A stretch of DNA of 63,995 nucleotides, counting the filler, from Folioceros fuciformis (taxonomy: Eukaryota), in assembly GCA_049999805.1 (NCBI GenBank). It is 5 parts of 4 records of this genome, joined end to end, with 100 filler letters (N's around TTAATTAATTAA, not from the genome) between each part and the next. Parts side by side here need not be neighbours in the genome. Positions count along the whole stretch, not along the records: positions 18,335 to 49,499 come from JBNGIO010004643.1; 4 more parts are not named here. One strand, given 5' to 3'. A program made the translations under genes and the position numbers. Below, piece after piece: positions 1 to 63,995 of this stretch (positions are counted from its first letter, which is position 1; every line of letters begins with the position of its first letter). Below the pieces are notes generated by a model. That model made no database searches, was not told the origin of the DNA, and was given only the letters and a program-made list of their open reading frames with translations.

Positions 1-1799
1 CGGAGGGGCATTCCTGGGGATGGTGCCCGCGTGATAGCCCAGCTTCTCGCATCCCCGCCGCAGCATGGCGTTCTGGAGGCTTTCGCGATCTATTCCGGTC
101 TGCACGCCCGCGCGCTCGCACACCCGATCCATAGCGCTCTCGTAGCGCTTGCCTCCGAAGAGCGGCAGGTGGAGGTCCTGTGACCACTCTCGGAGCACGT
201 GCGGGGGAGTGCGGAAGCTGGCGGACCAGTTCACCGTGGATCCCCCGCCCACGGTGGAGCCAGCTATGAGACCGATGGCGCCGTCCGACGTGCCCAGCAG
301 GCCGCCTCCTTCGTACATTGCTTGGTAGCTCGGGAGCTCTACCGAGGAGAAATCGTTCCTGGTGAAGTAGTTGCCCTTCTCCAGCACCACGACTTTGAAT
401 CCAGCTTGTGCTAGCACGCCAGCAATCACGCCGCCTCCAGATCCCGATCCCACCACCACTACGTCGCAGTCGATGCCCACCGTCTGCTCTTCCTTGCCGG
501 TATTGAGCTTGGCTTTGGCCTTCAACTGTGGGCAGAGATCCTGCATGTGGGAGATGGCCTCCTCCACCAGCAACGAGCACCCTGCTGCTGCCAGCACCTT
601 CTCCACCCGAGCCACTCCTTGCTCCGCTGCCTCTCGGAGGTCCACGACTTGCTTGGCCAGGGGCCGGGTGTCCTCTTCGCTCTCCCCTTCCGACTGTTTG
701 TACATCATCCCACGCCGAGGGTCAGGTCCGGGATACCCTATTCTGTTCCAAGTTCTGTTGCGGCCAGATGGGTCAACCTGCCATCAAAAAGCCAACAACA
801 TCGACTCTTATCAAACAGAATGTAGCTTGTAGCACCGTTCCTCCAACAAAGAGCATTCCAACAAGCTGGAAAACTGAGAGCGTTTGAACATCCAGCGACA
901 GATGATGAGCAATCTGTGACAACTTGTAAACGAAATTCCAGCATCCACAGGTAGAAGGGACGGAAATCAACTCGTCCACAAGCAGGGAAGACACAGCATC
1001 TCATCCGGCGGAGGTGAAACAAAATATCGAGCAAAGCGAACCAGGGCATGTCACACATGCACAGGCCTTTGCAGGAGCAAAAAGTCAGTTTTACCTTGAA
1101 TGTCCAACACTACCAGTCCTAGCAAAACCGGAAAGAAGGAAGGAAGCAAGGAAGGAGCGACGACTGCGAGATCAAGTGGCACAAACCTGAGCGAAGTACA
1201 CCAGAACGGTGAGAACCTTGAAAACCTTGAAAACGACTCGGAGCAGCAGAATTGAGCTCAAGCACCAGCTCCGCAGAATTCTCTCTTGCCGCTCCAAGGG
1301 CAGGTCACCGAACTTGTGGACGAAAGGGAATGTTGAGGTGAAACAAAACCGCCCGGCCAGAAGAAGAGTCCCCGGGCGGGATGAAAGCAACCACAGTACG
1401 AGGCTCATAAGGCCCACAGCAGTCGGATCGAACCACTTACACAAGGTCGCAGCCACCTGCACGAAACAGAAACACCCAGGCAGGCGGCAGGAGCGTGAGC
1501 AATCGCCGAAAACCTCAGATCCTGTTGCCGCGAGTACAATTATACGCTATCGTTGCACAAACCTGTTCAGGCACTCCCGCGGCAGATGCGGAGAGCTCAT
1601 ACAAGTCCTTGGCATCGCCTTCGGATGGGATGGACGGTAACAAGGTATCGCAGACCGCAGAGAGCGCCGCCACTTGGTCGGCGGAAAGGCTGTGCGCTGG
1701 AGCACAGACTCCACCTCCGCACAGTAAAGGGTGTCCCTTCGATGCCACTGCGCCATTTACTGCCGGCTTCAAAGCCAAAGCGGCGCCTTCTGCAGACAT
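1..1799 (-). CDS. Long-chain fatty alcohol oxidase (GMC oxidoreductase, FAO family), 5' part; runs off the window. Exons ~1563-1799, 1187-1456, <1-777
   Basis: Spliced translation reads MSAEGAALAL...KGHPLL...LSAVCDTLLPS | ...LWLLSSRPGTLLLAGRFC...FPFVHKF...LRSW...FKVFK | VDPSGRNRTWNRIGYPG...CDVVVVGSGSGGGVIAGVLAQAG (FAD-binding GxGxGG)...GSTVGGGSTVNWSA. GT-AG junctions are visible at 1561-62/1457-58 and 1185-86/778-79. Confidence 0.9.
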
Positions 1800-4700
1800 G
1801 GTGGCATAGGTTCACTACCACTTCACAAACTACCATTCCTTCCTACGGCATCCGGGCAGAGCACACGCGCACATGTAGCGCATCCGGTAAGGACAAGATG
1901 CATTATCGAGGAAATGGGTCTCGGAGCTAAATATCCCACGTGGGACACAGGATCCGGAATCGTGCGACATGCCCCTCACTCGGAACTGCACACTCCAGGC
2001 CGGCAGCAGCTAGACCTGACATCGCGCTACGACTGCCCGTCACACGCTCCGGCTGCACACACCTGACATGCCATCCGGCGAACCGAGGGAATGAGAATTC
2101 GTGTCATCCGCATCCCCTTCCATGAGCTGTCTCCTTCGTGCCTCTCCAGGTGATGGCAGCTAGGCAGCGGCGTGCTTTTGATCCGTTCCCCAGTCACCAG
2201 TGACCGTGTGACCAGTCACCGGAGCGTTGCCGCGCCGTATGCGGCGGGGCTCACAGAGGAGGCCAGGAGATGTGACGGAGAATGGTGGCGTATGTGGAGG
2301 GCCGACCCAGCGACAGCAAGGCTCACTTGACTAGTCAGTGTGAGGGAACGCCACGCCTATTACAATATGCTCTCCATTCTGTGCTCTGTTCACACGCAGC
2401 ACTTACTGTTTCCATGGGATTCGGTTCTCTGATGTCAGGCTGATTGAGAGAGGCTGCCATTGCCGACCGGATTCGTATGAGCCTCGCAGTAGCTGCTCTT
2501 CCTGTCTCTGCTGGGTTCGTCAAGTTCTCGTGCCGCAGAAGCAATTTGCACGACTAAGATATTTCTGACTGGGATGCGGACGCCTTGTCTTATTTTGGTA
2601 GGAGTTTGGATTAGATTTCCGCTGGGCTGGTCCAATCCCATGCTTTGGGATGCGAAAGCATTCCAGCTCTGTCACGGGCCTCCTGGAAGTGACTGCGACG
2701 ACGACGCTTCCTTCATCATTGGGGGATTGGCTGTCCAGCGTCCTCATAGGTCGCCATCGTGGATCAGCCGTCAGTGACGTCTTCTGCCGGGACACTCCAA
2801 TCCGGCTGCCAACGCACCAAGCTGGTCGTACTAACGTTGAGACGTGCAGATAGGAATGTGCAAATTCGTAACGGCTCACTTGCGGAAAGGAACCTCCGTA
2901 GGAAAATATGGAAGGTAGATCACTGACTTGGGCACGGCCAAGTGCTTCACATGTACATGGCATTGCAAGGCGGGCCTTTCGTCAACAGCTGCCAAGGAGC
3001 ACAAGCATGGCAGCGGTACTGTAACTTTTTGTCACTCCCGCCTTCACTTTTCACGTCGAGTGTCCTCAGATATTCGGCTGGTGGCGTGTCCTTCAACCCC
3101 ATCAGGCAAAACTGGATTCATTCGGTAGAGCCCGCGGGCCACCAGCGGGCCGATTCAGGAAGGATTTACGTGAAAACCTCATCTCAGTCCTGCAGTTAGT
3201 TTGCATTTGCTTCGTACGCAGAAAGTTGGAGCTTTAAGACTGCCCACCCTGGAGTCGCCGCTTCGTCTGCCCCGATAGCAACAGGCACTGGTGACCCAGC
3301 TTTCCGAACAATGTAACACCTCTAGGTTGCCCAACAACTAGGCATGCGTCATGTGTGGTTCATCATCTGAATCTGACTCCGATACTCGCAATGTAGCCCG
3401 TGACTCGTCAGTACTCGCGGATGCAACCCGGCTTCACGTACGTCACTAAAACAGATTTGCTCTTCGTTTGCCACTGCTGCAGTCATGAGAAATTGCAAGT
3501 CTATGAGGCCCTCGCAAGGGTCTTGAGAATAAGTCACACCTGCAGGTTGGACTTCCGTACTAAATGCAAGCCAGTCCAATTCCAGCTGTACACGACAACC
3601 TCGCACAACTCAAATGGAACCAGTTGGAGACAGCAGATGCTTCCTTTCGCAAATGCTTTGCGGATCATTCTGCCGTAGACGACAAGTTCATTGCATCCGC
3701 ATGCGTGACGTGTACAGATAAGACTGGCTGCAGAAGAGAAGGTTCTCAACTTCCCAAGCATGGCAGTGGCATGGGGAATCTATCAACGAAGTCCATGGCT
3801 GTAGGTGATGCCTTCCAATTTAACCTATGATCATAGGCTCAAGGCCTTTGGATCCACTGTTCCTGAACAGCAAATGTGTAGGGTGGAGGAGGATGCAAAT
3901 AAGGACAGACGGGGTACCGCATTGAAATAAAAGCAAGACAGCCGATCATGTTCAGCATATGTGCTTCAAAGCTCACAAGAACTGTCACCATAGACGACAG
4001 AGAGGAAAAAAGTTGCTGACCTGTAACGAAAAGACCAGTTCAAATATCTCCTCGGACGGCAGCAGGTTTCTGAGAGCCCGTTGACAAACGTCAACAGGAA
4101 AGTGGAAGCATGTACCTCACATCAAGGTATCTACCCACCACATGAAACAAAAATTTGAATGAGAAGGACTGCTCAGCTTCAAGGATGCCGAGTAGAACCC
4201 AAGGTGAAAACTGACGATACATCCCGTACTGTGTCCTTTCCTTCGTTTGATGACTTTCGTGCTTTGTTGTTGGACTCTTCCAGATTCTTGGCCGCCTAGT
4301 TCTTGGATTCAGCTAACACAGGGCCTCCCTTGCACATCACTCAATTCCCTGCCCATAGCAGTCTGCACAAACATGAGCAAAACTTCACCATTGCGCTGAC
4401 GTTTCCGACGATCTGCCGTAGCCCATCCGAGGAATGAAAGGAGGACGTCCCACGGCTTCTCCATACGGGACTCCCAGACATCGTAGCTCTCTTATTGGGG
4501 GACGGGGGCTTATTGTAAGTCGTCGAAAGAGAGAAAAGTAAGACACTAACTTTTTCTTGTCTGAGCTTTTGTCCTGCAATATGTACAGTACAGTACTCGA
4601 ATCAAAATTGATAATTCATGCTGCTCGGTTGTCCACTTAATCCAGCGTCCAATCCACGGTGCCCATTGGCCACTGTGATGTATGTTTGTACTCTGGCATC

Positions 4701-4833
4701 TTTAGAGGATCCCGCGATGCACTGTTCGACAGATTGGTCCGACAGCTTAAGATGATGCAAAGTTTCAGTGCGACGTCTGCAAAATTACATCACCGAGAAT
4801 GAACTCAAGCTCCTAATGCGAAGGGGAGAATTA

Positions 4834-4943
4834 GGGCAGCCGTTTTAACATGTCAGGGGTCTTGGATAGACCGCATGGCTNNNNNNNNNNCGCGTGGGGC
4901 AGCCGTTTTAACATGTCAGGGGTCTTGGATAGACCGCTTGGCT
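4834..4943. repeat. ~47-bp direct repeat on both sides of a 10-N gap (probably contig overlap or collapsed tandem repeat)
   Basis: gggcagccgttttaacatgtcaggggtcttggatagaccgc(a/t)tggct occurs at 4834-4880 and 4897-4943, flanking N10 at 4881-4890. Confidence 0.8.
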
Positions 4944-6283
4944 CCTTCTCACATGGTAGCTTCAAACCCTCGTGTGCTATCTCCGTTCTCGGAGCTTAAA
5001 GCCTGAAACCCCAAATGTTTCCATTTGGTGCACTCGGCCGAAAGCGGGGACTGTCCTCCCTCGGGAATCGGCCTTGCATTTCACCTGTAGTCTGTGCAAC
5101 AATCAAGACCTCTTCTTCAAGTCTCGCACGCAATACCGCGTCCTGAGTGTCACTGCTTCATGGAATCCATTCGCGAACTGTCCCGGAGAGAGGCCCCGTT
5201 TTCCGACACAGCCTACAAGTGACGTCAATCTGATGTCGGCCAATTCTTACGCAGCACTCGCTCCTGCTCAAGGTTTCTTGGCCAGTTGCGATACCCTCAT
5301 ACGAGTACAGTACGTGAAAAACCAGTCACGTCTCGACTGAGTGTCGAGGCCGCACGGTGACGACATTGATGGCCTCGTCCNNNNNNNNNNNNNNNNNNNN
5401 NNNNNNNNNNNNNNNNNNNNNNNNNNNNNNNNNNNNNNNNNNNNNNNNNNNNNNNNNNNNNNNNNNNNNNNNNNNNNNNNTGGCGGTCAGGAGCAGGCTC
5501 ACTTCGTCCATCTTCCACCGGCTCTACTGCACGAGCAACGTAGCCGCCAACAGGCGCTGATCCGCCAAATGCTCGTCCACAAACGCGCGCCAGACTCCCG
5601 GAACTGGATCGTCTCGCGGCAAACCTCCTGCGCAGTCCGATCCGCGTCCCGTGCCCTGATCCCAAGGGCCCGGAACCCCGTCACGATCCAAGCCATCCCC
5701 GCTCCCACGCTCTCCACCCGCCGGCTCTGCACCTCAGCCTCCCGCGACAAGCTCCCCGGCTTTGCAAGGGACCCGCTGCATGGCATCTGTTCAGGATGGC
5801 GGATGACGATTGCTTGGGTGTCGAAAAACAGTCCTTCGGAATACTAGTAGGTACAGTCTGTAGGTAGGTCGCTTGCATTGCTGATGTTAATGCCAAGTAG
5901 GGTCGCAGGGCCTTGTGTCTTTTTGATTCCCAGATCTTTTCTGAATGATGCTTAATGATGTCTTCCCATTCACACGTCCCAAGTACATTATGTATCCGAA
6001 GTAGGAAAGCGATTAGGTGCTTCACATTCACAAGTGAAGGCGATGGTCAGGATTGAGCTCGGCCCGTGTCGTTAAGGGTTGGCCGGATAAACTGTGGTTT
6101 GCTGTACTGGGAACAATTTTGAGGTCTGAAAAACAGGTCTCCTGGTTAGCAAAAGAGGTCACAGGCGACCCCACCAGAGCGTCATCGGGCCGCCAGCTCC
6201 AAGGTAGTGTCGCCATAAATCTCTCCATCGGTTTCTTCCATCAGGTCTATTCTCTGGAGCGGGGAGCGGTGATCCAGTCCACC

Positions 6284-7654
<1,371 letters not shown>

Positions 7655-8258
7655 AGGTGGGTCTGCCAGTTTTGACAGTTGGAAGCGGCATTTTGGCGAA
7701 TTTGTACAGTACCACGGGCTCTTAGAGCGATCTAGGTGCTGGCTTTAGCCGGTTTCGTTCCACCAGGGAAGTGTTCGACAAAGCAATTTTGTTTTTTGAC
7801 AGCCCCGTAAATTATTGTCCTCGGGTGTGTCCTCGATCTCGAACTGCTCATCCTTCAATCGGTTGCGGCCAAGGATTTTCGGATCTAAGACAACGCAAAT
7901 GACAAACATTAGCATATTCTCAACAGCTCACCTCCTTCAACTTGAAAGATATCTCCGGTGACAAGTGGATCATCAACCGAGGTCACATTTCCCTCGGTGA
8001 AAAAAATAGCTACTATTTACAGAATGCAAATCTGATCCTGCAAGACAGACCCTCTCAGGCTCTCAAACTTTACTGGAGGTTGGTGCAAAAATGACAGCGA
8101 TTTGGGATTGCCACCCAAATCCTTCGTGTGAAGCCTGTTCAGGGGGACGCTGCGGTTCTCCTAAAAGGCACCTGAAGTTAGTCTAACTAATAAGACTAGG
8201 GCAACATGTGTGCACAGACTGATGGCCATCTTTGAACACAGATCTCCAACCTTTTATC

Positions 8259-11200
8259 TCAGGCGCTCGCAATGATTTCATGGATGGCATCACTAACGGA
8301 AGGATCTTCTGCTCGTACAGCAAGTTTCATGGCAACTTGCTTCTTTCCGTCAATTCCGAAGGACAATCGTACTAGTACTTGAATTCCCCCTATAAACTTG
8401 CCAGACAGCAAACACGTGTGTGACCGTGCATTATTCAGCACAGTTTCGGTTCCCTGAGAAGCAGGAAAAGAAACGGGGCGTTAGCCGACCATTTATGCCT
8501 CAGGGATGACAACACTGCAGCCCCGCAATACCTGTGATAACCACGACAGAAGATGACACGCTCACCTCACAAGGTTGCATGCCGAGGATACTTATAACAG
8601 CTTGGACAGCTTCTTGCAAACTTTCACGTACACCAATTCCATACTCATCAACTTTTTCAAATTCTGGAGCCAGTGATTCCCAGGCGTTCCTGAAATTCGT
8701 GACTCCTGCCTTCAAGATGTAATCAGCCGCAGTAACCTGCAAAGATAGACCCGTTACGTGTTTGTGCGCACACTTTGATGTGTTGCATAGGTTTATAAGC
8801 AGCAGGTTATCAAAGAAGCATAGTTCCATGTCTACTCCCTTACCTCTATGTCTTCCAGTTGATAGTCATCTGGGTAGCCTTCATCCTCTGCGGTCCCTGT
8901 TGAAGTATCAACCTGCCAAAGCCACAGAAGCACTTGCTCGATTCAGTATCTATACCCATCTTGCTTTGCAAAAAGTGGACCAGGAGGCTGCAGTTAGTTT
9001 GTTTCACTACGAAATGACTGGTACCTCCTTCACAACAAACTTCAGTGCACTGGTGAATTTCCCAACTGAGATGACACCCTCTGGCTTCTTGAAAGCTACA
9101 AAGGCTTGGCCAGGCGAACCATAAGCCATGACCGGCAAGGGCTTTGAAACCACCTCCTCAAAATCTTCTGCTTCCGCTGCATCCAAGACCACGCTGACCT
9201 GTAATCCGACCAAAATGTTAGGATTTGTCCATCTTCATTATCATTGAGGCAGCACATGGGGACAGCTTTTGACCCATACTCCTGTCACTTCTGTGAACAG
9301 CTGTTGCTGTTGGAAAACGTAAAACGAAAGAGGAACCTCACATTTTCCAGAACTTGCTCCGCGATGGTATTGGTGCAGTTAAACTGGAAAACCAGATGAC
9401 CAGGGAACACGTGCTTCACAGCGTTTATTGAATACTCGGTCTCTGCTTCCGTGAGCTCCACAGGTGCGGAAGACTACACAGTAACAGTATGTTAGTCATG
9501 CAATGGGCATACTACCTCCCATCAACCCACGGAGAGCACAAGTGACAACCAGTTACCTTGAAGAGATTACCAAACCCAGAAAATTCTGGAATCGAACTCA
9601 GAAGCTTCTGGTATGCTTCTCCAGGACTCGTGCCAGACGCTATTCCATTTGCATTTGCCTTGTGAGCAGCATCCTTGCCAGCTTTCTTGCCAGAAGGTGC
9701 CTTCTTCTCAATTGGTGGCAGCACTTTGATGTCCTTAGATACAGCTGACAAGTCAAAAGATTCCTCGCTTGCCTCCTGATAGTACACCAGCAAGTGGTGG
9801 AATAAGCACAAACTAAAGCCTCAAGAATCAAGAGCCTCAAGTAAAAGGTCATGGGATCAGATTGTGGCCGCTCACATAGGACATCAATGCAGCCTCCAAG
9901 TTAGCAAGAGGAATATCCAAGGTCCCAAACACAAAGTCCCTTAAACCATCTTCTGCTTCCTGAGATCCGCCACCAAGTGCATGCAAGTATAAGGTGGCTC
10001 GGTCTCGCACCTGCACAATACATACATGTCAAATACAATAGATCTCTGAAATGTCACCTCAACTTTAAATCAAAAAAAAAAAAAAAAGCAACCAAGAAAG
10101 GGTGAACCTGTCATCACCTCATCATCGTTGTCAAATAGACATCTGCGGAGAAGAACCAAGATCCGAGGCTGCAAACATTGCCAGATCCAAGATCATCTAC
10201 CAGTCATAAAACAAAGTTTTCCCTACACATCCTTGTTGCCAACATATACAGACTCAAGAGTAGTCTTGCTGCTAATATGTGCGAATCCGGGACAATTTAA
10301 GACTGGGCAGAGAATGTAACTTGCCCTGAGAGAGTCAGCCACAGCTCCGAACTTTGCCAAGGCACTAACAGCACTAGCCCGAACAGTAGCATTCTCAAGA
10401 ATCACCCTGTTGTAAATATATCGGATGTACTTGCTGGGATCAGCAGTCTTAGGCCCCTCATTTCCAAGAAGATGCAATATCTGCAAAGTTTGAAAGGCAT
10501 TACGACCTTAAGGTCCACGAGAAGGGATGAGTAGATTCAATACAGAATTCAGAAAGAAAATTCAGTAGCTCTGCACCTACCTGGGTTGACAGATAAGTGA
10601 ATTCACAGTCCTCAATGAACTCACATAAGTGTGACAAACCACTCTCCTTGGCATCAGGAATCTCTCGAATGAGGATAAGAATTGAGTCCACGATTGCCTT
10701 CTTATACTCAAATCCACCTTCTTCCCGCAAAATGTTGCTCAAGAAGTTCATCCTGAAAAATATGTAGGCAGTGAGCTATGCATCTCAGTAGGGAACATCA
10801 TCCTGGTTAACATGAATAGGGAAGTCCTGGCGACATACAAGGTTCTGTACTTCTGTGGAAATTTCAGACAGAGAGAACGGATCGCCTCCACAACAACAAT
10901 CTTGAACTCATCTGCTATATCCGACATGAAATTTGTTATCTGCTTCATGAGCCAGTCGACGCTTGATTCATTGCCTGTCTTCAGCAACGTGGTGATTGCA
11001 AGGGTTGCAATGCTACGGTTTTGGTCAGAGATCAAGCTTTCCATATCAATATTGCAGTTTGTGACTGCAAGTGGATAAGACATTGCAACCTGATGAAACA
11101 ACATACGTGTCCATATTCAGACGAAGGTTATCACCAGATGACCACCATATGCGACAAAGTCTTGTATACAAACCTTGTTAAGGGTGCGCACAGCAGCAAA

Positions 11201-13118
11201 CCGAAGAACTGGTTTTGTGGAACTAAGGAACATCTGCAGGACAGTAATTGCAGGATTGAGCTCTCGGCTAGTAACTCCAGTTAGCTCTGTTACAGCTCGA
11301 GCAGCCTCAAATATAACCATCTCTGTCTTATGCCTCAGACAACCCTCCAGGTAATCATAAAATGGCCTATCTCCTGCTTGGGGATTTGAAGCAGATTCTT
11401 CAATGACCTGCATAGCAACCCAAGTTCGATTGGTAGCTCCAACTTTGATATTGATGACTTGAAACAACAAAAATCAATTCAACCAAAGCAATTATTACCT
11501 GGCTGGTGTACCTAATGAGCAGGCATTGCGCCAACGGCGAGCGCACATGGCCACGCGTAAGGCTTGTCACCAACTTGCTCACCGCCAGTCGGTCATTTTG
11601 GCGAATCTGGTTAAAGATGACAACGTCCTCAGGTTTCGCGTTCAGCTAAGCGAATGTATGTTTGTCACATGTGGCATTACCTGGTGAAGCAGAGCAAGGG
11701 CATGAAACTGCACAAGCTGGGCTTTAGATTGCACAGCCTCCTGAACCTCATTGCTCCAGCGCTTCACAATGTCAGGGTTGGTCTGCAACAAACCACAAAC
11801 GATGACTGTGAAGCAGAGGTACCACAGGCATGTAACAATGCCAAACAACCCGATGTGAACCAACCTGCAGAAGGTGAATCCCACTCACGAGCGCTGCACT
11901 CGATACTACAGGATTCTTGTCTACGACTGCCTGCTTAAGGTAGCGTTCAATCTGACTCAGCAACTGCCCATCAGTTATCCTGCACAGAACTCGGATGGCA
12001 TTGGCGCGATAAAGATCTGTCTTGCTGTTCATGTCCTTCATTAAAGAACTCGTGACGATGATAACCTGCAAAAGGGAAGCGGATAAGCCTGGGGTACCAT
12101 TCTGGCCGACTGCAGAAATCAAAACAGGGCGCACGTAACACGTCACACCTCATCTGCAGAAGGTGAGATCTCTTTTATCATGAGATACACCATCCGCCTC
12201 AAACCAATGTCTTTCGACTGAAAAAGCTTGGTCACCGCAAAAAACACCTCCGTTGCTTCCGTCTGCCACATTTCGCAGTCAGTGAAGGGGTCCGCATCAA
12301 CCAAGGCTACACCGTGCCAATCTCATCTCTGGATCCACCAGCACAAACCTTCGTAAATGTCTCGCCTTGATTGAGAAGATACAGCAACTTGGTGATCACC
12401 TGCATCCCCCGAGGATTCCATCAGCAGAGGTTTCCCAAAGGCGCCCGCCCGGCAAGTGCCACCACGAGCGACTCACCTGTGCACACCTCCTTGCATCTAA
12501 CTGAGGATCATTAAAAACCCGAGCTTCCTGAAGTACCGCCCCTTTCTCAATGCCGTAAAAGGGAGAATACTCAGCTGCACACGGCATGACAACGAGCAGG
12601 CAGTCACCTCCCTGATGCATCCACAATTGCACAATCTAAAGTTCGCGACTCTGCGACCTTTCCCTGCCCTAACGACTGATCCAGCCAGAAAACGCCGAAT
12701 AACAACAGCCCACTGACTGCTCGGAATACGTGAGCTCCCAGCTGCACTAACAATCGGCCCAGCCCAGACAAAGCTGAAACGTGGCCTTCTCAGCGGCACA
12801 ACCACGCCAACGCTCTCCATTTCACATCCAATCTGGCAGCCTCAAAGCCTGTGCCCCGATGCACATGCGAAATTGTACACCGACTGCTTGCATCCACCCT
12901 AAGCAGTCCGACACCAGATCTGCCGATCCGAGACCCCGAACGTAGTCCCAGGCCAAGCTAAAATCAAGTGCAGACATTATCCCAGCCTCCCGCAGCTGCA
13001 TTGCAGCACAGCCAGAATGTCCAAGATCTGCGGGTGACAGGAACCAGAAAAGGCATGAGATCTCACAGTCGTCCTCCCGATCGTCATCCTTCTTGGCAGC
13101 GGGTTGGATGAGCGCCAT
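8259..13118 (-). CDS. COPG: Coatomer subunit gamma (gamma-COP), multi-exon
   Basis: Motifs [94 protein letters not shown] and C-terminal [23 protein letters not shown]. Confidence 0.96.
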
Positions 13119-13616
13119 GATCGACGACTCCTCCCGATCCCGCTCCAGCGTTGCCAACGGACTCCCCTCCGACTGCCGCGACTGCCGCGACTGCTGGCGT
13201 TTGCTTGCCTAGCCCGAACGAGGCTCACCCGAGTCTCCAGTCAGGAGACCCGAGAGAGCCTGCCAAACCGGGCCCTCTCTTCTGGTCCAAGTTCCATTGG
13301 CGGACCCGTCTTCTTGAACCTCGCTTTATGCTTGCTATTACCCCTTGTTTACCACACGCTGCATTTCCCAGTTCTATGTAGTCTACATACGTGTGCAGTC
13401 CCTACCCCTCAATCCATGGAAACCAGGGTGCCCTACGTAAGATTTGTACGCATGCGTAGCAGGTACAAAGGCGACGTCGTGCGATATCTCAGGCCTCATT
13501 CTGGATGGCGGCGCGAACGTCTGGAAGGAATGTGTGTCCGAGGAGGATGCTGAATTCGGGGATTTCGTGGACTCTTGATTGGAATGGCTGGCTGAGGGAG
13601 CAGCATCAGAAGCGGG

Positions 13617-16409
13617 ATGCAGACTTTGGTGGGCGATCTTGGGAGCCTGCATCCTGGTTGGGAATGGAGCCTGAGTGGGAATCCGGCTGCAGGGGAGGAG
13701 AAGGGATTGGATGAAGCTCGTAGCTTGGGGCTGAGCAGACCTGCAGTTGCTACCAAACTCCGGTGGGCAGTGTGCGATGGTGAGGAGGCTCTGGAGTTGA
13801 GGAGGATGTGCGAGCAGGGACGGGTGGAGAAGGCACTGGATGCTCTGTCCCGGATGGAGCTGCAGGGGCGTGTGCCCGGGATGCAGACTTATGGGTTTCT
13901 GTTGCAGGCATGCAGTAGGAAGAAAAGTCTGGCAGAGGGGAGGCGGCTGCATGCCCACGTTGATCGAAGCGGTGTGGAGCTGGACAGCTTTCTTGGCGAA
14001 TTGGTTGTGAGCATGCTTGTGGAGTGCGGAGCTCTCCAACAGGCTGTCGGCGTGTTCAGAAGCCTGTGTAGACGAAGTGAGGTGTCGTGGACCGCTGTGA
14101 TTTCGGGGTACAGTAAGGGTGGACGCGGGCTTGAGGCGCTTGGACTGTATCAGGAGATGCGAGAGGAACGTGTGGAGCCCAGCAAGTACACCTTGCTTAG
14201 CTTGCTCAAGGCCTGTGGCGGGTTAGCAGATCTTGGGCAAGGGAAGCGAATTCACGCCGAGGTTGTGAAATTCGGTTGTGGGGACAGCCTGTTTGTGGGC
14301 ACGGCTCTGGTCGATATGTATGCAAGATGTAGGAGCATGGTGGATGCGCGGCAAGTGTTTGACAATTTGGTGCAGCGTGATGTGGTGTTGTGGAATGTGA
14401 TGATTGCTGGGTATGTCCAGCAAGAAGATGGTGAAAGGGCTTTGAAACTCTTCGAGCAGATGCAAGTTGAAGGTGTGCAGCCAGACGAGAGGACTATTGT
14501 CAGTGTCCTCAAAGCATGCGGATGTCTGGCAGCCTTGGAAGGACAGACATTGTGCGATGGACGACTGGTCAAGGCTTGCTCCCTTCGAAGGGTGAGGTGT
14601 ATACATTCTGGCAGGCTTGGAAGCAGCTACAAACGGAATGCCTTTTTGGCAAGTACTCTCATTCATGTGTATGCAGCATGTGGAAGCATGGAGGAGGCAC
14701 AGAATGTTTTTGAATCCTTGTCCCACAGGGAAGTGGTGGCTTGGACAGCACTGATTTCAGGTTTTGTGCAACACCAACAGGGGGAGAAGGCATTGCAACT
14801 TTATGCCCTAATGGAAAAGGAAGGAGTGATGCCAAACGAGCGCACCTTTGTCAGTCTTCTCAGTGCGTGTGCAAACCTGGCAGGCTCTGACAGTGGCCTA
14901 CTCATGGATGGGCATTGTGTCAAGGCCGAGACTCTGCAGAAGGGGAAGCTCTTGCACTGGGAAGCTGTTGAAAGGAGTTTCGAACAGGATACTTTCGTTG
15001 CCAACACCCTGATTGACATGTATTGCAAGTGCGGGAGCCTTGTTGATGCCCGCAAGGTTTTCGACTCACTTGCTCTACGCACAGTCGTCTCTTGGAATGC
15101 TATGATGGCTGGCTATGCGGAGCAAAATAATGCTGACGAGGTTCTGCAGCTTTATGACCAAATGCAGGCTGGGCCTGGTGTGAAACCGAATGACAGGACC
15201 TTCGTCAGTGTGCTGAAGGCCTGTGACGCCTTGGCAGCTGAGGAGACAGGGATAACTCTGAACGGGCAAATCGTCAAGGTGCTTGCCCTCCAGAAGGTGA
15301 GGGCCGTGCATGTGGATGTGATCCGAAACCGATTCGCGTCCAATAGTTTTGTGGCTAATACTCTCATTCAGGTGTACTCCATGTGTGGGAGAATTGAGGA
15401 TGCACGTCTTGTGTTTGACAGTTTGTCCGAGCCCGAGGTGGTGTCGTGGAGCGCAATGATCACGGCTTATGCTCATCAAGAAGAGGGTGGCATGGCTATG
15501 GAGCTGTACCACAGAATGCAGGACTCCGGCATACCACCTAATGAACCTACGTTTCTCTCAGTTTTGAAGGCGTGCAGCAACTCCGGAGCCCTGGATATGT
15601 GCAAGGAGATCCATAACCACATCACGATGCACGGGTTTGATTGGAGTATCAGGGTGGCCAACACTCTTCTGCATGCATATGGAAAGTGCGGGAGCATGGT
15701 AGATGCAAGGCGTTTGTTCGACTCTTTGCCCGAGCCTGATGTGGTGTCATGGAGCACGCTAGTTGCCGGATATGCGCGACAAGGAAACTGTGACATGACC
15801 TTCCACTGCTTTGAAGAGATGCAACAGGCCGGCGTGCAGCCCAATGCACTGACATTTCTGTCGCTGCTCTCAGCCTGTAGTCATGCCGGCTTAGTGGACA
15901 AAGGCCTGAAGTACTTCGAGTCCATGAGAAAAGACTATGACATCGCTGTAGGAGCGGAGCATTATGTGAGCATAGTCGACCTCCTTGGGCGTGCAGGTTT
16001 CGTCAGAGAGGCATATGACTTGATTTGCAACATGCCAATGCCACCCGACCACAGGGTGTGGCTGGCGTTGCTTGGTTCCTGCCAGAAACATGTGGATGTG
16101 CAAATTGGAAGGCGTGCCTTTGAGAGTGCAGTCCGTCTGGACCCCAGGCACGGTGCAGCTTATGTTCTTATGGCCAACATTTATGCCCATCTTCACATGT
16201 CAGAAGAGGAACAGGAGGTCGAAAGCGTTAGAGTGAGGGCCGGGGCCACGAAGAAGGCAGCCCAATGCTGGATAGAACACGGGAAAATAGTGCACACCTT
16301 TGTTGTGAATACCAGCGCCCATCAACAGAGCTTGCAGGTATACACCAGATTACGACAACTGAATGCACAGCTGCAATGGCAGATCTCTCAACTCACTACC
16401 ACGATCTAA
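13617..16409 (+). CDS. PLS-class pentatricopeptide repeat protein with E1/E2/E+ extension and no DYW domain (candidate organellar RNA-editing factor); intronless; start codon uncertain
   Basis: Repeated P-L-S triplets (…SWTAVISGY…/…TLLSLLKAC…/…FVGTALVDMYARC…), then HYVSIVDLLGRAG, WLALLGSCQKH, AAYVLMANIYA and a PG-box-like KKAAQCWIEHGKIVHTF. The stop comes before any HSE/CxxC/DYW motif. Confidence 0.95.
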   Translation: MQTLVGDLGSLHPGWEWSLSGNPAAGEEKGLDEARSLGLSRPAVATKLRWAVCDGEEALELRRMCEQGRVEKALDALSRMELQGRVPGMQTYGFLLQACSRKKSLAEGRRLHAHVDRSGVELDSFLGELVVSMLVECGALQQAVGVFRSLCRRSEVSWTAVISGYSKGGRGLEALGLYQEMREERVEPSKYTLLSLLKACGGLADLGQGKRIHAEVVKFGCGDSLFVGTALVDMYARCRSMVDARQVFDNLVQRDVVLWNVMIAGYVQQEDGERALKLFEQMQVEGVQPDERTIVSVLKACGCLAALEGQTLCDGRLVKACSLRRVRCIHSGRLGSSYKRNAFLASTLIHVYAACGSMEEAQNVFESLSHREVVAWTALISGFVQHQQGEKALQLYALMEKEGVMPNERTFVSLLSACANLAGSDSGLLMDGHCVKAETLQKGKLLHWEAVERSFEQDTFVANTLIDMYCKCGSLVDARKVFDSLALRTVVSWNAMMAGYAEQNNADEVLQLYDQMQAGPGVKPNDRTFVSVLKACDALAAEETGITLNGQIVKVLALQKVRAVHVDVIRNRFASNSFVANTLIQVYSMCGRIEDARLVFDSLSEPEVVSWSAMITAYAHQEEGGMAMELYHRMQDSGIPPNEPTFLSVLKACSNSGALDMCKEIHNHITMHGFDWSIRVANTLLHAYGKCGSMVDARRLFDSLPEPDVVSWSTLVAGYARQGNCDMTFHCFEEMQQAGVQPNALTFLSLLSACSHAGLVDKGLKYFESMRKDYDIAVGAEHYVSIVDLLGRAGFVREAYDLICNMPMPPDHRVWLALLGSCQKHVDVQIGRRAFESAVRLDPRHGAAYVLMANIYAHLHMSEEEQEVESVRVRAGATKKAAQCWIEHGKIVHTFVVNTSAHQQSLQVYTRLRQLNAQLQWQISQLTTTI

Positions 16410-17236
16410 CGAGAATTTCATCGTCTCAACAGCACAAATAAATGGAATGATGTGTAAACGGATCCAAAATTAATAATTCAAGTATATGACATAAGTTCGG
16501 ATGAACTAAACCTCGGCTAAGCCTCGGTAGCCTCCGAAGTTCGACTGAGCCAATCGCCTCGTATCTCTGAAAAAGCTGTCATTTCGCTTCTGACGAGTAA
16601 GGGGGAGAACCCAGGCAGCTGCACATGTGCTACCAAGATGTAAGTTCCTCATTCGGTTGGTTCTGACAGTTTTCAGACATGATTTACTCTCTTTTGTCAA
16701 AATTCATCAACTCAAACAGCTCCAGAACATGAATGCTGTACTTCTGAAAGGGGAAAGAAACCACCACTTTCACCGACGAAACACAGCCAATGTCCTCCAG
16801 TTTTGAGTTTCCGATGCTTCCCAATAGCTCACTAAATTCTATGATGGGCAGACCAGAATGCAAGTTCAGTCTCCCCTGGATGAATAGCAATGTACAAAAG
16901 TGCAAGGGATCACTTTGACCAAAGCCTATCCCCAGAGAAGCTGGGCGCCAAACACAGGTCACATACATAGCTGAAAGCAAAACCAACAGCTAACCTCATT
17001 GTAAAGTTGCAAGAATGAAAAACAGTACCAGTAAGCATTACCAGGGAGCACTAAAACGATTGAGACAGCCGCACACCCCGAAACCTGTTGACAGAACCAA
17101 GAGAACCATATACAGGCCACCAGTTGAAATAATGTCCCCACCATTTTCTCCAATAGCTCAATTACTGCAAGCTAATTGCTCAGAAACTGGTCAAACTGTC
17201 CGTGCGTTAAATCAGCCCCCTTTCACACGGTTGCTC

Positions 17237-18234
17237 TCACGATACAGCCCGTTTAGCTTTTAAGGATTCCAGAGCCTTATTTCTCAGGTCAGCTTCTAGA
17301 CGCAACCTCTTTTGCTCTGAATCCTCCTCATCACGTTCACCCGTTTCACCCACTTCCGGGCAACTGTTCTTATCTCTTACAAATGGACGCCCACTTGCTG
17401 AAACATCCTCACTTCTAGAACCCCCCGCTTTAGCTGCAGCCCTTGCAGCCCGTTTTTCTTCTTTCCTCTTGTGCTTCTCTTCCCGCTTCTTCCTCTTTTC
17501 CTCTTTGCGTAAGCGTTTTTCCTCCTTCTTTCTACGCTTTGCATCTCTCCTGTCCACGCTAGAACCAGGTGAGGCACTACCATCTTCACCCTCATTTGCA
17601 CTGTCACGGAGCCCAGCGCTCTTTGGCAGATTCGTCTCTGGAGATGCCAACTTGTTGATGTGCACGTCATCACTGTCAGATTCCACCACTGGATCAGCAG
17701 CCTCGGATCTTCTCTTTCCCTTCCCCTTTCCTTCTTCACCAGCAGGAAGACTGGACGATTTGACTGGAAGATCCTCAACTGAGCTTTTACCCTGCATCCG
17801 ACCACTCTGATCCTGATCAATCCGCCCCAGAGGAGCCTGAGGGAGAAGGCTCCTCTCCTGATCAGAGCGACCCCGTTCCAAATCTCGTCTCTCAAGCCCT
17901 TGGCCACGAGAGTCTCGGCTTTCAGGGCGACCAGACCTGCGCAACCCAAGGTTTAACAGCACGGAAGGTCAGCCAGAAACAACCCAGCCCTCTCAGCAAT
18001 TCCTGCACCTATGCATTCGACCTCCACAACAAAAAGGTAAGGCTCCTTCCCCCACCTCTCCTCAGCCGTCCGCTCACGCCTAACATTGAGACCATTGGGC
18101 CGGACCATCTGTTCCCTGCTCAGGCTCCTCCCTTTCCCACGGGCGACAGGAGGGCTGCAGCTCGGACTCCTCCGTCTAATACGAGGAGGTAAGCCAGGAG
18201 GGCTACCACTTGCACTCCGTCCAGCACGGGGAGG
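17237..18234 (-). CDS. 3' part of an SR/arginine-serine repetitive matrix protein (SRRM1/SRm160-like); 5' exons lost in the gap
   Basis: Ser/Pro/Arg-rich exon at ~18056-18234. The last exon has EEKRLRKEEKRKKREEKHKRKEEK and C-terminal EADLRNKALESLKAK, resembling plant SRRM1-like tails. Confidence 0.7.
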
Positions 18235-18334
18235 NNNNNNNNNNNNNNNNNNNNNNNNNNNNNNNNNNNNNNNNNNNNTTAATTAATTAANNNNNNNNNN
18301 NNNNNNNNNNNNNNNNNNNNNNNNNNNNNNNNNN
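18235..18334. other. Assembly gap with artificial six-frame-stop linker TTAATTAATTAA (also at 49500-49599, 56701-56800, 62247-62346); a plain N100 gap lies at 5381-5480
   Basis: The identical N44-TTAATTAATTAA-N44 structure occurs four times. Confidence 0.95.
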
Positions 18335-20513
18335 GAGGGAAGGGTAAGGCGGGGGCCGGGTCGGAGGACTATGGTATTCCGCTCGGAATCGACAAGCTTT
18401 TCCAGCGTCTCATCAAAGCTACGCCTACGAATGTCCTGGGGACTACCGGCGGCACTCAGGACGGGAAGACCACCAGTGGTACCACCGGTACCTCTGGAGG
18501 CGGCGGCGCCGGCCTGGTCCTACGCAAGGACGGGCTGCCGTCCATTGACGCCTTCAGCTTCGGGCGCGGCCGCCGGGTAGACCCCCGCACCGTCTTCGTC
18601 GCCGGCGGGCTCGGCCAGATTGGGGCAAGGATCTCGCAGAAGCTGCTGCAGGCCGGCTTCTTCGTGCGGGCAGGCGTGCCCGACCTTTCGCAGGCGCAGC
18701 AGATAGCCGAATTCGCTACTCAGTATGGGGTAAATGTTTCTCGTCCTCAGCACTGGAGCTGCCGCTGCGGGTTTTGTACGATGCCTTCACGCCCGTTCTG
18801 CTTGTGACATTTTCACGTACAGATCCTGTCGTCCGAGGAGGTGAAGCGGCTGAATGCGGTGGAGTTCGATTTCAAAAACGTGGATTCGATAGGCAAAGCG
18901 CTTGGGAACGCGGGCAAGGCTGTCGTGACAGTTGGCCCGGCGGAGGACGGTGCCTCTGCCAAGGTCTCCACGGAGGATGCTCTCCGCGTGCTCGATGCTG
19001 CGTGTGTGGCCGGTGTCGGACATTTCATCCTTGTTGCGGAGCCCGGGGACGGGAAGGCCAAGGCCAAGGAGTCTGGTTTTGGTTTCCTGTTTAACCTCTT
19101 CAACCTTCTTTCCCCTAAGAAGGAGAAGCTCTCCGTGGATGACCTCATTGCAAAGATCTCGGAGTCGGATTTGAAGTATACTGTCCTCAAGACTGCCCCC
19201 ACTTCTGGAGTGGACGACTTTGGTGGTGATCTTGGTAATGTCGCCCTCCTTCCCGAGGGTGCTGGTGTTCCATTCTCCTCACAGGTGTGCTTTCTTCTGC
19301 TCTCTCTAAGCTGCGGAATGAATGTGTGACCGTGTGCGTGCTTCCTGTTGTTGTAAGGCTGCGGGTTCTTGCATCCGAAGCACGTAACGTGAGAACGGGT
19401 GAATCCTGTGCCTCGTGGTTTGCAAGTTTTTTTCCTTCTTGCATTGTATGGTTGGGGGGTTAGAACGAATCAACCCGCGGGTCTTTTGGTTTGTGAGATT
19501 TGTGCCTTCTTGCTGCATTCAATTGACGGAAGGTGAAGACGAATGGGCATCTGAATCATGTGGTCGCAAGGTTCTAGTTTCTTGCGTTCTGTAACTGGAC
19601 GTGAGAACGAATTATTGTTGTGTCATGTGGTTGTGAGGTTATGGTTTATTGCTTTTGCATGTGTTGCAGGTGGGAAGGCTTCAGGTCGCGTCTGTGGTAG
19701 AGGCTGCCTTCTCCAACTCAGTAGTGTCTGAAAATAAGGTGATCTGCGGACTCGTATCAAGGATTTCTTGAATTTGCCACATGCATGCGGGCTACTGCTT
19801 CTGGTTCACATGAAAGCCCTGACATTGAGAACTCGTGGACGTGGTTCAGGTTGTGGAAGTGCTATCCAGCCCAGCGTACGCCGCCAGGCCCATCGAGGAC
19901 CTCTTCAGGTTGGCTCTCGCATATACGTACGATGCTGTTGGCAGGAAATTGGTTGAAAGAGTTTGAGCTTGCGGTTAACTGACATTACTGCATGTCCGAA
20001 GCCAGTGTTCTGCAAGAGGACACAAGAAGGCCACTGAGGGCAGCAGCCCAGGCGAAGGCTGAGGCGGAGGAGCGGGAGAGGCTTGCGCGGCTGCAGGCTG
20101 AGGAGCAAGCTCGAATCGCAGCGCAGAACGCAAAGGAAGCCGCTGAAGCAGCGGCTCAGCTGGAAGCCGAGGCAAAGAAGCTCGCAATGGAAGAGGCCAA
20201 GGCGTCTGCTGCAGCTGCCAAGGCCCAAGCGATAGCGGCCGCAGCTGCTGCTTCTCTTGAGGCTGTGTCCAGTAAAGCCAAGGTGCTGGGAAGCACTGGC
20301 GTCGACATCGCGAAGGACGGCCTGCCTTCGCTCTTCGGTCCCAAGGACGGGGTAGCGGGCAACACGAAGAAATCGGTGCCGTCTGCTGCGACGAGGAAAG
20401 CAGCGGTGCCACCGCCACCCCCATCTCCGTCTTCTCCTCCTGCCCAACCTAACGGGGTTAAGCAGATGTTTGGTAACCTATTTCAGAAGGAGACCTTGTA
20501 TGTGGATGATTAG
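18335..20513 (+). CDS. PTAC16: Plastid transcriptionally active 16 (PTAC16)-like NAD(P)-binding Rossmann-fold protein; 5' end lost in the gap
   Basis: DPRTVFVAGGLGQIGARISQKLLQAGFFVRAGVPDL, KRLNAVE, an Ala/Glu-rich coiled region and C-terminal GNLFQKETLYVDD*, typical of PTAC16. Confidence 0.85.
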
Positions 20514-20812
20514 CTTGAGCATTCAACTTGTGCAAATGATTTTTCTTCCTTCACTCTCTCGTGCTCTCCTCTTCGCCCAGCTTCTCTTACGCCCAAACCT
20601 AATATACATGTCGGAATTCCTTCGTGTCGTTCGTGAAGTCTACCCGCCGCAAAAGACGTCTCACATCAGTTTCTTGTGGACTAGTAGCGGCAAAGGAGGT
20701 CCGTGAGGGTGAAGATGAATAGGGGCTCGGCGGAGTGAAGATGATTGTTCTGGGAAACCCTAGCTCAGTGGTGAATTTTGGAAGAAGAGGGCAGAAGTAG
20801 CTGGGATCGGTC

Positions 20813-22175
20813 ATGCCGAGGTTCAAGGCGGCGTTCAATGGCTATGCCGTTAAGTTCAGTCCGTTCGTGGAGTCGAGGCTGGCTGTGGCCACGGCTCAAA
20901 ACTTCGGAATCATTGGCAACGGGCGGCAGTATGTGTTGGAAGTGACGCCGCAAGGGATTGTAGAGACGGTTGCCTACGACACTGCCGACGGGCTGTATGA
21001 TTGCACATGGTCAGAGGACAACGAGAATTTGCTGGTGTCGGCCAGCGGAGATGGCAGCGTCAAGGTGTGGGACATTGCTCTGCCTCCGGAGGCCAATCCG
21101 ATCCGCTCTTTTGAAGAGCACACTCATGAGGTGAGCTCTGTGGATTGGAACTGCATGCGGCGGGACTGTTTCATCAGCGGCTCCTGGGATGATACCATTC
21201 GGCTGTGGAGTTTGGACTTGCCCCGATCTCTGCACACCTTTTCTGGTCACACTTACTGCATTTACACCGCCGTGTGGAGCCCGAGGCACGCCGATCTGTT
21301 TGCTTCTGCTTCCGGGGACTGCACGCTGAGGCTGTGGGACGTGAGGGAGCCTCGTGCCACTTTGGTCATCCCTGGTCACGATTTCGAAATTCTGAGTTGT
21401 GACTGGAACAAGTACAACGATAACTTGATTGTCTCAGGATCCGTGGACAAGTCCATCAAGGTTAGCTCTTTCCCTTTCAGACGAACTGTTTTTCTGATTT
21501 TGGCCACATCAGGCTGCACTAAGGTGACGGGGTAGCAACCGCTGCCCTGGCTCTGAGGATGGCTAGCAGGTGGAAAGCGAAAGCTCAAAGCTCGAGATTT
21601 CGTTTCACAAGAGTGTCATGTGTGAATGTTTGTCAGTCAGCTTTTTCGGTTTTCCTTTTGTGTCAGTATGCTGCCTGGCAACCTTTCATCTTCAGCTCTC
21701 TAATATAACTCTGCAACCATAGTGCTGCAGGAGGGTTACCAGATTTTAGGGTGTTTCCTCCCTCGTCTGCAGTTAAATTGACACACTTAGCTCTAGGGCG
21801 GTTTATTTCATCTAATTGCTGTAGCAGTCGTCGTCTGTGTCAAGGCGCTAATCCAACAAGTTTCAACTACAGGTTTGGGATATAAGGAGTCCAGGTATGG
21901 AGCTAACTTCCCTGCTCGGCCACACTTATGCTGTGAGGAGGGTGAAGTGCTCACCCCACCATGAGAACATCATAGCCTCCTGCTCCTACGACATGACGAT
22001 GTGCGTCTGGGATTACCGTGCTCCGGAGGATGCTTTACTGGCGAGGTACGATCACCACACAGAATTCGCTGTGGGCATGGATATGAGTACTCTCGTGGAG
22101 GGACTCTTGGCTAGCACAGGTTGGGACGAAATGGTGTATGTGTGGCCGCATGGCCAGGATCCTCGTTCAAGCTGA
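20813..22175 (+). CDS. PEX7: Peroxin 7, PTS2 receptor (WD40); exons 20813-21460 and ~21873-22175
   Basis: MPRFKAAFNGYAVKFSPFVESRLAVATAQNFGIIGNGR, DGLYDCTWSE, SASGDGSVKVWD, GHTYAVRRVKCSPH and HHTEFAVG. Confidence 0.96.
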
Positions 22176-23562
22176 TGCCGTCACCCGCTGTATGTTACAG
22201 AGTAGGTTGCCGTCCGTGTTTTCGCTCTACATCGTATCTCCCATTTGTACAGTCTTATGAAGGTTGGCGTCTCATGTTCTCCACCTCTCCTTCCGTCCCC
22301 CCACCGTCAACATTGCGGGTAGTGTCGATTGGGCGTCTTTGGAGAACGCTGAAAAAGTCCCCTAGCTGTAGCGATAGGGCAGGCTCCGCCGGACAGAGCT
22401 CCACGTTCTCCCGGAGGACAGTTGTTGGTGCTACACGTGGGAACAGGCAAGCCTTCCGATGACTGGCTGATCTAACGGCGCTTGGCGCAGGCGTGTCATC
22501 TGACCGCCCTCCTTATTCGCGCTCTTGCATTATTGGTGGGGTCGGGCCCCACTTGTTCAGGCTCGCGTCACGCTCTAGGGCTGTTGTTCTGTACGCGTTA
22601 TTAGTACTAGCATATACTTTCTTTCACGGAGGTACGCACAGGGACGAGGAAGGTCGGCCCTATCACTGGTACAGATTGGCGAGCCAAACCGGCGTGGCAC
22701 GGTAGCCTACGGTATGCTGCAGGTTATACTCCGTTTCATAAAATGTTTAGAAAACTCGGTGAATAATCAGAGACCGTCTCTCTAATCGCTGCCAGCAGCT
22801 CGAGTCTGGGCTGCCTTCCTCGCAGGGGAGATGACTCTCTGATTATGGGCGGCTTCGCGGACCCAGCCAAGCCTGACTCAGTTCGTCTCCGTGTTGGCAA
22901 CCATTATTTGGGCTCCATGCTCACTAGTCTTTCCTACTTCTTCCGTCTCTGGAGCAGCCTTCATTTTCCCTTCCCAGTACTAGTTCCATGCCCCCGCCCC
23001 CCCGATCTTCGGTAGTGTTATCTGGTGGGGGGCACTGAGGTTGTGAGCTCTCATTGGGAGCATTTCGCAGCGGTGGAGAGCTGCCGCAGTATTCTGGATT
23101 TGGAGGTGAGGTTTTATGTGGCTTCTGCACAGATCGAAGATTGGGAGGGCCTACTTACCTCTGCCTGTGGAGTGACTGTCCGTCCTATGTGGGGGACAGT
23201 TGTCTTGTTGTCTCTCCTTCCTAGATCGTTTCTTCTGGAAGCCCGGAACTGTCCCTTGGATGTGCTCTTGCTTTTTTGGACTGGCTGCTTGTGATGAACG
23301 CTATTGCAATCAAGGGGGTCAGCTCTGACGTACGGTTTTGTCCGAGTTGTCTACTTCGTGGACGTTTTAAGGGGCACGGCCCGTCCACTGTCCAGGAAGT
23401 GGAGCCACGGGCGCCTTGGGTGCTGGCGGTGTGAGTGGGTAAATGGGCGATTCTCGCGAAATGGCTACGTGCGCTGAAAGGCTGCTTGCCTTGTGCAGTG
23501 ACTGTGCCATCGAGCTTCCGTTTGCGTGACCTCGCATTTTGGTAGCTTCCGACGATCCCACC

Positions 23563-25156
23563 ATGAGGATTGATGTCAAGCAGACGACGACTATTCGTCC
23601 GGAGACTCCCTCAGAGCCTCAGATCCTGTCCTGCTCGGCCTGTGACCTCTTCGCGCGGCCAGTCCACGTGCGGACTGTGTATTTCTTTGGAGAGCAAGCT
23701 CCGGGAGCAAATGACGATGTTGCTCCCAAGTTGAAGGAATCGCTTGCGAAGCTCCTGGTCCCATTTTATCCGGTGGCGGGAAGGGTGAAGCGGAAAGTTC
23801 CCGGGGGACATGAGCTCATCATTGACTGCAACGACGCGGGTAATAATGCGGATGCCGCATGGTGATCGTTTGTGCGTTCAACGGGAAAATGCTGAAGTTT
23901 GGTCGCAGGGTTACGGGTGAGGTTGGTACGTAACGTTTCCTGCCTTCATGCCTGGCTTGTTTCCAGGTGTGGAGTTCATTGACGCGGTCGCTGACGGATC
24001 GTTGGCTGATCTTGGAGATTTCCGCCCTAATCGCATTTTCGATTTGTTGGCTCCCAAGCCTGACGCATCCCTTCCTCTTGAGGACAATGCCATCCTATAC
24101 GTGCAGGCAGGCTCACGAGATTTGCTTTGAGGTTGTACCTTTGATCGTTTGCTATTTTTCTGGGGGATCTGACGCTCCCGTCTTGGTGCCCAGGTCACCA
24201 AGTTCACGTGTGGTGGATTCTGTTTCGGTCTTGCTAATCATCATACCCTATCCGATGGGATTTCTGCTCACAACCTTATAATCTCTTGGTCTGAGGTCGC
24301 AAGAGGACTGGACATCTCGGTCTTCCCCAACTTCAACCATGCCCTGCTTACAGGTGCTGGGACTCCTGTTCCTGAGAAGCAGCCAGAGATGCTTAAACTG
24401 AGGCCCTCAGGTCCCCCGCCTCCTATGCCGACGAGGAAAACAAAGGAAAGATTGTTTACCTTCACTCCGGAGATGATCAAGAAAGTGAAAGCGAGGGCTA
24501 TTGGCGATGGAGCACAAGGATCATTTACGACTTTCGAGAGTCTGTCCGCTCACACTTGGAGAGCGATTGTCCGAGCGAAGAACTTGAGTCCTTCAGAAGG
24601 TAAAACTCCTTGTCTTCCTACGTAGACGCTCTCATTACTTGACAATCTAGGCATGTGGTCTCAAACTCTTGACTTCATTGCAGAGGCAAGGTTCTTCACC
24701 ACATTGGACAGCAGGAAGAGGTTGAAGCCGAATTTGCCAGATGGTTATTATGGTAACGGTATAATGTTTACTTTCAAAGAAGCGACTGCGGGAGACGTCC
24801 TGAGCAAGCCTTTGGCGTTCGTTGCCACCTTGGTTCGTGAAGCTGTGGCGAAAATGACCAGTGAGTGTATCAAGGAGGCCATTGCGTGGGCAGAAGCTCA
24901 ATCCTCCGGGGTGATGGTGGCCATCAATACCATGGGTAACGATGTGTCGTCTGCGGCATGGTTTCGGATGCCCTTCTACGATACGGATTTTGGGTATGGC
25001 AAGCCGTTGTTCGCTGGCCCTGCAGACAACCCCTACAATGGTTGTATTTTGATGCTTCCGGCACCGCAGCCCATGGCAATCAACGTCTTCATTTGTCTGT
25101 GGGAGGACGATATGGAAAGACTGGAAAGTGACGAGGATTTTCTCCTCGTGAACTGA
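23563..25156 (+). CDS. BAHD (HXXXD-type) acyltransferase, HCT/feruloyl-transferase-like; 4 coding exons
   Basis: LKESLAKLLVPFYPVAGR, IDCNDAG-VEF, VQ|VTKFTCGG, catalytic HHTLSDG (HXXXD), FESLSAHTWR, LPDGYYGN and DFGYGKP (DFGWG-like). Confidence 0.93.
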
Positions 25157-25921
25157 ATCCTCTCCAACTCTTTCCGTCTCTGTTCAGAACTGAACCTGAA
25201 ATGGTCAAAAAAGTTCTGAGATAGTTTGAGAAACAGAGGGCGGTAATGCGGAAAGTGTCTGACCCTCAGTTACGGAAGATAGGTGTAAAGGTCTTCCAAC
25301 AAACTTGAAGCAAATTGTTTTACACCACGAGCGACACCGTTGAAAGACAAGCTACGTATTGTAAACCACAATCTACTGTTACATATACCATCAGCATTCT
25401 AATATTATCATTAACGATAAAATTTCAAGGTGGAAAATGTAATTGGCAATAACAAAATACATACCCGTGAGTAACAACATCACCTATGTTATCTTGGTGA
25501 CAGAAATATCATCGCAATCACTGGCATGATACATTTCGATTCGTAACTACAATGTTACTACTCTTCCCAATCATAGGCGTGCTTCACTACCAAAATAGAC
25601 AAGTCACCGTGTACTAACCCCTCATCCTGTACACATACCCAAAACCTCTCGCTTACGATCGGTTCACCAGGCCGGACGATACACACTACTGCATGGTAAG
25701 ACTTCCCTATCCAGTCCGCAGAACAGCTTGACTAGCATAGAGCATGACCGAGCACGGCAAACATACTACACCTTGCGAAGCTTTAGTGAAGAAAAGGGCC
25801 GGATGCAGGTGAGATATCTCAAAAAGTTGCCCAAAGACTCTGTCCCGTGACCTACAGAGGACTTAAATTCTGTCATGGAGGGAAGACCAAATGCCCACCC
25901 ACGTACATCACTCCCAATAAC

Positions 25922-28900
25922 TCACTCCGCCATGGGCTCCCCCTCAACTCCGTGGTCCGTATCCATCGGTTCAGATGTGTGCGACTCCCCTCCATTTGCC
26001 GCTCCTTGCGAGTCATTGGGTTCTGGAGGCCTTTGCTCCGCTGCAGGCGCAGGAGCGGGTCTCGGAGGAGGAGGCCGGGATTTCGTCATTATTGGCTTAC
26101 AAAACCTGTCAACAAATCAGGTGTCATTAGCATCGACCTTCTTTCCAGCCAAGAGTCTTAATAATCTGTATCTGAGAAAAACTTTGAAGGCTGACGGATG
26201 TGGATCAGTCACTGCCCGTACAGAAACCCAACTTATGCCTTAACACGTTAACCCTAGATTAACGAACCCACGTTAACCCTTACCTGTCCAACACTTCTGT
26301 TTTCTTCTTTATCTCAGAAGTCAGCAGTACAGGGTTGGCAGCCCTAGGAAGACTGTCCTGCTGAATTTTCTTGTCCCTCAGCCATTCCTCGGCCTTCAAG
26401 GCCTCAGCCACCACCTTCAACACAACAGAGGATTGGTTAGCTCACTGTGCACACGCATACACTCCGCGAGTAGTGAAACTAACAAACAATTCAGAGAATG
26501 AATAACGTGCTCACCTTCTCCTTATCGGCTGGATCGATGTGATCATACTTGGGTTCTCTCGACAAGGCAGCATCCCTGAAGCTATTGATGCAGTATTGAA
26601 GATCAAGAACGGCTGGACCCCGAAGTTCTTCCTCTCTTTGCCTCTCCTCGATTGGATCCCCAAGCTGTGCAGAAGCTTGCAGTCAGAACGCAGCCAAAAA
26701 AAAGCTTTAGGTTCCACTACTGGGCCTTCGAGCAAATTCAGACATACCTTCTTCAATTCAGCCAACTTTGCAGTGTAGACGCTTTTTGTCTCATCCTCCC
26801 CTTCTTCATATAACCAGTCCTCAGTCTGCTGCAACTTGTTGGATAACTCATCCCTCTCAGAATCTGTGACATATGCTGCAAGCTTTGCAGACAGCTGCAA
26901 TGGCCAAGTCTGGCAGATTAGCCGCACTTCACATCAACCAATACTGGCCATACAAAAAGCATAGTGCCTACGGTACAACCAGACCAGCATTCAGAGAACC
27001 ACAAAGACAGGTACGTAAGGGACTCATTGAAGGGAAACAAGACAAACCTTGTTTCGCATGTCATACACATACGATTCAACTGCGTTTTTCCTATCCTTAG
27101 TCTCTTCCATCACCCGGTCTTGAAGAGCCATTTCATACTCCTTCTCAACTGCTTTCTGGAGCTCAGCCTGGGGTAGCCCTCCAGGGATACTTTCATGCAC
27201 AGGAACTTCTGTGCGCTTAACTTTCTTCTTCTTCACAAGCTCTGGCTGCTCAGCACACAAAGCAATATGGCACGATAGTCAGATTGCCATAAGTCGACTA
27301 CACTGACATAAACATGGCAGCAACGAGATGATACCTTCACATTGTCTGTGTCCATCTTCACAGGCTTGTCAGATGCTGGGACCCCATTGGCCGCCGTATC
27401 CGGAGGGGCCTGAGTAGGATTCTCAGTATCATCCATTTTCGACTCGGGAAACTCAGGCTTCCCCGCATCTTTGTCGGTCTCCATGGGGGAAATGTCTTTA
27501 CCATCTTGCGCATTCTCCTTCTTGACAGGAACGTCCACCTCCTCATCTTCCACCATCTGAAGACAATCAAAAAAGTCATCATTGGCTACATGACAGTCCC
27601 CTACTCTGGATTTTGCATGATCATGATTGCTTTTGAGATGCTTACGGTTGCTGATTCCACATTGAGAATTCCATGGAGATTGAGACGAATCTTGACTTTG
27701 ATCTTGGGCTTTTCTGGCTTCGTTGATGTGAATGGACCAACCTGAAAATCAAACATTCCACAGACATTACAAAAAAACGACCGATGAACGCATTTCACAC
27801 ATTCTGATAGATCCTCAATTGTGCCTTTGTTGATGTGAAAAGAGCAATCTGAAAGTCAAACATTCGCAGACACTATACATACTACCCATGAGGTCTATAT
27901 TTCACACTTCCTAGCAGGCCCTCACAACTCCTTCACAATTGGAAGCACAGACACGAGCCGGCCACAATGTAGCCAAGTGCTCTGTGCTATTTAAGGGACA
28001 ATCCTTGCCAGGCGACATTACACATACAGGAGTCCGACACATCACTATCAACAAACACAAGCAATGGCTGACGAATCTGCACTTACTGTGAAAGTTGCAA
28101 TCTTGGGAGATGTGCCGGCAGGCAATTCCGTAGGGTCAGCATAAAAAGCATCTACCGAAAAGGTCCCAGCTCTGAAAAAGGTGAGCATTTTGGTGCTGGG
28201 AACGGGGTTTCCCTTCACGAACACGACGCTGTTTGGATGAGCTTCTTCCCCTCCTTCGGAGTCTGGAGCTGGTCCTTTCCAAGACAGTGCAATAGGGAAG
28301 GGGAAGGAGTCTTGCACCTGAAAAATAAGTCATCAAACACGGCGTCAGCAGAGAAAGGCTGCGAGACAGCAAGTGCCAAAAGCAGCACATCAGGAGGCGG
28401 AGGATACCTCGAAATCTCGGACTTTGAAAGTTGGGCTAAGCATGGCGCACTGCAGAGTACATCCCCGAGCTATGCACTCACTGGCATTCAATGTCCTGCC
28501 GCCCTCCCTACCGAACACTGCTGTTAAAATTTTCAGAATGGCCGGCACTCGCGAGCCCGACCCTACAACTTCCACAGCGCTGATCTTGTCAGCGGTTAGG
28601 TTGGCATCTTCCAGAGCCTTTTCACATGGGCCACGGACACGCTCCAGTATGGGAGCAGACAAAGTCTCAAACTCCTCTCTCTTGATGGAGGACCTGACGT
28701 CCTTCTCATCCATCAAGCACTCAATATTGAGAGGCGCCTCCGAATTAGCACTGAGAACTTTCTTGAGCTTCTCACAGCCGGCTCTCAACCGGAGACTGGC
28801 TCTGGCGTTAGACACCACATCAATCTTGTACTCCTCCTTGAACTTCTCAGCGAAGTGGGCGAAGAGGACCTCGTCGAAGTCTCTCCCACCCAAGTTCCGG

Positions 28901-29577
28901 TCAAAAGTGTGAGCCAAAATTTTGAGCTGGCCCTTCTTAAACGCAGCAATGCAAACCTGCATGCTGGCATGACCAACATCCACAAACGCAACATTCATGG
29001 GCTCGGAGTCGGACAAGTCCGTCTTGTAGATCCCATAGGCCAGTGCGGTTGCAGTGGTCTCGTGCATGAGACGCAGCGGATGCAAACCCGCAATCTGAGC
29101 TGCATCCAGATACGCCCGTCGCTGCAGCTCGGTGAAATACACGGGAATACCAATGACGCAATCCATGACGGCCATCCCCAGGTTCTTCTCCGCAATGGAC
29201 TTGAGATTGGACAGAACCATCCCGAGCAACTGCGTGGGAGTGAAGCTCTTGTGCTCCCCAAGGTACTGCACGGAGATGGAGATACCACCATCAGAGCCCT
29301 CCGTGACATTAAACGGGAAAAGCTTCAGATCCCGCTGCACATCCGGATCCTGGAATTTCTTGCCAATGAAGCGCTTGATCTGCGAGATGGTGTTCTTCGG
29401 GTTCATGGTAATGGAAGCCGAGGCGGCCGTGCCAAGAAACCGCTGTTTGTCTCCGAACGACACCATGGCCGGGGTCTCCCTCTTGGACTCGTCATTGAGG
29501 ACCACGTCGATGCCCCGCTGCCTGGCGACTCCCACAATGGCGTTCTCATTGCCAACATCCAGGCCGACCACACTCAT
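25922..29577 (-). CDS. Hsp110/SSE-type heat shock 70 kDa protein (HSP70-14/15/16-like), multi-exon
   Basis: MSVVGLDVGNENAIVGVARQRGIDVVLNDESKRETP, LMHETTATALAYGIYK, EKEYEMALQDRVMEETKDRKNAVESYVYDMRNK and EDWLYEEGEDETK; ends ...GEPMAE*. Confidence 0.96.
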
Positions 29578-30054
29578 GTTGGCAGCTCCCTAAGTCCTAA
29601 GCCTCCTCGGATCCTGGCCCCCAGGTGCAGTCTGACCCAGCAATTGAAGACCCCGATGAGTAGCCTCCTACCAGCGGCACCAGGAGAGCGGGTCCCCGAG
29701 CCCTATCTTGCCCTGCTTGGTTGCCTTGCTGTTCTCTGATCTGACTGACGCCACGTACAGAGACGGAGCTGACACACCCCGCAGGGCTGCAGCGGACAAG
29801 ACGTGGGAGAAGAATACCGCCGCGATGCAATCGCGATTACGCCTCCTCACAGCGTGGGCTCATCAAAGGGCTGGCAGCACAACACAGAACAGCACGACGC
29901 GCTGTGAAGCAAGCAAGTGCGATGACGCAAACGGCTGCAGCCGCTTTCGTCTTGGCTCGGTGTCACCTTTGCCCTATTTGCATTCTCCCTCCTCTCTCAT
30001 CGCTGCCAATATAAGTAGGGACATGCAGTTCATGGGGTATTGTATTGCGCGCCT

Positions 30055-30069
30055 GGAACGCTCTAGAAG
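30055..30069. promoter_or_regulatory. Putative heat-shock element upstream of the Hsp110 gene
   Basis: gGAAcgcTCtaGAAg is an imperfect nGAAn-nTTCn-nGAAn, about 40 bp upstream of a TATA-like CTTATATT on the minus strand (~30008-30015). Confidence 0.45.
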
Positions 30070-30850
30070 GAACCCCAAGGTGGAGAGTTGGACCCAACGC
30101 CCCAGCGAGGGCGGGATCTGGACCCTTCCGACCCTCAAATTAACTTAACGGCTAGTTTATGGGCACTTGCACCTGAGGCTGTGCTATTTTGGACGCACCT
30201 GCTGCACTCCCTTGCTTAACCAAACTTCCACGCTTTTGCTCCTTCAAGGACTTTTGCTAAGCATTGCGTCCCCCAAATGTCCAGTCACAGTGCACTGGTG
30301 GGACAACGGATTTCGTCCATTCCTTCATTTTCAGGCCCACAAATACGCCAGGTACAATTAAAATTCCTTTCCCAATTCACGTTAATCTTGCACTGCAAGT
30401 GTAATGTAATGCGGTCCATGTGGCAATGTGCAGACGTGGCTTCCGGAGGGGACCCCTGAGGAAACAGATTACATCCGGATTGTTCGGTACCCTGTCCGTG
30501 TTAAACCGTATAAATCGTGCAGGCACCTCCAAATAAGAGGCATGCGTCCCACACCCCCCACGGCGTGATGCCAACCGGGGACCTCCACCTGTCGCTTGCT
30601 GGAGATGGAAACTCGAACAATTCCTCCTCTGCATTCAATTGACCAGGACACCGAATTTGGGACCTGCGGTCATACTGTCACAAAGAGAGGTAGCCCGCAA
30701 CGTGACGGATGTCGCTCACGCCGGGTCTTCCTGTGCGATCCGCAGACTGGTTGAAGATCTGGAAATTTCCTATAGTTCTCTGATCCCACAACAGACCAGC
30801 CAGATCAGACGAGGCAGCTGGTTGAATTCTGATTTGCTCGGATGTCATCA

Positions 30851-32760
30851 CTACGTGCTGTCGTCCAGGAGCCCCCTCAAGGTCACTGGACTGCCGTGCG
30901 GAGCCGCCATCTCAGCGGAGATGCCCAGAGTTTGCACAAGCATGTCTACCACCTCCTTCATGCTTGGTCTACTTGAAGCTTCCCGCTGAACGCAGATTCT
31001 TGCTATCTCGCAAATAGAGTACAGCTCAACGGGTGACAAGTTCTTGAGAGTGGGATCCATCAAGTCGACCATACGATCCCTTGAATGAAGGAATTGGGAA
31101 GCCTGCGCAAACATGAACGGTTACAACTGAAGTTCTCTCACGGGAAGCAAACGGCCTGCGCAAACATGAGCGGTTACAACTGAATTCGCTCACGGGAAGC
31201 ACACGGCCTGCGCTCCCGCCGCTCTCCTATGCGTGGTCGAGAGGCACAGAAAGCTGTTCAGACCACAAAGACACCGGCTCATGTACTTCGGTGAGACTTA
31301 CCCATTCCACCAGCATGCCGAAATTTTCGCTGAACGCTGCTCTCCCTGACAACAGCTCCAGCAGCAAAACTCCGAATGAATACACATCTGCAGATCGGCT
31401 GTACACACCCTTCTGGACGACCTCGGGATCAACATAGCCGCCGGTTTTGCGCACCAGTGCAAGCTCTGAACTCCCCGCTATGGGAATATGGCCGAGACCC
31501 GATATCTGAACATGAGCACACACTCAGATCCTTCCACTGACACTCCTTCAGACCATCCACTCACACCGTGCAAATAAACGCGTAGCGAACAGTTCATGAA
31601 AGCCGACCCTAGCAAGGTTGCATCATAATCACCTTAGCAGCGAAATCTTCTGTCAAGTACACGTGACGAGACCTGAAATCCCCGTGAATCAGAGGCGGAT
31701 CTACAAAGTGGTGGAGATAACAAAGCCCAAGGGCAGCGCCTACTGCTATCCTCATTCGCTGTTTCCATGGGATATGATCGTCCCCTGAGCAAACGATATC
31801 ACATGAATACCTAGAATTCAAGAGAAGTGGACCGAAAATTATACATTGCAGATGAGACAGTTCAATACCATGCAGATTCTCGAAGAGAGTACCATTTGGA
31901 CAGTACTGAAACACCAGCATCCTGCACAATGAACACATAACTACGCACGTTCAACACGACACAGGGGTAGGAGCATTGAGTGATATCCAACTCGGTGACG
32001 AAGGCAGGAGTGACAAGGAGACGAGCAACATACCGCTCATGCTTTTCATAGCAATAACCAATAAGATTAACCATGTGGTGATGATGAATGGTTGTGAGCA
32101 GGTCCACCTGCGAGCGAGCGTTGAGGCATCGTCATGAGGAGGCACACCCGCCGTCAAAGGGAAGGCGACGATCATGGATCCATCCTTGCAAAGCCTGCAA
32201 CTCGGTGGCGGCAAATCCATTTGGGAAGAATTCATGTTGCAAACTGACCTGATACTGAAACCTGGCCTCCACATCCGAGCTATTGAACACTTCGTCCTTA
32301 ACCCGCTTGATGGCAACTTCAGAACCATCAGACAAGATACCCTTGTACACATGATTGGTGGTGCCTTCTCCGATGTGGTTGCTAAACCCCTCACTAGCTT
32401 CTTCTAAATCCTGATAGCTAAACACCAGACCCCGATCCTCCAGTCCTGCACATCAGAGGAAGCGCATACTCGTCAATGAACCCGCTCCGAGCCTCCGCCT
32501 TCGAAAGCTGCGACAACATTATTAGGCGGCGAAAGAAGCTCACCATCTAACCCCCTGCTCTTCGCAGTGGAGTCCTTAGACCGTGTGCAAGGAAGCAGCG
32601 TAGGCTGTCGGTATCGCCTCCGGGTAAACCTGAAGAGCTGATAAAAAACTAGGATAGTAACAGCCAGACACAAGACCGCCCCGGCTCCGATGAACCCGCA
32701 AATCCAGGCTTGCATTTTGAGGCAATAGCCGGAATTGGTATCTTCCCGGTTGGTGTCCAT
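30851..32760 (-). CDS. Membrane-anchored receptor-like pseudokinase of the LRR-VI/MDIS (MRH1)-like type without an LRR ectodomain; start uncertain
   Basis: TM segment WICGFIGAGAVLCLAVTILVF, then FSYQDLEEASEGFSNHIG...VYKGILSDGSEVAIK, HHHMVNLIGYC, QYCPNGTLFENLH, HGDFRSRHVYLTEDFAAK, ISGLG in place of DFG, and DVYSFGVLLLELLSGR. Confidence 0.85.
31101..31213. repeat. ~52-53 bp tandem repeat (2 full units plus 1 partial) spanning the last intron acceptor of the kinase gene
   Basis: gcctgcgcaaacatga(a/g)cggttacaactgaa...cacgggaagca(a/c)acg starts at 31101, 31154 and (partial) 31206. Confidence 0.85.
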
Positions 32761-34507
32761 TTGCGGTCTCCACCTGCAGACAACGAAGAGAAAAACCGAA
32801 GCGCGGCACTTTCAGGACGACCTCCGCCACTAGTTCCAAACGAGCCAGACAGATCTCGCTCGTCCTCATACGATGCCCGCAGGCTGAAGTGAAATTTGTT
32901 CATCTTCCTCCTCGGAAACAAAATTTCGTCACACGCTACCACGTTCCACTCCCTAGCTGACAACACAGACAAACTGCCTGCCTGGCCCGCACACTCTACC
33001 TAAGATATCCACAACACCGCAGTCGAGCACAAGCTTGCACTAGCCGAGAAAACGCACCAGGCTCAAGAGAGCGGGAAGACCGATTGCAGGCAGGACCTAG
33101 CCCGCTCCAAGCTCCATCCCTCGATAAGAGGCAATGCCGCAGGCGAAGAAGCTGCAGGGAAGCAAACCATTTCTCGAGCTCCAATCCTGTCCCGCAGCTC
33201 CTAGGGAGCTCCTCTCCACCGTCTCTCCATGGCATGCACGAACCTGGCCGGCATCAAAAGCAGCAACTCGAGTTCAGTTCCACCAGCTCCCCCCCTCTCT
33301 GTCTTTTTTTCCTCCCTCCCTTCCTTCCTTCCTTCCTTCAGCTTCTCGGTCCTCTTCCTCCTTCACGGCGAGCTCCGTGCCGCTTCCCCTCCGACTCCTC
33401 CTTCCTCCGAGCTCAACTCAAATCCTCGTGACGAGGCCCCGCAGCTCCCTCCGCAAGACGGCCGCGGCAGGAAAAGGCAGGCCGGGCTTCGGGATTTCCC
33501 CTGCGCACCACTGGCATACCAGGGCGGAAGGCCGGGACGGGGGACGAGGCGATGTGAGGATCGCTCGGAGCCCAGGTGTGCCCTGCCTGCCAGCACCAGT
33601 GGTGGGACACAGTTGCAACAGCAGCAGCAGCAACAGCAGAGCAAGTGCAGGGACAAGGGAGTAGGGGGGGAGGGCGCACAGCGAGTAAAAAAATCTCAAT
33701 CCTGCAGTCCTGAGGGCGTTGAGTCGTCCTGTCCTCGACACACGAATCACGTATCAACGTTCGTCTCATGCGACGCAAGTGTAAAAGCGTGATTAAATGA
33801 GCGGGCGGGCCTCGGGAACGTTTCCCGAGGCGCGTCGGGAAGGGGAAGTGGAGCCTACGTAGTGCTTTTGTCTGGCCGTCAGGGAGGCTCCTTCCGGGAA
33901 GGAGCTTTTCAATGACAACAGACCTGCTGCCATAATGCCGCATTGGCCGGATGTATGGCCACTGGCCCCCCTCTCTCTCAACCCTCTCCCATCCTGCCGT
34001 ACGTTTACACTACACCGCCTAATATTCCATTTAGTCCATTTGCAAGTCAAGTACATGGAACGGTAAGAACGAACGACCTCTACCACGGTTCCGAAGTACA
34101 GCTTACCATCCCACCTATCTAGATATACACAACAAATAGACTGTGTCTACTTGTGCATAGAGTAGTAGGTCACTCTTTTTCCAGTGTTTTAACGAGAAGC
34201 GGCGGCCGATGTGCCGTCAAGGCCGGTTACCTGCTCCTCTACTCTCAGCCTTTAGTCTAGTGCTGCTACATACTGAGTCGCATCACTCATGCATCTCTCC
34301 AGTCGATTAGGTCACTCCGATCCCTAGACTACAAGAGGAGCCAAGCAGACAGTAAGACAACAGGGGCTGGACAGCCTGCCCACCGGGATTATCCGGGCAA
34401 GTTGGCTCGATACCCAAACCCATCATGTGCACTGGACGGCAACGCACCAAAAAAGAGGGAGGGAGAAAAAAGGAATGGGTGTGGTATCTAAGTACCACAA
34501 AAATGAA

Positions 34508-37500
34508 CTAGCCCCCGATTCCTTGAGCGACAGGGCCTTCCGTGGACTCTCGCTTTTGATTGGCTTCGAGAGGAGGGACGGCAGCATCCCGGACGTAAGA
34601 GAGCGAGCGAGAGAAGCGGCCGGTTCTCATGGAGACGGGGACGGGAACACGGCCTCTAGGCGCACCCGTGTTGGCACCCGCACCCACAGGGGGAACGCTT
34701 TTGGCAGCTTCTCCATTTGTTGGGTTCTCGCGTTTCCACTGCAGGTGCGGCATGGGAGGGAAGGCTCTCGAGGCTACAGCTGGCCTCCACAGCATTGGGT
34801 TGCCCCTCATGAAGCCCCCTCTCGACATACCTCTGAGAGGCATGATGAGTGAGCGGGAAGCAGAGGGGCGAGCAGGGGGAGCCTCCACGCCTGCCGCTTC
34901 TTTCTTCGTAACCTGTGCAAGACACAAAACTTTCGTAAAACTCATTCCAATTGAGACGGGCAGCGCAGCACAGGAAGCCCCCCAAAGCCCTCCGCCAACC
35001 TTCAGAAACCGTGAATGTAGGGACGAGTCGTTCAAAGCCAGTGCCTTTTCGACTGAGTCCTTAGATACAAATTCAACGTACGCTGACCTGAAAAATCCAA
35101 GGACGAAGACACGCTTAACTACAATAGACAAAACGCTCAAAACAAGCTTCACGTAAACGCCACGAATCACCGGCCATTACCCTGTAGGCTTCCCGGCAGC
35201 GTCACAGACTATCTTGACATTAGCAGTATCTCCACAAGCTTTAAAATGAGCCAAAATGGTCTCTTGTGTCGTTGCAAAGTGCACCTGAAAAAATAAAATG
35301 AGAAGTCCACAATTTTGTTAGCGCAAAAAAGCCTTCCACGTACAGTAGGCTACTTCCAACAGCAGTAGGGTGCTTCCAAGCAAACGACAGTTGCCTCAGC
35401 AAATAGCAAGGAGAAACCAATTTCAACTCACATTGCTCACAAGCACCGAGTGCGAATCAACTTCAGATTGGCTCCGTGCTGTCGATGAGGGTTGGCCTGT
35501 TGTGCAGCAATCAATTAACTCCACTGTTGGTCCACTAGCACACGCTAATTTCTGACTTTTGCCGAAAAGCAACAACTTTCAAGAGATCGTCGTGCCAAGC
35601 AATCGCTACAAGCAAAGGCCGTTACCCACCGACTCCTGGAGATGTTCCAGCCTTCTGGACCTCTTTTGACACTTCAGCCTGCCTTGCACGCAATTTTGTC
35701 ATTTCCAACTCAACTAAACGCATTCTCCTCTTCACATCCAAAACATCCTGCAAGTTCACTACCAGTATGAGCGAAATTATCCTTGATAGCCAGGTACTGA
35801 AACTACGACGTCTGCCTGCCATCAAGGAAAACAAAGGTGGCACTTACTTTGGTATCAACAACACCACCATTAGCTCTGTCTAAAGCTGTATCTGAGACAA
35901 GTGATCTAGAAGGCAGACTACCCATCGACATCAGCTGCGAATGGGTTTGTGACGACAGGAAATCTCCAAAGTGATCATTACTCGTAGGATGCTCAGCATA
36001 TGCTGTCCACCCCTGCGTGTTGACTGGGTTGAGACAGTTCATAGAATCAATAGCAACTCCATGACCCCATTGCCACATGACCTCAGCCTCTTCATCCTCT
36101 TCCGGTCTGTGCAGTGTAATGATTGTTTCATCATTATCCTCCTCTTGACTATTCTCGTACATGTCATCATAGAACTCATACTTTCCAGCACCTTCATCAA
36201 CCGCATCAGACATGCTGGCCTCGGGCTCTTGCTTCTCCTCATTCCTCACTCCTACTGCATTGACAGCCCTGAACGTTTGGGAAGGCACTTGACCTTTGCT
36301 GATGCCATTTCCATTAGCCACCTCCGTTGCCACTACATAATCCCTATCCACTCTTGCTGCTTCTGCCTCCCTTTGGGATCTCCGAAACTCTTTTTGACCT
36401 CTGCGACGGTTGTGGTGCCGTCTTGCTCCAATCCGTACCACAGTGTCTTCATAATCTGGCATCTCCTGATCCCCCTTTACATCATAATCCCCGGCTCTTG
36501 CAACTTCCTCTGAAGGACCATCTCTGGACATCTGGACTTCGCCTTGTCTGATCCCCAAACGATCCCAAACGCTGATAGTGCTTGAAGTCCTACCACCTCT
36601 ACTATGCCTAACATTATTCACATCCTCAGCTGCAGCAGCTGCTGCCTTCAAAGCCACTGCCATGGCTGGCAACATCTTTGCTCCACCTTTGTTCATGTCA
36701 TAGGCTGATCTTTGTGGACGTACTCTCCCGTTTGGCTCGCCTGACATATTTGAAGACGGATTTTGGAGATCAGAGACCGCAAGAAGCACCACACAACACT
36801 AAGTCCCTAAGGCTCAGCACTGAAAACCCATTGAAAGGCAACACAAGCGTAAGAGCCGTGCCACCCATACCCGCATCAGCTACAACGGAGCGTAGTCTTC
36901 TGTCTGTATCCACTCTCCTGAAACTGCCACTAGATGGCGCGACTGCATCTCGAAGTGCAGACTCCAACAGCCTGGTAGGAGCCTTAACACGAGGTGGAGA
37001 TGTGTCCCCCTGTTTTGCCAAGAAGAATACGCCATCAGATGCTGCCATCAAGAACAAACCAACTGCCACATATGCAAGATGCTCCTCACCTTCCGTTGTG
37101 GATTAACATCCACACGACTTCGTCTCCTCCTAGCCCATGGCTCTGGCGATCGATCCCGCTTAGAGTTTCCTTGCCGGCCCCTGCTGTACCGCCCTTCTTT
37201 TGCATTCTCGTCAACACTCGCAGAATCAGCCTTCACAGTACTGTCTTGGGGTTCCCTCTTCAGCTTAACCACACGATTCTTAGGTTTAGCTGGCAACTCC
37301 TCGGTCAATAAACTTTGTGACTCCAAAACAGGAGCCTCAATAGCAACATTGACAGCCTCCTGAAAAACCAAAAAATGAATCACTTTTTTCATGTACAAGT
37401 TTTTGCAAACCACCACGTTGTCCGAAAAACACCTCCGTCACCAACCTGCTCAATATCCTTCATGACTGCATCCCCAGCATCATCTTGAAGGGCAGCTTGA

Positions 37501-38078
37501 AGATCAGCAGCACCAGCATCCGAATCTGGCAAGGAGACATCCGTGTAGCGATGCTGATTTTCTGCTACATGGTCCCACAGCCTGGAAAGAAAAAAAAACC
37601 AATCAAACAAAATCAGTGAACATGCCCCAGTAGAGAGCAGCGATCGCCCCGAGCAGAGCAGCTTGCCCTAGAAGGAAGCTACACCACATTACCACGAAAC
37701 AAAAGCTTCGCTTTGATCCCCAAGAAAGGCTTCAAGGTCTGCAGACGCCTGCGCTTGGTGCTTGCCATGTGAAACAAGGACAACGACGTATTCCTGCACC
37801 CAACCAGACACCCAGCATTCGTTATTCACAGCATTCCACAGCCCTATCACATCTCCAACCGAAAGCCAACTTCTGCACTTCCAAGCACTGCCTGCAAAAA
37901 TTAGGTCGGAGGGATGAGAGGGCCGACAAGAATGAGACGGACAACCCACCGCAAGCACGTCGTCCGCATAACTCTGCATCAACTCTGCCAGCTTCGCCTT
38001 CACCACATCCGTGAGCTTCTTCTTCCCATCAGCACCCAGGCTGAGCATAAAGGAGCGCCCCGCCCCCGCAGAATCCAT
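34508..38078 (-). CDS. RNA-binding protein with an N-terminal PWI/Nab2-like helical domain and a C-terminal PABPN-like RRM; multi-exon
   Basis: N-terminal YADDVLA-EYVVVLVSHGK...LEAFLGDQSEAFVSWLWDHV, central SVWDRLG, and RRM VHFATTQETILAHFKACG...SAYVEFVSKDSVEKALALNDSSLHSRFLKV. Confidence 0.8.
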
Positions 38079-40016
38079 AAGTGCGGGTGAGGCGGTGCCG
38101 TCACGGCACCGGGGAATAAGGTTCACCAAGGGAATCACAGGTGCCACTAGATTGCACTCAAGGGAACCATGCAGGCTGCCAAACGCCTGAGGCCATACGA
38201 CGTGGCTGGAATCCACTGGTCACGTCTATATGTATGCGCGGATGACTGTCTCCCAGCAGCAAACTCCAAACAAAGTACCCCGCCTCCGGCTCGTAGAGAG
38301 AACACAGGCTTCAGAGCGCGCAGGGAGAGCAGTCATGCACCACTCCACACTCTTGGGGAGTCACAACACCTGTCCGAAACCATCCTGCCTGGCCTCCACC
38401 ACTCCAGGCTCAGCCACTCGTGAGCACACAGGCAAGGGTTTCTGCCTCCTGTCCTGCCCCCGCCTGCTTGCTGACGATCAAAGCCCGCCGATCTCAAACC
38501 CAAACTACACTCACGATCCTCTTGTTGATGCGACCGAGAAGGATGAACGCCAGACCCGCGAACCAACAGCGCGAACAAATCCTTGAAGAAGACGGATCGT
38601 TAATACTCCCTGCCCTGTCATGGATCCTTTGAATTGTTTTTTTATTCTTCGTCACCACCACACCAAAATAATCCACGACGTCATAAACACATGTACGTAA
38701 ATTAGGGCAAGGGTTAAAGTCTCCATGCTGAATAAGTGGCTAACTAACTAGCATGCTTGACCGCCCCTTTCCTCGGGGGACCCACCACCAAGCTATCCCA
38801 AAACCCCTTTAATCAATTCCGTGTCTCCGTTCCGTTTCGCCGTTGCGAGTGCCAGTTATTCCCGTCGCTGCCACCGGGAGTATAACCGTACCGGGTGAAT
38901 CCGCTAAGACACAGTGTTGCCCCTGAAATCGATCGAAGAGTGGCGCAGTGATTTCTGCTCCTCTGCAGGAACTTCAAATCTGGTTCGAAAACAATAAATT
39001 TACCGGGTCTAAAACTTCAAATCTGCTGCACTTTGATATCCACGACCTCGCACGCATCACCCACCCGTTGAGACACTGACAGTGCCATTTATGGGCCAGT
39101 GCGAAGCTTAACACAAACTGTGGTGTTTCCCAACGGATTTGCGTTACCCTATTGGAATATAATACCTGTAAGCGATAACATATTCTAGATAAATACCAAA
39201 ATAAAATAAAAAATGACCATCAGTGTGGAATCCCATCAGTTCATCTCACCAAAGCAAACCACTTGATACACTACTATGTAGCCAAACAAACTAGATGTGA
39301 ATAATTTCTTCTTCTTACATCATATGTAATTGAGTTCTACAAGTCTAAAAATTTATTAAAAACGAAATGGGAGAGCCAACTACCTAGAAAATGGGAAGGA
39401 AGAACCTCATGAAGACCAAAAGCCAAAAGGAGGACTAGCCCCTCGTAGATCAATTTGATAAGTAAACCCTAAACTCATATATAGTGATGTAAAATGACAA
39501 AGAGCCTACCTACCACTAATGTTTATGAAGTTGACAAACCTGCATTTGTTGTTGTTCTATAGACCACATTGGCCAATTCCCTTTGGAGAGCGTTGTAAAG
39601 CAAGGGATATGCTTAAGAGAGGAAAATAGGGCAATGGTTATATTTGGAGAGCGGTGTAGAGCAATGTGTATGATTTGCTAGACTTTTTCTACTGCCATGC
39701 TACCAACTCCTCACTCTCTTCGTAGTACATCAAGCTTTTCCCTTGGGGCTACCTCAAGATCCATCAAGGTGAGCAAACATTTCTTGAACGTATCCATTGT
39801 TGAGATATATGACGCAACAAAGAGATATTCATCAAGCAAGTTACACTTTCAATTTGACTTGATACATTTGTTCACCACCACTCATGCATTCATTATCTTT
39901 CACTCATTGAATCAAAATAGTGCATACATTGTCAAAGTACAAATAAGATAGTTAAGCATTGCTCATGTATCACAAGTTCTCATACTTACCAACTATTACA
40001 TTATGTAATTGAGTGT

Positions 40017-40077
40017 CTTAACCGAGGCTTCTGTATCTACTAGATAGAGAAGCCTTGGTTAAGCAATTTATTCCTAG
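40017..40077 (+). mobile_element. Putative Helitron 3' terminus (hairpin + CTAG|T)
   Basis: A 23-bp stem with 2 mismatches (cttaaccgaggcttctgtatcta-c-tagatagagaagccttggttaag, 40017-40063), a 10-nt spacer, then CTAG at 40074-40077 followed by T. Confidence 0.55.
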
Positions 40078-40601
40078 TAGTAATAAATGTGTGCACATTG
40101 TTGGAACCTTGGAAAATGACAACGGCTAACAAGCCCTAAACACAACACCAGCACCTTGATCCATACCCAATCCAAAAACCCAAACTTAACGAATAGATAA
40201 ACGAGGTTCAATCTCATAGACTAAATAAACCTTAGAAGTAACCATAATTGTTTCTTGTAATTGTAAAATAGTGTAAGGGGTTTACCCTTAGGGTCCCAAT
40301 CATTTATCTTCCTCTTGAGGGGTGGATGGGTTTTCCATCTTGTTTTTCTAAAATAAATGAAAGTCGTACTAAATAGCTCTTATATGAGGTAGTACTAAAT
40401 AGCTCATATAGCCCTAAACCAAGTTGGATTGTGTGTGTGACTGATCGGATTGAACTGTCGTGCGGCTGATGCAACCATCGCTCGTGCCTAACTTCTTTGA
40501 GTCGTCGTATTTGAGTCTTTGCACGCAGGCGAGGGATGATGTGCTGTCGAAGGTGGAGCAATATGACTCTGCTAGCTCAGAGGCCATGGTGGGGTTGGGG
40601 G

Positions 40602-40836
40602 CTCCCTCCTCATTGTGCATACCAAGGCTACTAGTCATCTTTTCACTCTTTGGTGGCTCCCTTCACACGAGATCAACGAAGCGAGCAAAGCTTTGTTTAT
40701 CCCTTCTCACTTGATAGGAATGGGTGATCACAACTCATAATACATGATGCCTCCCCTTGAGTGCTTCCTCCTTGTCGTGCACACCAAGGGTACTAGTCAT
40801 CTTTCTACTCTTTGGTGGCTCCCTTCACAGGAGATC
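40602..40836. repeat. Diverged ~73-bp direct repeat inside the TE island
   Basis: ...gtgca(t/c)accaagg(c/g)tactagtcatcttt..actctttggtggctcccttcaca(c/g)gagatc at ~40602-40674 and ~40764-40836. Confidence 0.75.
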
Positions 40837-41001
40837 GGCCAAGCCCCCCTTAATTTGCTGCCTAACTTTCAAGCAAGCCAGATTAACAAAGATCTGCACA
40901 AACTTCATCACACAACACTATCCTCAATCTACATTGTCCATCAAATAATCTTCCCTTCATAATGTATCAATTGACCCTAAACATTGGATAAAACCATTAC
41001 A

Positions 41002-44000
41002 TGTTGGGAATTGCTTCCAATGATGGTTCCAGACAAAAAATGTGCCCCCTTGTCATTGCATTTGTCACACAACAACATACAATGATCTATTAAGAAATAG
41101 ATTTAGACTTATTTATACATTACATATTTAGGTTAAATACTAGCCTTAGTTTTAGCTCTAATTTATGAACCAGTAGGCAGTTGAAACTGTTATCAATGCC
41201 AACAAATGTAACCCAGTCAGTTTCTCAAAATATACACAGGTTTGTGCTACACGTCTGTTGCGCGCGATCAGCCTCAATTTCCTCACTACAATCATGTCTA
41301 GAAATTCAACATGGTATCAAAGCCTCTAGGCTTGATATGTGCGTAGCTATCTAGCCCATCTACTCTGTTAATTCGGCTAAACATGAATGGTTGGTTACCT
41401 CTAATCCTATCTATTCGGCAAGATGCCTCGCATGCACACTTATAGGCAATCTTGTCTAGAGTTCACAAGTAGAGGGAAGTGTCTATGCCCTGAGTCAAGC
41501 TTCAAGCATCTCTATTTCAAGAAGAATGCAACTTACATAAAGAAGGAAGAAAGGGAGTGGTTCCTCATTACCTTCCTGAATCTTCAAGCATCTACACCAA
41601 ACAACTTTCCGCTAGTAGCAAAATCATCCAAACGCTCATGCCTTCCAAGGATTCCACATGCTCACAAGTTCAAGCCTCACCTCAAGAATTTTATGGAACA
41701 CCAAGTTATCCTTGATTCAATCCTGAACATGAAAGTCATATGCTAGAGTTTGCAACTCGCGTTGATGGACTTCAATCCCGACTGGAACTCCTTGAACGAC
41801 ATCACTCCTCAGACCTGTCAACAATAGCCAGACACGAGAGCCTAATTCAGGACTTGAGAGAGCATCTTGCTCTCCATCCCTCCTCACACTAATTGTACAA
41901 AGGTCTCACCAGGCATCTTGTTGTAGGGATATTAAAGCTCAATGTGCTTAGACTAATGTGTTTAGTCTAAGATTAGTGTCTAGTTAACTATCATTCGTTT
42001 AGATTAGCTTAAGCTAATATGTAGGAAGCTTCTTGCGCAACTTCCTTTGTGCTTCTTGTGAAGCCTCCTAAAGAGCTATTCTAGAGGGTATAAATACCCC
42101 CTTGAGCTCCCTTGCAATGTGAGACATTTGTGAAAGTGTGACCGCTCTTTCTCCTCTCCTCCTTGCTTCCTCCTCTCCTCCTTCACCATGTGGCTCCTCT
42201 AGCGATCCTTCAACTGGTATCATAGCGCAGGTGTGGAGCAAGATGGTGTTGGTTCTAGGTGATGGCTCGAGGTGATCATGTCGGCAGGTGCTGCGGAGAG
42301 AGGACCGTGAGGAAGGGCATCTAGGAGGAGCACGGGGCTCCGAGAGCTCGTACACGGTGCAGGCGCCTGGACGCAGGGAGAGCAGGGTGCCTGGGGCGCC
42401 AGAGCTCTAGCCCGCAAAGTGCAGGCACAACAAGCCCGCGAGGGCGCCAAGAGGTGGATGCCCCAGCCCCAAGGCATAGCTAGGCCCCGACCTAGACGCG
42501 GGCGGCCCGGGCCGTCAGACCCCGTACCATACATTTATTACTAGCCAGAATGGCCCTATGCGGACTGCACATGTTGCTGTTGCTGCTAGAAGTGTAAGCA
42601 CCATCACCATTGAAGAGGTAATCGGTGCCTTGTACCAGGAAGAGCAGAGCAGAATGTTTTCGATGGGAGCTCCTAAAAGCAGAACAGAGAAGGCATTAGC
42701 AACAAATCATAGGACATTCAAAGGAAAAGGCAAGGCAGGAGGTAAACCTGTGCAAACTTTTGATTTCTCTGGCCCATCTAAACCACCTGGAAATTTCAAC
42801 TGGTGCGGCATAGCCGGTCATTAGGCTTGAGAATGCTAGAAGAAGAAGGCAGGAGAACCTCGAAGAATTCCTAAGAATACCGCAACTATTGTGATTAAGG
42901 AGAAGAACATATGTGACACCAAACCAGCGGTGAAGATACTTACAATCTACCTCGCTAGATCCATAAGTGATGAGGATGGCTAGTATTTAGACTCTGGTGC
43001 CATGTCACACATCTCCAAAAACAAGGATTAGTTCTATATGCTAAAAGCTGATCACACAGCTGAAAGAGTTCTATTGGAAGATGAAAGGAACCATTCCAAT
43101 CTCCCTATTCTAGGCTATGGGACGTGCAAGTTCACACTTCACGATGGATCCATTCTTACCCTGGATGGCGTTCTCTGTGTACCCTCCATGGCCAAGAATT
43201 TGTTTTCTCTTAGCAAGCTAATGCAATTGCGCATATATGACATGAAAGCCAGTGAGGACATCTGTCTTTTCTACAAAAGGTCAGATCCATCCATGTTGGT
43301 GTTCAAAGGTACCCTTGATCATGATCTCTATAGACTTGATATCTGTACCCTTCGTCATAAGGCAAGCTTAGTCTCCAAACATTCCCAACGCCTTACTGTC
43401 ATGTGGCATGCCAGGCTTGGTCACGTTAATAAATGAAAACTGGTAGACATGTCTCTTCAAGAGTGTTATTTAGAACCCTTACCTCAAGTCTTTAAGGATC
43501 TACCATCTTGTGAAGCCTGCATTGTTGCAAAATAGAAGGCTCATCCTTTTCCAGTTGCAGCATCCTACAGAGCCACGAATGTGTTAGAACTAGTGCATGC
43601 AGACATATCTAGAAAAATACAAATCCCATCTCTGGGAGGTTCCATATATTACCTATGCATCATAGATGATTACTCTCGCTACACTTGGACATATCCAATG
43701 CAACTGAAGAGTGACACCTTCGAGCTTTTTCGAGAATGGCTGCTGATGGCTGAAAAACAGACATGACATTTCGTTAAATATATCCAGACTGACAATGGAA
43801 CAAAATTCCTGAACTATGCTTTTGATACATTCCTCCAAGAGAGAGGGATTCAACGTCAACTCACAGTCCCTTGTACACCACAACAGAACGGAGTGGCAAA
43901 GCGGAAAAATCAAGCTCTATTGTCTATGACTAGGAGTATGCTGTTATGGGCAAACTTACCTCAGGAGTATTGGGCTGAAGCTATTGTTGTTGCTACATAC

Positions 44001-45262
44001 ATCCTGAATCGACTTTTCACTAGCTCCGTTCCTTCCAAGACCCCATATGAAGCATTCTGGAAATGAAAACCTAGTTTGCTGCACTTACGAGTATTTGGTT
44101 CTCATGCTTTTGCTCTCATACCAGAGGAGAAGAGAAAGAAACTAGATCCGAGAGCCCAAGCACTTGTCTTCGTTGGCTATAGTGAACAGTCCAAAGCATA
44201 CAAACTGTATGATCCTGAGAACAGGTGAGTAGTGTTAGCACGTACTGTTACATTTCTTGAGGTTGATAAACCAATAGGGTTTTTTGAAGCTAAGGGAGTA
44301 ACTTTACCTGAGACAGGGGAAAATACTTTTCATTTTCCAATGGACGAATCTCAGGATGAGGAAGATGTACAGGTTGGTCAGCCAGTGACCCAACCACCTC
44401 CTCATCTTGGTCAGCCAGTTGACCCAATACTTCCTCCTTCTGGATTAGTACCTGATCAACCACAAGCTATCATTCTTGATCCAAATTAAGCTGATCCACC
44501 CATAAACCCAGCTGCCGACGAAGCTGAGGGAGCTTTGAATGACGAGATATATGTACCTGAAGGAGATGATGAAGACCATGCTCCAGTTGTTCCTGATGAG
44601 GATCCAGATCCCCCTTTGCGAAGGTCAACAAGGACAATGGAAAGAGCCAAGATATGAGTCAATGACTTCAAGACAACCTATACAGACATTTGCCATTCTG
44701 CATCTAGTACTATACATCTGGAACCAAAATCCCTCACATAAGCATTCTCAGGGTCTTAAAGGGACAAATGGAAATTTGCTGTTGACGAAGAGTATAATTC
44801 TCTAGTGAAGAACAAAACTTGGACATTGGTAGACTTACCTCCTGGCCAAAAACCTATCTCCTGTAAGTGGGTATTCAAACTAAAGCTTAATGCGAAGGGA
44901 GAGATAGCAAGGTATAAGGCCAGATTGGTCACAAGGGGATTCACTCAGGTAGAAGGACTAGATTATCAAGAGACATTCTCACTTGTTGTGAGAGCACAAT
45001 CCATAAGAATGATTTTTGCCCTCGCAGCTGAATTCGACCTACACCTATAACATATGGATGTCTGCACGGCATTTTTATATGGAGCGCTGAATGAGGATCT
45101 CTATATGATACAGCCTGAAGGTTATGAGAATCCTAAACACCCTAAGAAAGAACTGAAGCTACTAAAGACCATTTATGGTCTAAATCAGAGTGGTCGAGTA
45201 TGGTATCTCACCATTCATGAGTACCTTATAAGCAGTTCCTTTGTCTAGAGTTCTGCAGGTAG
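41002..45262 (+). mobile_element. Decayed Ty1/copia retrotransposon (host element): putative 5' LTR ~41002-41311, PBS 41312-41324, gag-PR-INT-RT with many stops; 3' part missing
   Basis: TG...CA LTR followed by tggtatcaaagcc (tRNA-iMet PBS). Coding remnants: zinc knuckle WCGIAGH, protease YLDSGAMSH, WHARLGHVN, integrase LELVHADI/IIDDYSRYTW/QQNGVAKRKN, RT NKTWTLVDLPPGQKPISCKWVFKLK...YKARLV...MDVCTAFLYG, in copia order. Confidence 0.92.
41922..42533 (+). mobile_element. Nested truncated copia fragment: LTR (41922-42212) + PBS (42215-42226) + GC-rich leader
   Basis: LTR starting TGTAGGG is clearly homologous to the LTR at 45263. It is followed by PBS tggtatcatagc and interrupts the host gag region. 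Confidence 0.85.
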
Positions 45263-47905
45263 TGTAGGGTTAATAATGCCCAATGTGCTTAGACTAATGT
45301 GTTTAGTCTAAGATTAGTGTCTAGTTAAGTACCATTAGTTTAGATTAGCTTAAGCTAATCTGTAGGAAGCTTCTTGCGTAGCTTGATGTGCTTCTTATGA
45401 AGCTTCCTAGAGAGTTCTTCTAGAGGGTATAAATACCCCCTTGAGCTCCCTTGCTATAGAGACTCATTGTGAGAGTGCGACCTCTCTTTTCTCCTCTCCT
45501 CTCCTTCACCATGGAGCTCCTGTAGCGATCCTACAAGTGGTATCAGAGCCAGGTTTGGAGCAAGTTGGTGATGGCCAGGATTGCTGCAGGCAAGGTGCAC
45601 AAGTCGGCTTTGGAGTCAGCACGCTACTGGGTGCAAGGGATCTCCAACCGAGCGGGAGTAGAGCAAGAGTCGGAGACCCGGCCACGAGCGCAAAACGAGC
45701 GCAGTGCACCCAGGTGCCTGCCATCCCGCAGGGTGTGCCCTAGGAGTGGGGCGCAGGAGGCGAGGGCACCCGGGCACGGGTGCCCAAGGTGCCGCAGGGC
45801 GTAGAGGCGCCTAGGCAAAGTGGGCGCTAGGCCGCAGTCGCCGGCGGGCCGTTCGAGCTGCCAGCCCAGGCCCAGCGGGGCCGTTAGCCCCGCGGGCAGG
45901 GGGGCTTTAGGCCCCCAACGGGGGCTCCAGCCCCGTAGGTGGGGCGTCCAACCCGCGCAGGGGCGCAGGCCCCGGTCAAGGGCTCCACCAGGTGCGGTGG
46001 GCGCCAGGTGAGCGTCACCAGCCCGCGGCCCCGGCTTGGGGGGCCAGGACGCGGCCAGGGGCGCTGCCTGACGCGGGACGCCCAATCGCATTGGGCTAGC
46101 GGGCAACATAGACAAGGCCAGCGGGCCAGTCGAGCCAACGGAAGTCAAGGAGCAAGTAACACAAGCAACGCGGGTGCTAACGACGCGAGTGCGCGCTAGT
46201 TGGGATCTTGGCCGCGAGGCAGCGAGATCTCAATCGGAGGATTTAGGCCTGTCGAGTCGGCTTGTGGACAACCGATTCAAAACGAGAGTGAGGGTAATAG
46301 AATCTACATTTCATTTCGATCGCTTTCTAACTAGCCTTTTGGTTGATTTGCATCGATTTTGAAACATGATGTCCTCAGAAAACGTCATGTTCAAGATCGA
46401 GAACTTAGATGGTACTAACTTCCCGTTCTAGAAAGAACAAGTGTATAATGTTCTAGTACAGAAGAAGCTGATCAAGCCCACCAAGTTGCTAGGATTGAAA
46501 CCTGTTAGCATGACTCAAGATGAGTGGCGGGATCTAGATGAGCTTGCTAGGTCTACCATCATGCTAACATTGTCGAAGTCAGTCTACTTCAACGTGAAAG
46601 ACAAGACCACAAGTTTCGAGCTATGGCATAAGTTGTGTGGCCTGTACGAGAAGCAAAGTGTGTCTTTTCAGGTGTACTGGATGAAACAGGTAGTGGACTT
46701 GAAGATGAAGTTAGGGACGAGGATGTCCGATCATCTGAATGAGTTCAATACCATTTTCAGCCAGCTCTCATCTCAAGGTATCTCGTTCCTAGATTCCGTA
46801 AGAGCTATGTTTCTGTTGGTCAAATTACTAGAGAGCTAGGACACTTTTCGTACAGCTCTGAGTAATTCCGCTCCTGCCAGTGGTCTTATTGTTGTAAATG
46901 TAGAAGGTAGCCTGTTAACAGAGGAGGTGAACATGAAGAGTATGGAACCCTCAAAAGGTTTCAATGCCCTCATGGTGAGAGGAAGGTCCACTTCAATGGG
47001 GAAGTACAAGGAGCGAAAACGTTCCCGTAGTAAATCTCGTAGTCCTAACAATGTTGAGTGTTACCGTTGTCACAAGAAGGGTCACATCAGAAGGGACTGC
47101 GAGAAGTTCAAGAAGGACAAAGGAAAGCAAAAGAAGCAGAGCGACAACAAGGAAAGTCCGAGTGTCAAGCATGATGAGGTGAATTATGTTGATGATGGAG
47201 ATGTTCTTACCTCTTCTTCCTTCGATTCTGCATAGCTGACAGCCGTGGAGAGTCACTTATTCTCTAATTGGATAATTGACTCTAGAGCATCTTTCCATGT
47301 TACTCCGCATCGGGAGTGGTTTAGCACTTATGATGCTACTAGAAAAGATGTGTTCGGCTTGGAAATAACTATGTGTGCGAGATTGCAGGCGTTGGTGATG
47401 TGCAGCTGAAGTTCGACAATGGATCTTCATTCACACTGAAAGATGTTCCGAAGTTGACAAAAAGCATGATTAGCGCAGGGCAGTTGGATGACGCTGGCTA
47501 CCATTGTTGGTTTGGAGATCGTTCTTGGAAGATCTCCAAAGGTTCTCTTATGTTAGCTCGTGGATCGAAGTGTGGCACTTTGTACTCACTTCAGGTAACC
47601 ACTGTCAAGGATCATGTGATTTGTGTAACGGAACAGCCAAGTGTTTCCTTGTGGCATAGCCGGTTAGGACATATGTCTCAAAAAGGAATGAAGATCTTAT
47701 CTCGTTTTGGTTACGTCCCTACTTTTGACTTCTCCGATTTCTCCGTGTGTGAGCACTGTTTGTATGAGAAACAAACGAAGTCACCACATAGAGCAAGAGG
47801 TAAACACAAAAGTAAACCTCTTGAATTGGTTCATAGTGACGTTTGTGGACCTATGCCCACTGTATCGTTAGGCGGTGCATCCTATTTTGTCACTTTCATT
47901 GATGA
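45263..47905 (+). mobile_element. Second Ty1/copia element (Tnt1/Tork-like): 5' LTR 45263-45535, PBS 45538-45550, GC-rich leader, gag-PR-INT N-terminus; truncated in integrase
   Basis: TGTAGG...CCTACA LTR with TATA box and PBS tggtatcagagcc. Coding remnants FKIENLDGTNF, DELARSTIMLTLS, CYRCHKKGHIRRDC, WIIDS, LWHSRLGHMSQKGM and LELVHSDVCGP...YFVTFID, after which copia similarity stops abruptly. Confidence 0.93.
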
Positions 47906-48301
47906 AACACGGTCTACGCCTAACGGTCGTATTCCATGAAGCCCGTTTGGTGCACTTTTGAATTTACACCATCCTGGTCACATATCCACATTTAAGCTAT
48001 TTTTTTAAAAACATATTGTTTGGACATGTCGTGGACACCACACATCATAAAAAATGTCTAAACCAACTCAATCCAATTGAGGCATAAAGTAGACGACCGA
48101 TTAAATTTTGCCTAAAAACCGAATCCTCCTTCGAGTGCACCGGTCTACCGGCGCACTAAATAGCGTGGTTCACTAAAAAGAACCTGGCTAAGTGCCTGCT
48201 AAGAATAAAAAACCTTTACCAATCACTTTTAAATAAAGGCATATTGTACCACAAACTGCAAGTATTTTCAAATCATTCAAGTCATGTACGTCTTGGATGG
48301 C

Positions 48302-49499
48302 CTAAGAATCGACAACTATCTTTACATCCTTCAAGCGCTGGCCCTTTGTGTCGCCGAAGTCGTCTCCTTCCACCTCAAGAACCGAGAAATGAGGATCGTC
48401 CACTGTCTGAGGCGGAAGCGTGCCATTCTCATCCCAAACGGTCATAGCATACAGATCTTCCGCTGGTCTGTCATCTGAGTGAGTAATAACTTCACCTTTC
48501 TTCCCCAGCAAACTGTACACCTGCATCTGCCGATCCACGCTACCGTCGGCACAAACTTCTTTAGCCCAAAACTTTGTGGGCCCATGAGAGAATGGGTCTG
48601 TGCTAATTTCTTCATCACCGTCTGGCAAAGAACCAAGGCCATTCACTATCTGCATCATGTATGTCGTGCATCGTATATCGATGTCCATCGCGACAACATG
48701 CCTCCCCCTTTGAATAGCAGCCTGAAGGAACGATCCGGATCTTGCGCAGGCATCCACTACCCAGTCTCCTTCAACCAAAAACATGTTCACAAGCATTCCC
48801 ATTAACCCCAACAGCTTCTGATATGGGGAGACGACCATCGAATTGGCCGAGTGAAAAAGATGTTTTTTCACGACAGCCCCATACCTTATCACTCTCGGCA
48901 GAAGAGATCCCTGATTCGCAAATAAGGCTGCTTTGGTGGTATGAGCTGCCGAGTGGACTGCACTTCCAACTGTCAGGTACTCCACAGTCTCTACTGCCCC
49001 TGCATTCGGAGGAATGTTGGTCTTTTCCCAAACCAATGTCTGTATGGTGTCTTTCTTGCACCATGGCCTAAGTTCCTCTCTCGCCTATGAGATGAGGTCA
49101 ACCCCATGCATGAGGACCACTCGATAAACATTGCTACTTGTGCATTCAGAAAACCCCTTGATCATGTCTTCAAGGTCCTCGCTAGTCAACTGCCTGTCAT
49201 AATCATGTTGTTGGAGACCACGAGGCAAATCAGCGAACAATAGGGTATAAGGTCTCTTTACCAGAAATCCGCTCATCTCCAGAACGCTTCTTTGTATCAC
49301 TTGATATTTCGTTTTTTGGTTGCTGTTGGGGACCCTGAACTCTGACAAACCAGCATCCATATCGGTGTCCGCTAGTTTCTGCTTCTCCTCTTCTAACCGT
49401 TTCCAGTTCCTTGCTGAGTACACGTAATCCTGGAATGGCTTGGGCAACGATTCCAGGTCGTTTATATCTGTAGGTTTCTACCAACAAATATCTTGGTCA
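48302..49499 (-). pseudogene. Decayed beta-class N4-cytosine/N6-adenine DNA methyltransferase-like reading frame (N6_N4_Mtase-like); 5' end lost in the gap
   Basis: The ORFs 49085-49447 and 48302-49036 are in the same frame, separated by one TAG (49085-87); another TAG lies at 49478-80. Motifs in beta-class order: YTLLFADLPRG (DPPY-like motif IV), LVWEKTN, SPYQKLLGLMGMLVNMF (QKP-like motif X) and EGDWVVDACARSGSFLQAAIQRGRHVVAMDID (motif I/II). Confidence 0.75.
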
Positions 49500-50016
49500 N
49501 NNNNNNNNNNNNNNNNNNNNNNNNNNNNNNNNNNNNNNNNNNNTTAATTAATTAANNNNNNNNNNNNNNNNNNNNNNNNNNNNNNNNNNNNNNNNNNNNG
49601 TATGATGATCCGAAGGAGGAGAAGCTGGAGTGGGACAAGTTAGGGGCTAGTACGGTTGTGGCGGATGGTGAAGTATTGGCGGAGGCGGGTAAGGACAGGC
49701 CGAAGAAGAGACGGGAGGAAAGAACAGGAGATGGGAGCCGTGCGTGATTTGAGAGGAATGGCTTAACCGTAAGCTGCGTTGAGCAGTGTCAAGTAGATGT
49801 GATGTCAGATCGGGAACCAGCGGCTTTCATTTTCTGGCGGCACCGGCCGCATGAGGCCAGCGGACGCTAATGTCGGACAGGGACCATGCAGCCAAATGGG
49901 GTGGAGTCATGGATGGAGACTGGTAGAAGATGTGGTATGACTAGCTCAAGCTTTGGGTACCAATGCTTAGTGTGGAGATGATGAAGTGGTCTGGTTGAGC
50001 TCTCTGCGCGGAGGGG

Positions 50017-51654
50017 ATGGGGTGTGTTGGTTGCGGCTGGGCTTGCTTGATTCTGCTGCTTGTCTGCAGCGTCTGCTGGTTCTGTGTGGAGCCCAATAAC
50101 TCGGCTGTTGCTTTGCTGGCACTACGTTCGTCATGTACGTGGGAGGATGTGAGTTTATTTCATGTGACAGACAAGAGTTCGAATTTGCAGCTTTTGGGCA
50201 ACTCCGCAGATGCACACATCCTCCTTGCGTTCAAGAAAGCAATCCTGGAGGACCCTGTAGGAGTGTTGTCGAGCTGGGAGATGGGGAACTCTTCTTCGTT
50301 TTCGCCTTGCAGCTGGTTCGGGATAGGGTGCAATCGCTTTGATCGAGTGGTTTCAGTTCGTCTCTCTGGTTATCAGTTGAGAGGATCGTTATTGCCGATG
50401 ATTGGAAAGCTCTCATTTCTTTCCTCTTTGGATTTGTCCTGCAATGAGTTGAATGGCACCCTCCCTCTCGAGTTGGGTGATGCAATGTCTTTGGTTTTCA
50501 TCAACCTAACACATAACCTCCTCTCTGGACCCATCCCCTCTTCTCTGGGAAAGTTGACCCTGCTTTCTGGACTGGATGTAAGCTACAACTGGCTGTCAGG
50601 GCCGATTCCTGAAGCGCTCTCAGCATGCACCGGCCTTGTATCTCTGCTTGTCGACCATAATCAACTTGTTGGTGCTGTCCCCTCTGCTCTGGGCAACTTG
50701 GACCAGCTGGTGGAGCTTGACTTGTCGTCGAACTACATCAATGGATTATTACCTGCGGCTTTGGGAAATCTGTCCAGCCTCCAGTACCTCTCGGCCTCAC
50801 AAACTCATATCGCAGGTACCATTCCCCCTAGTCTGGGAAACTGCTCCCAGCTTACACACCTGGACTTGGCTGAAACTCAGTTAACAGGAAGGATTCCTCT
50901 CGAGCTGGGAAGGCTACAGAAACTTCGATTCCTTGATCTGTATAATAACCTGCTTCTGGGACCCATACCAAGTGACCTGGCCAACTGCACTTCCCTGGAG
51001 TACCTGGATGTAAGTAGCAACTTACTCAGAGGGAAGTTGCCTAAAACAATGGGACGTCTTCAACGCTTGTCTTGCTTCAAGGCCAGCAGAAACAGGATCT
51101 CGGGCTCTATCCCAGCGGAGTATGGCAAGCTCGCCAGCCTGAAGGTGCTTGACCTCAGCCACAACAGGTACCCCTCGACATCAGCATTTTCTAGGCAATG
51201 CATGTCAGCTACCTGCAGCCACTGTATTAACTCCGATGTGAAACTCTGTGACCACAGATTTGAGGGACCCATCCCTTCCTCCTTGGGCAGCCTGCACAAC
51301 TTGCAGCACATGAACCTGGCCCACAATTTTCTCATAGGATCGGTTCCTACATCTTTTGTTGCCCTAGGTAACCTCAGCTTCTTGTCTTTGGGAAGCAACT
51401 GCCTCTCAGGACGTCTTCCACACGGGCTGCTGGGATTTGGCACGAAGTTACAAGTACTGGACGTGGGGGAAAATCTTCTGTCTAATCAACCCCCTCTCTT
51501 CATCGCCAACTGCACTCGACTTGTCGTCCCCAGCCACCGACAAATGTCAAGGGCGAGCAGTTGGAAATTCCTCTACACAAATAGAGCACTTTTCAATTCT
51601 CTACTGTGTTTGCGATCGCTCGTACCTGAAATGCTAGACCATTTGACACGATGA
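50017..51654 (+). CDS. Extracellular leucine-rich-repeat protein (RLP/PGIP-like), no transmembrane or kinase domain visible; probable short in-frame introns at ~50149-50190 and ~51169-51258
   Basis: Hydrophobic signal-like N-terminus, LRRNT (DAHILLAFKKAI..DPVGVLSSW...PCSWFGIGC), and about 15 plant-type LxxLDLSxNxLxGxIP repeats. Confidence 0.88.
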   Translation: MGCVGCGWACLILLLVCSVCWFCVEPNNSAVALLALRSSCTWEDVSLFHVTDKSSNLQLLGNSADAHILLAFKKAILEDPVGVLSSWEMGNSSSFSPCSWFGIGCNRFDRVVSVRLSGYQLRGSLLPMIGKLSFLSSLDLSCNELNGTLPLELGDAMSLVFINLTHNLLSGPIPSSLGKLTLLSGLDVSYNWLSGPIPEALSACTGLVSLLVDHNQLVGAVPSALGNLDQLVELDLSSNYINGLLPAALGNLSSLQYLSASQTHIAGTIPPSLGNCSQLTHLDLAETQLTGRIPLELGRLQKLRFLDLYNNLLLGPIPSDLANCTSLEYLDVSSNLLRGKLPKTMGRLQRLSCFKASRNRISGSIPAEYGKLASLKVLDLSHNRYPSTSAFSRQCMSATCSHCINSDVKLCDHRFEGPIPSSLGSLHNLQHMNLAHNFLIGSVPTSFVALGNLSFLSLGSNCLSGRLPHGLLGFGTKLQVLDVGENLLSNQPPLFIANCTRLVVPSHRQMSRASSWKFLYTNRALFNSLLCLRSLVPEMLDHLTR

Positions 51655-51807
51655 TCAAATAGGCGTCTTGGAATAATAACCAATCGCATTTCCTTGAAGA
51701 AAGCCCCATGAGAAACTTCTAATCCATTAAAACTTGGGCTACAGACCCCGTTGTGTCTGAATCTGTGCGTTGCATGTACAAAATTGATTGGTCTGTCTTG
51801 GGAGGCT

Positions 51808-53414
51808 ATGGCGGAGGCTGCCGTGATTGCGGAAGCGCAGGAGGTGGTGAAGGCATGGCAGCCGGGTGTGGACGAGGCGCACTTGCGGGTGCAGGCAGTG
51901 CTGGATTGCGGCAAGGATGGGGACTCCGCATCTGCCTCGCAGCTGCCGCGCCTCAATGCGCTGGTGCACGACCGTCTGGCTGCTCTGCGAGCTCTGATGT
52001 TACGCCTGGAGGTGGTGGCCCCGCAGCATCCCAGGTATGTGTGCCTGGAGCTGTTTCCGAGCTTTCTGATCTCGTTTTTGTGTCGTAGACCTCGCAGCCG
52101 TGCAATTCATGCTTGCGTTCGCACTCAGTTCCTGATTCTCTTGTGCCTGCAGTGAGGATGAGGGTGAGGAGCTGATGCTGAAACTGGAGGCGTGGAGAGA
52201 ACAAGAAAAGGCGTGGGTCCATGAACCTGATCTTGCATCGTCTTGCGGCTTTGTGTGCGTGTGTGGCTTTGTGTGTGTGTTTTTGACTCTCTGGACTCTG
52301 CAGAATTCGGGCTTCTCTGAGGAATGCCAACATCCGAGCCAAGCTCAACTTGGACCAGGCTGTCAGAACTGAGGTTTGGAAGCTGTCATTCGGGCCAGAG
52401 CTTAGTGTGTTGTGCTTGAGGGTGTCGAAATCGGAGAGACTTTGAAGTTGAGTTTTGTATTCTGGTTGCAGAGAGAGCGGCTTTTGGCTGGTGGAGAGGA
52501 TGCCGCCCTCCGGCAGCGGGTACTCCAGTATGTTCTCTTTCTTGAGTGACTCGCATGTGCTGGTGCCCTTTCTGCTGTACTGCTGTCTTACCTCATTCTG
52601 TTGATTGTAAGGGTGGTTTCTCGAAGTTGCGTTATCCTTCAACTTGCCGCTGATGAATCTCACCTGGGTGTATTCGTGCTGCAGAACTAAAGCAGGGCTG
52701 ACTTCTGCGTCGGAGAGTATAACAGAAAGCTTGCGTTATACTCGACAGATTATGGTTCAGGTTTGTGTAACCAGGTCCCTCTACTTGCTGCAAAGGGGGT
52801 GAGGGAAGAGGTATCAGTTGTGGTTGTTGCATTCTTGTATATGACACATATTTTTTGATTGGCCTGCTGCCCAGGAAGCTGAACGAGGAGCAAGAACATT
52901 GGAAGCCTTGGGTAAGTTTTACCTCTTTCATGAGATCGTGATCATCTCTTGTGTGGACTTGTGGCCTTCTGCAACTCCTAGGTGTAGACACTGAAGGTGT
53001 ATCGTCCCCCCTGGGTTCCTACAGATTCGTCAAATGCTACTCTGAGGAGAGCTGACCTGGAGTACAAGGGCCATCGATCTTTGTTAATTAGAACCAGGAA
53101 TCTCCTTACACAATTGCGGCGCCAGGATGTTAGGGAGAGGTGCTTTTCTGCTTCTCATGTTGCCAAGTGCAGTTTACTGTTCTCACAAGCTTGCAATTAT
53201 GTATTATGTAATTATCAGTTCTTCTCACTGCTCCTTTCTGTTGTGACACAGGATATATCTCGCAATTGGTTTCATTGCTTTCTTGTGTACCTGCTATTAC
53301 ATTTTTAGCAAGAGAATAGGTCTACTGAAGGCCCGTAAGCAGTTTATTCCCCACGTTCCACCACCAATCTATCAGGAGTTCTTGCCAGACTACGCGGACT
53401 ATCCTGCCGTCTAG
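51808..53414 (+). CDS. SEC20: SEC20-like Qb-SNARE; multi-exon
   Basis: LPRLNALVHDRLAALRALMLRLEVVAPQ, SLRNANIRAKLN, TKAGLTSASESITESLRYTRQIMVQ, DSSNATLRRADLEYKGHRSLLIRTRNLL, and a C-terminal TM followed by SKRIGLL. Confidence 0.88.
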
Positions 53415-53844
53415 CGTGCATTCTAGTATGTTAGAGTGCATGCAATGACATCGACTTGGGGCAGTGGGAGAGTTTCACGGAAGATTCTCAATCCTTCAAA
53501 TTGCCAGCAGGCGGGAGCCGAATTTCCGTGGTGTTGTTTCTCGGATGCCCAGTATGCACTGTTTGCTGGCATGCCCAGTACACCTCATGCCTTTCACTGA
53601 CGGTGTCGGAGGAGGTGCTTCCTGAGCTGCTCAAGGGACCAGAGGTCACAAGATACTCATCAGATGGAACTACGAAACTCGGCACCTCTGGCCCGTGGAG
53701 GGTGATGGTCAGGAACTAGGTAACGGATTAAAAAATGTTGTGCCCAGTCCTTCTCCAAGAATACTCTGTAACACGAGGTCCAGAAATTGAAAACTCGGTT
53801 TACATTCCCTTGTCCTTCCTTTCCACTTTGCACTAAACTTACAA

Positions 53845-54603
53845 TTATTTCATCCGGAACATGCGTTGATTCATTTCCGTGATAGGGTAATCTGAGATAG
53901 GATGGATGGGCTGCTCCTCGCCTTCAGGAATGTTAGATGAAGAGTTGAGGGGCTGCCTTGTTTGATCATCTGGGCAGAAGACAATCCACTTTCTGAGAAG
54001 AGAAATCCGAAGGAAGAAGGACCAGTATTGGGTTTAGGGTTTAGGATGAGTTCCCAACAGAACTCACCATACAGCGTGTACAGGGAATCTGGGGGTGGTG
54101 TGACGATGTAACAGAGGCTGGTGTACGCTAGACAGACAAAGACTGTGGCCATCATGATGTAGGCTGGAATCGCCACAGACCAAAACCTGGAATGCAGCCA
54201 ATAACGGCGGTGAAGATGATGGGCAGGTAGGTGGTACAAAACGGATGGTATCTTACCGGTCAGGGTAGTAAGTGAAGCCCACAGCTTGTAGCCACGAGTC
54301 TGGCAAGAAGGCCCAGAGCATGTACACCGCTGATGGCACACACAGCCAAGACCAATTCATTCGTCAGAAGCAACCGATGAATCAAGAGAGCACCAATCCT
54401 TGTGAAGGGAACGGACCTGTTGCAACCACCGTAGATATGGCTCCAACAAACCCCTTCACCTCACCGGGCTTGGCTCCATGTCTCGTGCTGCCACCTGTGC
54501 TGACGCTCTCCTTCTCTTTGCTGCCAAGAAAGGACACGGTGGCCTTCTCTCGGGACAGGGAAAGACGCCGAGGGCTCGCAGGCCCGGCCTCTGCCATTAA
54601 CAT
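53845..54603 (-). CDS. PIGP: GPI-GlcNAc transferase subunit P (PIG-P)
   Basis: SPRRLSLSREKATV...GAKPGEVKGFVGAIS, VPSAVYM...WLQAVGFTYYPD, RFWSVAIPAY, VTPPPDSLYTLYD and PIHPISDYPITEMNQRMF. Confidence 0.87.
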
Positions 54604-54834
54604 GCGGGACAATCACAAGATGCAGAAAGAGTGATTTGGTGGGTCACTGATATCATAGTAAGCTGGGCGGCAGCCAGGTGAGTCCCACGCGCCTCCACAG
54701 ATAATGGTGGGCGGAAGTCAGGGAGGAGTTTTCTCCCGGTGAACCTCGTCCGTGTCGAGTGACCTAGCGTCACCCTCAAATGGATGCAGTAGAAGTTTGT
54801 GTCTGTACAGTATGTACATGGCAGGGATCAAGAA

Positions 54835-56568
54835 TCATGAGGACTCCAGATCGTCCTTGCCGGAGTGTCCACCATCCTTGGCTGCTTTGTGGGGTTTTAG
54901 AGAGGAGGACTCGGACTCGGGCCTCCCACTGAGATAGGTGTACAGAGCCATTCCACCCAGGGCCATGCAGGCCCCCGACAGGCTTTTCGGGCCTGGATTG
55001 GCGGCGAACAGGATGAACCCTCCCAGCAGGATGACGCACGTCTTGAATTGGCCCAGTACCACGTGGGTGATTGCTGATGTTGCCCTGGATCAAGCAGTAG
55101 AAAAGCTCGTGAGCTCAAGGGCCAGCGCAAGGCTGTGAGGAGTGGGGCAGGTGTGGTGGACATTACCCGAGTGCTAAAGCCCCTGACCATTGCAGGAGGA
55201 AGCCCAGCACTGCAGACACCAAAATGGCTCCAGCGTTGGGCACGTTCCAGTGGAACGTCATGAGGCCAGCAGGATCCAGCCACGGCATGAGAGCCAACAG
55301 GGAAAGGACGGTGATGGGGGTCGTCTTCCACATCAGCCTGCAGAGGAAGCGACCATCATGCAATTCCGGAGCCGGGTGAGGTTCCTCGGAAACATGAATG
55401 AATGTGAGCAGCATTCCCCGAGGAGTTGCACAGTGCTTACGCCAGGGCTGTCCACGAGGCTTGCTGCTGGAGACTGGACCACATAATCTTGTTCATCGCA
55501 CTCGGAATTATCCAAAGAACAGCCACCACGGCGCCGAGGACGTTGAACTGAAGATCTGTCACGGTGGCTATGGCGACTCCCATGGACACCACAGTCAAGG
55601 CCACAGCCTGCATGAAATCCGCAACGTAAGCAGGTTCTTTCGAACAGCATGGCACGCAAATTGCTTCACCAGAGGAAGCCAGCCAGCCAGCCAGGCCCCA
55701 CCTTTCGAAAAGACACGCCTTTCCTGAAGAGGAGAAGCTCAGCCAGAGCAATGGTGGGCGTGACGGCTATCTTGGCCATCTGGTAGAAGCCGACGCTGGC
55801 ATAAAAGGAAGCGAAAAGTGTGAGCATGCATTCGACAGGGAATGGACAGTGACACCATACCACGGTTTTGAGTGTGCTCCTTTTGGGAAAGGTACGTACC
55901 TGTTGTACTTGAGGCTCACGTTTGCGAGGCCTGTGGAAAAGGCCATGACAACACCCAGTGCCAGCAAAGACGAGAAGGGCGTTGCCTTGGCGGGAGGCGA
56001 AGCCGGGAGCAGAGACACAGCGTGAAGGGTGGCCATGAGGAACCAGCTCACCAGGTAGTGGATCAACGTCAGAGCGATGGGATAGTTGAAGCCCACTTTC
56101 CCCAGCACCTGCATCTCAAGGAAAGGAAGGGAAAGAATCAGGGTCCTGGCACCTCCAAGAAAAGAACTCCAGCAACCACCACGACGCACACACCTGCTTG
56201 TTCATCAAGATGATTCCCACAGACACCACGAAATTGAAAGACAAGGCCACCCCGGGACCACAGAACCACTGCTGCTGCTGCTTGGCACCCTCCGAGGTCC
56301 TCAGATCACAAACCAGCGACGACCACATGTCGTCCAGCGCTCTTGCTGCACCAACACCAACACCCCATCCAGTGCACTCACTACCACCGATCCATGTCGA
56401 AATCGAATCGTCCGCACCATAGCGCGACAATGCAGAACCCAACTCTGCTCTTTTCTCCTCACCTCGCTCTCCCGCGTCGCTGTCTTTCCGCTTCAGCATC
56501 CTCTTCACATCCTTGCTTAGGACGTACTTCATGGTGTCCCCCACAGCCGCTCTCAGCCAGAGCGACAT
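54835..56568 (-). CDS. Nucleotide-sugar transporter (TPT/DMT family, 'uncharacterized NST' subfamily); multi-exon
   Basis: KDVKRMLKRKDSDAGERG, CGPGVALSFNFVVSVGIILMNK, GLANVSLKYN-SVGFYQMAKIAVTP, LMWKTTPIT, GFLLQWSGALALG and VVLGQFKTCVILLGG. Confidence 0.92.
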
Positions 56569-57198
56569 TGCACGAAAACTCTGGCTACGAAGCCCCCGTC
56601 CCCCACATTCGCACCGGGCTCCCTCCCCGCGATGGAATCCTGCCCTTTCTTCACGCTCCAGACTCGATTCTCACCGTCCCTGCTCCTGCAGCGACAGCCA
56701 NNNNNNNNNNNNNNNNNNNNNNNNNNNNNNNNNNNNNNNNNNNNTTAATTAATTAANNNNNNNNNNNNNNNNNNNNNNNNNNNNNNNNNNNNNNNNNNNN
56801 TGGCAACCTGGTGCCACCCACGCACCCTGCGCGGACAGGTGGCGGTTTGTGCAAGCGGCACCGCGGGCGCTCTCCCTCGCGAGCAGACTCGTGCTGACTC
56901 CCTCCTCTCTTGAAAGACGTTCGCGGCCCGGAACAGCCAGGCGCTACGTCCCCGAACCCCATTCTTGCACCTCCGGCTCTCTGGTTTCCCTCCTTGGACT
57001 AGATCCGCGCGGTGGGCGGCGGGCGGCGGTGGCGCGGGGTGAGAGCGGCCTTGGACGATCGCAATACTGAACCAGGCGGAGGAGCCTTTGTTGTTGTAGC
57101 TGCTAGCTGCTGTAACGGTTTGTTGGTGTCGTGTCGTTGCATTTGTATCAAAGTGTGTGAGTTGGTGCTGAGGAGAGGAGCACAGGAGAACAAATGAC

Positions 57199-58952
57199 AT
57201 GGACGGCGAGGAGGAGCTCGTTCGGATCCGCTCCACCCAGCTCTTCCTCCTCGATGGCGAGGAGAGCGTGCTCATGCAGACGGGGGACTTCGTGCTGTCG
57301 CTGGTGCTGCAGAGGCAGAAGCGCGGCCAGAATCCCATCAAGCCTCTGGCCGCCGTCCTTGCCATGGTGGGCGATGTGGAGTGGCCAGTAGGCAAGGACG
57401 CGCCAGTTCTCCGAATTGCCGACGGCCGCTACGCCTTCGCCCTGCCCGGATTCGTGTACGGCGTGGTGATCGCGGACGCCGTGTCTGCCGACCTGGTGTG
57501 CCTCCTCGAGAAGGTTCTCGACGTCTACTCCACCTTCGAGGTGCATCCGGCGCTGGAGCTGCCTGCAGGTTGGTTGGAATAGTCTTGCTCGCGTTCGGCT
57601 CAGGTTGTGTGTTTGATTGATGCAAATGTGTGTTGGGTTTGCTGCTGTCAGTCAGTGTGCGTGCATGCGTGCGTGCGTGCATTTTTGTTTGGAGAGGAGT
57701 CGTTGGCGAACTTTGGCATGCAATTGCCCTAGGAGGCATGCAGTGCGTCTACCCTGCCCTGCCCTCAGGTATCTCAGATTGCTGAGCTCCGGGAGGACGG
57801 GTTGGAGTGGAGTGGAGAGGAGTGGAGTGGAGTGGAGAGTAGTTGTCTGCAAGCGGGTACGCTGATAGATATGCTGCAGGAATTCGTGCACAAGGAAGAT
57901 CTGGGCTGCAGCAGGATCTGGCACAGTTTTGGACGGCGATAGCGTCCGAGGTTGAGGCGGCTTCACTGAAGCTGGCCAGACAGATAAGCACCGGCTCGGC
58001 GAGTGCGGCCAACAGCATTGTCAAGAGCGCGGAGTGGGCGGCCTTGGGCATGCAGAAGGGGGGAGCGTTGATCAAGAGCCACAGCACGGCCAAGCTTTCT
58101 GGGCAGGGAGCGGAGATCAGCCCTCGCTTGTTGAAGCGGGTGCAGCAGGCTCGGAGGCTGTCTGCGGTCGCCAAGGTCTTCTCCATGACGTTGATGAAGG
58201 GGGCTATCTCTGCTTCCGGGCATGTGGCCAACACTGTAGGCAGCGTTATCAATGCCACGGCTCCAGGGCGGGCGTTTCAGGAGTCAGCCGTCAAAGAGGC
58301 GGCTGTGGCTGGTGTGGATGCGTTCGGGAAGGTGGTGGAAGCTGTGGAGTGCGCAGGGAAAACTCTCCTGGAGACCACCTCCTCCATAGGCACGGATCTG
58401 GTGCATCACAGGTATGGGGAGCAGGCGGTGCCCTTGGTGGAGGAAGGGTTTGGGGCTGTGGGGAATGTCGTCCACACTGCCTGGACTTTGAACACGGTGG
58501 GGCTCCGTATGCTGTTGCGGGCAGTGGTCGCTAATGTCGTGCAAGGGCCTGGGGTACCGGCCTCCTCTTCATCCACGGCTTCTGAAGCTCCTAGATTCAT
58601 ATCTCCATCGTCTCGGCCCTCCGCTCCTGCCCCTTACCCCTCTTCTACCATGGTGTCTGACCCCTCAAGCGGATCTATGCCTGATCCCTCGAGCGGAGCT
58701 TATACACTCGTCCACGTTCCGGCCAAACCCACATCCCATCCCTTGCGGACAACCCAGTTTTTTCCAATCAGACCTGGAGTTCGGACCGCGCCTCCTGCGC
58801 CTGCGCCTGCACCTGTCGACGACAGCGGAGCCACCTTCAATTCTCCCGGTGTAACCAGCCCTTTCCAGGAGTATACGAGAGAGGCCCAACCTCAGCCTCA
58901 AACTCATTCCATGTTCAAATTTCCGTGGAACGCACGGCTACAAGGGCAATGA
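57199..58952 (+). CDS. Senescence/dehydration-associated (ERD7/spartin-like) protein; exons ~57199-57567 and ~57879-58952
   Basis: EEELVRIRSTQLFLLDGEESVLMQTGDF...VGDVEWPVGKDAPVLRI...YAFALPGFVYG, FWTAIASEVE, EISPRLLKRVQQARRLS and DAFGKVVEAVE...LVHHRYGEQA. Confidence 0.88.
57803..57840. repeat. (GGAGT)n-type pentanucleotide microsatellite in an intron
   Basis: tggagtggagtggagaggagtggagtggagtggagagt. Confidence 0.8.
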
Positions 58953-59357
58953 AAGGTTGAACTTGTCACCATTTGTTGGATAGGGAGGAAGAGGAAGCTG
59001 CCAGTCCTTATACGACCTCACTTGTCGACTTGCAGCTCTTGTTTTATCAAAAAAAATTGTGCAGTGCTTTATGCTCGTCTTGTTGCAGTGGCACGAAACT
59101 GCTTTTTAATCTGCTTTCCAGGTCCCCAGGATCCATCCGGCTTACCATGCTTCACAGTAGCTGTTGATAGGCTAGAGGCGGACATGATTTTGTACACAAA
59201 AGATCTTTTGTCTTAGGCGTAGTGTAGTTGGCTTAGTTTAGTGACGCCTGTATCGGTGTATCCTACTGACGATGTTAAAAACCGATTTTTTCTGAACAAC
59301 ACCTACGCTGGTGGCAACTAGCCACCCACTTGCCCACTCACTGCGAGTCGTAACATC

Positions 59358-60269
59358 ATGGCAGCAACAGCAGCTCGGATCTCTGTGCCGTTTGCATATT
59401 CTCCCGCTGTTGGATGCGTAGCCGCTTGCCCAAAGCAGCAACTCGCCCAAGCTAAGACCAGCAGGCTATCCGCTTTCACCATTGTCCTGAATGCCTCCTC
59501 CCCTGTTGGCCATGTTTCTTGTCAGCGCAGGTGTTATCGGGTTGCAGCCTCCTCGCAACAGGTGCAAACAGCGGTGACGCAGCTCAAGGAAGCCCTCGTT
59601 CTGCAGCTGGAAAGTGCGGAAGGCTACATGAGCGATGAGGCCACCAAGACGGTGGGCGAGCTGGAAAAGCTCAACCCTAACCCCGACTACACCGCACGCC
59701 CCGACCTCTACAAGGGCTGCTTCGAGGCGGTGAAGGTGTCGTTCAAGGGCACAGGGAAGCAGGGGGAAGGACAGAAGAAGATGGGGCTGCAAGGCGCATC
59801 TCTCACTCTGGGAAGATTGAGTTTCAACACTTTCAAGCCCGCGGATCTGGAGGTCATCACAGGCGCTGCCTACAACCATGTAGGGTTGAGTGGAACTGAG
59901 TATGAGCTCGTCACCGAAATCCAGGTGGGCAAGGATCTGGAGAGGCCTGTGGATGGGCTCCTCATTGTCAAGGGCGAGTACACTTCAGCCAGTTCTGTGA
60001 AGATGGGCTTGGTATTCCTCACCGTTGCCATTGCTCCCCGGTACCCTGACGCCGACCTCGCGCTGTGGAGGCAATTGTTCGAGAAAGTTCACCCCGGGAT
60101 GGATGAGCGGGGGCTGATCACAGCGCAGCTCACTAGCATCAATGCCTTCATCGACTACCTCTTCCTCGATGAGGAGCTGCGAATCACCAGAGGAAGCATG
60201 GGCAACATCAACGTCGTGAGGCGGATCAAAGAACCCGCTGTGCCTGTCCCAAGCCTTATCAGGTCTTAG
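59358..60269 (+). CDS. Plastid-targeted PAP/fibrillin-like (lipocalin-fold) protein, intronless
   Basis: Transit-peptide-like N-terminus, VGELEKLNPNP, and C-terminal FIDYLFLDEELRITRGSMGNINVVRR, matching the fibrillin 'YLDxxLRIxRG' signature. Confidence 0.78.
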   Translation: MAATAARISVPFAYSPAVGCVAACPKQQLAQAKTSRLSAFTIVLNASSPVGHVSCQRRCYRVAASSQQVQTAVTQLKEALVLQLESAEGYMSDEATKTVGELEKLNPNPDYTARPDLYKGCFEAVKVSFKGTGKQGEGQKKMGLQGASLTLGRLSFNTFKPADLEVITGAAYNHVGLSGTEYELVTEIQVGKDLERPVDGLLIVKGEYTSASSVKMGLVFLTVAIAPRYPDADLALWRQLFEKVHPGMDERGLITAQLTSINAFIDYLFLDEELRITRGSMGNINVVRRIKEPAVPVPSLIRS

Positions 60270-62346
60270 AGGAGGCCCAAGCAGTTAGGAACGCTGGCAA
60301 CTTTGTGGTCTCCACGTAAATGTAACCAGCAACAACTGGAAATCAGACAACTTAGCAATTAGTCTATGGCAACAGATAATCTATCAAGGCATTTGATAGG
60401 TGCACCCCCCACACAGCAGATATGTGCACCCACGCTGTTGTTGAAATAAGAACTCGGCTCTGCGTGCAGATCAGTATCGGGTTGGGTAACATTCAGCTAG
60501 ATGCGGGAGGATTCTATGGGCGCGCCGGCCTCCCTTTCGAGGTCTCCATGGCAAGCCTTCATCTCTCTCAAGTATCTCACTGAACCCCATAGATCTACGC
60601 AGGTACATTAACTCCATAGTTTGTCACAACTGGTTAAAATATTCTAACTCCCACGACAACCTTCACCCAGTTGTTGTTGTGGCCAGAACGCAACAGCTTG
60701 ATCCCCAGATTCCCACTCATGGTAGGCCCATGGGGAAGGGTATCAGGAAGTGCGAAGAACTTTGGACTGAAATGATGAAGCTCCAAGAATTTCTCTGAAA
60801 CCGGCTGGGCCTCGAGCTGTCCAGCCAGGAGAGTTTTGAGAGGACACCGAGGGCTCTCACAGAGCTTCGAGTAGACGGATGGAACCTGCGACCGATTGCC
60901 CCTGCCCCACACACACACAGTCCCAAGGTGAGAAACGCAAATCGCAGCCACTCGAGGCGAAATGCTTCCCGAACCTGCCACTGCTCACGGGGTCAAGCTT
61001 CACACAACAAAAGCTACAATACTGCCCGCCCGGGGCCCGGCGTGGCCTAGGACGCAGACACTGGACCAAATTGCACACAAGTGCGCAAACACAGGGCCGG
61101 AAACTCATACGCAGGCCCATGTCGGACAGCAGGGTCAACCAACCGTCGCGCAATTGAATCTCAGCCAAGTTAGGCACATGTCGGCCGGGCCGGCCGACGC
61201 ACACACAGTCCTCAAACACGCTCTAAGCAAGGAAGCAAGCAAAGCTACAAGCCAGCCACAAGCACTAGCCAGCGCAGCCACGCCCAGCGAGGAAACACGT
61301 GCAAGCTGAGGTTCCGAGACGGCTAAGCTCACGACCAAGCGGGCGCCGCTAGCGGCTGCAGCAATTGCATGCTCAAGTCGAGTAAGGAGGCGCAAGGGAG
61401 GCTGACACAGCCCTGCGTTGGAACAAAGGAGCGGGAGAAGACAAAACCTTCCCCCGCGCCCACTCCCGGCAGCAAGCTCCTGCCGCTCGCCGTTGCTCAA
61501 AATCGGAGGCCATAATAATGGACAAAGAGCCGCGCCGGCTGAAAATTGCGGGGGCGCCAGGAGCAGCCTGGAGGCTCGCACTGGAGCAAGCTCTCCTCCG
61601 GTCAGCCAATGCGCCTTGCTCTGCGGTCTCCAGGACGATAAGAGGAGAAGGCGAAGAAGGAGAAGGCGAAGAAGGAGAAGGAAGGAGGGAAGAAAAACCG
61701 CCATAGATCTGCCTTCGGTTTGCAACAGAATTCTAGGTCCGGGGACGTTCCAGGCCTCCACCTGCCAACCGCCTATTGCGGCCAACCTTAATTATATCTT
61801 GTTGAAGTCAGCCAAACGTGGTGTCCGGCTTTGCGCCCGTTCCGTTAACTCCTTTATTAGTTCTTTGTGCCACTTGCGTATGTATATTTGCATTTATATA
61901 TGGCTTGGGGTAAATCTTTCTCTGTCTATGTCTATATATGTATGTTCCCCTCCCAGACCATACTACTCCATTAACATGAGTTTTCGCTTCCTCTTCGACT
62001 TGGACGTCGATTTTTACGTGAATGGACGTTGTGAGACCTAGCCTAGCGCGTTAAGGTTACTTTGACTGCGTCGTGGAGTTAGCATGTGAGCCAGGACGGA
62101 AAACCGGGCTCGCCTAGTAGACCTAGCGCTGTCGACACCACCCGACTGCAGCGGGCCTCCTGCTGGCGCTGCCATAGCGGCTGCTCCGTAGGGCTGGAGG
62201 GCAAGCTGGGAGACTGGTGTCTGTGACGCTGGAGTGGGGGACAGGANNNNNNNNNNNNNNNNNNNNNNNNNNNNNNNNNNNNNNNNNNNNTTAATTAATT
62301 AANNNNNNNNNNNNNNNNNNNNNNNNNNNNNNNNNNNNNNNNNNNN

Positions 62347-63314
62347 GTTGCCATTGCAGCGGAAGAAGTGTGTTAATACCTGCCCTGTTGTGCCTGTAGG
62401 TGGACTGTGAGAATTATGATCCTTACAACGCCAGCTATAGCAACAACCTTCTAGGTATTTTGGCACCACTTGGTTGGTTATTTAGTAACCTGCATGGTTA
62501 TCAAGCTTCACATGAAGCCAATTCATCACCAACAGACGTGACCTTCTCTGGTAGGTATGTCTCGTGGCTCCAAACGATGCAAAGTTCAAGTTTTATCGTT
62601 CCAATTTTCGGGTGGTGGAGGCGTCTGTGGCCTCCGAACATGTAGGGTTTCCTCTCTCGGTTGCTGCAGGCTCTCAAGCATACAGATTACAGCATCGATC
62701 CTTTCACTGATCTCATTGAAGCAATGAACCATGGCTTTGGGATTGATATAGGGAGGCACATCTCCTTGCCTGGGCAAGGTAAGGCTGTGTTGTTCCCATG
62801 CTGCAATTTTGTTGTTAGGATTCTCCCAACGCAGAAACTGTCTCCTTTCACTAAGAATTTCAGAGAGACTTGTCGTGCCTTGTTCCCTAGCATGGGGTAC
62901 CCAATTTCGATGAGTATTGACCCTCCCTTGATCACGCTGTGGAGGCACCCAATTCCTGTGAGAATTGTTATGGGATTGTTCCCTTGGCAGCTGCGAAATA
63001 GGAGGGGCCACGCACCGTGCGGCTCTCCGTCTTCTAGGCATTTTTTAAGTCAGTAGGAGAAGCAAACAGCTAGCACGCGATGCGCAGCATCATAGGCATA
63101 GGCAGATCAGGCATCCAAAGATTATGGACATTCAGAGCCCATACATCTGCCGGCTCTGATACCAAGTGACAAAGCAAAAGTCGTACGAGACTTGCACACC
63201 ATGCTTTTCATAATTGAAGTAGTTAGAAAATACAACAAAAACTGTCTTATGTCTTATACGAAACGTCACAAACCGTATGCCTAATTTAGTGGGCTAGAGT
63301 TGCACTCTTTCACA
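62347..63314 (-). mobile_element. LTR retrotransposon 5' end on the minus strand: LTR ~63167-63314, PBS 63152-63164, internal region running into the gap
   Basis: ggctctgatacca (reverse complement of the tRNA-iMet PBS TGGTATCAGAGCC) lies 2 nt from a TG...CA-bounded ~150-bp segment. Confidence 0.7.
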
Positions 63315-63805
63315 TTCTGGCCATCGCTGTGTGTGATCTCCACAAGGTAGCCATACCCGTTGGGTTCCCATCCCGTGAACGTGACTTCCCCGGCATCCGC
63401 AGCGAGGTGGGGGCGGCCAAGTCGACACCGTTGTGGTGCCTACCCCATCGAGGCCCGAATCTCAAGCTGATCTCCCACACCTAAGCGTCCCCCGCCACGG
63501 ACATGCAACCAGTGGATGCAGCCAGTGCCACCGCCCTACCCTTGTCCAGCACATGCATCACCTTGCTGCAAGCACCGTTGTAGGAATAATGCTACAGGTG
63601 GGGTCTTCTGTCGCGGTCACTGTCCACCTTGAAACTCTGGCTATGGGGTCGCTCTTGGTATGGTCGTGGCTACGCGGAGTGGCAGAGTGCCGGCTTCCAA
63701 CCGCAAAACGACGTCCGCCCGTACAACATCTCGTAGAGCAGAATCCCCAACGCCCACCAATCCACCGCGTGCTTCATCCCAAAGCAAGTCCCCTTCTGGA
63801 CAACT

Positions 63806-63995
63806 TGTTGTAAAAACCCCTAGTTCCTAATCCGAGTTCCTAGTTTGGTTTTGGATAGTTTCAGTTTACTTAGGATTATTAAAGTTACAAGCGGTTATTT
63901 AACCGTCAACTGAATATATATAAATGTTGTTCACGAGAAATAAAAAGTATGAGTTTTTCAAGCAAGAGTTCTGTTTCCGCTCTTGGTATCAGAGC
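63806..63995 (+). mobile_element. LTR (~63806/63809-63982) plus PBS (63984-63995) of another retroelement running off the window
   Basis: A TG-starting AT-rich block with TATATAAA ends in tggtatcagagc. Confidence 0.7.

Follow-up and report, generated by a model that had tools for sequence, protein, structure and literature searches.

A decayed frame resembling beta-class amino-methyltransferases in Folioceros fuciformis, probably part of a repeated mobile element

Main finding

The segment at positions 47906 to 49499 of the window, by which we mean the whole 63,995-nucleotide stretch of Folioceros fuciformis DNA analysed here, is very probably the 3' part of an inactivated copy of an element that is moderately repeated, probably mobile, and encodes a SAM-dependent methyltransferase of the beta class (PF01555). 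Plant nuclear DNA methylation is understood almost wholly through 5mC enzymes, and to our knowledge the prokaryote-type amino-methyltransferases of eukaryotes are few and of recent discovery, namely the rotifer N4CMT, the Marchantia DN4MT1 and the DAM domains of retrotransposons. The window gives access to a further PF01555 family, with members in a charophyte, a liverwort, a fern and Ginkgo; this family is multi-copy and probably mobile and has an unusual catalytic pocket, the base-stacking residue being replaced in one clade. If intact members were active, they would provide a candidate enzyme for the 6mA and 4mC reported in such plants, and a new case of a transposon carrying its own DNA-modifying enzyme. 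The gene family spans stoneworts to Ginkgo and is apparently undescribed, no description having been found in the main text of the literature searched.

Reading frame and its decay

Translation gives a single minus-strand frame of 399 codons with two internal TAG codons and zero frameshifts, in agreement with the preliminary description, which had proposed a frame of about 400 codons with two TAG stops. The N-terminal part is missing, since the frame is cut by the end of its contig (18335-49499). The window contains four artificial linkers of one type and is therefore several contigs strung together; what had been taken for a gap at 49500 is in fact such a linker, and the adjacency of the frame to the LRR gene from 49999 onward is artificial. 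The neighbouring ORFs are plant PPR, HSP70, LRR and copia, and the GC content and CpG observed/expected ratio of the segment are similar to those of the remainder of the contig. The frame and its motifs, for which the positions given earlier are correct within a few bases of the translated frame, are as follows.

48302..49498, minus strand: pseudogene frame, beta-class DNA amino-methyltransferase-like (translation, 61 library relatives, fold model)
49478-49480, minus strand: in-frame TAG at codon 7 (translation)
49217-49231, minus strand: motif IV position, DLPRG, residues 90-94 (alignments); D-x-P-Y-G in the wider family
49085-49087, minus strand: in-frame TAG at codon 138 (translation), in a variable column of the relatives' alignment
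49016-49030, minus strand: WEKTN block (alignment A1), with W157 invariant and K159 nearly invariant
48812-48826, minus strand: motif X-like PYQKL, with YQKL at residues 226-229; YQKP in relatives, aligned with HPTQKP of CcrM
48731-48754, minus strand: motif I (SAM binding), DACARSGS, SAM loop at residues 249-256; D-x-x-S/A-G-S/T-G in relatives
48677-48688, minus strand: MDID (translated frame)
48608-48628, minus strand: LPDGDEE, short conserved motif after the methyltransferase domain (alignment); LPDEFQE or LPDEDQE in relatives
48302-48304, minus strand: terminal TAG at codon 399 (translation)
49500..49599, no strand: artificial contig linker, 44 N + TTAATTAATTAA + 44 N (sequence inspection)

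The region beyond LPDGDEE is variable and acidic, and the C-terminal 94 residues (306-399) are predicted to be disordered (pLDDT <50).

At the YQKP position the window copy has L (CTG), against P in 42 of the 49 representatives covering the site, and the first glycine of motif I is R (AGA), giving A-R-S-G, in a loop whose G-x-G is retained in 48 of 52 covering representatives. The F-x-G-x-G SAM loop is accordingly found in the family and not in the window copy. Each of the two codons is, as had been stated, one transition away from the P or G codon implied by the relatives. The motif counts omit P0009 (Acinetobacter, 16 matched stretches) and P0059 (7 stretches), which were judged to be low-complexity tail matches. 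In the tree, calculated without the near-duplicate or short sequences P0070, P0065, P0066, P0067 and P0064, the terminal branch of the window protein measures 1.21, compared with 0.30-0.91 for the remaining members of its clade. The two stops, the L for P and the R for G support the earlier suggestion of a once-intact gene that has since decayed. Because of the two premature stops and the substitutions at the two best-conserved positions, the window copy cannot methylate, and judged from its sequence it is dead, with no function of its own.

Assignment to the beta-class amino-methyltransferases

The window protein scores below the Pfam thresholds, and the family assignment therefore rests on relatives, profile and fold. 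It reaches 18.4 bits against PF01555 (gathering threshold 26.7) and 21.3 bits against FtsJ (E=2.8e-4, threshold 24.1), the latter being its best Pfam match by E-value. In the two sets of relatives scanned, 9 of 10 and 7 of 8 exceed the PF01555 gathering score; the proposed PF01555 membership thus holds for most of the relatives scanned, but the window protein itself stays under the threshold. The PHROGs DNA methyltransferase families are matched by the window protein with E=3.4e-6 and 5.7e-6, and the Ginkgo relative P0006 matches phrog_67 with E=1.5e-27 across the whole domain. The window protein has no match in NCBIfam, where relatives score 17-46 bits against cut-offs of 244-830.

A search with the family profile returns CcrM first (4.1e-9), followed by MboIIA, TTHA0409, M1.HpyAVI, RsrI and the rotifer N4CMT (9.2e-7). 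Motif IV, YQKP and motif I of the family stand in register with those of CcrM in the profile alignment, with the family "aDiPYGfn" opposite "ADPPYNLQ" of CcrM. The motif order in the window protein is IV, TRD and then X/I, as in the beta class and in the same register as in the CcrM profile alignment; the linear order of motif IV, TRD and motif I for this class is given in the available part of a published account (PMC7544214).

The AlphaFold2 model of the window protein has a mean pLDDT of 70.1, with 126 residues at 90 or above and a core above 90. Among the matches listed by Foldseek against the PDB, ranks 1-39 are all DNA amino-methyltransferases, and METTL3 appears from rank 40. The best match is CcrM (E=1.6e-13, TM by target up to 0.75), alongside M.BceJIV, MboIIA, TTHA0409, RsrI, N4CMT, M1.HpyAVI and PvuII, so that both M.PvuII and M.RsrI, the structures named for comparison in the preliminary description, are among the best PDB matches, with CcrM ahead of them. 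Motif order, the PF01555 scores of the relatives, profile and fold agree with the PF01555-type reading put forward there, and relatives, profile and predicted fold support the window frame as a beta-class DNA amino-methyltransferase-like protein.

Relatives in streptophyte genomes

In a library of 1.84 billion representatives, the window protein has 61 matches at E<=1e-3, 18 at <=1e-10 and 2 at <=1e-30. The best of them (E=1.3e-37) spans residues 10-313, which excludes a chance frame. The named relatives come from Chara braunii (3 clusters), Riccia sorocarpa (3), Adiantum nelumboides (4) and Ginkgo (1), and they are gene models of plant nuclear genomes, lying on contigs 0.8-52 Mb long. The only other named match, an Acinetobacter repeat protein (P0009), covers the low-complexity tail only and was set aside. 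One JGI member of a distant cluster carries the source name RsmD. Among the relatives, several have intact ORFs 340-450 residues long, and open frames with intact motifs, as had been anticipated, are present among the library matches. Single genomes hold several clusters with less than 50% identity to each other, in which gene models are partial or chimeric; in one Adiantum model the protein is fused to what by eye resembles a retrotransposon integrase, and one Chara model consists of two tandem units. The word-index protein search gave no match for the window protein, one for alignment A1 and three, including the query itself, for P0002, the nearest intact relative, and scanning metagenomes with P0018 gave no relative.

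Motif IV and the DLPRG clade

Across the family, motif IV reads D-(L/I/V/A/F)-P-(Y/R/H/F). None of the 31 representatives covering it has Pro at the second position; at the fourth, 21 have Y, 6 have R, 2 have H, and F and S occur once each. The canonical (D/N/S)-P-P-(Y/F/W) occurs in no member. Judged by this motif, catalytic competence is uncertain even in intact family members. DLPRG is present in 6 of the 31, which are all six of the nearest representatives covering motif IV (clade support 99/97); it is fixed in this group and is not a sign of decay.

The aromatic residue of motif IV is described to stack on the target base (available part of PMC7544214). The DLPRG clade is without this base-stacking aromatic residue, which argues against ordinary catalysis, and the clade may have lost or changed its catalytic activity. 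One possible role would be that of a non-catalytic partner within a beta-class dimer. The same source, in its available part, describes beta-class enzymes acting as dimers and non-catalytic partners with an eroded motif IV, namely the ciliate MTA9 (NALW) and METTL14 (PMC7544214). By analogy, the DLPRG clade would resemble MTA9 and METTL14 in retaining the fold and the SAM loop while the motif IV aromatic residue is gone.

A repeat with a shared end

The 3' end of the segment lies against a truncated copia element. Two further features are needed here.

47343..47905, plus strand: copia Pol_BBD and gag_pre-integrase, cut at 47905 (PF13976 E=1.7e-19, PF22936 E=7.1e-10)
47906..48301, minus strand: non-coding tail from the stop codon to the repeat end (diverged contigs cover all bins)

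The plus-strand copia frame (47343-47936) stops reading as copia at 47905/47906. Copies of both parts were examined in Logan contigs from three DNA runs of the same species and a single sample. Beyond 47905, other copia copies carry on into a sequence that they have in common (5 contigs, agreement 0.97), whereas copies of the methyltransferase segment have unlike flanks before 47906 (agreement 0.44 in 12 contigs and 0.43 in 15). The junction had been placed where the copia integrase breaks off, and the contigs agree, as the copia copies run on and the flanks of the segment diverge. Among the contigs listed, none was seen that bridges 47905/47906 independently of the assembly.

All three DNA runs cover 30 of 30 bins of the segment, and the distinct contigs differing from the window at single sites number 13 (X1) and 17 (X2). 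Identities of the copies range from below 90% to above 99%, and in some of them stretches of 68-427 bases are skipped internally. Differences between copies are transition-rich, with C>T at 54-63 and G>A at 56-114 places per run. The summed depth, which is not a copy number, is 395-711 in bin 47966-48039 compared with 80-110 in the next bin. A run guessed to be RNA yields two contigs, which are confined to the copia part and have no bearing on expression.

The many diverged copies share an end at 47906, and the segment is therefore a repeated, probably mobile element, with a defined end inside the copia, which is consistent with the earlier proposal of a mobile element carrying a methyltransferase. 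Copy number and shared end are the grounds on which we regard the element as probably mobile. Many copies, a shared terminus and differing flanks, which together mark a transposable element, are found here at one terminus and in one sample. Within the window, no transposase, recombinase, reverse transcriptase or capsid gene is linked to the element, nor does the window contain the protein or the DNA a second time, or a terminal inverted repeat. The region 38000-49499 holds no inverted repeat of the 47906 end, and the terminal letters, compared by eye, apparently match no transposon superfamily signature.

Alternative origins

Two alternatives accept a methyltransferase family of this type and differ in what carries it. 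The segment could be a fragment of an endogenous virus, either a large DNA virus or a polinton-like virus, with the methyltransferase as cargo and the copies arising by repeated integration or later duplication, which we consider unlikely. N6A/N4C methyltransferases of giant viruses (Megaviridae and Pandoravirus) and of phages are on top in the viral fold library, and endogenization of giant-virus and adintovirus adenine methyltransferases in eukaryotes is known, as far as the available text of a recent preprint goes (10.64898/2026.05.21.726589). Against this, phage and bacterial enzymes fit the fold equally well, no viral hallmark gene is found in the 31-kb contig or the whole window, and the short tail, together with a sharply defined common end some 400 bases beyond the stop, suits a compact repeat better. 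IMG/VR searched with P0016 gave no relative, and with P0006 four loci, all generic methyltransferases with 22-36% identity over 76-204 residues; the contig that carries one of these weak matches, L002 with 36% over 76 residues, comes from a giant-virus MAG. Slightly less probable still is a pseudogene of a non-mobile streptophyte host family, segmentally duplicated, with a possible host role like that of MpDN4MT1 in sperm. The lineages of all named relatives, Chara, Riccia, Adiantum and Ginkgo, have swimming sperm, and the intact ORFs mentioned above would suit a host gene, but a host gene does not readily account for many diverged copies per sample, some internally deleted, with one shared end and unlike flanks, for several clusters below 50% identity in one genome with partial or chimeric models, or for a copy placed inside a copia.

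The remaining alternatives question the nature of the frame itself. If the frame were left over from an RNA methyltransferase such as FtsJ, RsmD or TRM11, or had arisen by chance, this would fit with FtsJ as the best Pfam match by E-value, with a putative rRNA methylase as the single PDB sequence match (E=0.11) and with the RsmD name of the distant JGI member. The FtsJ and rRNA methylase matches, however, cover only the 35-50 residues of the SAM loop and lie below the cut-offs, whereas the whole 250-residue domain aligns with DNA amino-methyltransferases in profile and fold, with motif IV preceding motif I; we therefore rejected an RNA methyltransferase and regard this whole reading as very improbable. 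Contamination by bacterial or phage DNA that was wrongly joined to a plant copia in the assembly, which the prokaryotic type of the domain and the position of the segment at a contig end beside an artificial linker might suggest, seems the least probable of all. Apart from the Acinetobacter tail match, no bacterial protein is found at E<=1e-3 among the 1.84 billion representatives, the named relatives are plant nuclear gene models, and the many diverged copies have transition-rich differences in a segment whose base composition resembles that of its contig. Contamination was rejected on the plant relatives and the diverged copies in the same species.

Comparison with known amino-methyltransferases

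The family described here shares with the bacterial and phage PF01555 enzymes (CcrM, M.RsrI, M.MboIIA, M1.HpyAVI, M.BceJIV and M.PvuII) the motif order, a YQKP corresponding to HPTQKP, the G-x-G loop and the fold. It differs from them in that motif IV is never D/S-P-P-Y, the identity in fold alignments is only 12-17%, and the family sits as a repeat in plant nuclear genomes and reaches no NCBIfam bacterial family.

The bdelloid N4CMT is likewise a prokaryotic-type PF01555 protein of the beta class in a eukaryote, and its structure matches the fold model (8s9o, E=5.2e-10, TM by target 0.69). The available part of its description presents N4CMT as a host gene in single copy, which is interrupted by introns and encodes a chromodomain at the C-terminus (PMC8885841), whereas the window family is multi-copy and has a disordered, acidic tail in which the Pfam scans match no chromodomain. 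The Marchantia MpDN4MT1 is also a beta-class prokaryotic-type amino-methyltransferase in a seed-free plant, and the motif of MpDN4MT1a/b is given as TSPPY in the accessible portion of the report (10.1101/2021.02.12.428880). Neither the window protein nor the 31 representatives covering motif IV contain S-P-P-Y, and an orthologue of MpDN4MT1 was rejected on this published motif.

The DAM domains of DIRS and LTR retrotransposons are similar in being prokaryote-derived, adenine-methyltransferase-like domains multiplied in eukaryotic repeats with many orphan or decayed copies. They are described, in the text available to us, as having an Asn-Pro-Pro triplet and lying beside a reverse transcriptase or a tyrosine recombinase, with DAM-LTRs absent from Streptophyta (10.64898/2026.05.21.726589). 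The window family has D-x-P, belongs to PF01555 and is without any Dam-named family in the Pfam scans. No reverse transcriptase or recombinase is found in the frame or adjoining it on the same strand, the neighbouring copia being on the opposite strand and cut. The Asn-Pro-Pro triplet belongs to a different family, and the DIRS-type comparison drawn in the preliminary description fails, so that a DIRS DAM domain was rejected.

Proposed activity and the N-terminal domain of long relatives

The gene product of the element would carry the motif IV position, a target-recognition stretch, YQKP and the G-x-G SAM-binding loop in that order. By analogy with known enzymes, an intact D-x-P-Y member would bind SAM, flip the base and methylate an exocyclic amino group (N6 of adenine or N4 of cytosine). 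A bolder, speculative reading, to which we give distinctly less credit than to the main finding but more than to any of the alternatives, is that of an undescribed streptophyte mobile or virus-derived family, from Chara to Ginkgo, in which a possibly ParB-like domain is fused to a beta-class amino-methyltransferase whose D-x-P-Y pocket is non-canonical. Intact members of this family would write 6mA or 4mC on nuclear DNA, for example on their own copies to escape or steer silencing, and the DLPRG clade would be a derived non-catalytic or re-targeted partner. Such a family would be a third independent entry of amino-methylation enzymes into eukaryotes, beside MpDN4MT1 and the DIRS-type DAM domains.

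The suggestion of a ParB-like domain comes from the long relatives in Ginkgo (670 aa), Chara (699 aa) and a JGI protein (789 aa), which have an extra N-terminal domain before the methyltransferase. The window copy is without this region because its contig ends. The domain carries a GGGHxxEAR block, read as ParB-like by eye, and matches Pfam DUF6551 weakly (E=0.019); a PDB profile search with it gave no ParB match, and its weak antibody light-chain rows are noise. These sequence features only weakly suggest that the domain is ParB-like. If real, it would recall the phage and prophage fusions of a ParB-CTPase fold with an N6_N4 methyltransferase, as far as these are described in the available part of the source (10.1101/2025.10.10.680097), in which the ParB domain lies upstream. 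As leads only, the Atlas feature scores for the N-terminal domain are 0.93 and 0.91 with the phage ParB_N/DUF6551 clusters, and higher, 0.95, with fungal DUF3723 clusters.

A decayed methyltransferase-like frame at a contig end

Contig 18335-49499 ends in the methyltransferase-like frame of the window, whose N-terminal continuation is outside the assembled sequence. Translation without any frameshift confirms the minus-strand frame with two internal TAG stops that the preliminary description had observed, and all of its motifs (DLPRG, WEKTN, PYQKL, DACARSGS and MDID) are located in the frame.

Features of the methyltransferase-like frame, linkers and N runs
48302-49498, minus: methyltransferase-like frame of 399 codons, by translation, no frameshift
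49478-49480, minus: in-frame TAG at codon 7, by translation
49217-49231, minus: DLPRG, at the position of the catalytic motif IV
49085-49087, minus: in-frame TAG at codon 138, by translation
49016-49030, minus: WEKTN
48812-48826, minus: PYQKL, with CTG as the L codon
48731-48754, minus: DACARSGS (SAM loop), with AGA as the R codon
48677-48688, minus: MDID
48302-48304, minus: terminal TAG, by translation
18235-18334, 49500-49599, 56701-56800, 62247-62346: four identical artificial linkers (44 N + TTAATTAATTAA + 44 N)
4881-4890, 5381-5480: two more N runs

The four identical linkers show that the window strings separate contigs together, and genes on either side of a linker are no true neighbours. 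What had been described as a gap at 49500-49599 is one of these linkers (44 N + TTAATTAATTAA + 44 N), and the LRR gene from 49999 onward is no real neighbour of the frame.

Motifs were counted after aligning the family to a profile, using representatives P0002-P0062 of the protein library without P0009 and P0059, which were judged to be repeat proteins with a match restricted to the low-complexity tail. Of the 49 representatives that cover it, 42 have the proline of the motif X-like YQKP block, where the window has L; the first glycine of the SAM loop is found in 48 of 52, where the window has an R that is common to P0014 only. Together with the two stops, these replacements mark the window copy as a pseudogene, as had been proposed; the copy is dead. 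Its terminal branch measures 1.21 in a maximum likelihood tree built from 32 domain sequences, against 0.30-0.91 in the rest of its clade. The 399 codons contain zero indels and the differences among repeat copies are transition-rich, both compatible with decay by point mutation.

Assignment to the beta-class amino-methyltransferases

Direct searches with the window protein gave only sub-threshold Pfam matches over the SAM loop (FtsJ, 21.3 bits; N6_N4_Mtase, PF01555, 18.4 bits), a single weak match among PDB sequences and no match in NCBIfam or in a word-index protein search, while PHROGs returned DNA methyltransferase families (E=3.4e-6 and 5.7e-6). An exhaustive HMMER search over 1.84 billion representatives, which settles the question of chance versus family, found 61 proteins at E<=1e-3, 18 of them at E<=1e-10, with P0002 as the closest (E=1.3e-37, residues 10-313 aligned). 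Of the relatives scanned, 9 of 10 in one set and 7 of 8 in the other reach the PF01555 gathering score, and the Ginkgo relative matches the phage family phrog_67 over the whole domain (E=1.5e-27).

A profile built from eight relatives matches CcrM (4.1e-9), MboIIA, TTHA0409, M1.HpyAVI, RsrI and the rotifer N4CMT. Its alignment places the family's motif IV 'aDiPYGfn' opposite CcrM 'ADPPYNLQ', 'nPYQKP' opposite 'HPTQKP' and the SAM loop opposite 'GDVILDPFFGVGTT'. The family thus has the order motif IV, target-recognition stretch (TRD), motif I, by which PMC7544214 defines the beta class.

The AlphaFold2 model of the window protein, with 19 aligned sequences as input, has a mean pLDDT of 70.1, the core being mostly above 90 and residues 306-399 below 50. 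Its first PDB match is CcrM (E=1.6e-13), followed in order by M.BceJIV, MboIIA, TTHA0409, RsrI, N4CMT, M1.HpyAVI, PvuII and a type III Mod subunit, with METTL3 appearing from rank 40 only. In a viral library, giant-virus and phage N6A/N4C methyltransferases come out on top.

By relatives, profile and fold, these proteins belong to the beta class of DNA amino-methyltransferases, with a predicted activity of that kind. The matches to PHROGs, the PF01555 scores of the relatives, the profile and the fold bear out the amino-methyltransferase reading of the preliminary description. A top match to a TRM11/THUMP-type enzyme, which it had set against that reading, did not occur, and no sign of bacterial contamination was seen.

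An unusual motif IV

In all 31 representatives covering it, motif IV begins with D and has P as its third residue, while position 2 is never proline. The fourth residue is mostly Y (21), otherwise R (6), H (2), F (1) or S (1). Adenine enzymes more usually begin the motif with Asp, and N4-cytosine enzymes with Ser. The carriers of R (P0002, P0003, P0004, P0005, P0015 and P0049) are among the nearest relatives of the window protein, which clusters in the tree with P0002, P0003, P0004, P0005 and P0010 (support 99/97). With R at position 4 in six near relatives, DLPRG is a trait of the window's clade and no damage.

As described in PMC7544214, a proton is abstracted by the first residue of motif IV, and the last one stacks on the base to be methylated; by our counts the whole family has a non-canonical pocket, and R at position 4 leaves the window's clade without any aromatic residue there. 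The same review also describes partners whose motif IV is eroded, MTA9 among them. PF01555 specificities have switched repeatedly, according to PMC8885841, and the target base is not readable from the family sequence.

Carriers of the family and their N-terminal domain

Taxa were looked up for 30 representatives, of which 12 were named; 11 of these 12 are plant nuclear gene models, all annotated as hypothetical or "DNA methylase N-4/N-6 domain-containing".

Named plant carriers
Chara braunii: 3 clusters
Riccia sorocarpa: 3 clusters
Adiantum nelumboides: 4 clusters and a 720-residue member
Ginkgo biloba: 1 cluster

The twelfth, an Acinetobacter repeat protein, is spurious, and the other looked-up representatives come from Logan, ENA or JGI assemblies. 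No angiosperm is among the 12 named representatives from this search of library proteins. In several genomes there is more than one cluster, with less than 50% identity between clusters, and models are truncated or chimeric. The Chara braunii protein P0017 (GBG86584.1; 1825 aa) contains two complete units, each with N-terminal domain and methyltransferase, split by a long Ala/Pro/Glu-rich low-complexity stretch, which suggests tandem copies fused by annotation. One Adiantum model starts with a piece that we read by eye as retrotransposon integrase.

The long forms (Ginkgo, 670 residues; Chara, 699; a JGI protein, 789) share a conserved domain at the N-terminus that contains a GGGHxxEAR block, followed by a middle region and the methyltransferase. 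This domain matches DUF6551 weakly in Pfam (E=0.019), and a PDB profile search gave no ParB match. By language-model (Atlas) features, residues 95-330 of the long form P0018 are nearest to fungal DUF3723 clusters (score 0.95), followed by phage ParB_N (0.93) and DUF6551 (0.91) clusters, so that a ParB identity is only a lead. Starship giant transposons carry DUF3723 as an accessory gene family. As a further lead, a ParB-like module may be common to fungal and plant elements that carry cargo. Phages and prophages are reported to be enriched in fusions of a ParB fold with PF01555 (bioRxiv 10.1101/2025.10.10.680097).

The repeat and its end at 47906

The surroundings of the methyltransferase segment are a real transposon island with two decayed copia-type elements in tandem (41922-47905, plus strand). 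Their LTR-like direct repeats are 85-92% alike; copia A breaks off inside RVT_2 near 45260, and copia B in the pre-integrase at 47905.

Copia-type elements
Copia A, plus: LTR 41922-42226; pre-integrase 43032-43433; rve 43767-44063; RVT_2 44760-45047
Copia B, plus: LTR 45263-45549; gag 46432-46836; pre-integrase 47343-47905

For four public runs labelled with the same species, Logan contigs were compared with 47300-49499 at a likeness of at least 80%; three of the four runs are one sample, from which all repeat evidence comes. The three DNA runs cover 30 of 30 bins. The summed word depth, which is not a copy number and is used here only to mean "many", lies in the thousands over the copia part and at about 40-660 over the methyltransferase segment; a near-identical 166-base contig (1 difference) has a depth of 7.7. 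At single sites, the letter of the window is replaced by another in 13 (DNA run X1) and 17 (X2) distinct contigs. The contigs listed on the segment differ from the window by up to about 19%, and some skip 68-427 internal bases.

Leftward of 47906, 12 and 15 contigs run on with a mutual agreement of only 0.44 and 0.43, about the level of unrelated flanks, whereas five copia contigs continue rightward of 47905 with an agreement of 0.97. We conclude that, in this one sample, 47906 is the true end of the repeat, in agreement with the earlier observation that the segment starts where the copia breaks off, and that the window copy lies inside, or is joined to, the copia integrase. None of the contigs listed bridges the junction 47905/47906 independently of the assembly. 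Within the last ~130 bases, the summed depth in 47966-48039 is ~4-6x that of the adjacent tail 48040-48187, which, like the internal skips, is compatible with shorter derivatives having the same end.

The window contains no second copy of the repeat, a search found no inverted copy of its end, and the methyltransferase strand carries no transposition gene; the other end of the repeat is beyond the contig. About 230 bases before the repeat end, the minus-strand tail shows by eye a short GC-rich palindrome (48110-48135; CCGGT..ACCGG, about 9-10 paired bases).

Comparison with known systems

The comparisons with DIRS elements and DN4MT1 made in the preliminary description do not hold. MpDN4MT1a/b have TSPPY (bioRxiv 10.1101/2021.02.12.428880), which is absent from our family, and the DIRS/LTR "DAM" domains carry an Asn-Pro-Pro triplet together with a reverse transcriptase or tyrosine recombinase; DAM-LTRs are reported as lacking in Streptophyta (bioRxiv 10.64898/2026.05.21.726589). 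The rotifer N4CMT shares domain and fold with the family but differs in being a host gene with a chromodomain, and PMC8885841 gives it no eukaryotic homologues. In the part of the literature searched, we found no description of a streptophyte repeat family with a PF01555 or ParB-like methyltransferase.

The earlier interpretation was right in kind, with three points to correct: DLPRG as a clade trait and no decay, the DIRS/DN4MT1 comparisons, and the gap as an artificial linker. The interest is in the family and not in the dead window copy: the family is a plant-wide PF01555 lineage, multi-copy and probably mobile, with an unusual catalytic pocket and a predicted activity.

Other genes in the window

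An intronless 399-residue ORF (28393-29589, minus) matches HSP70 (PF00012, E=2e-133). The overlapping ORF at 28600-29736 (plus) has an "NAD-GH" match, which we suspect to be an antisense artefact of HSP70 genes. Two ORFs on other contigs of the chain are ordinary plant genes.

Ordinary plant genes
13596-16406, plus: PPR protein with E motif, 937 residues
49999-51651, plus: LRR receptor-like protein with LRRNT_2
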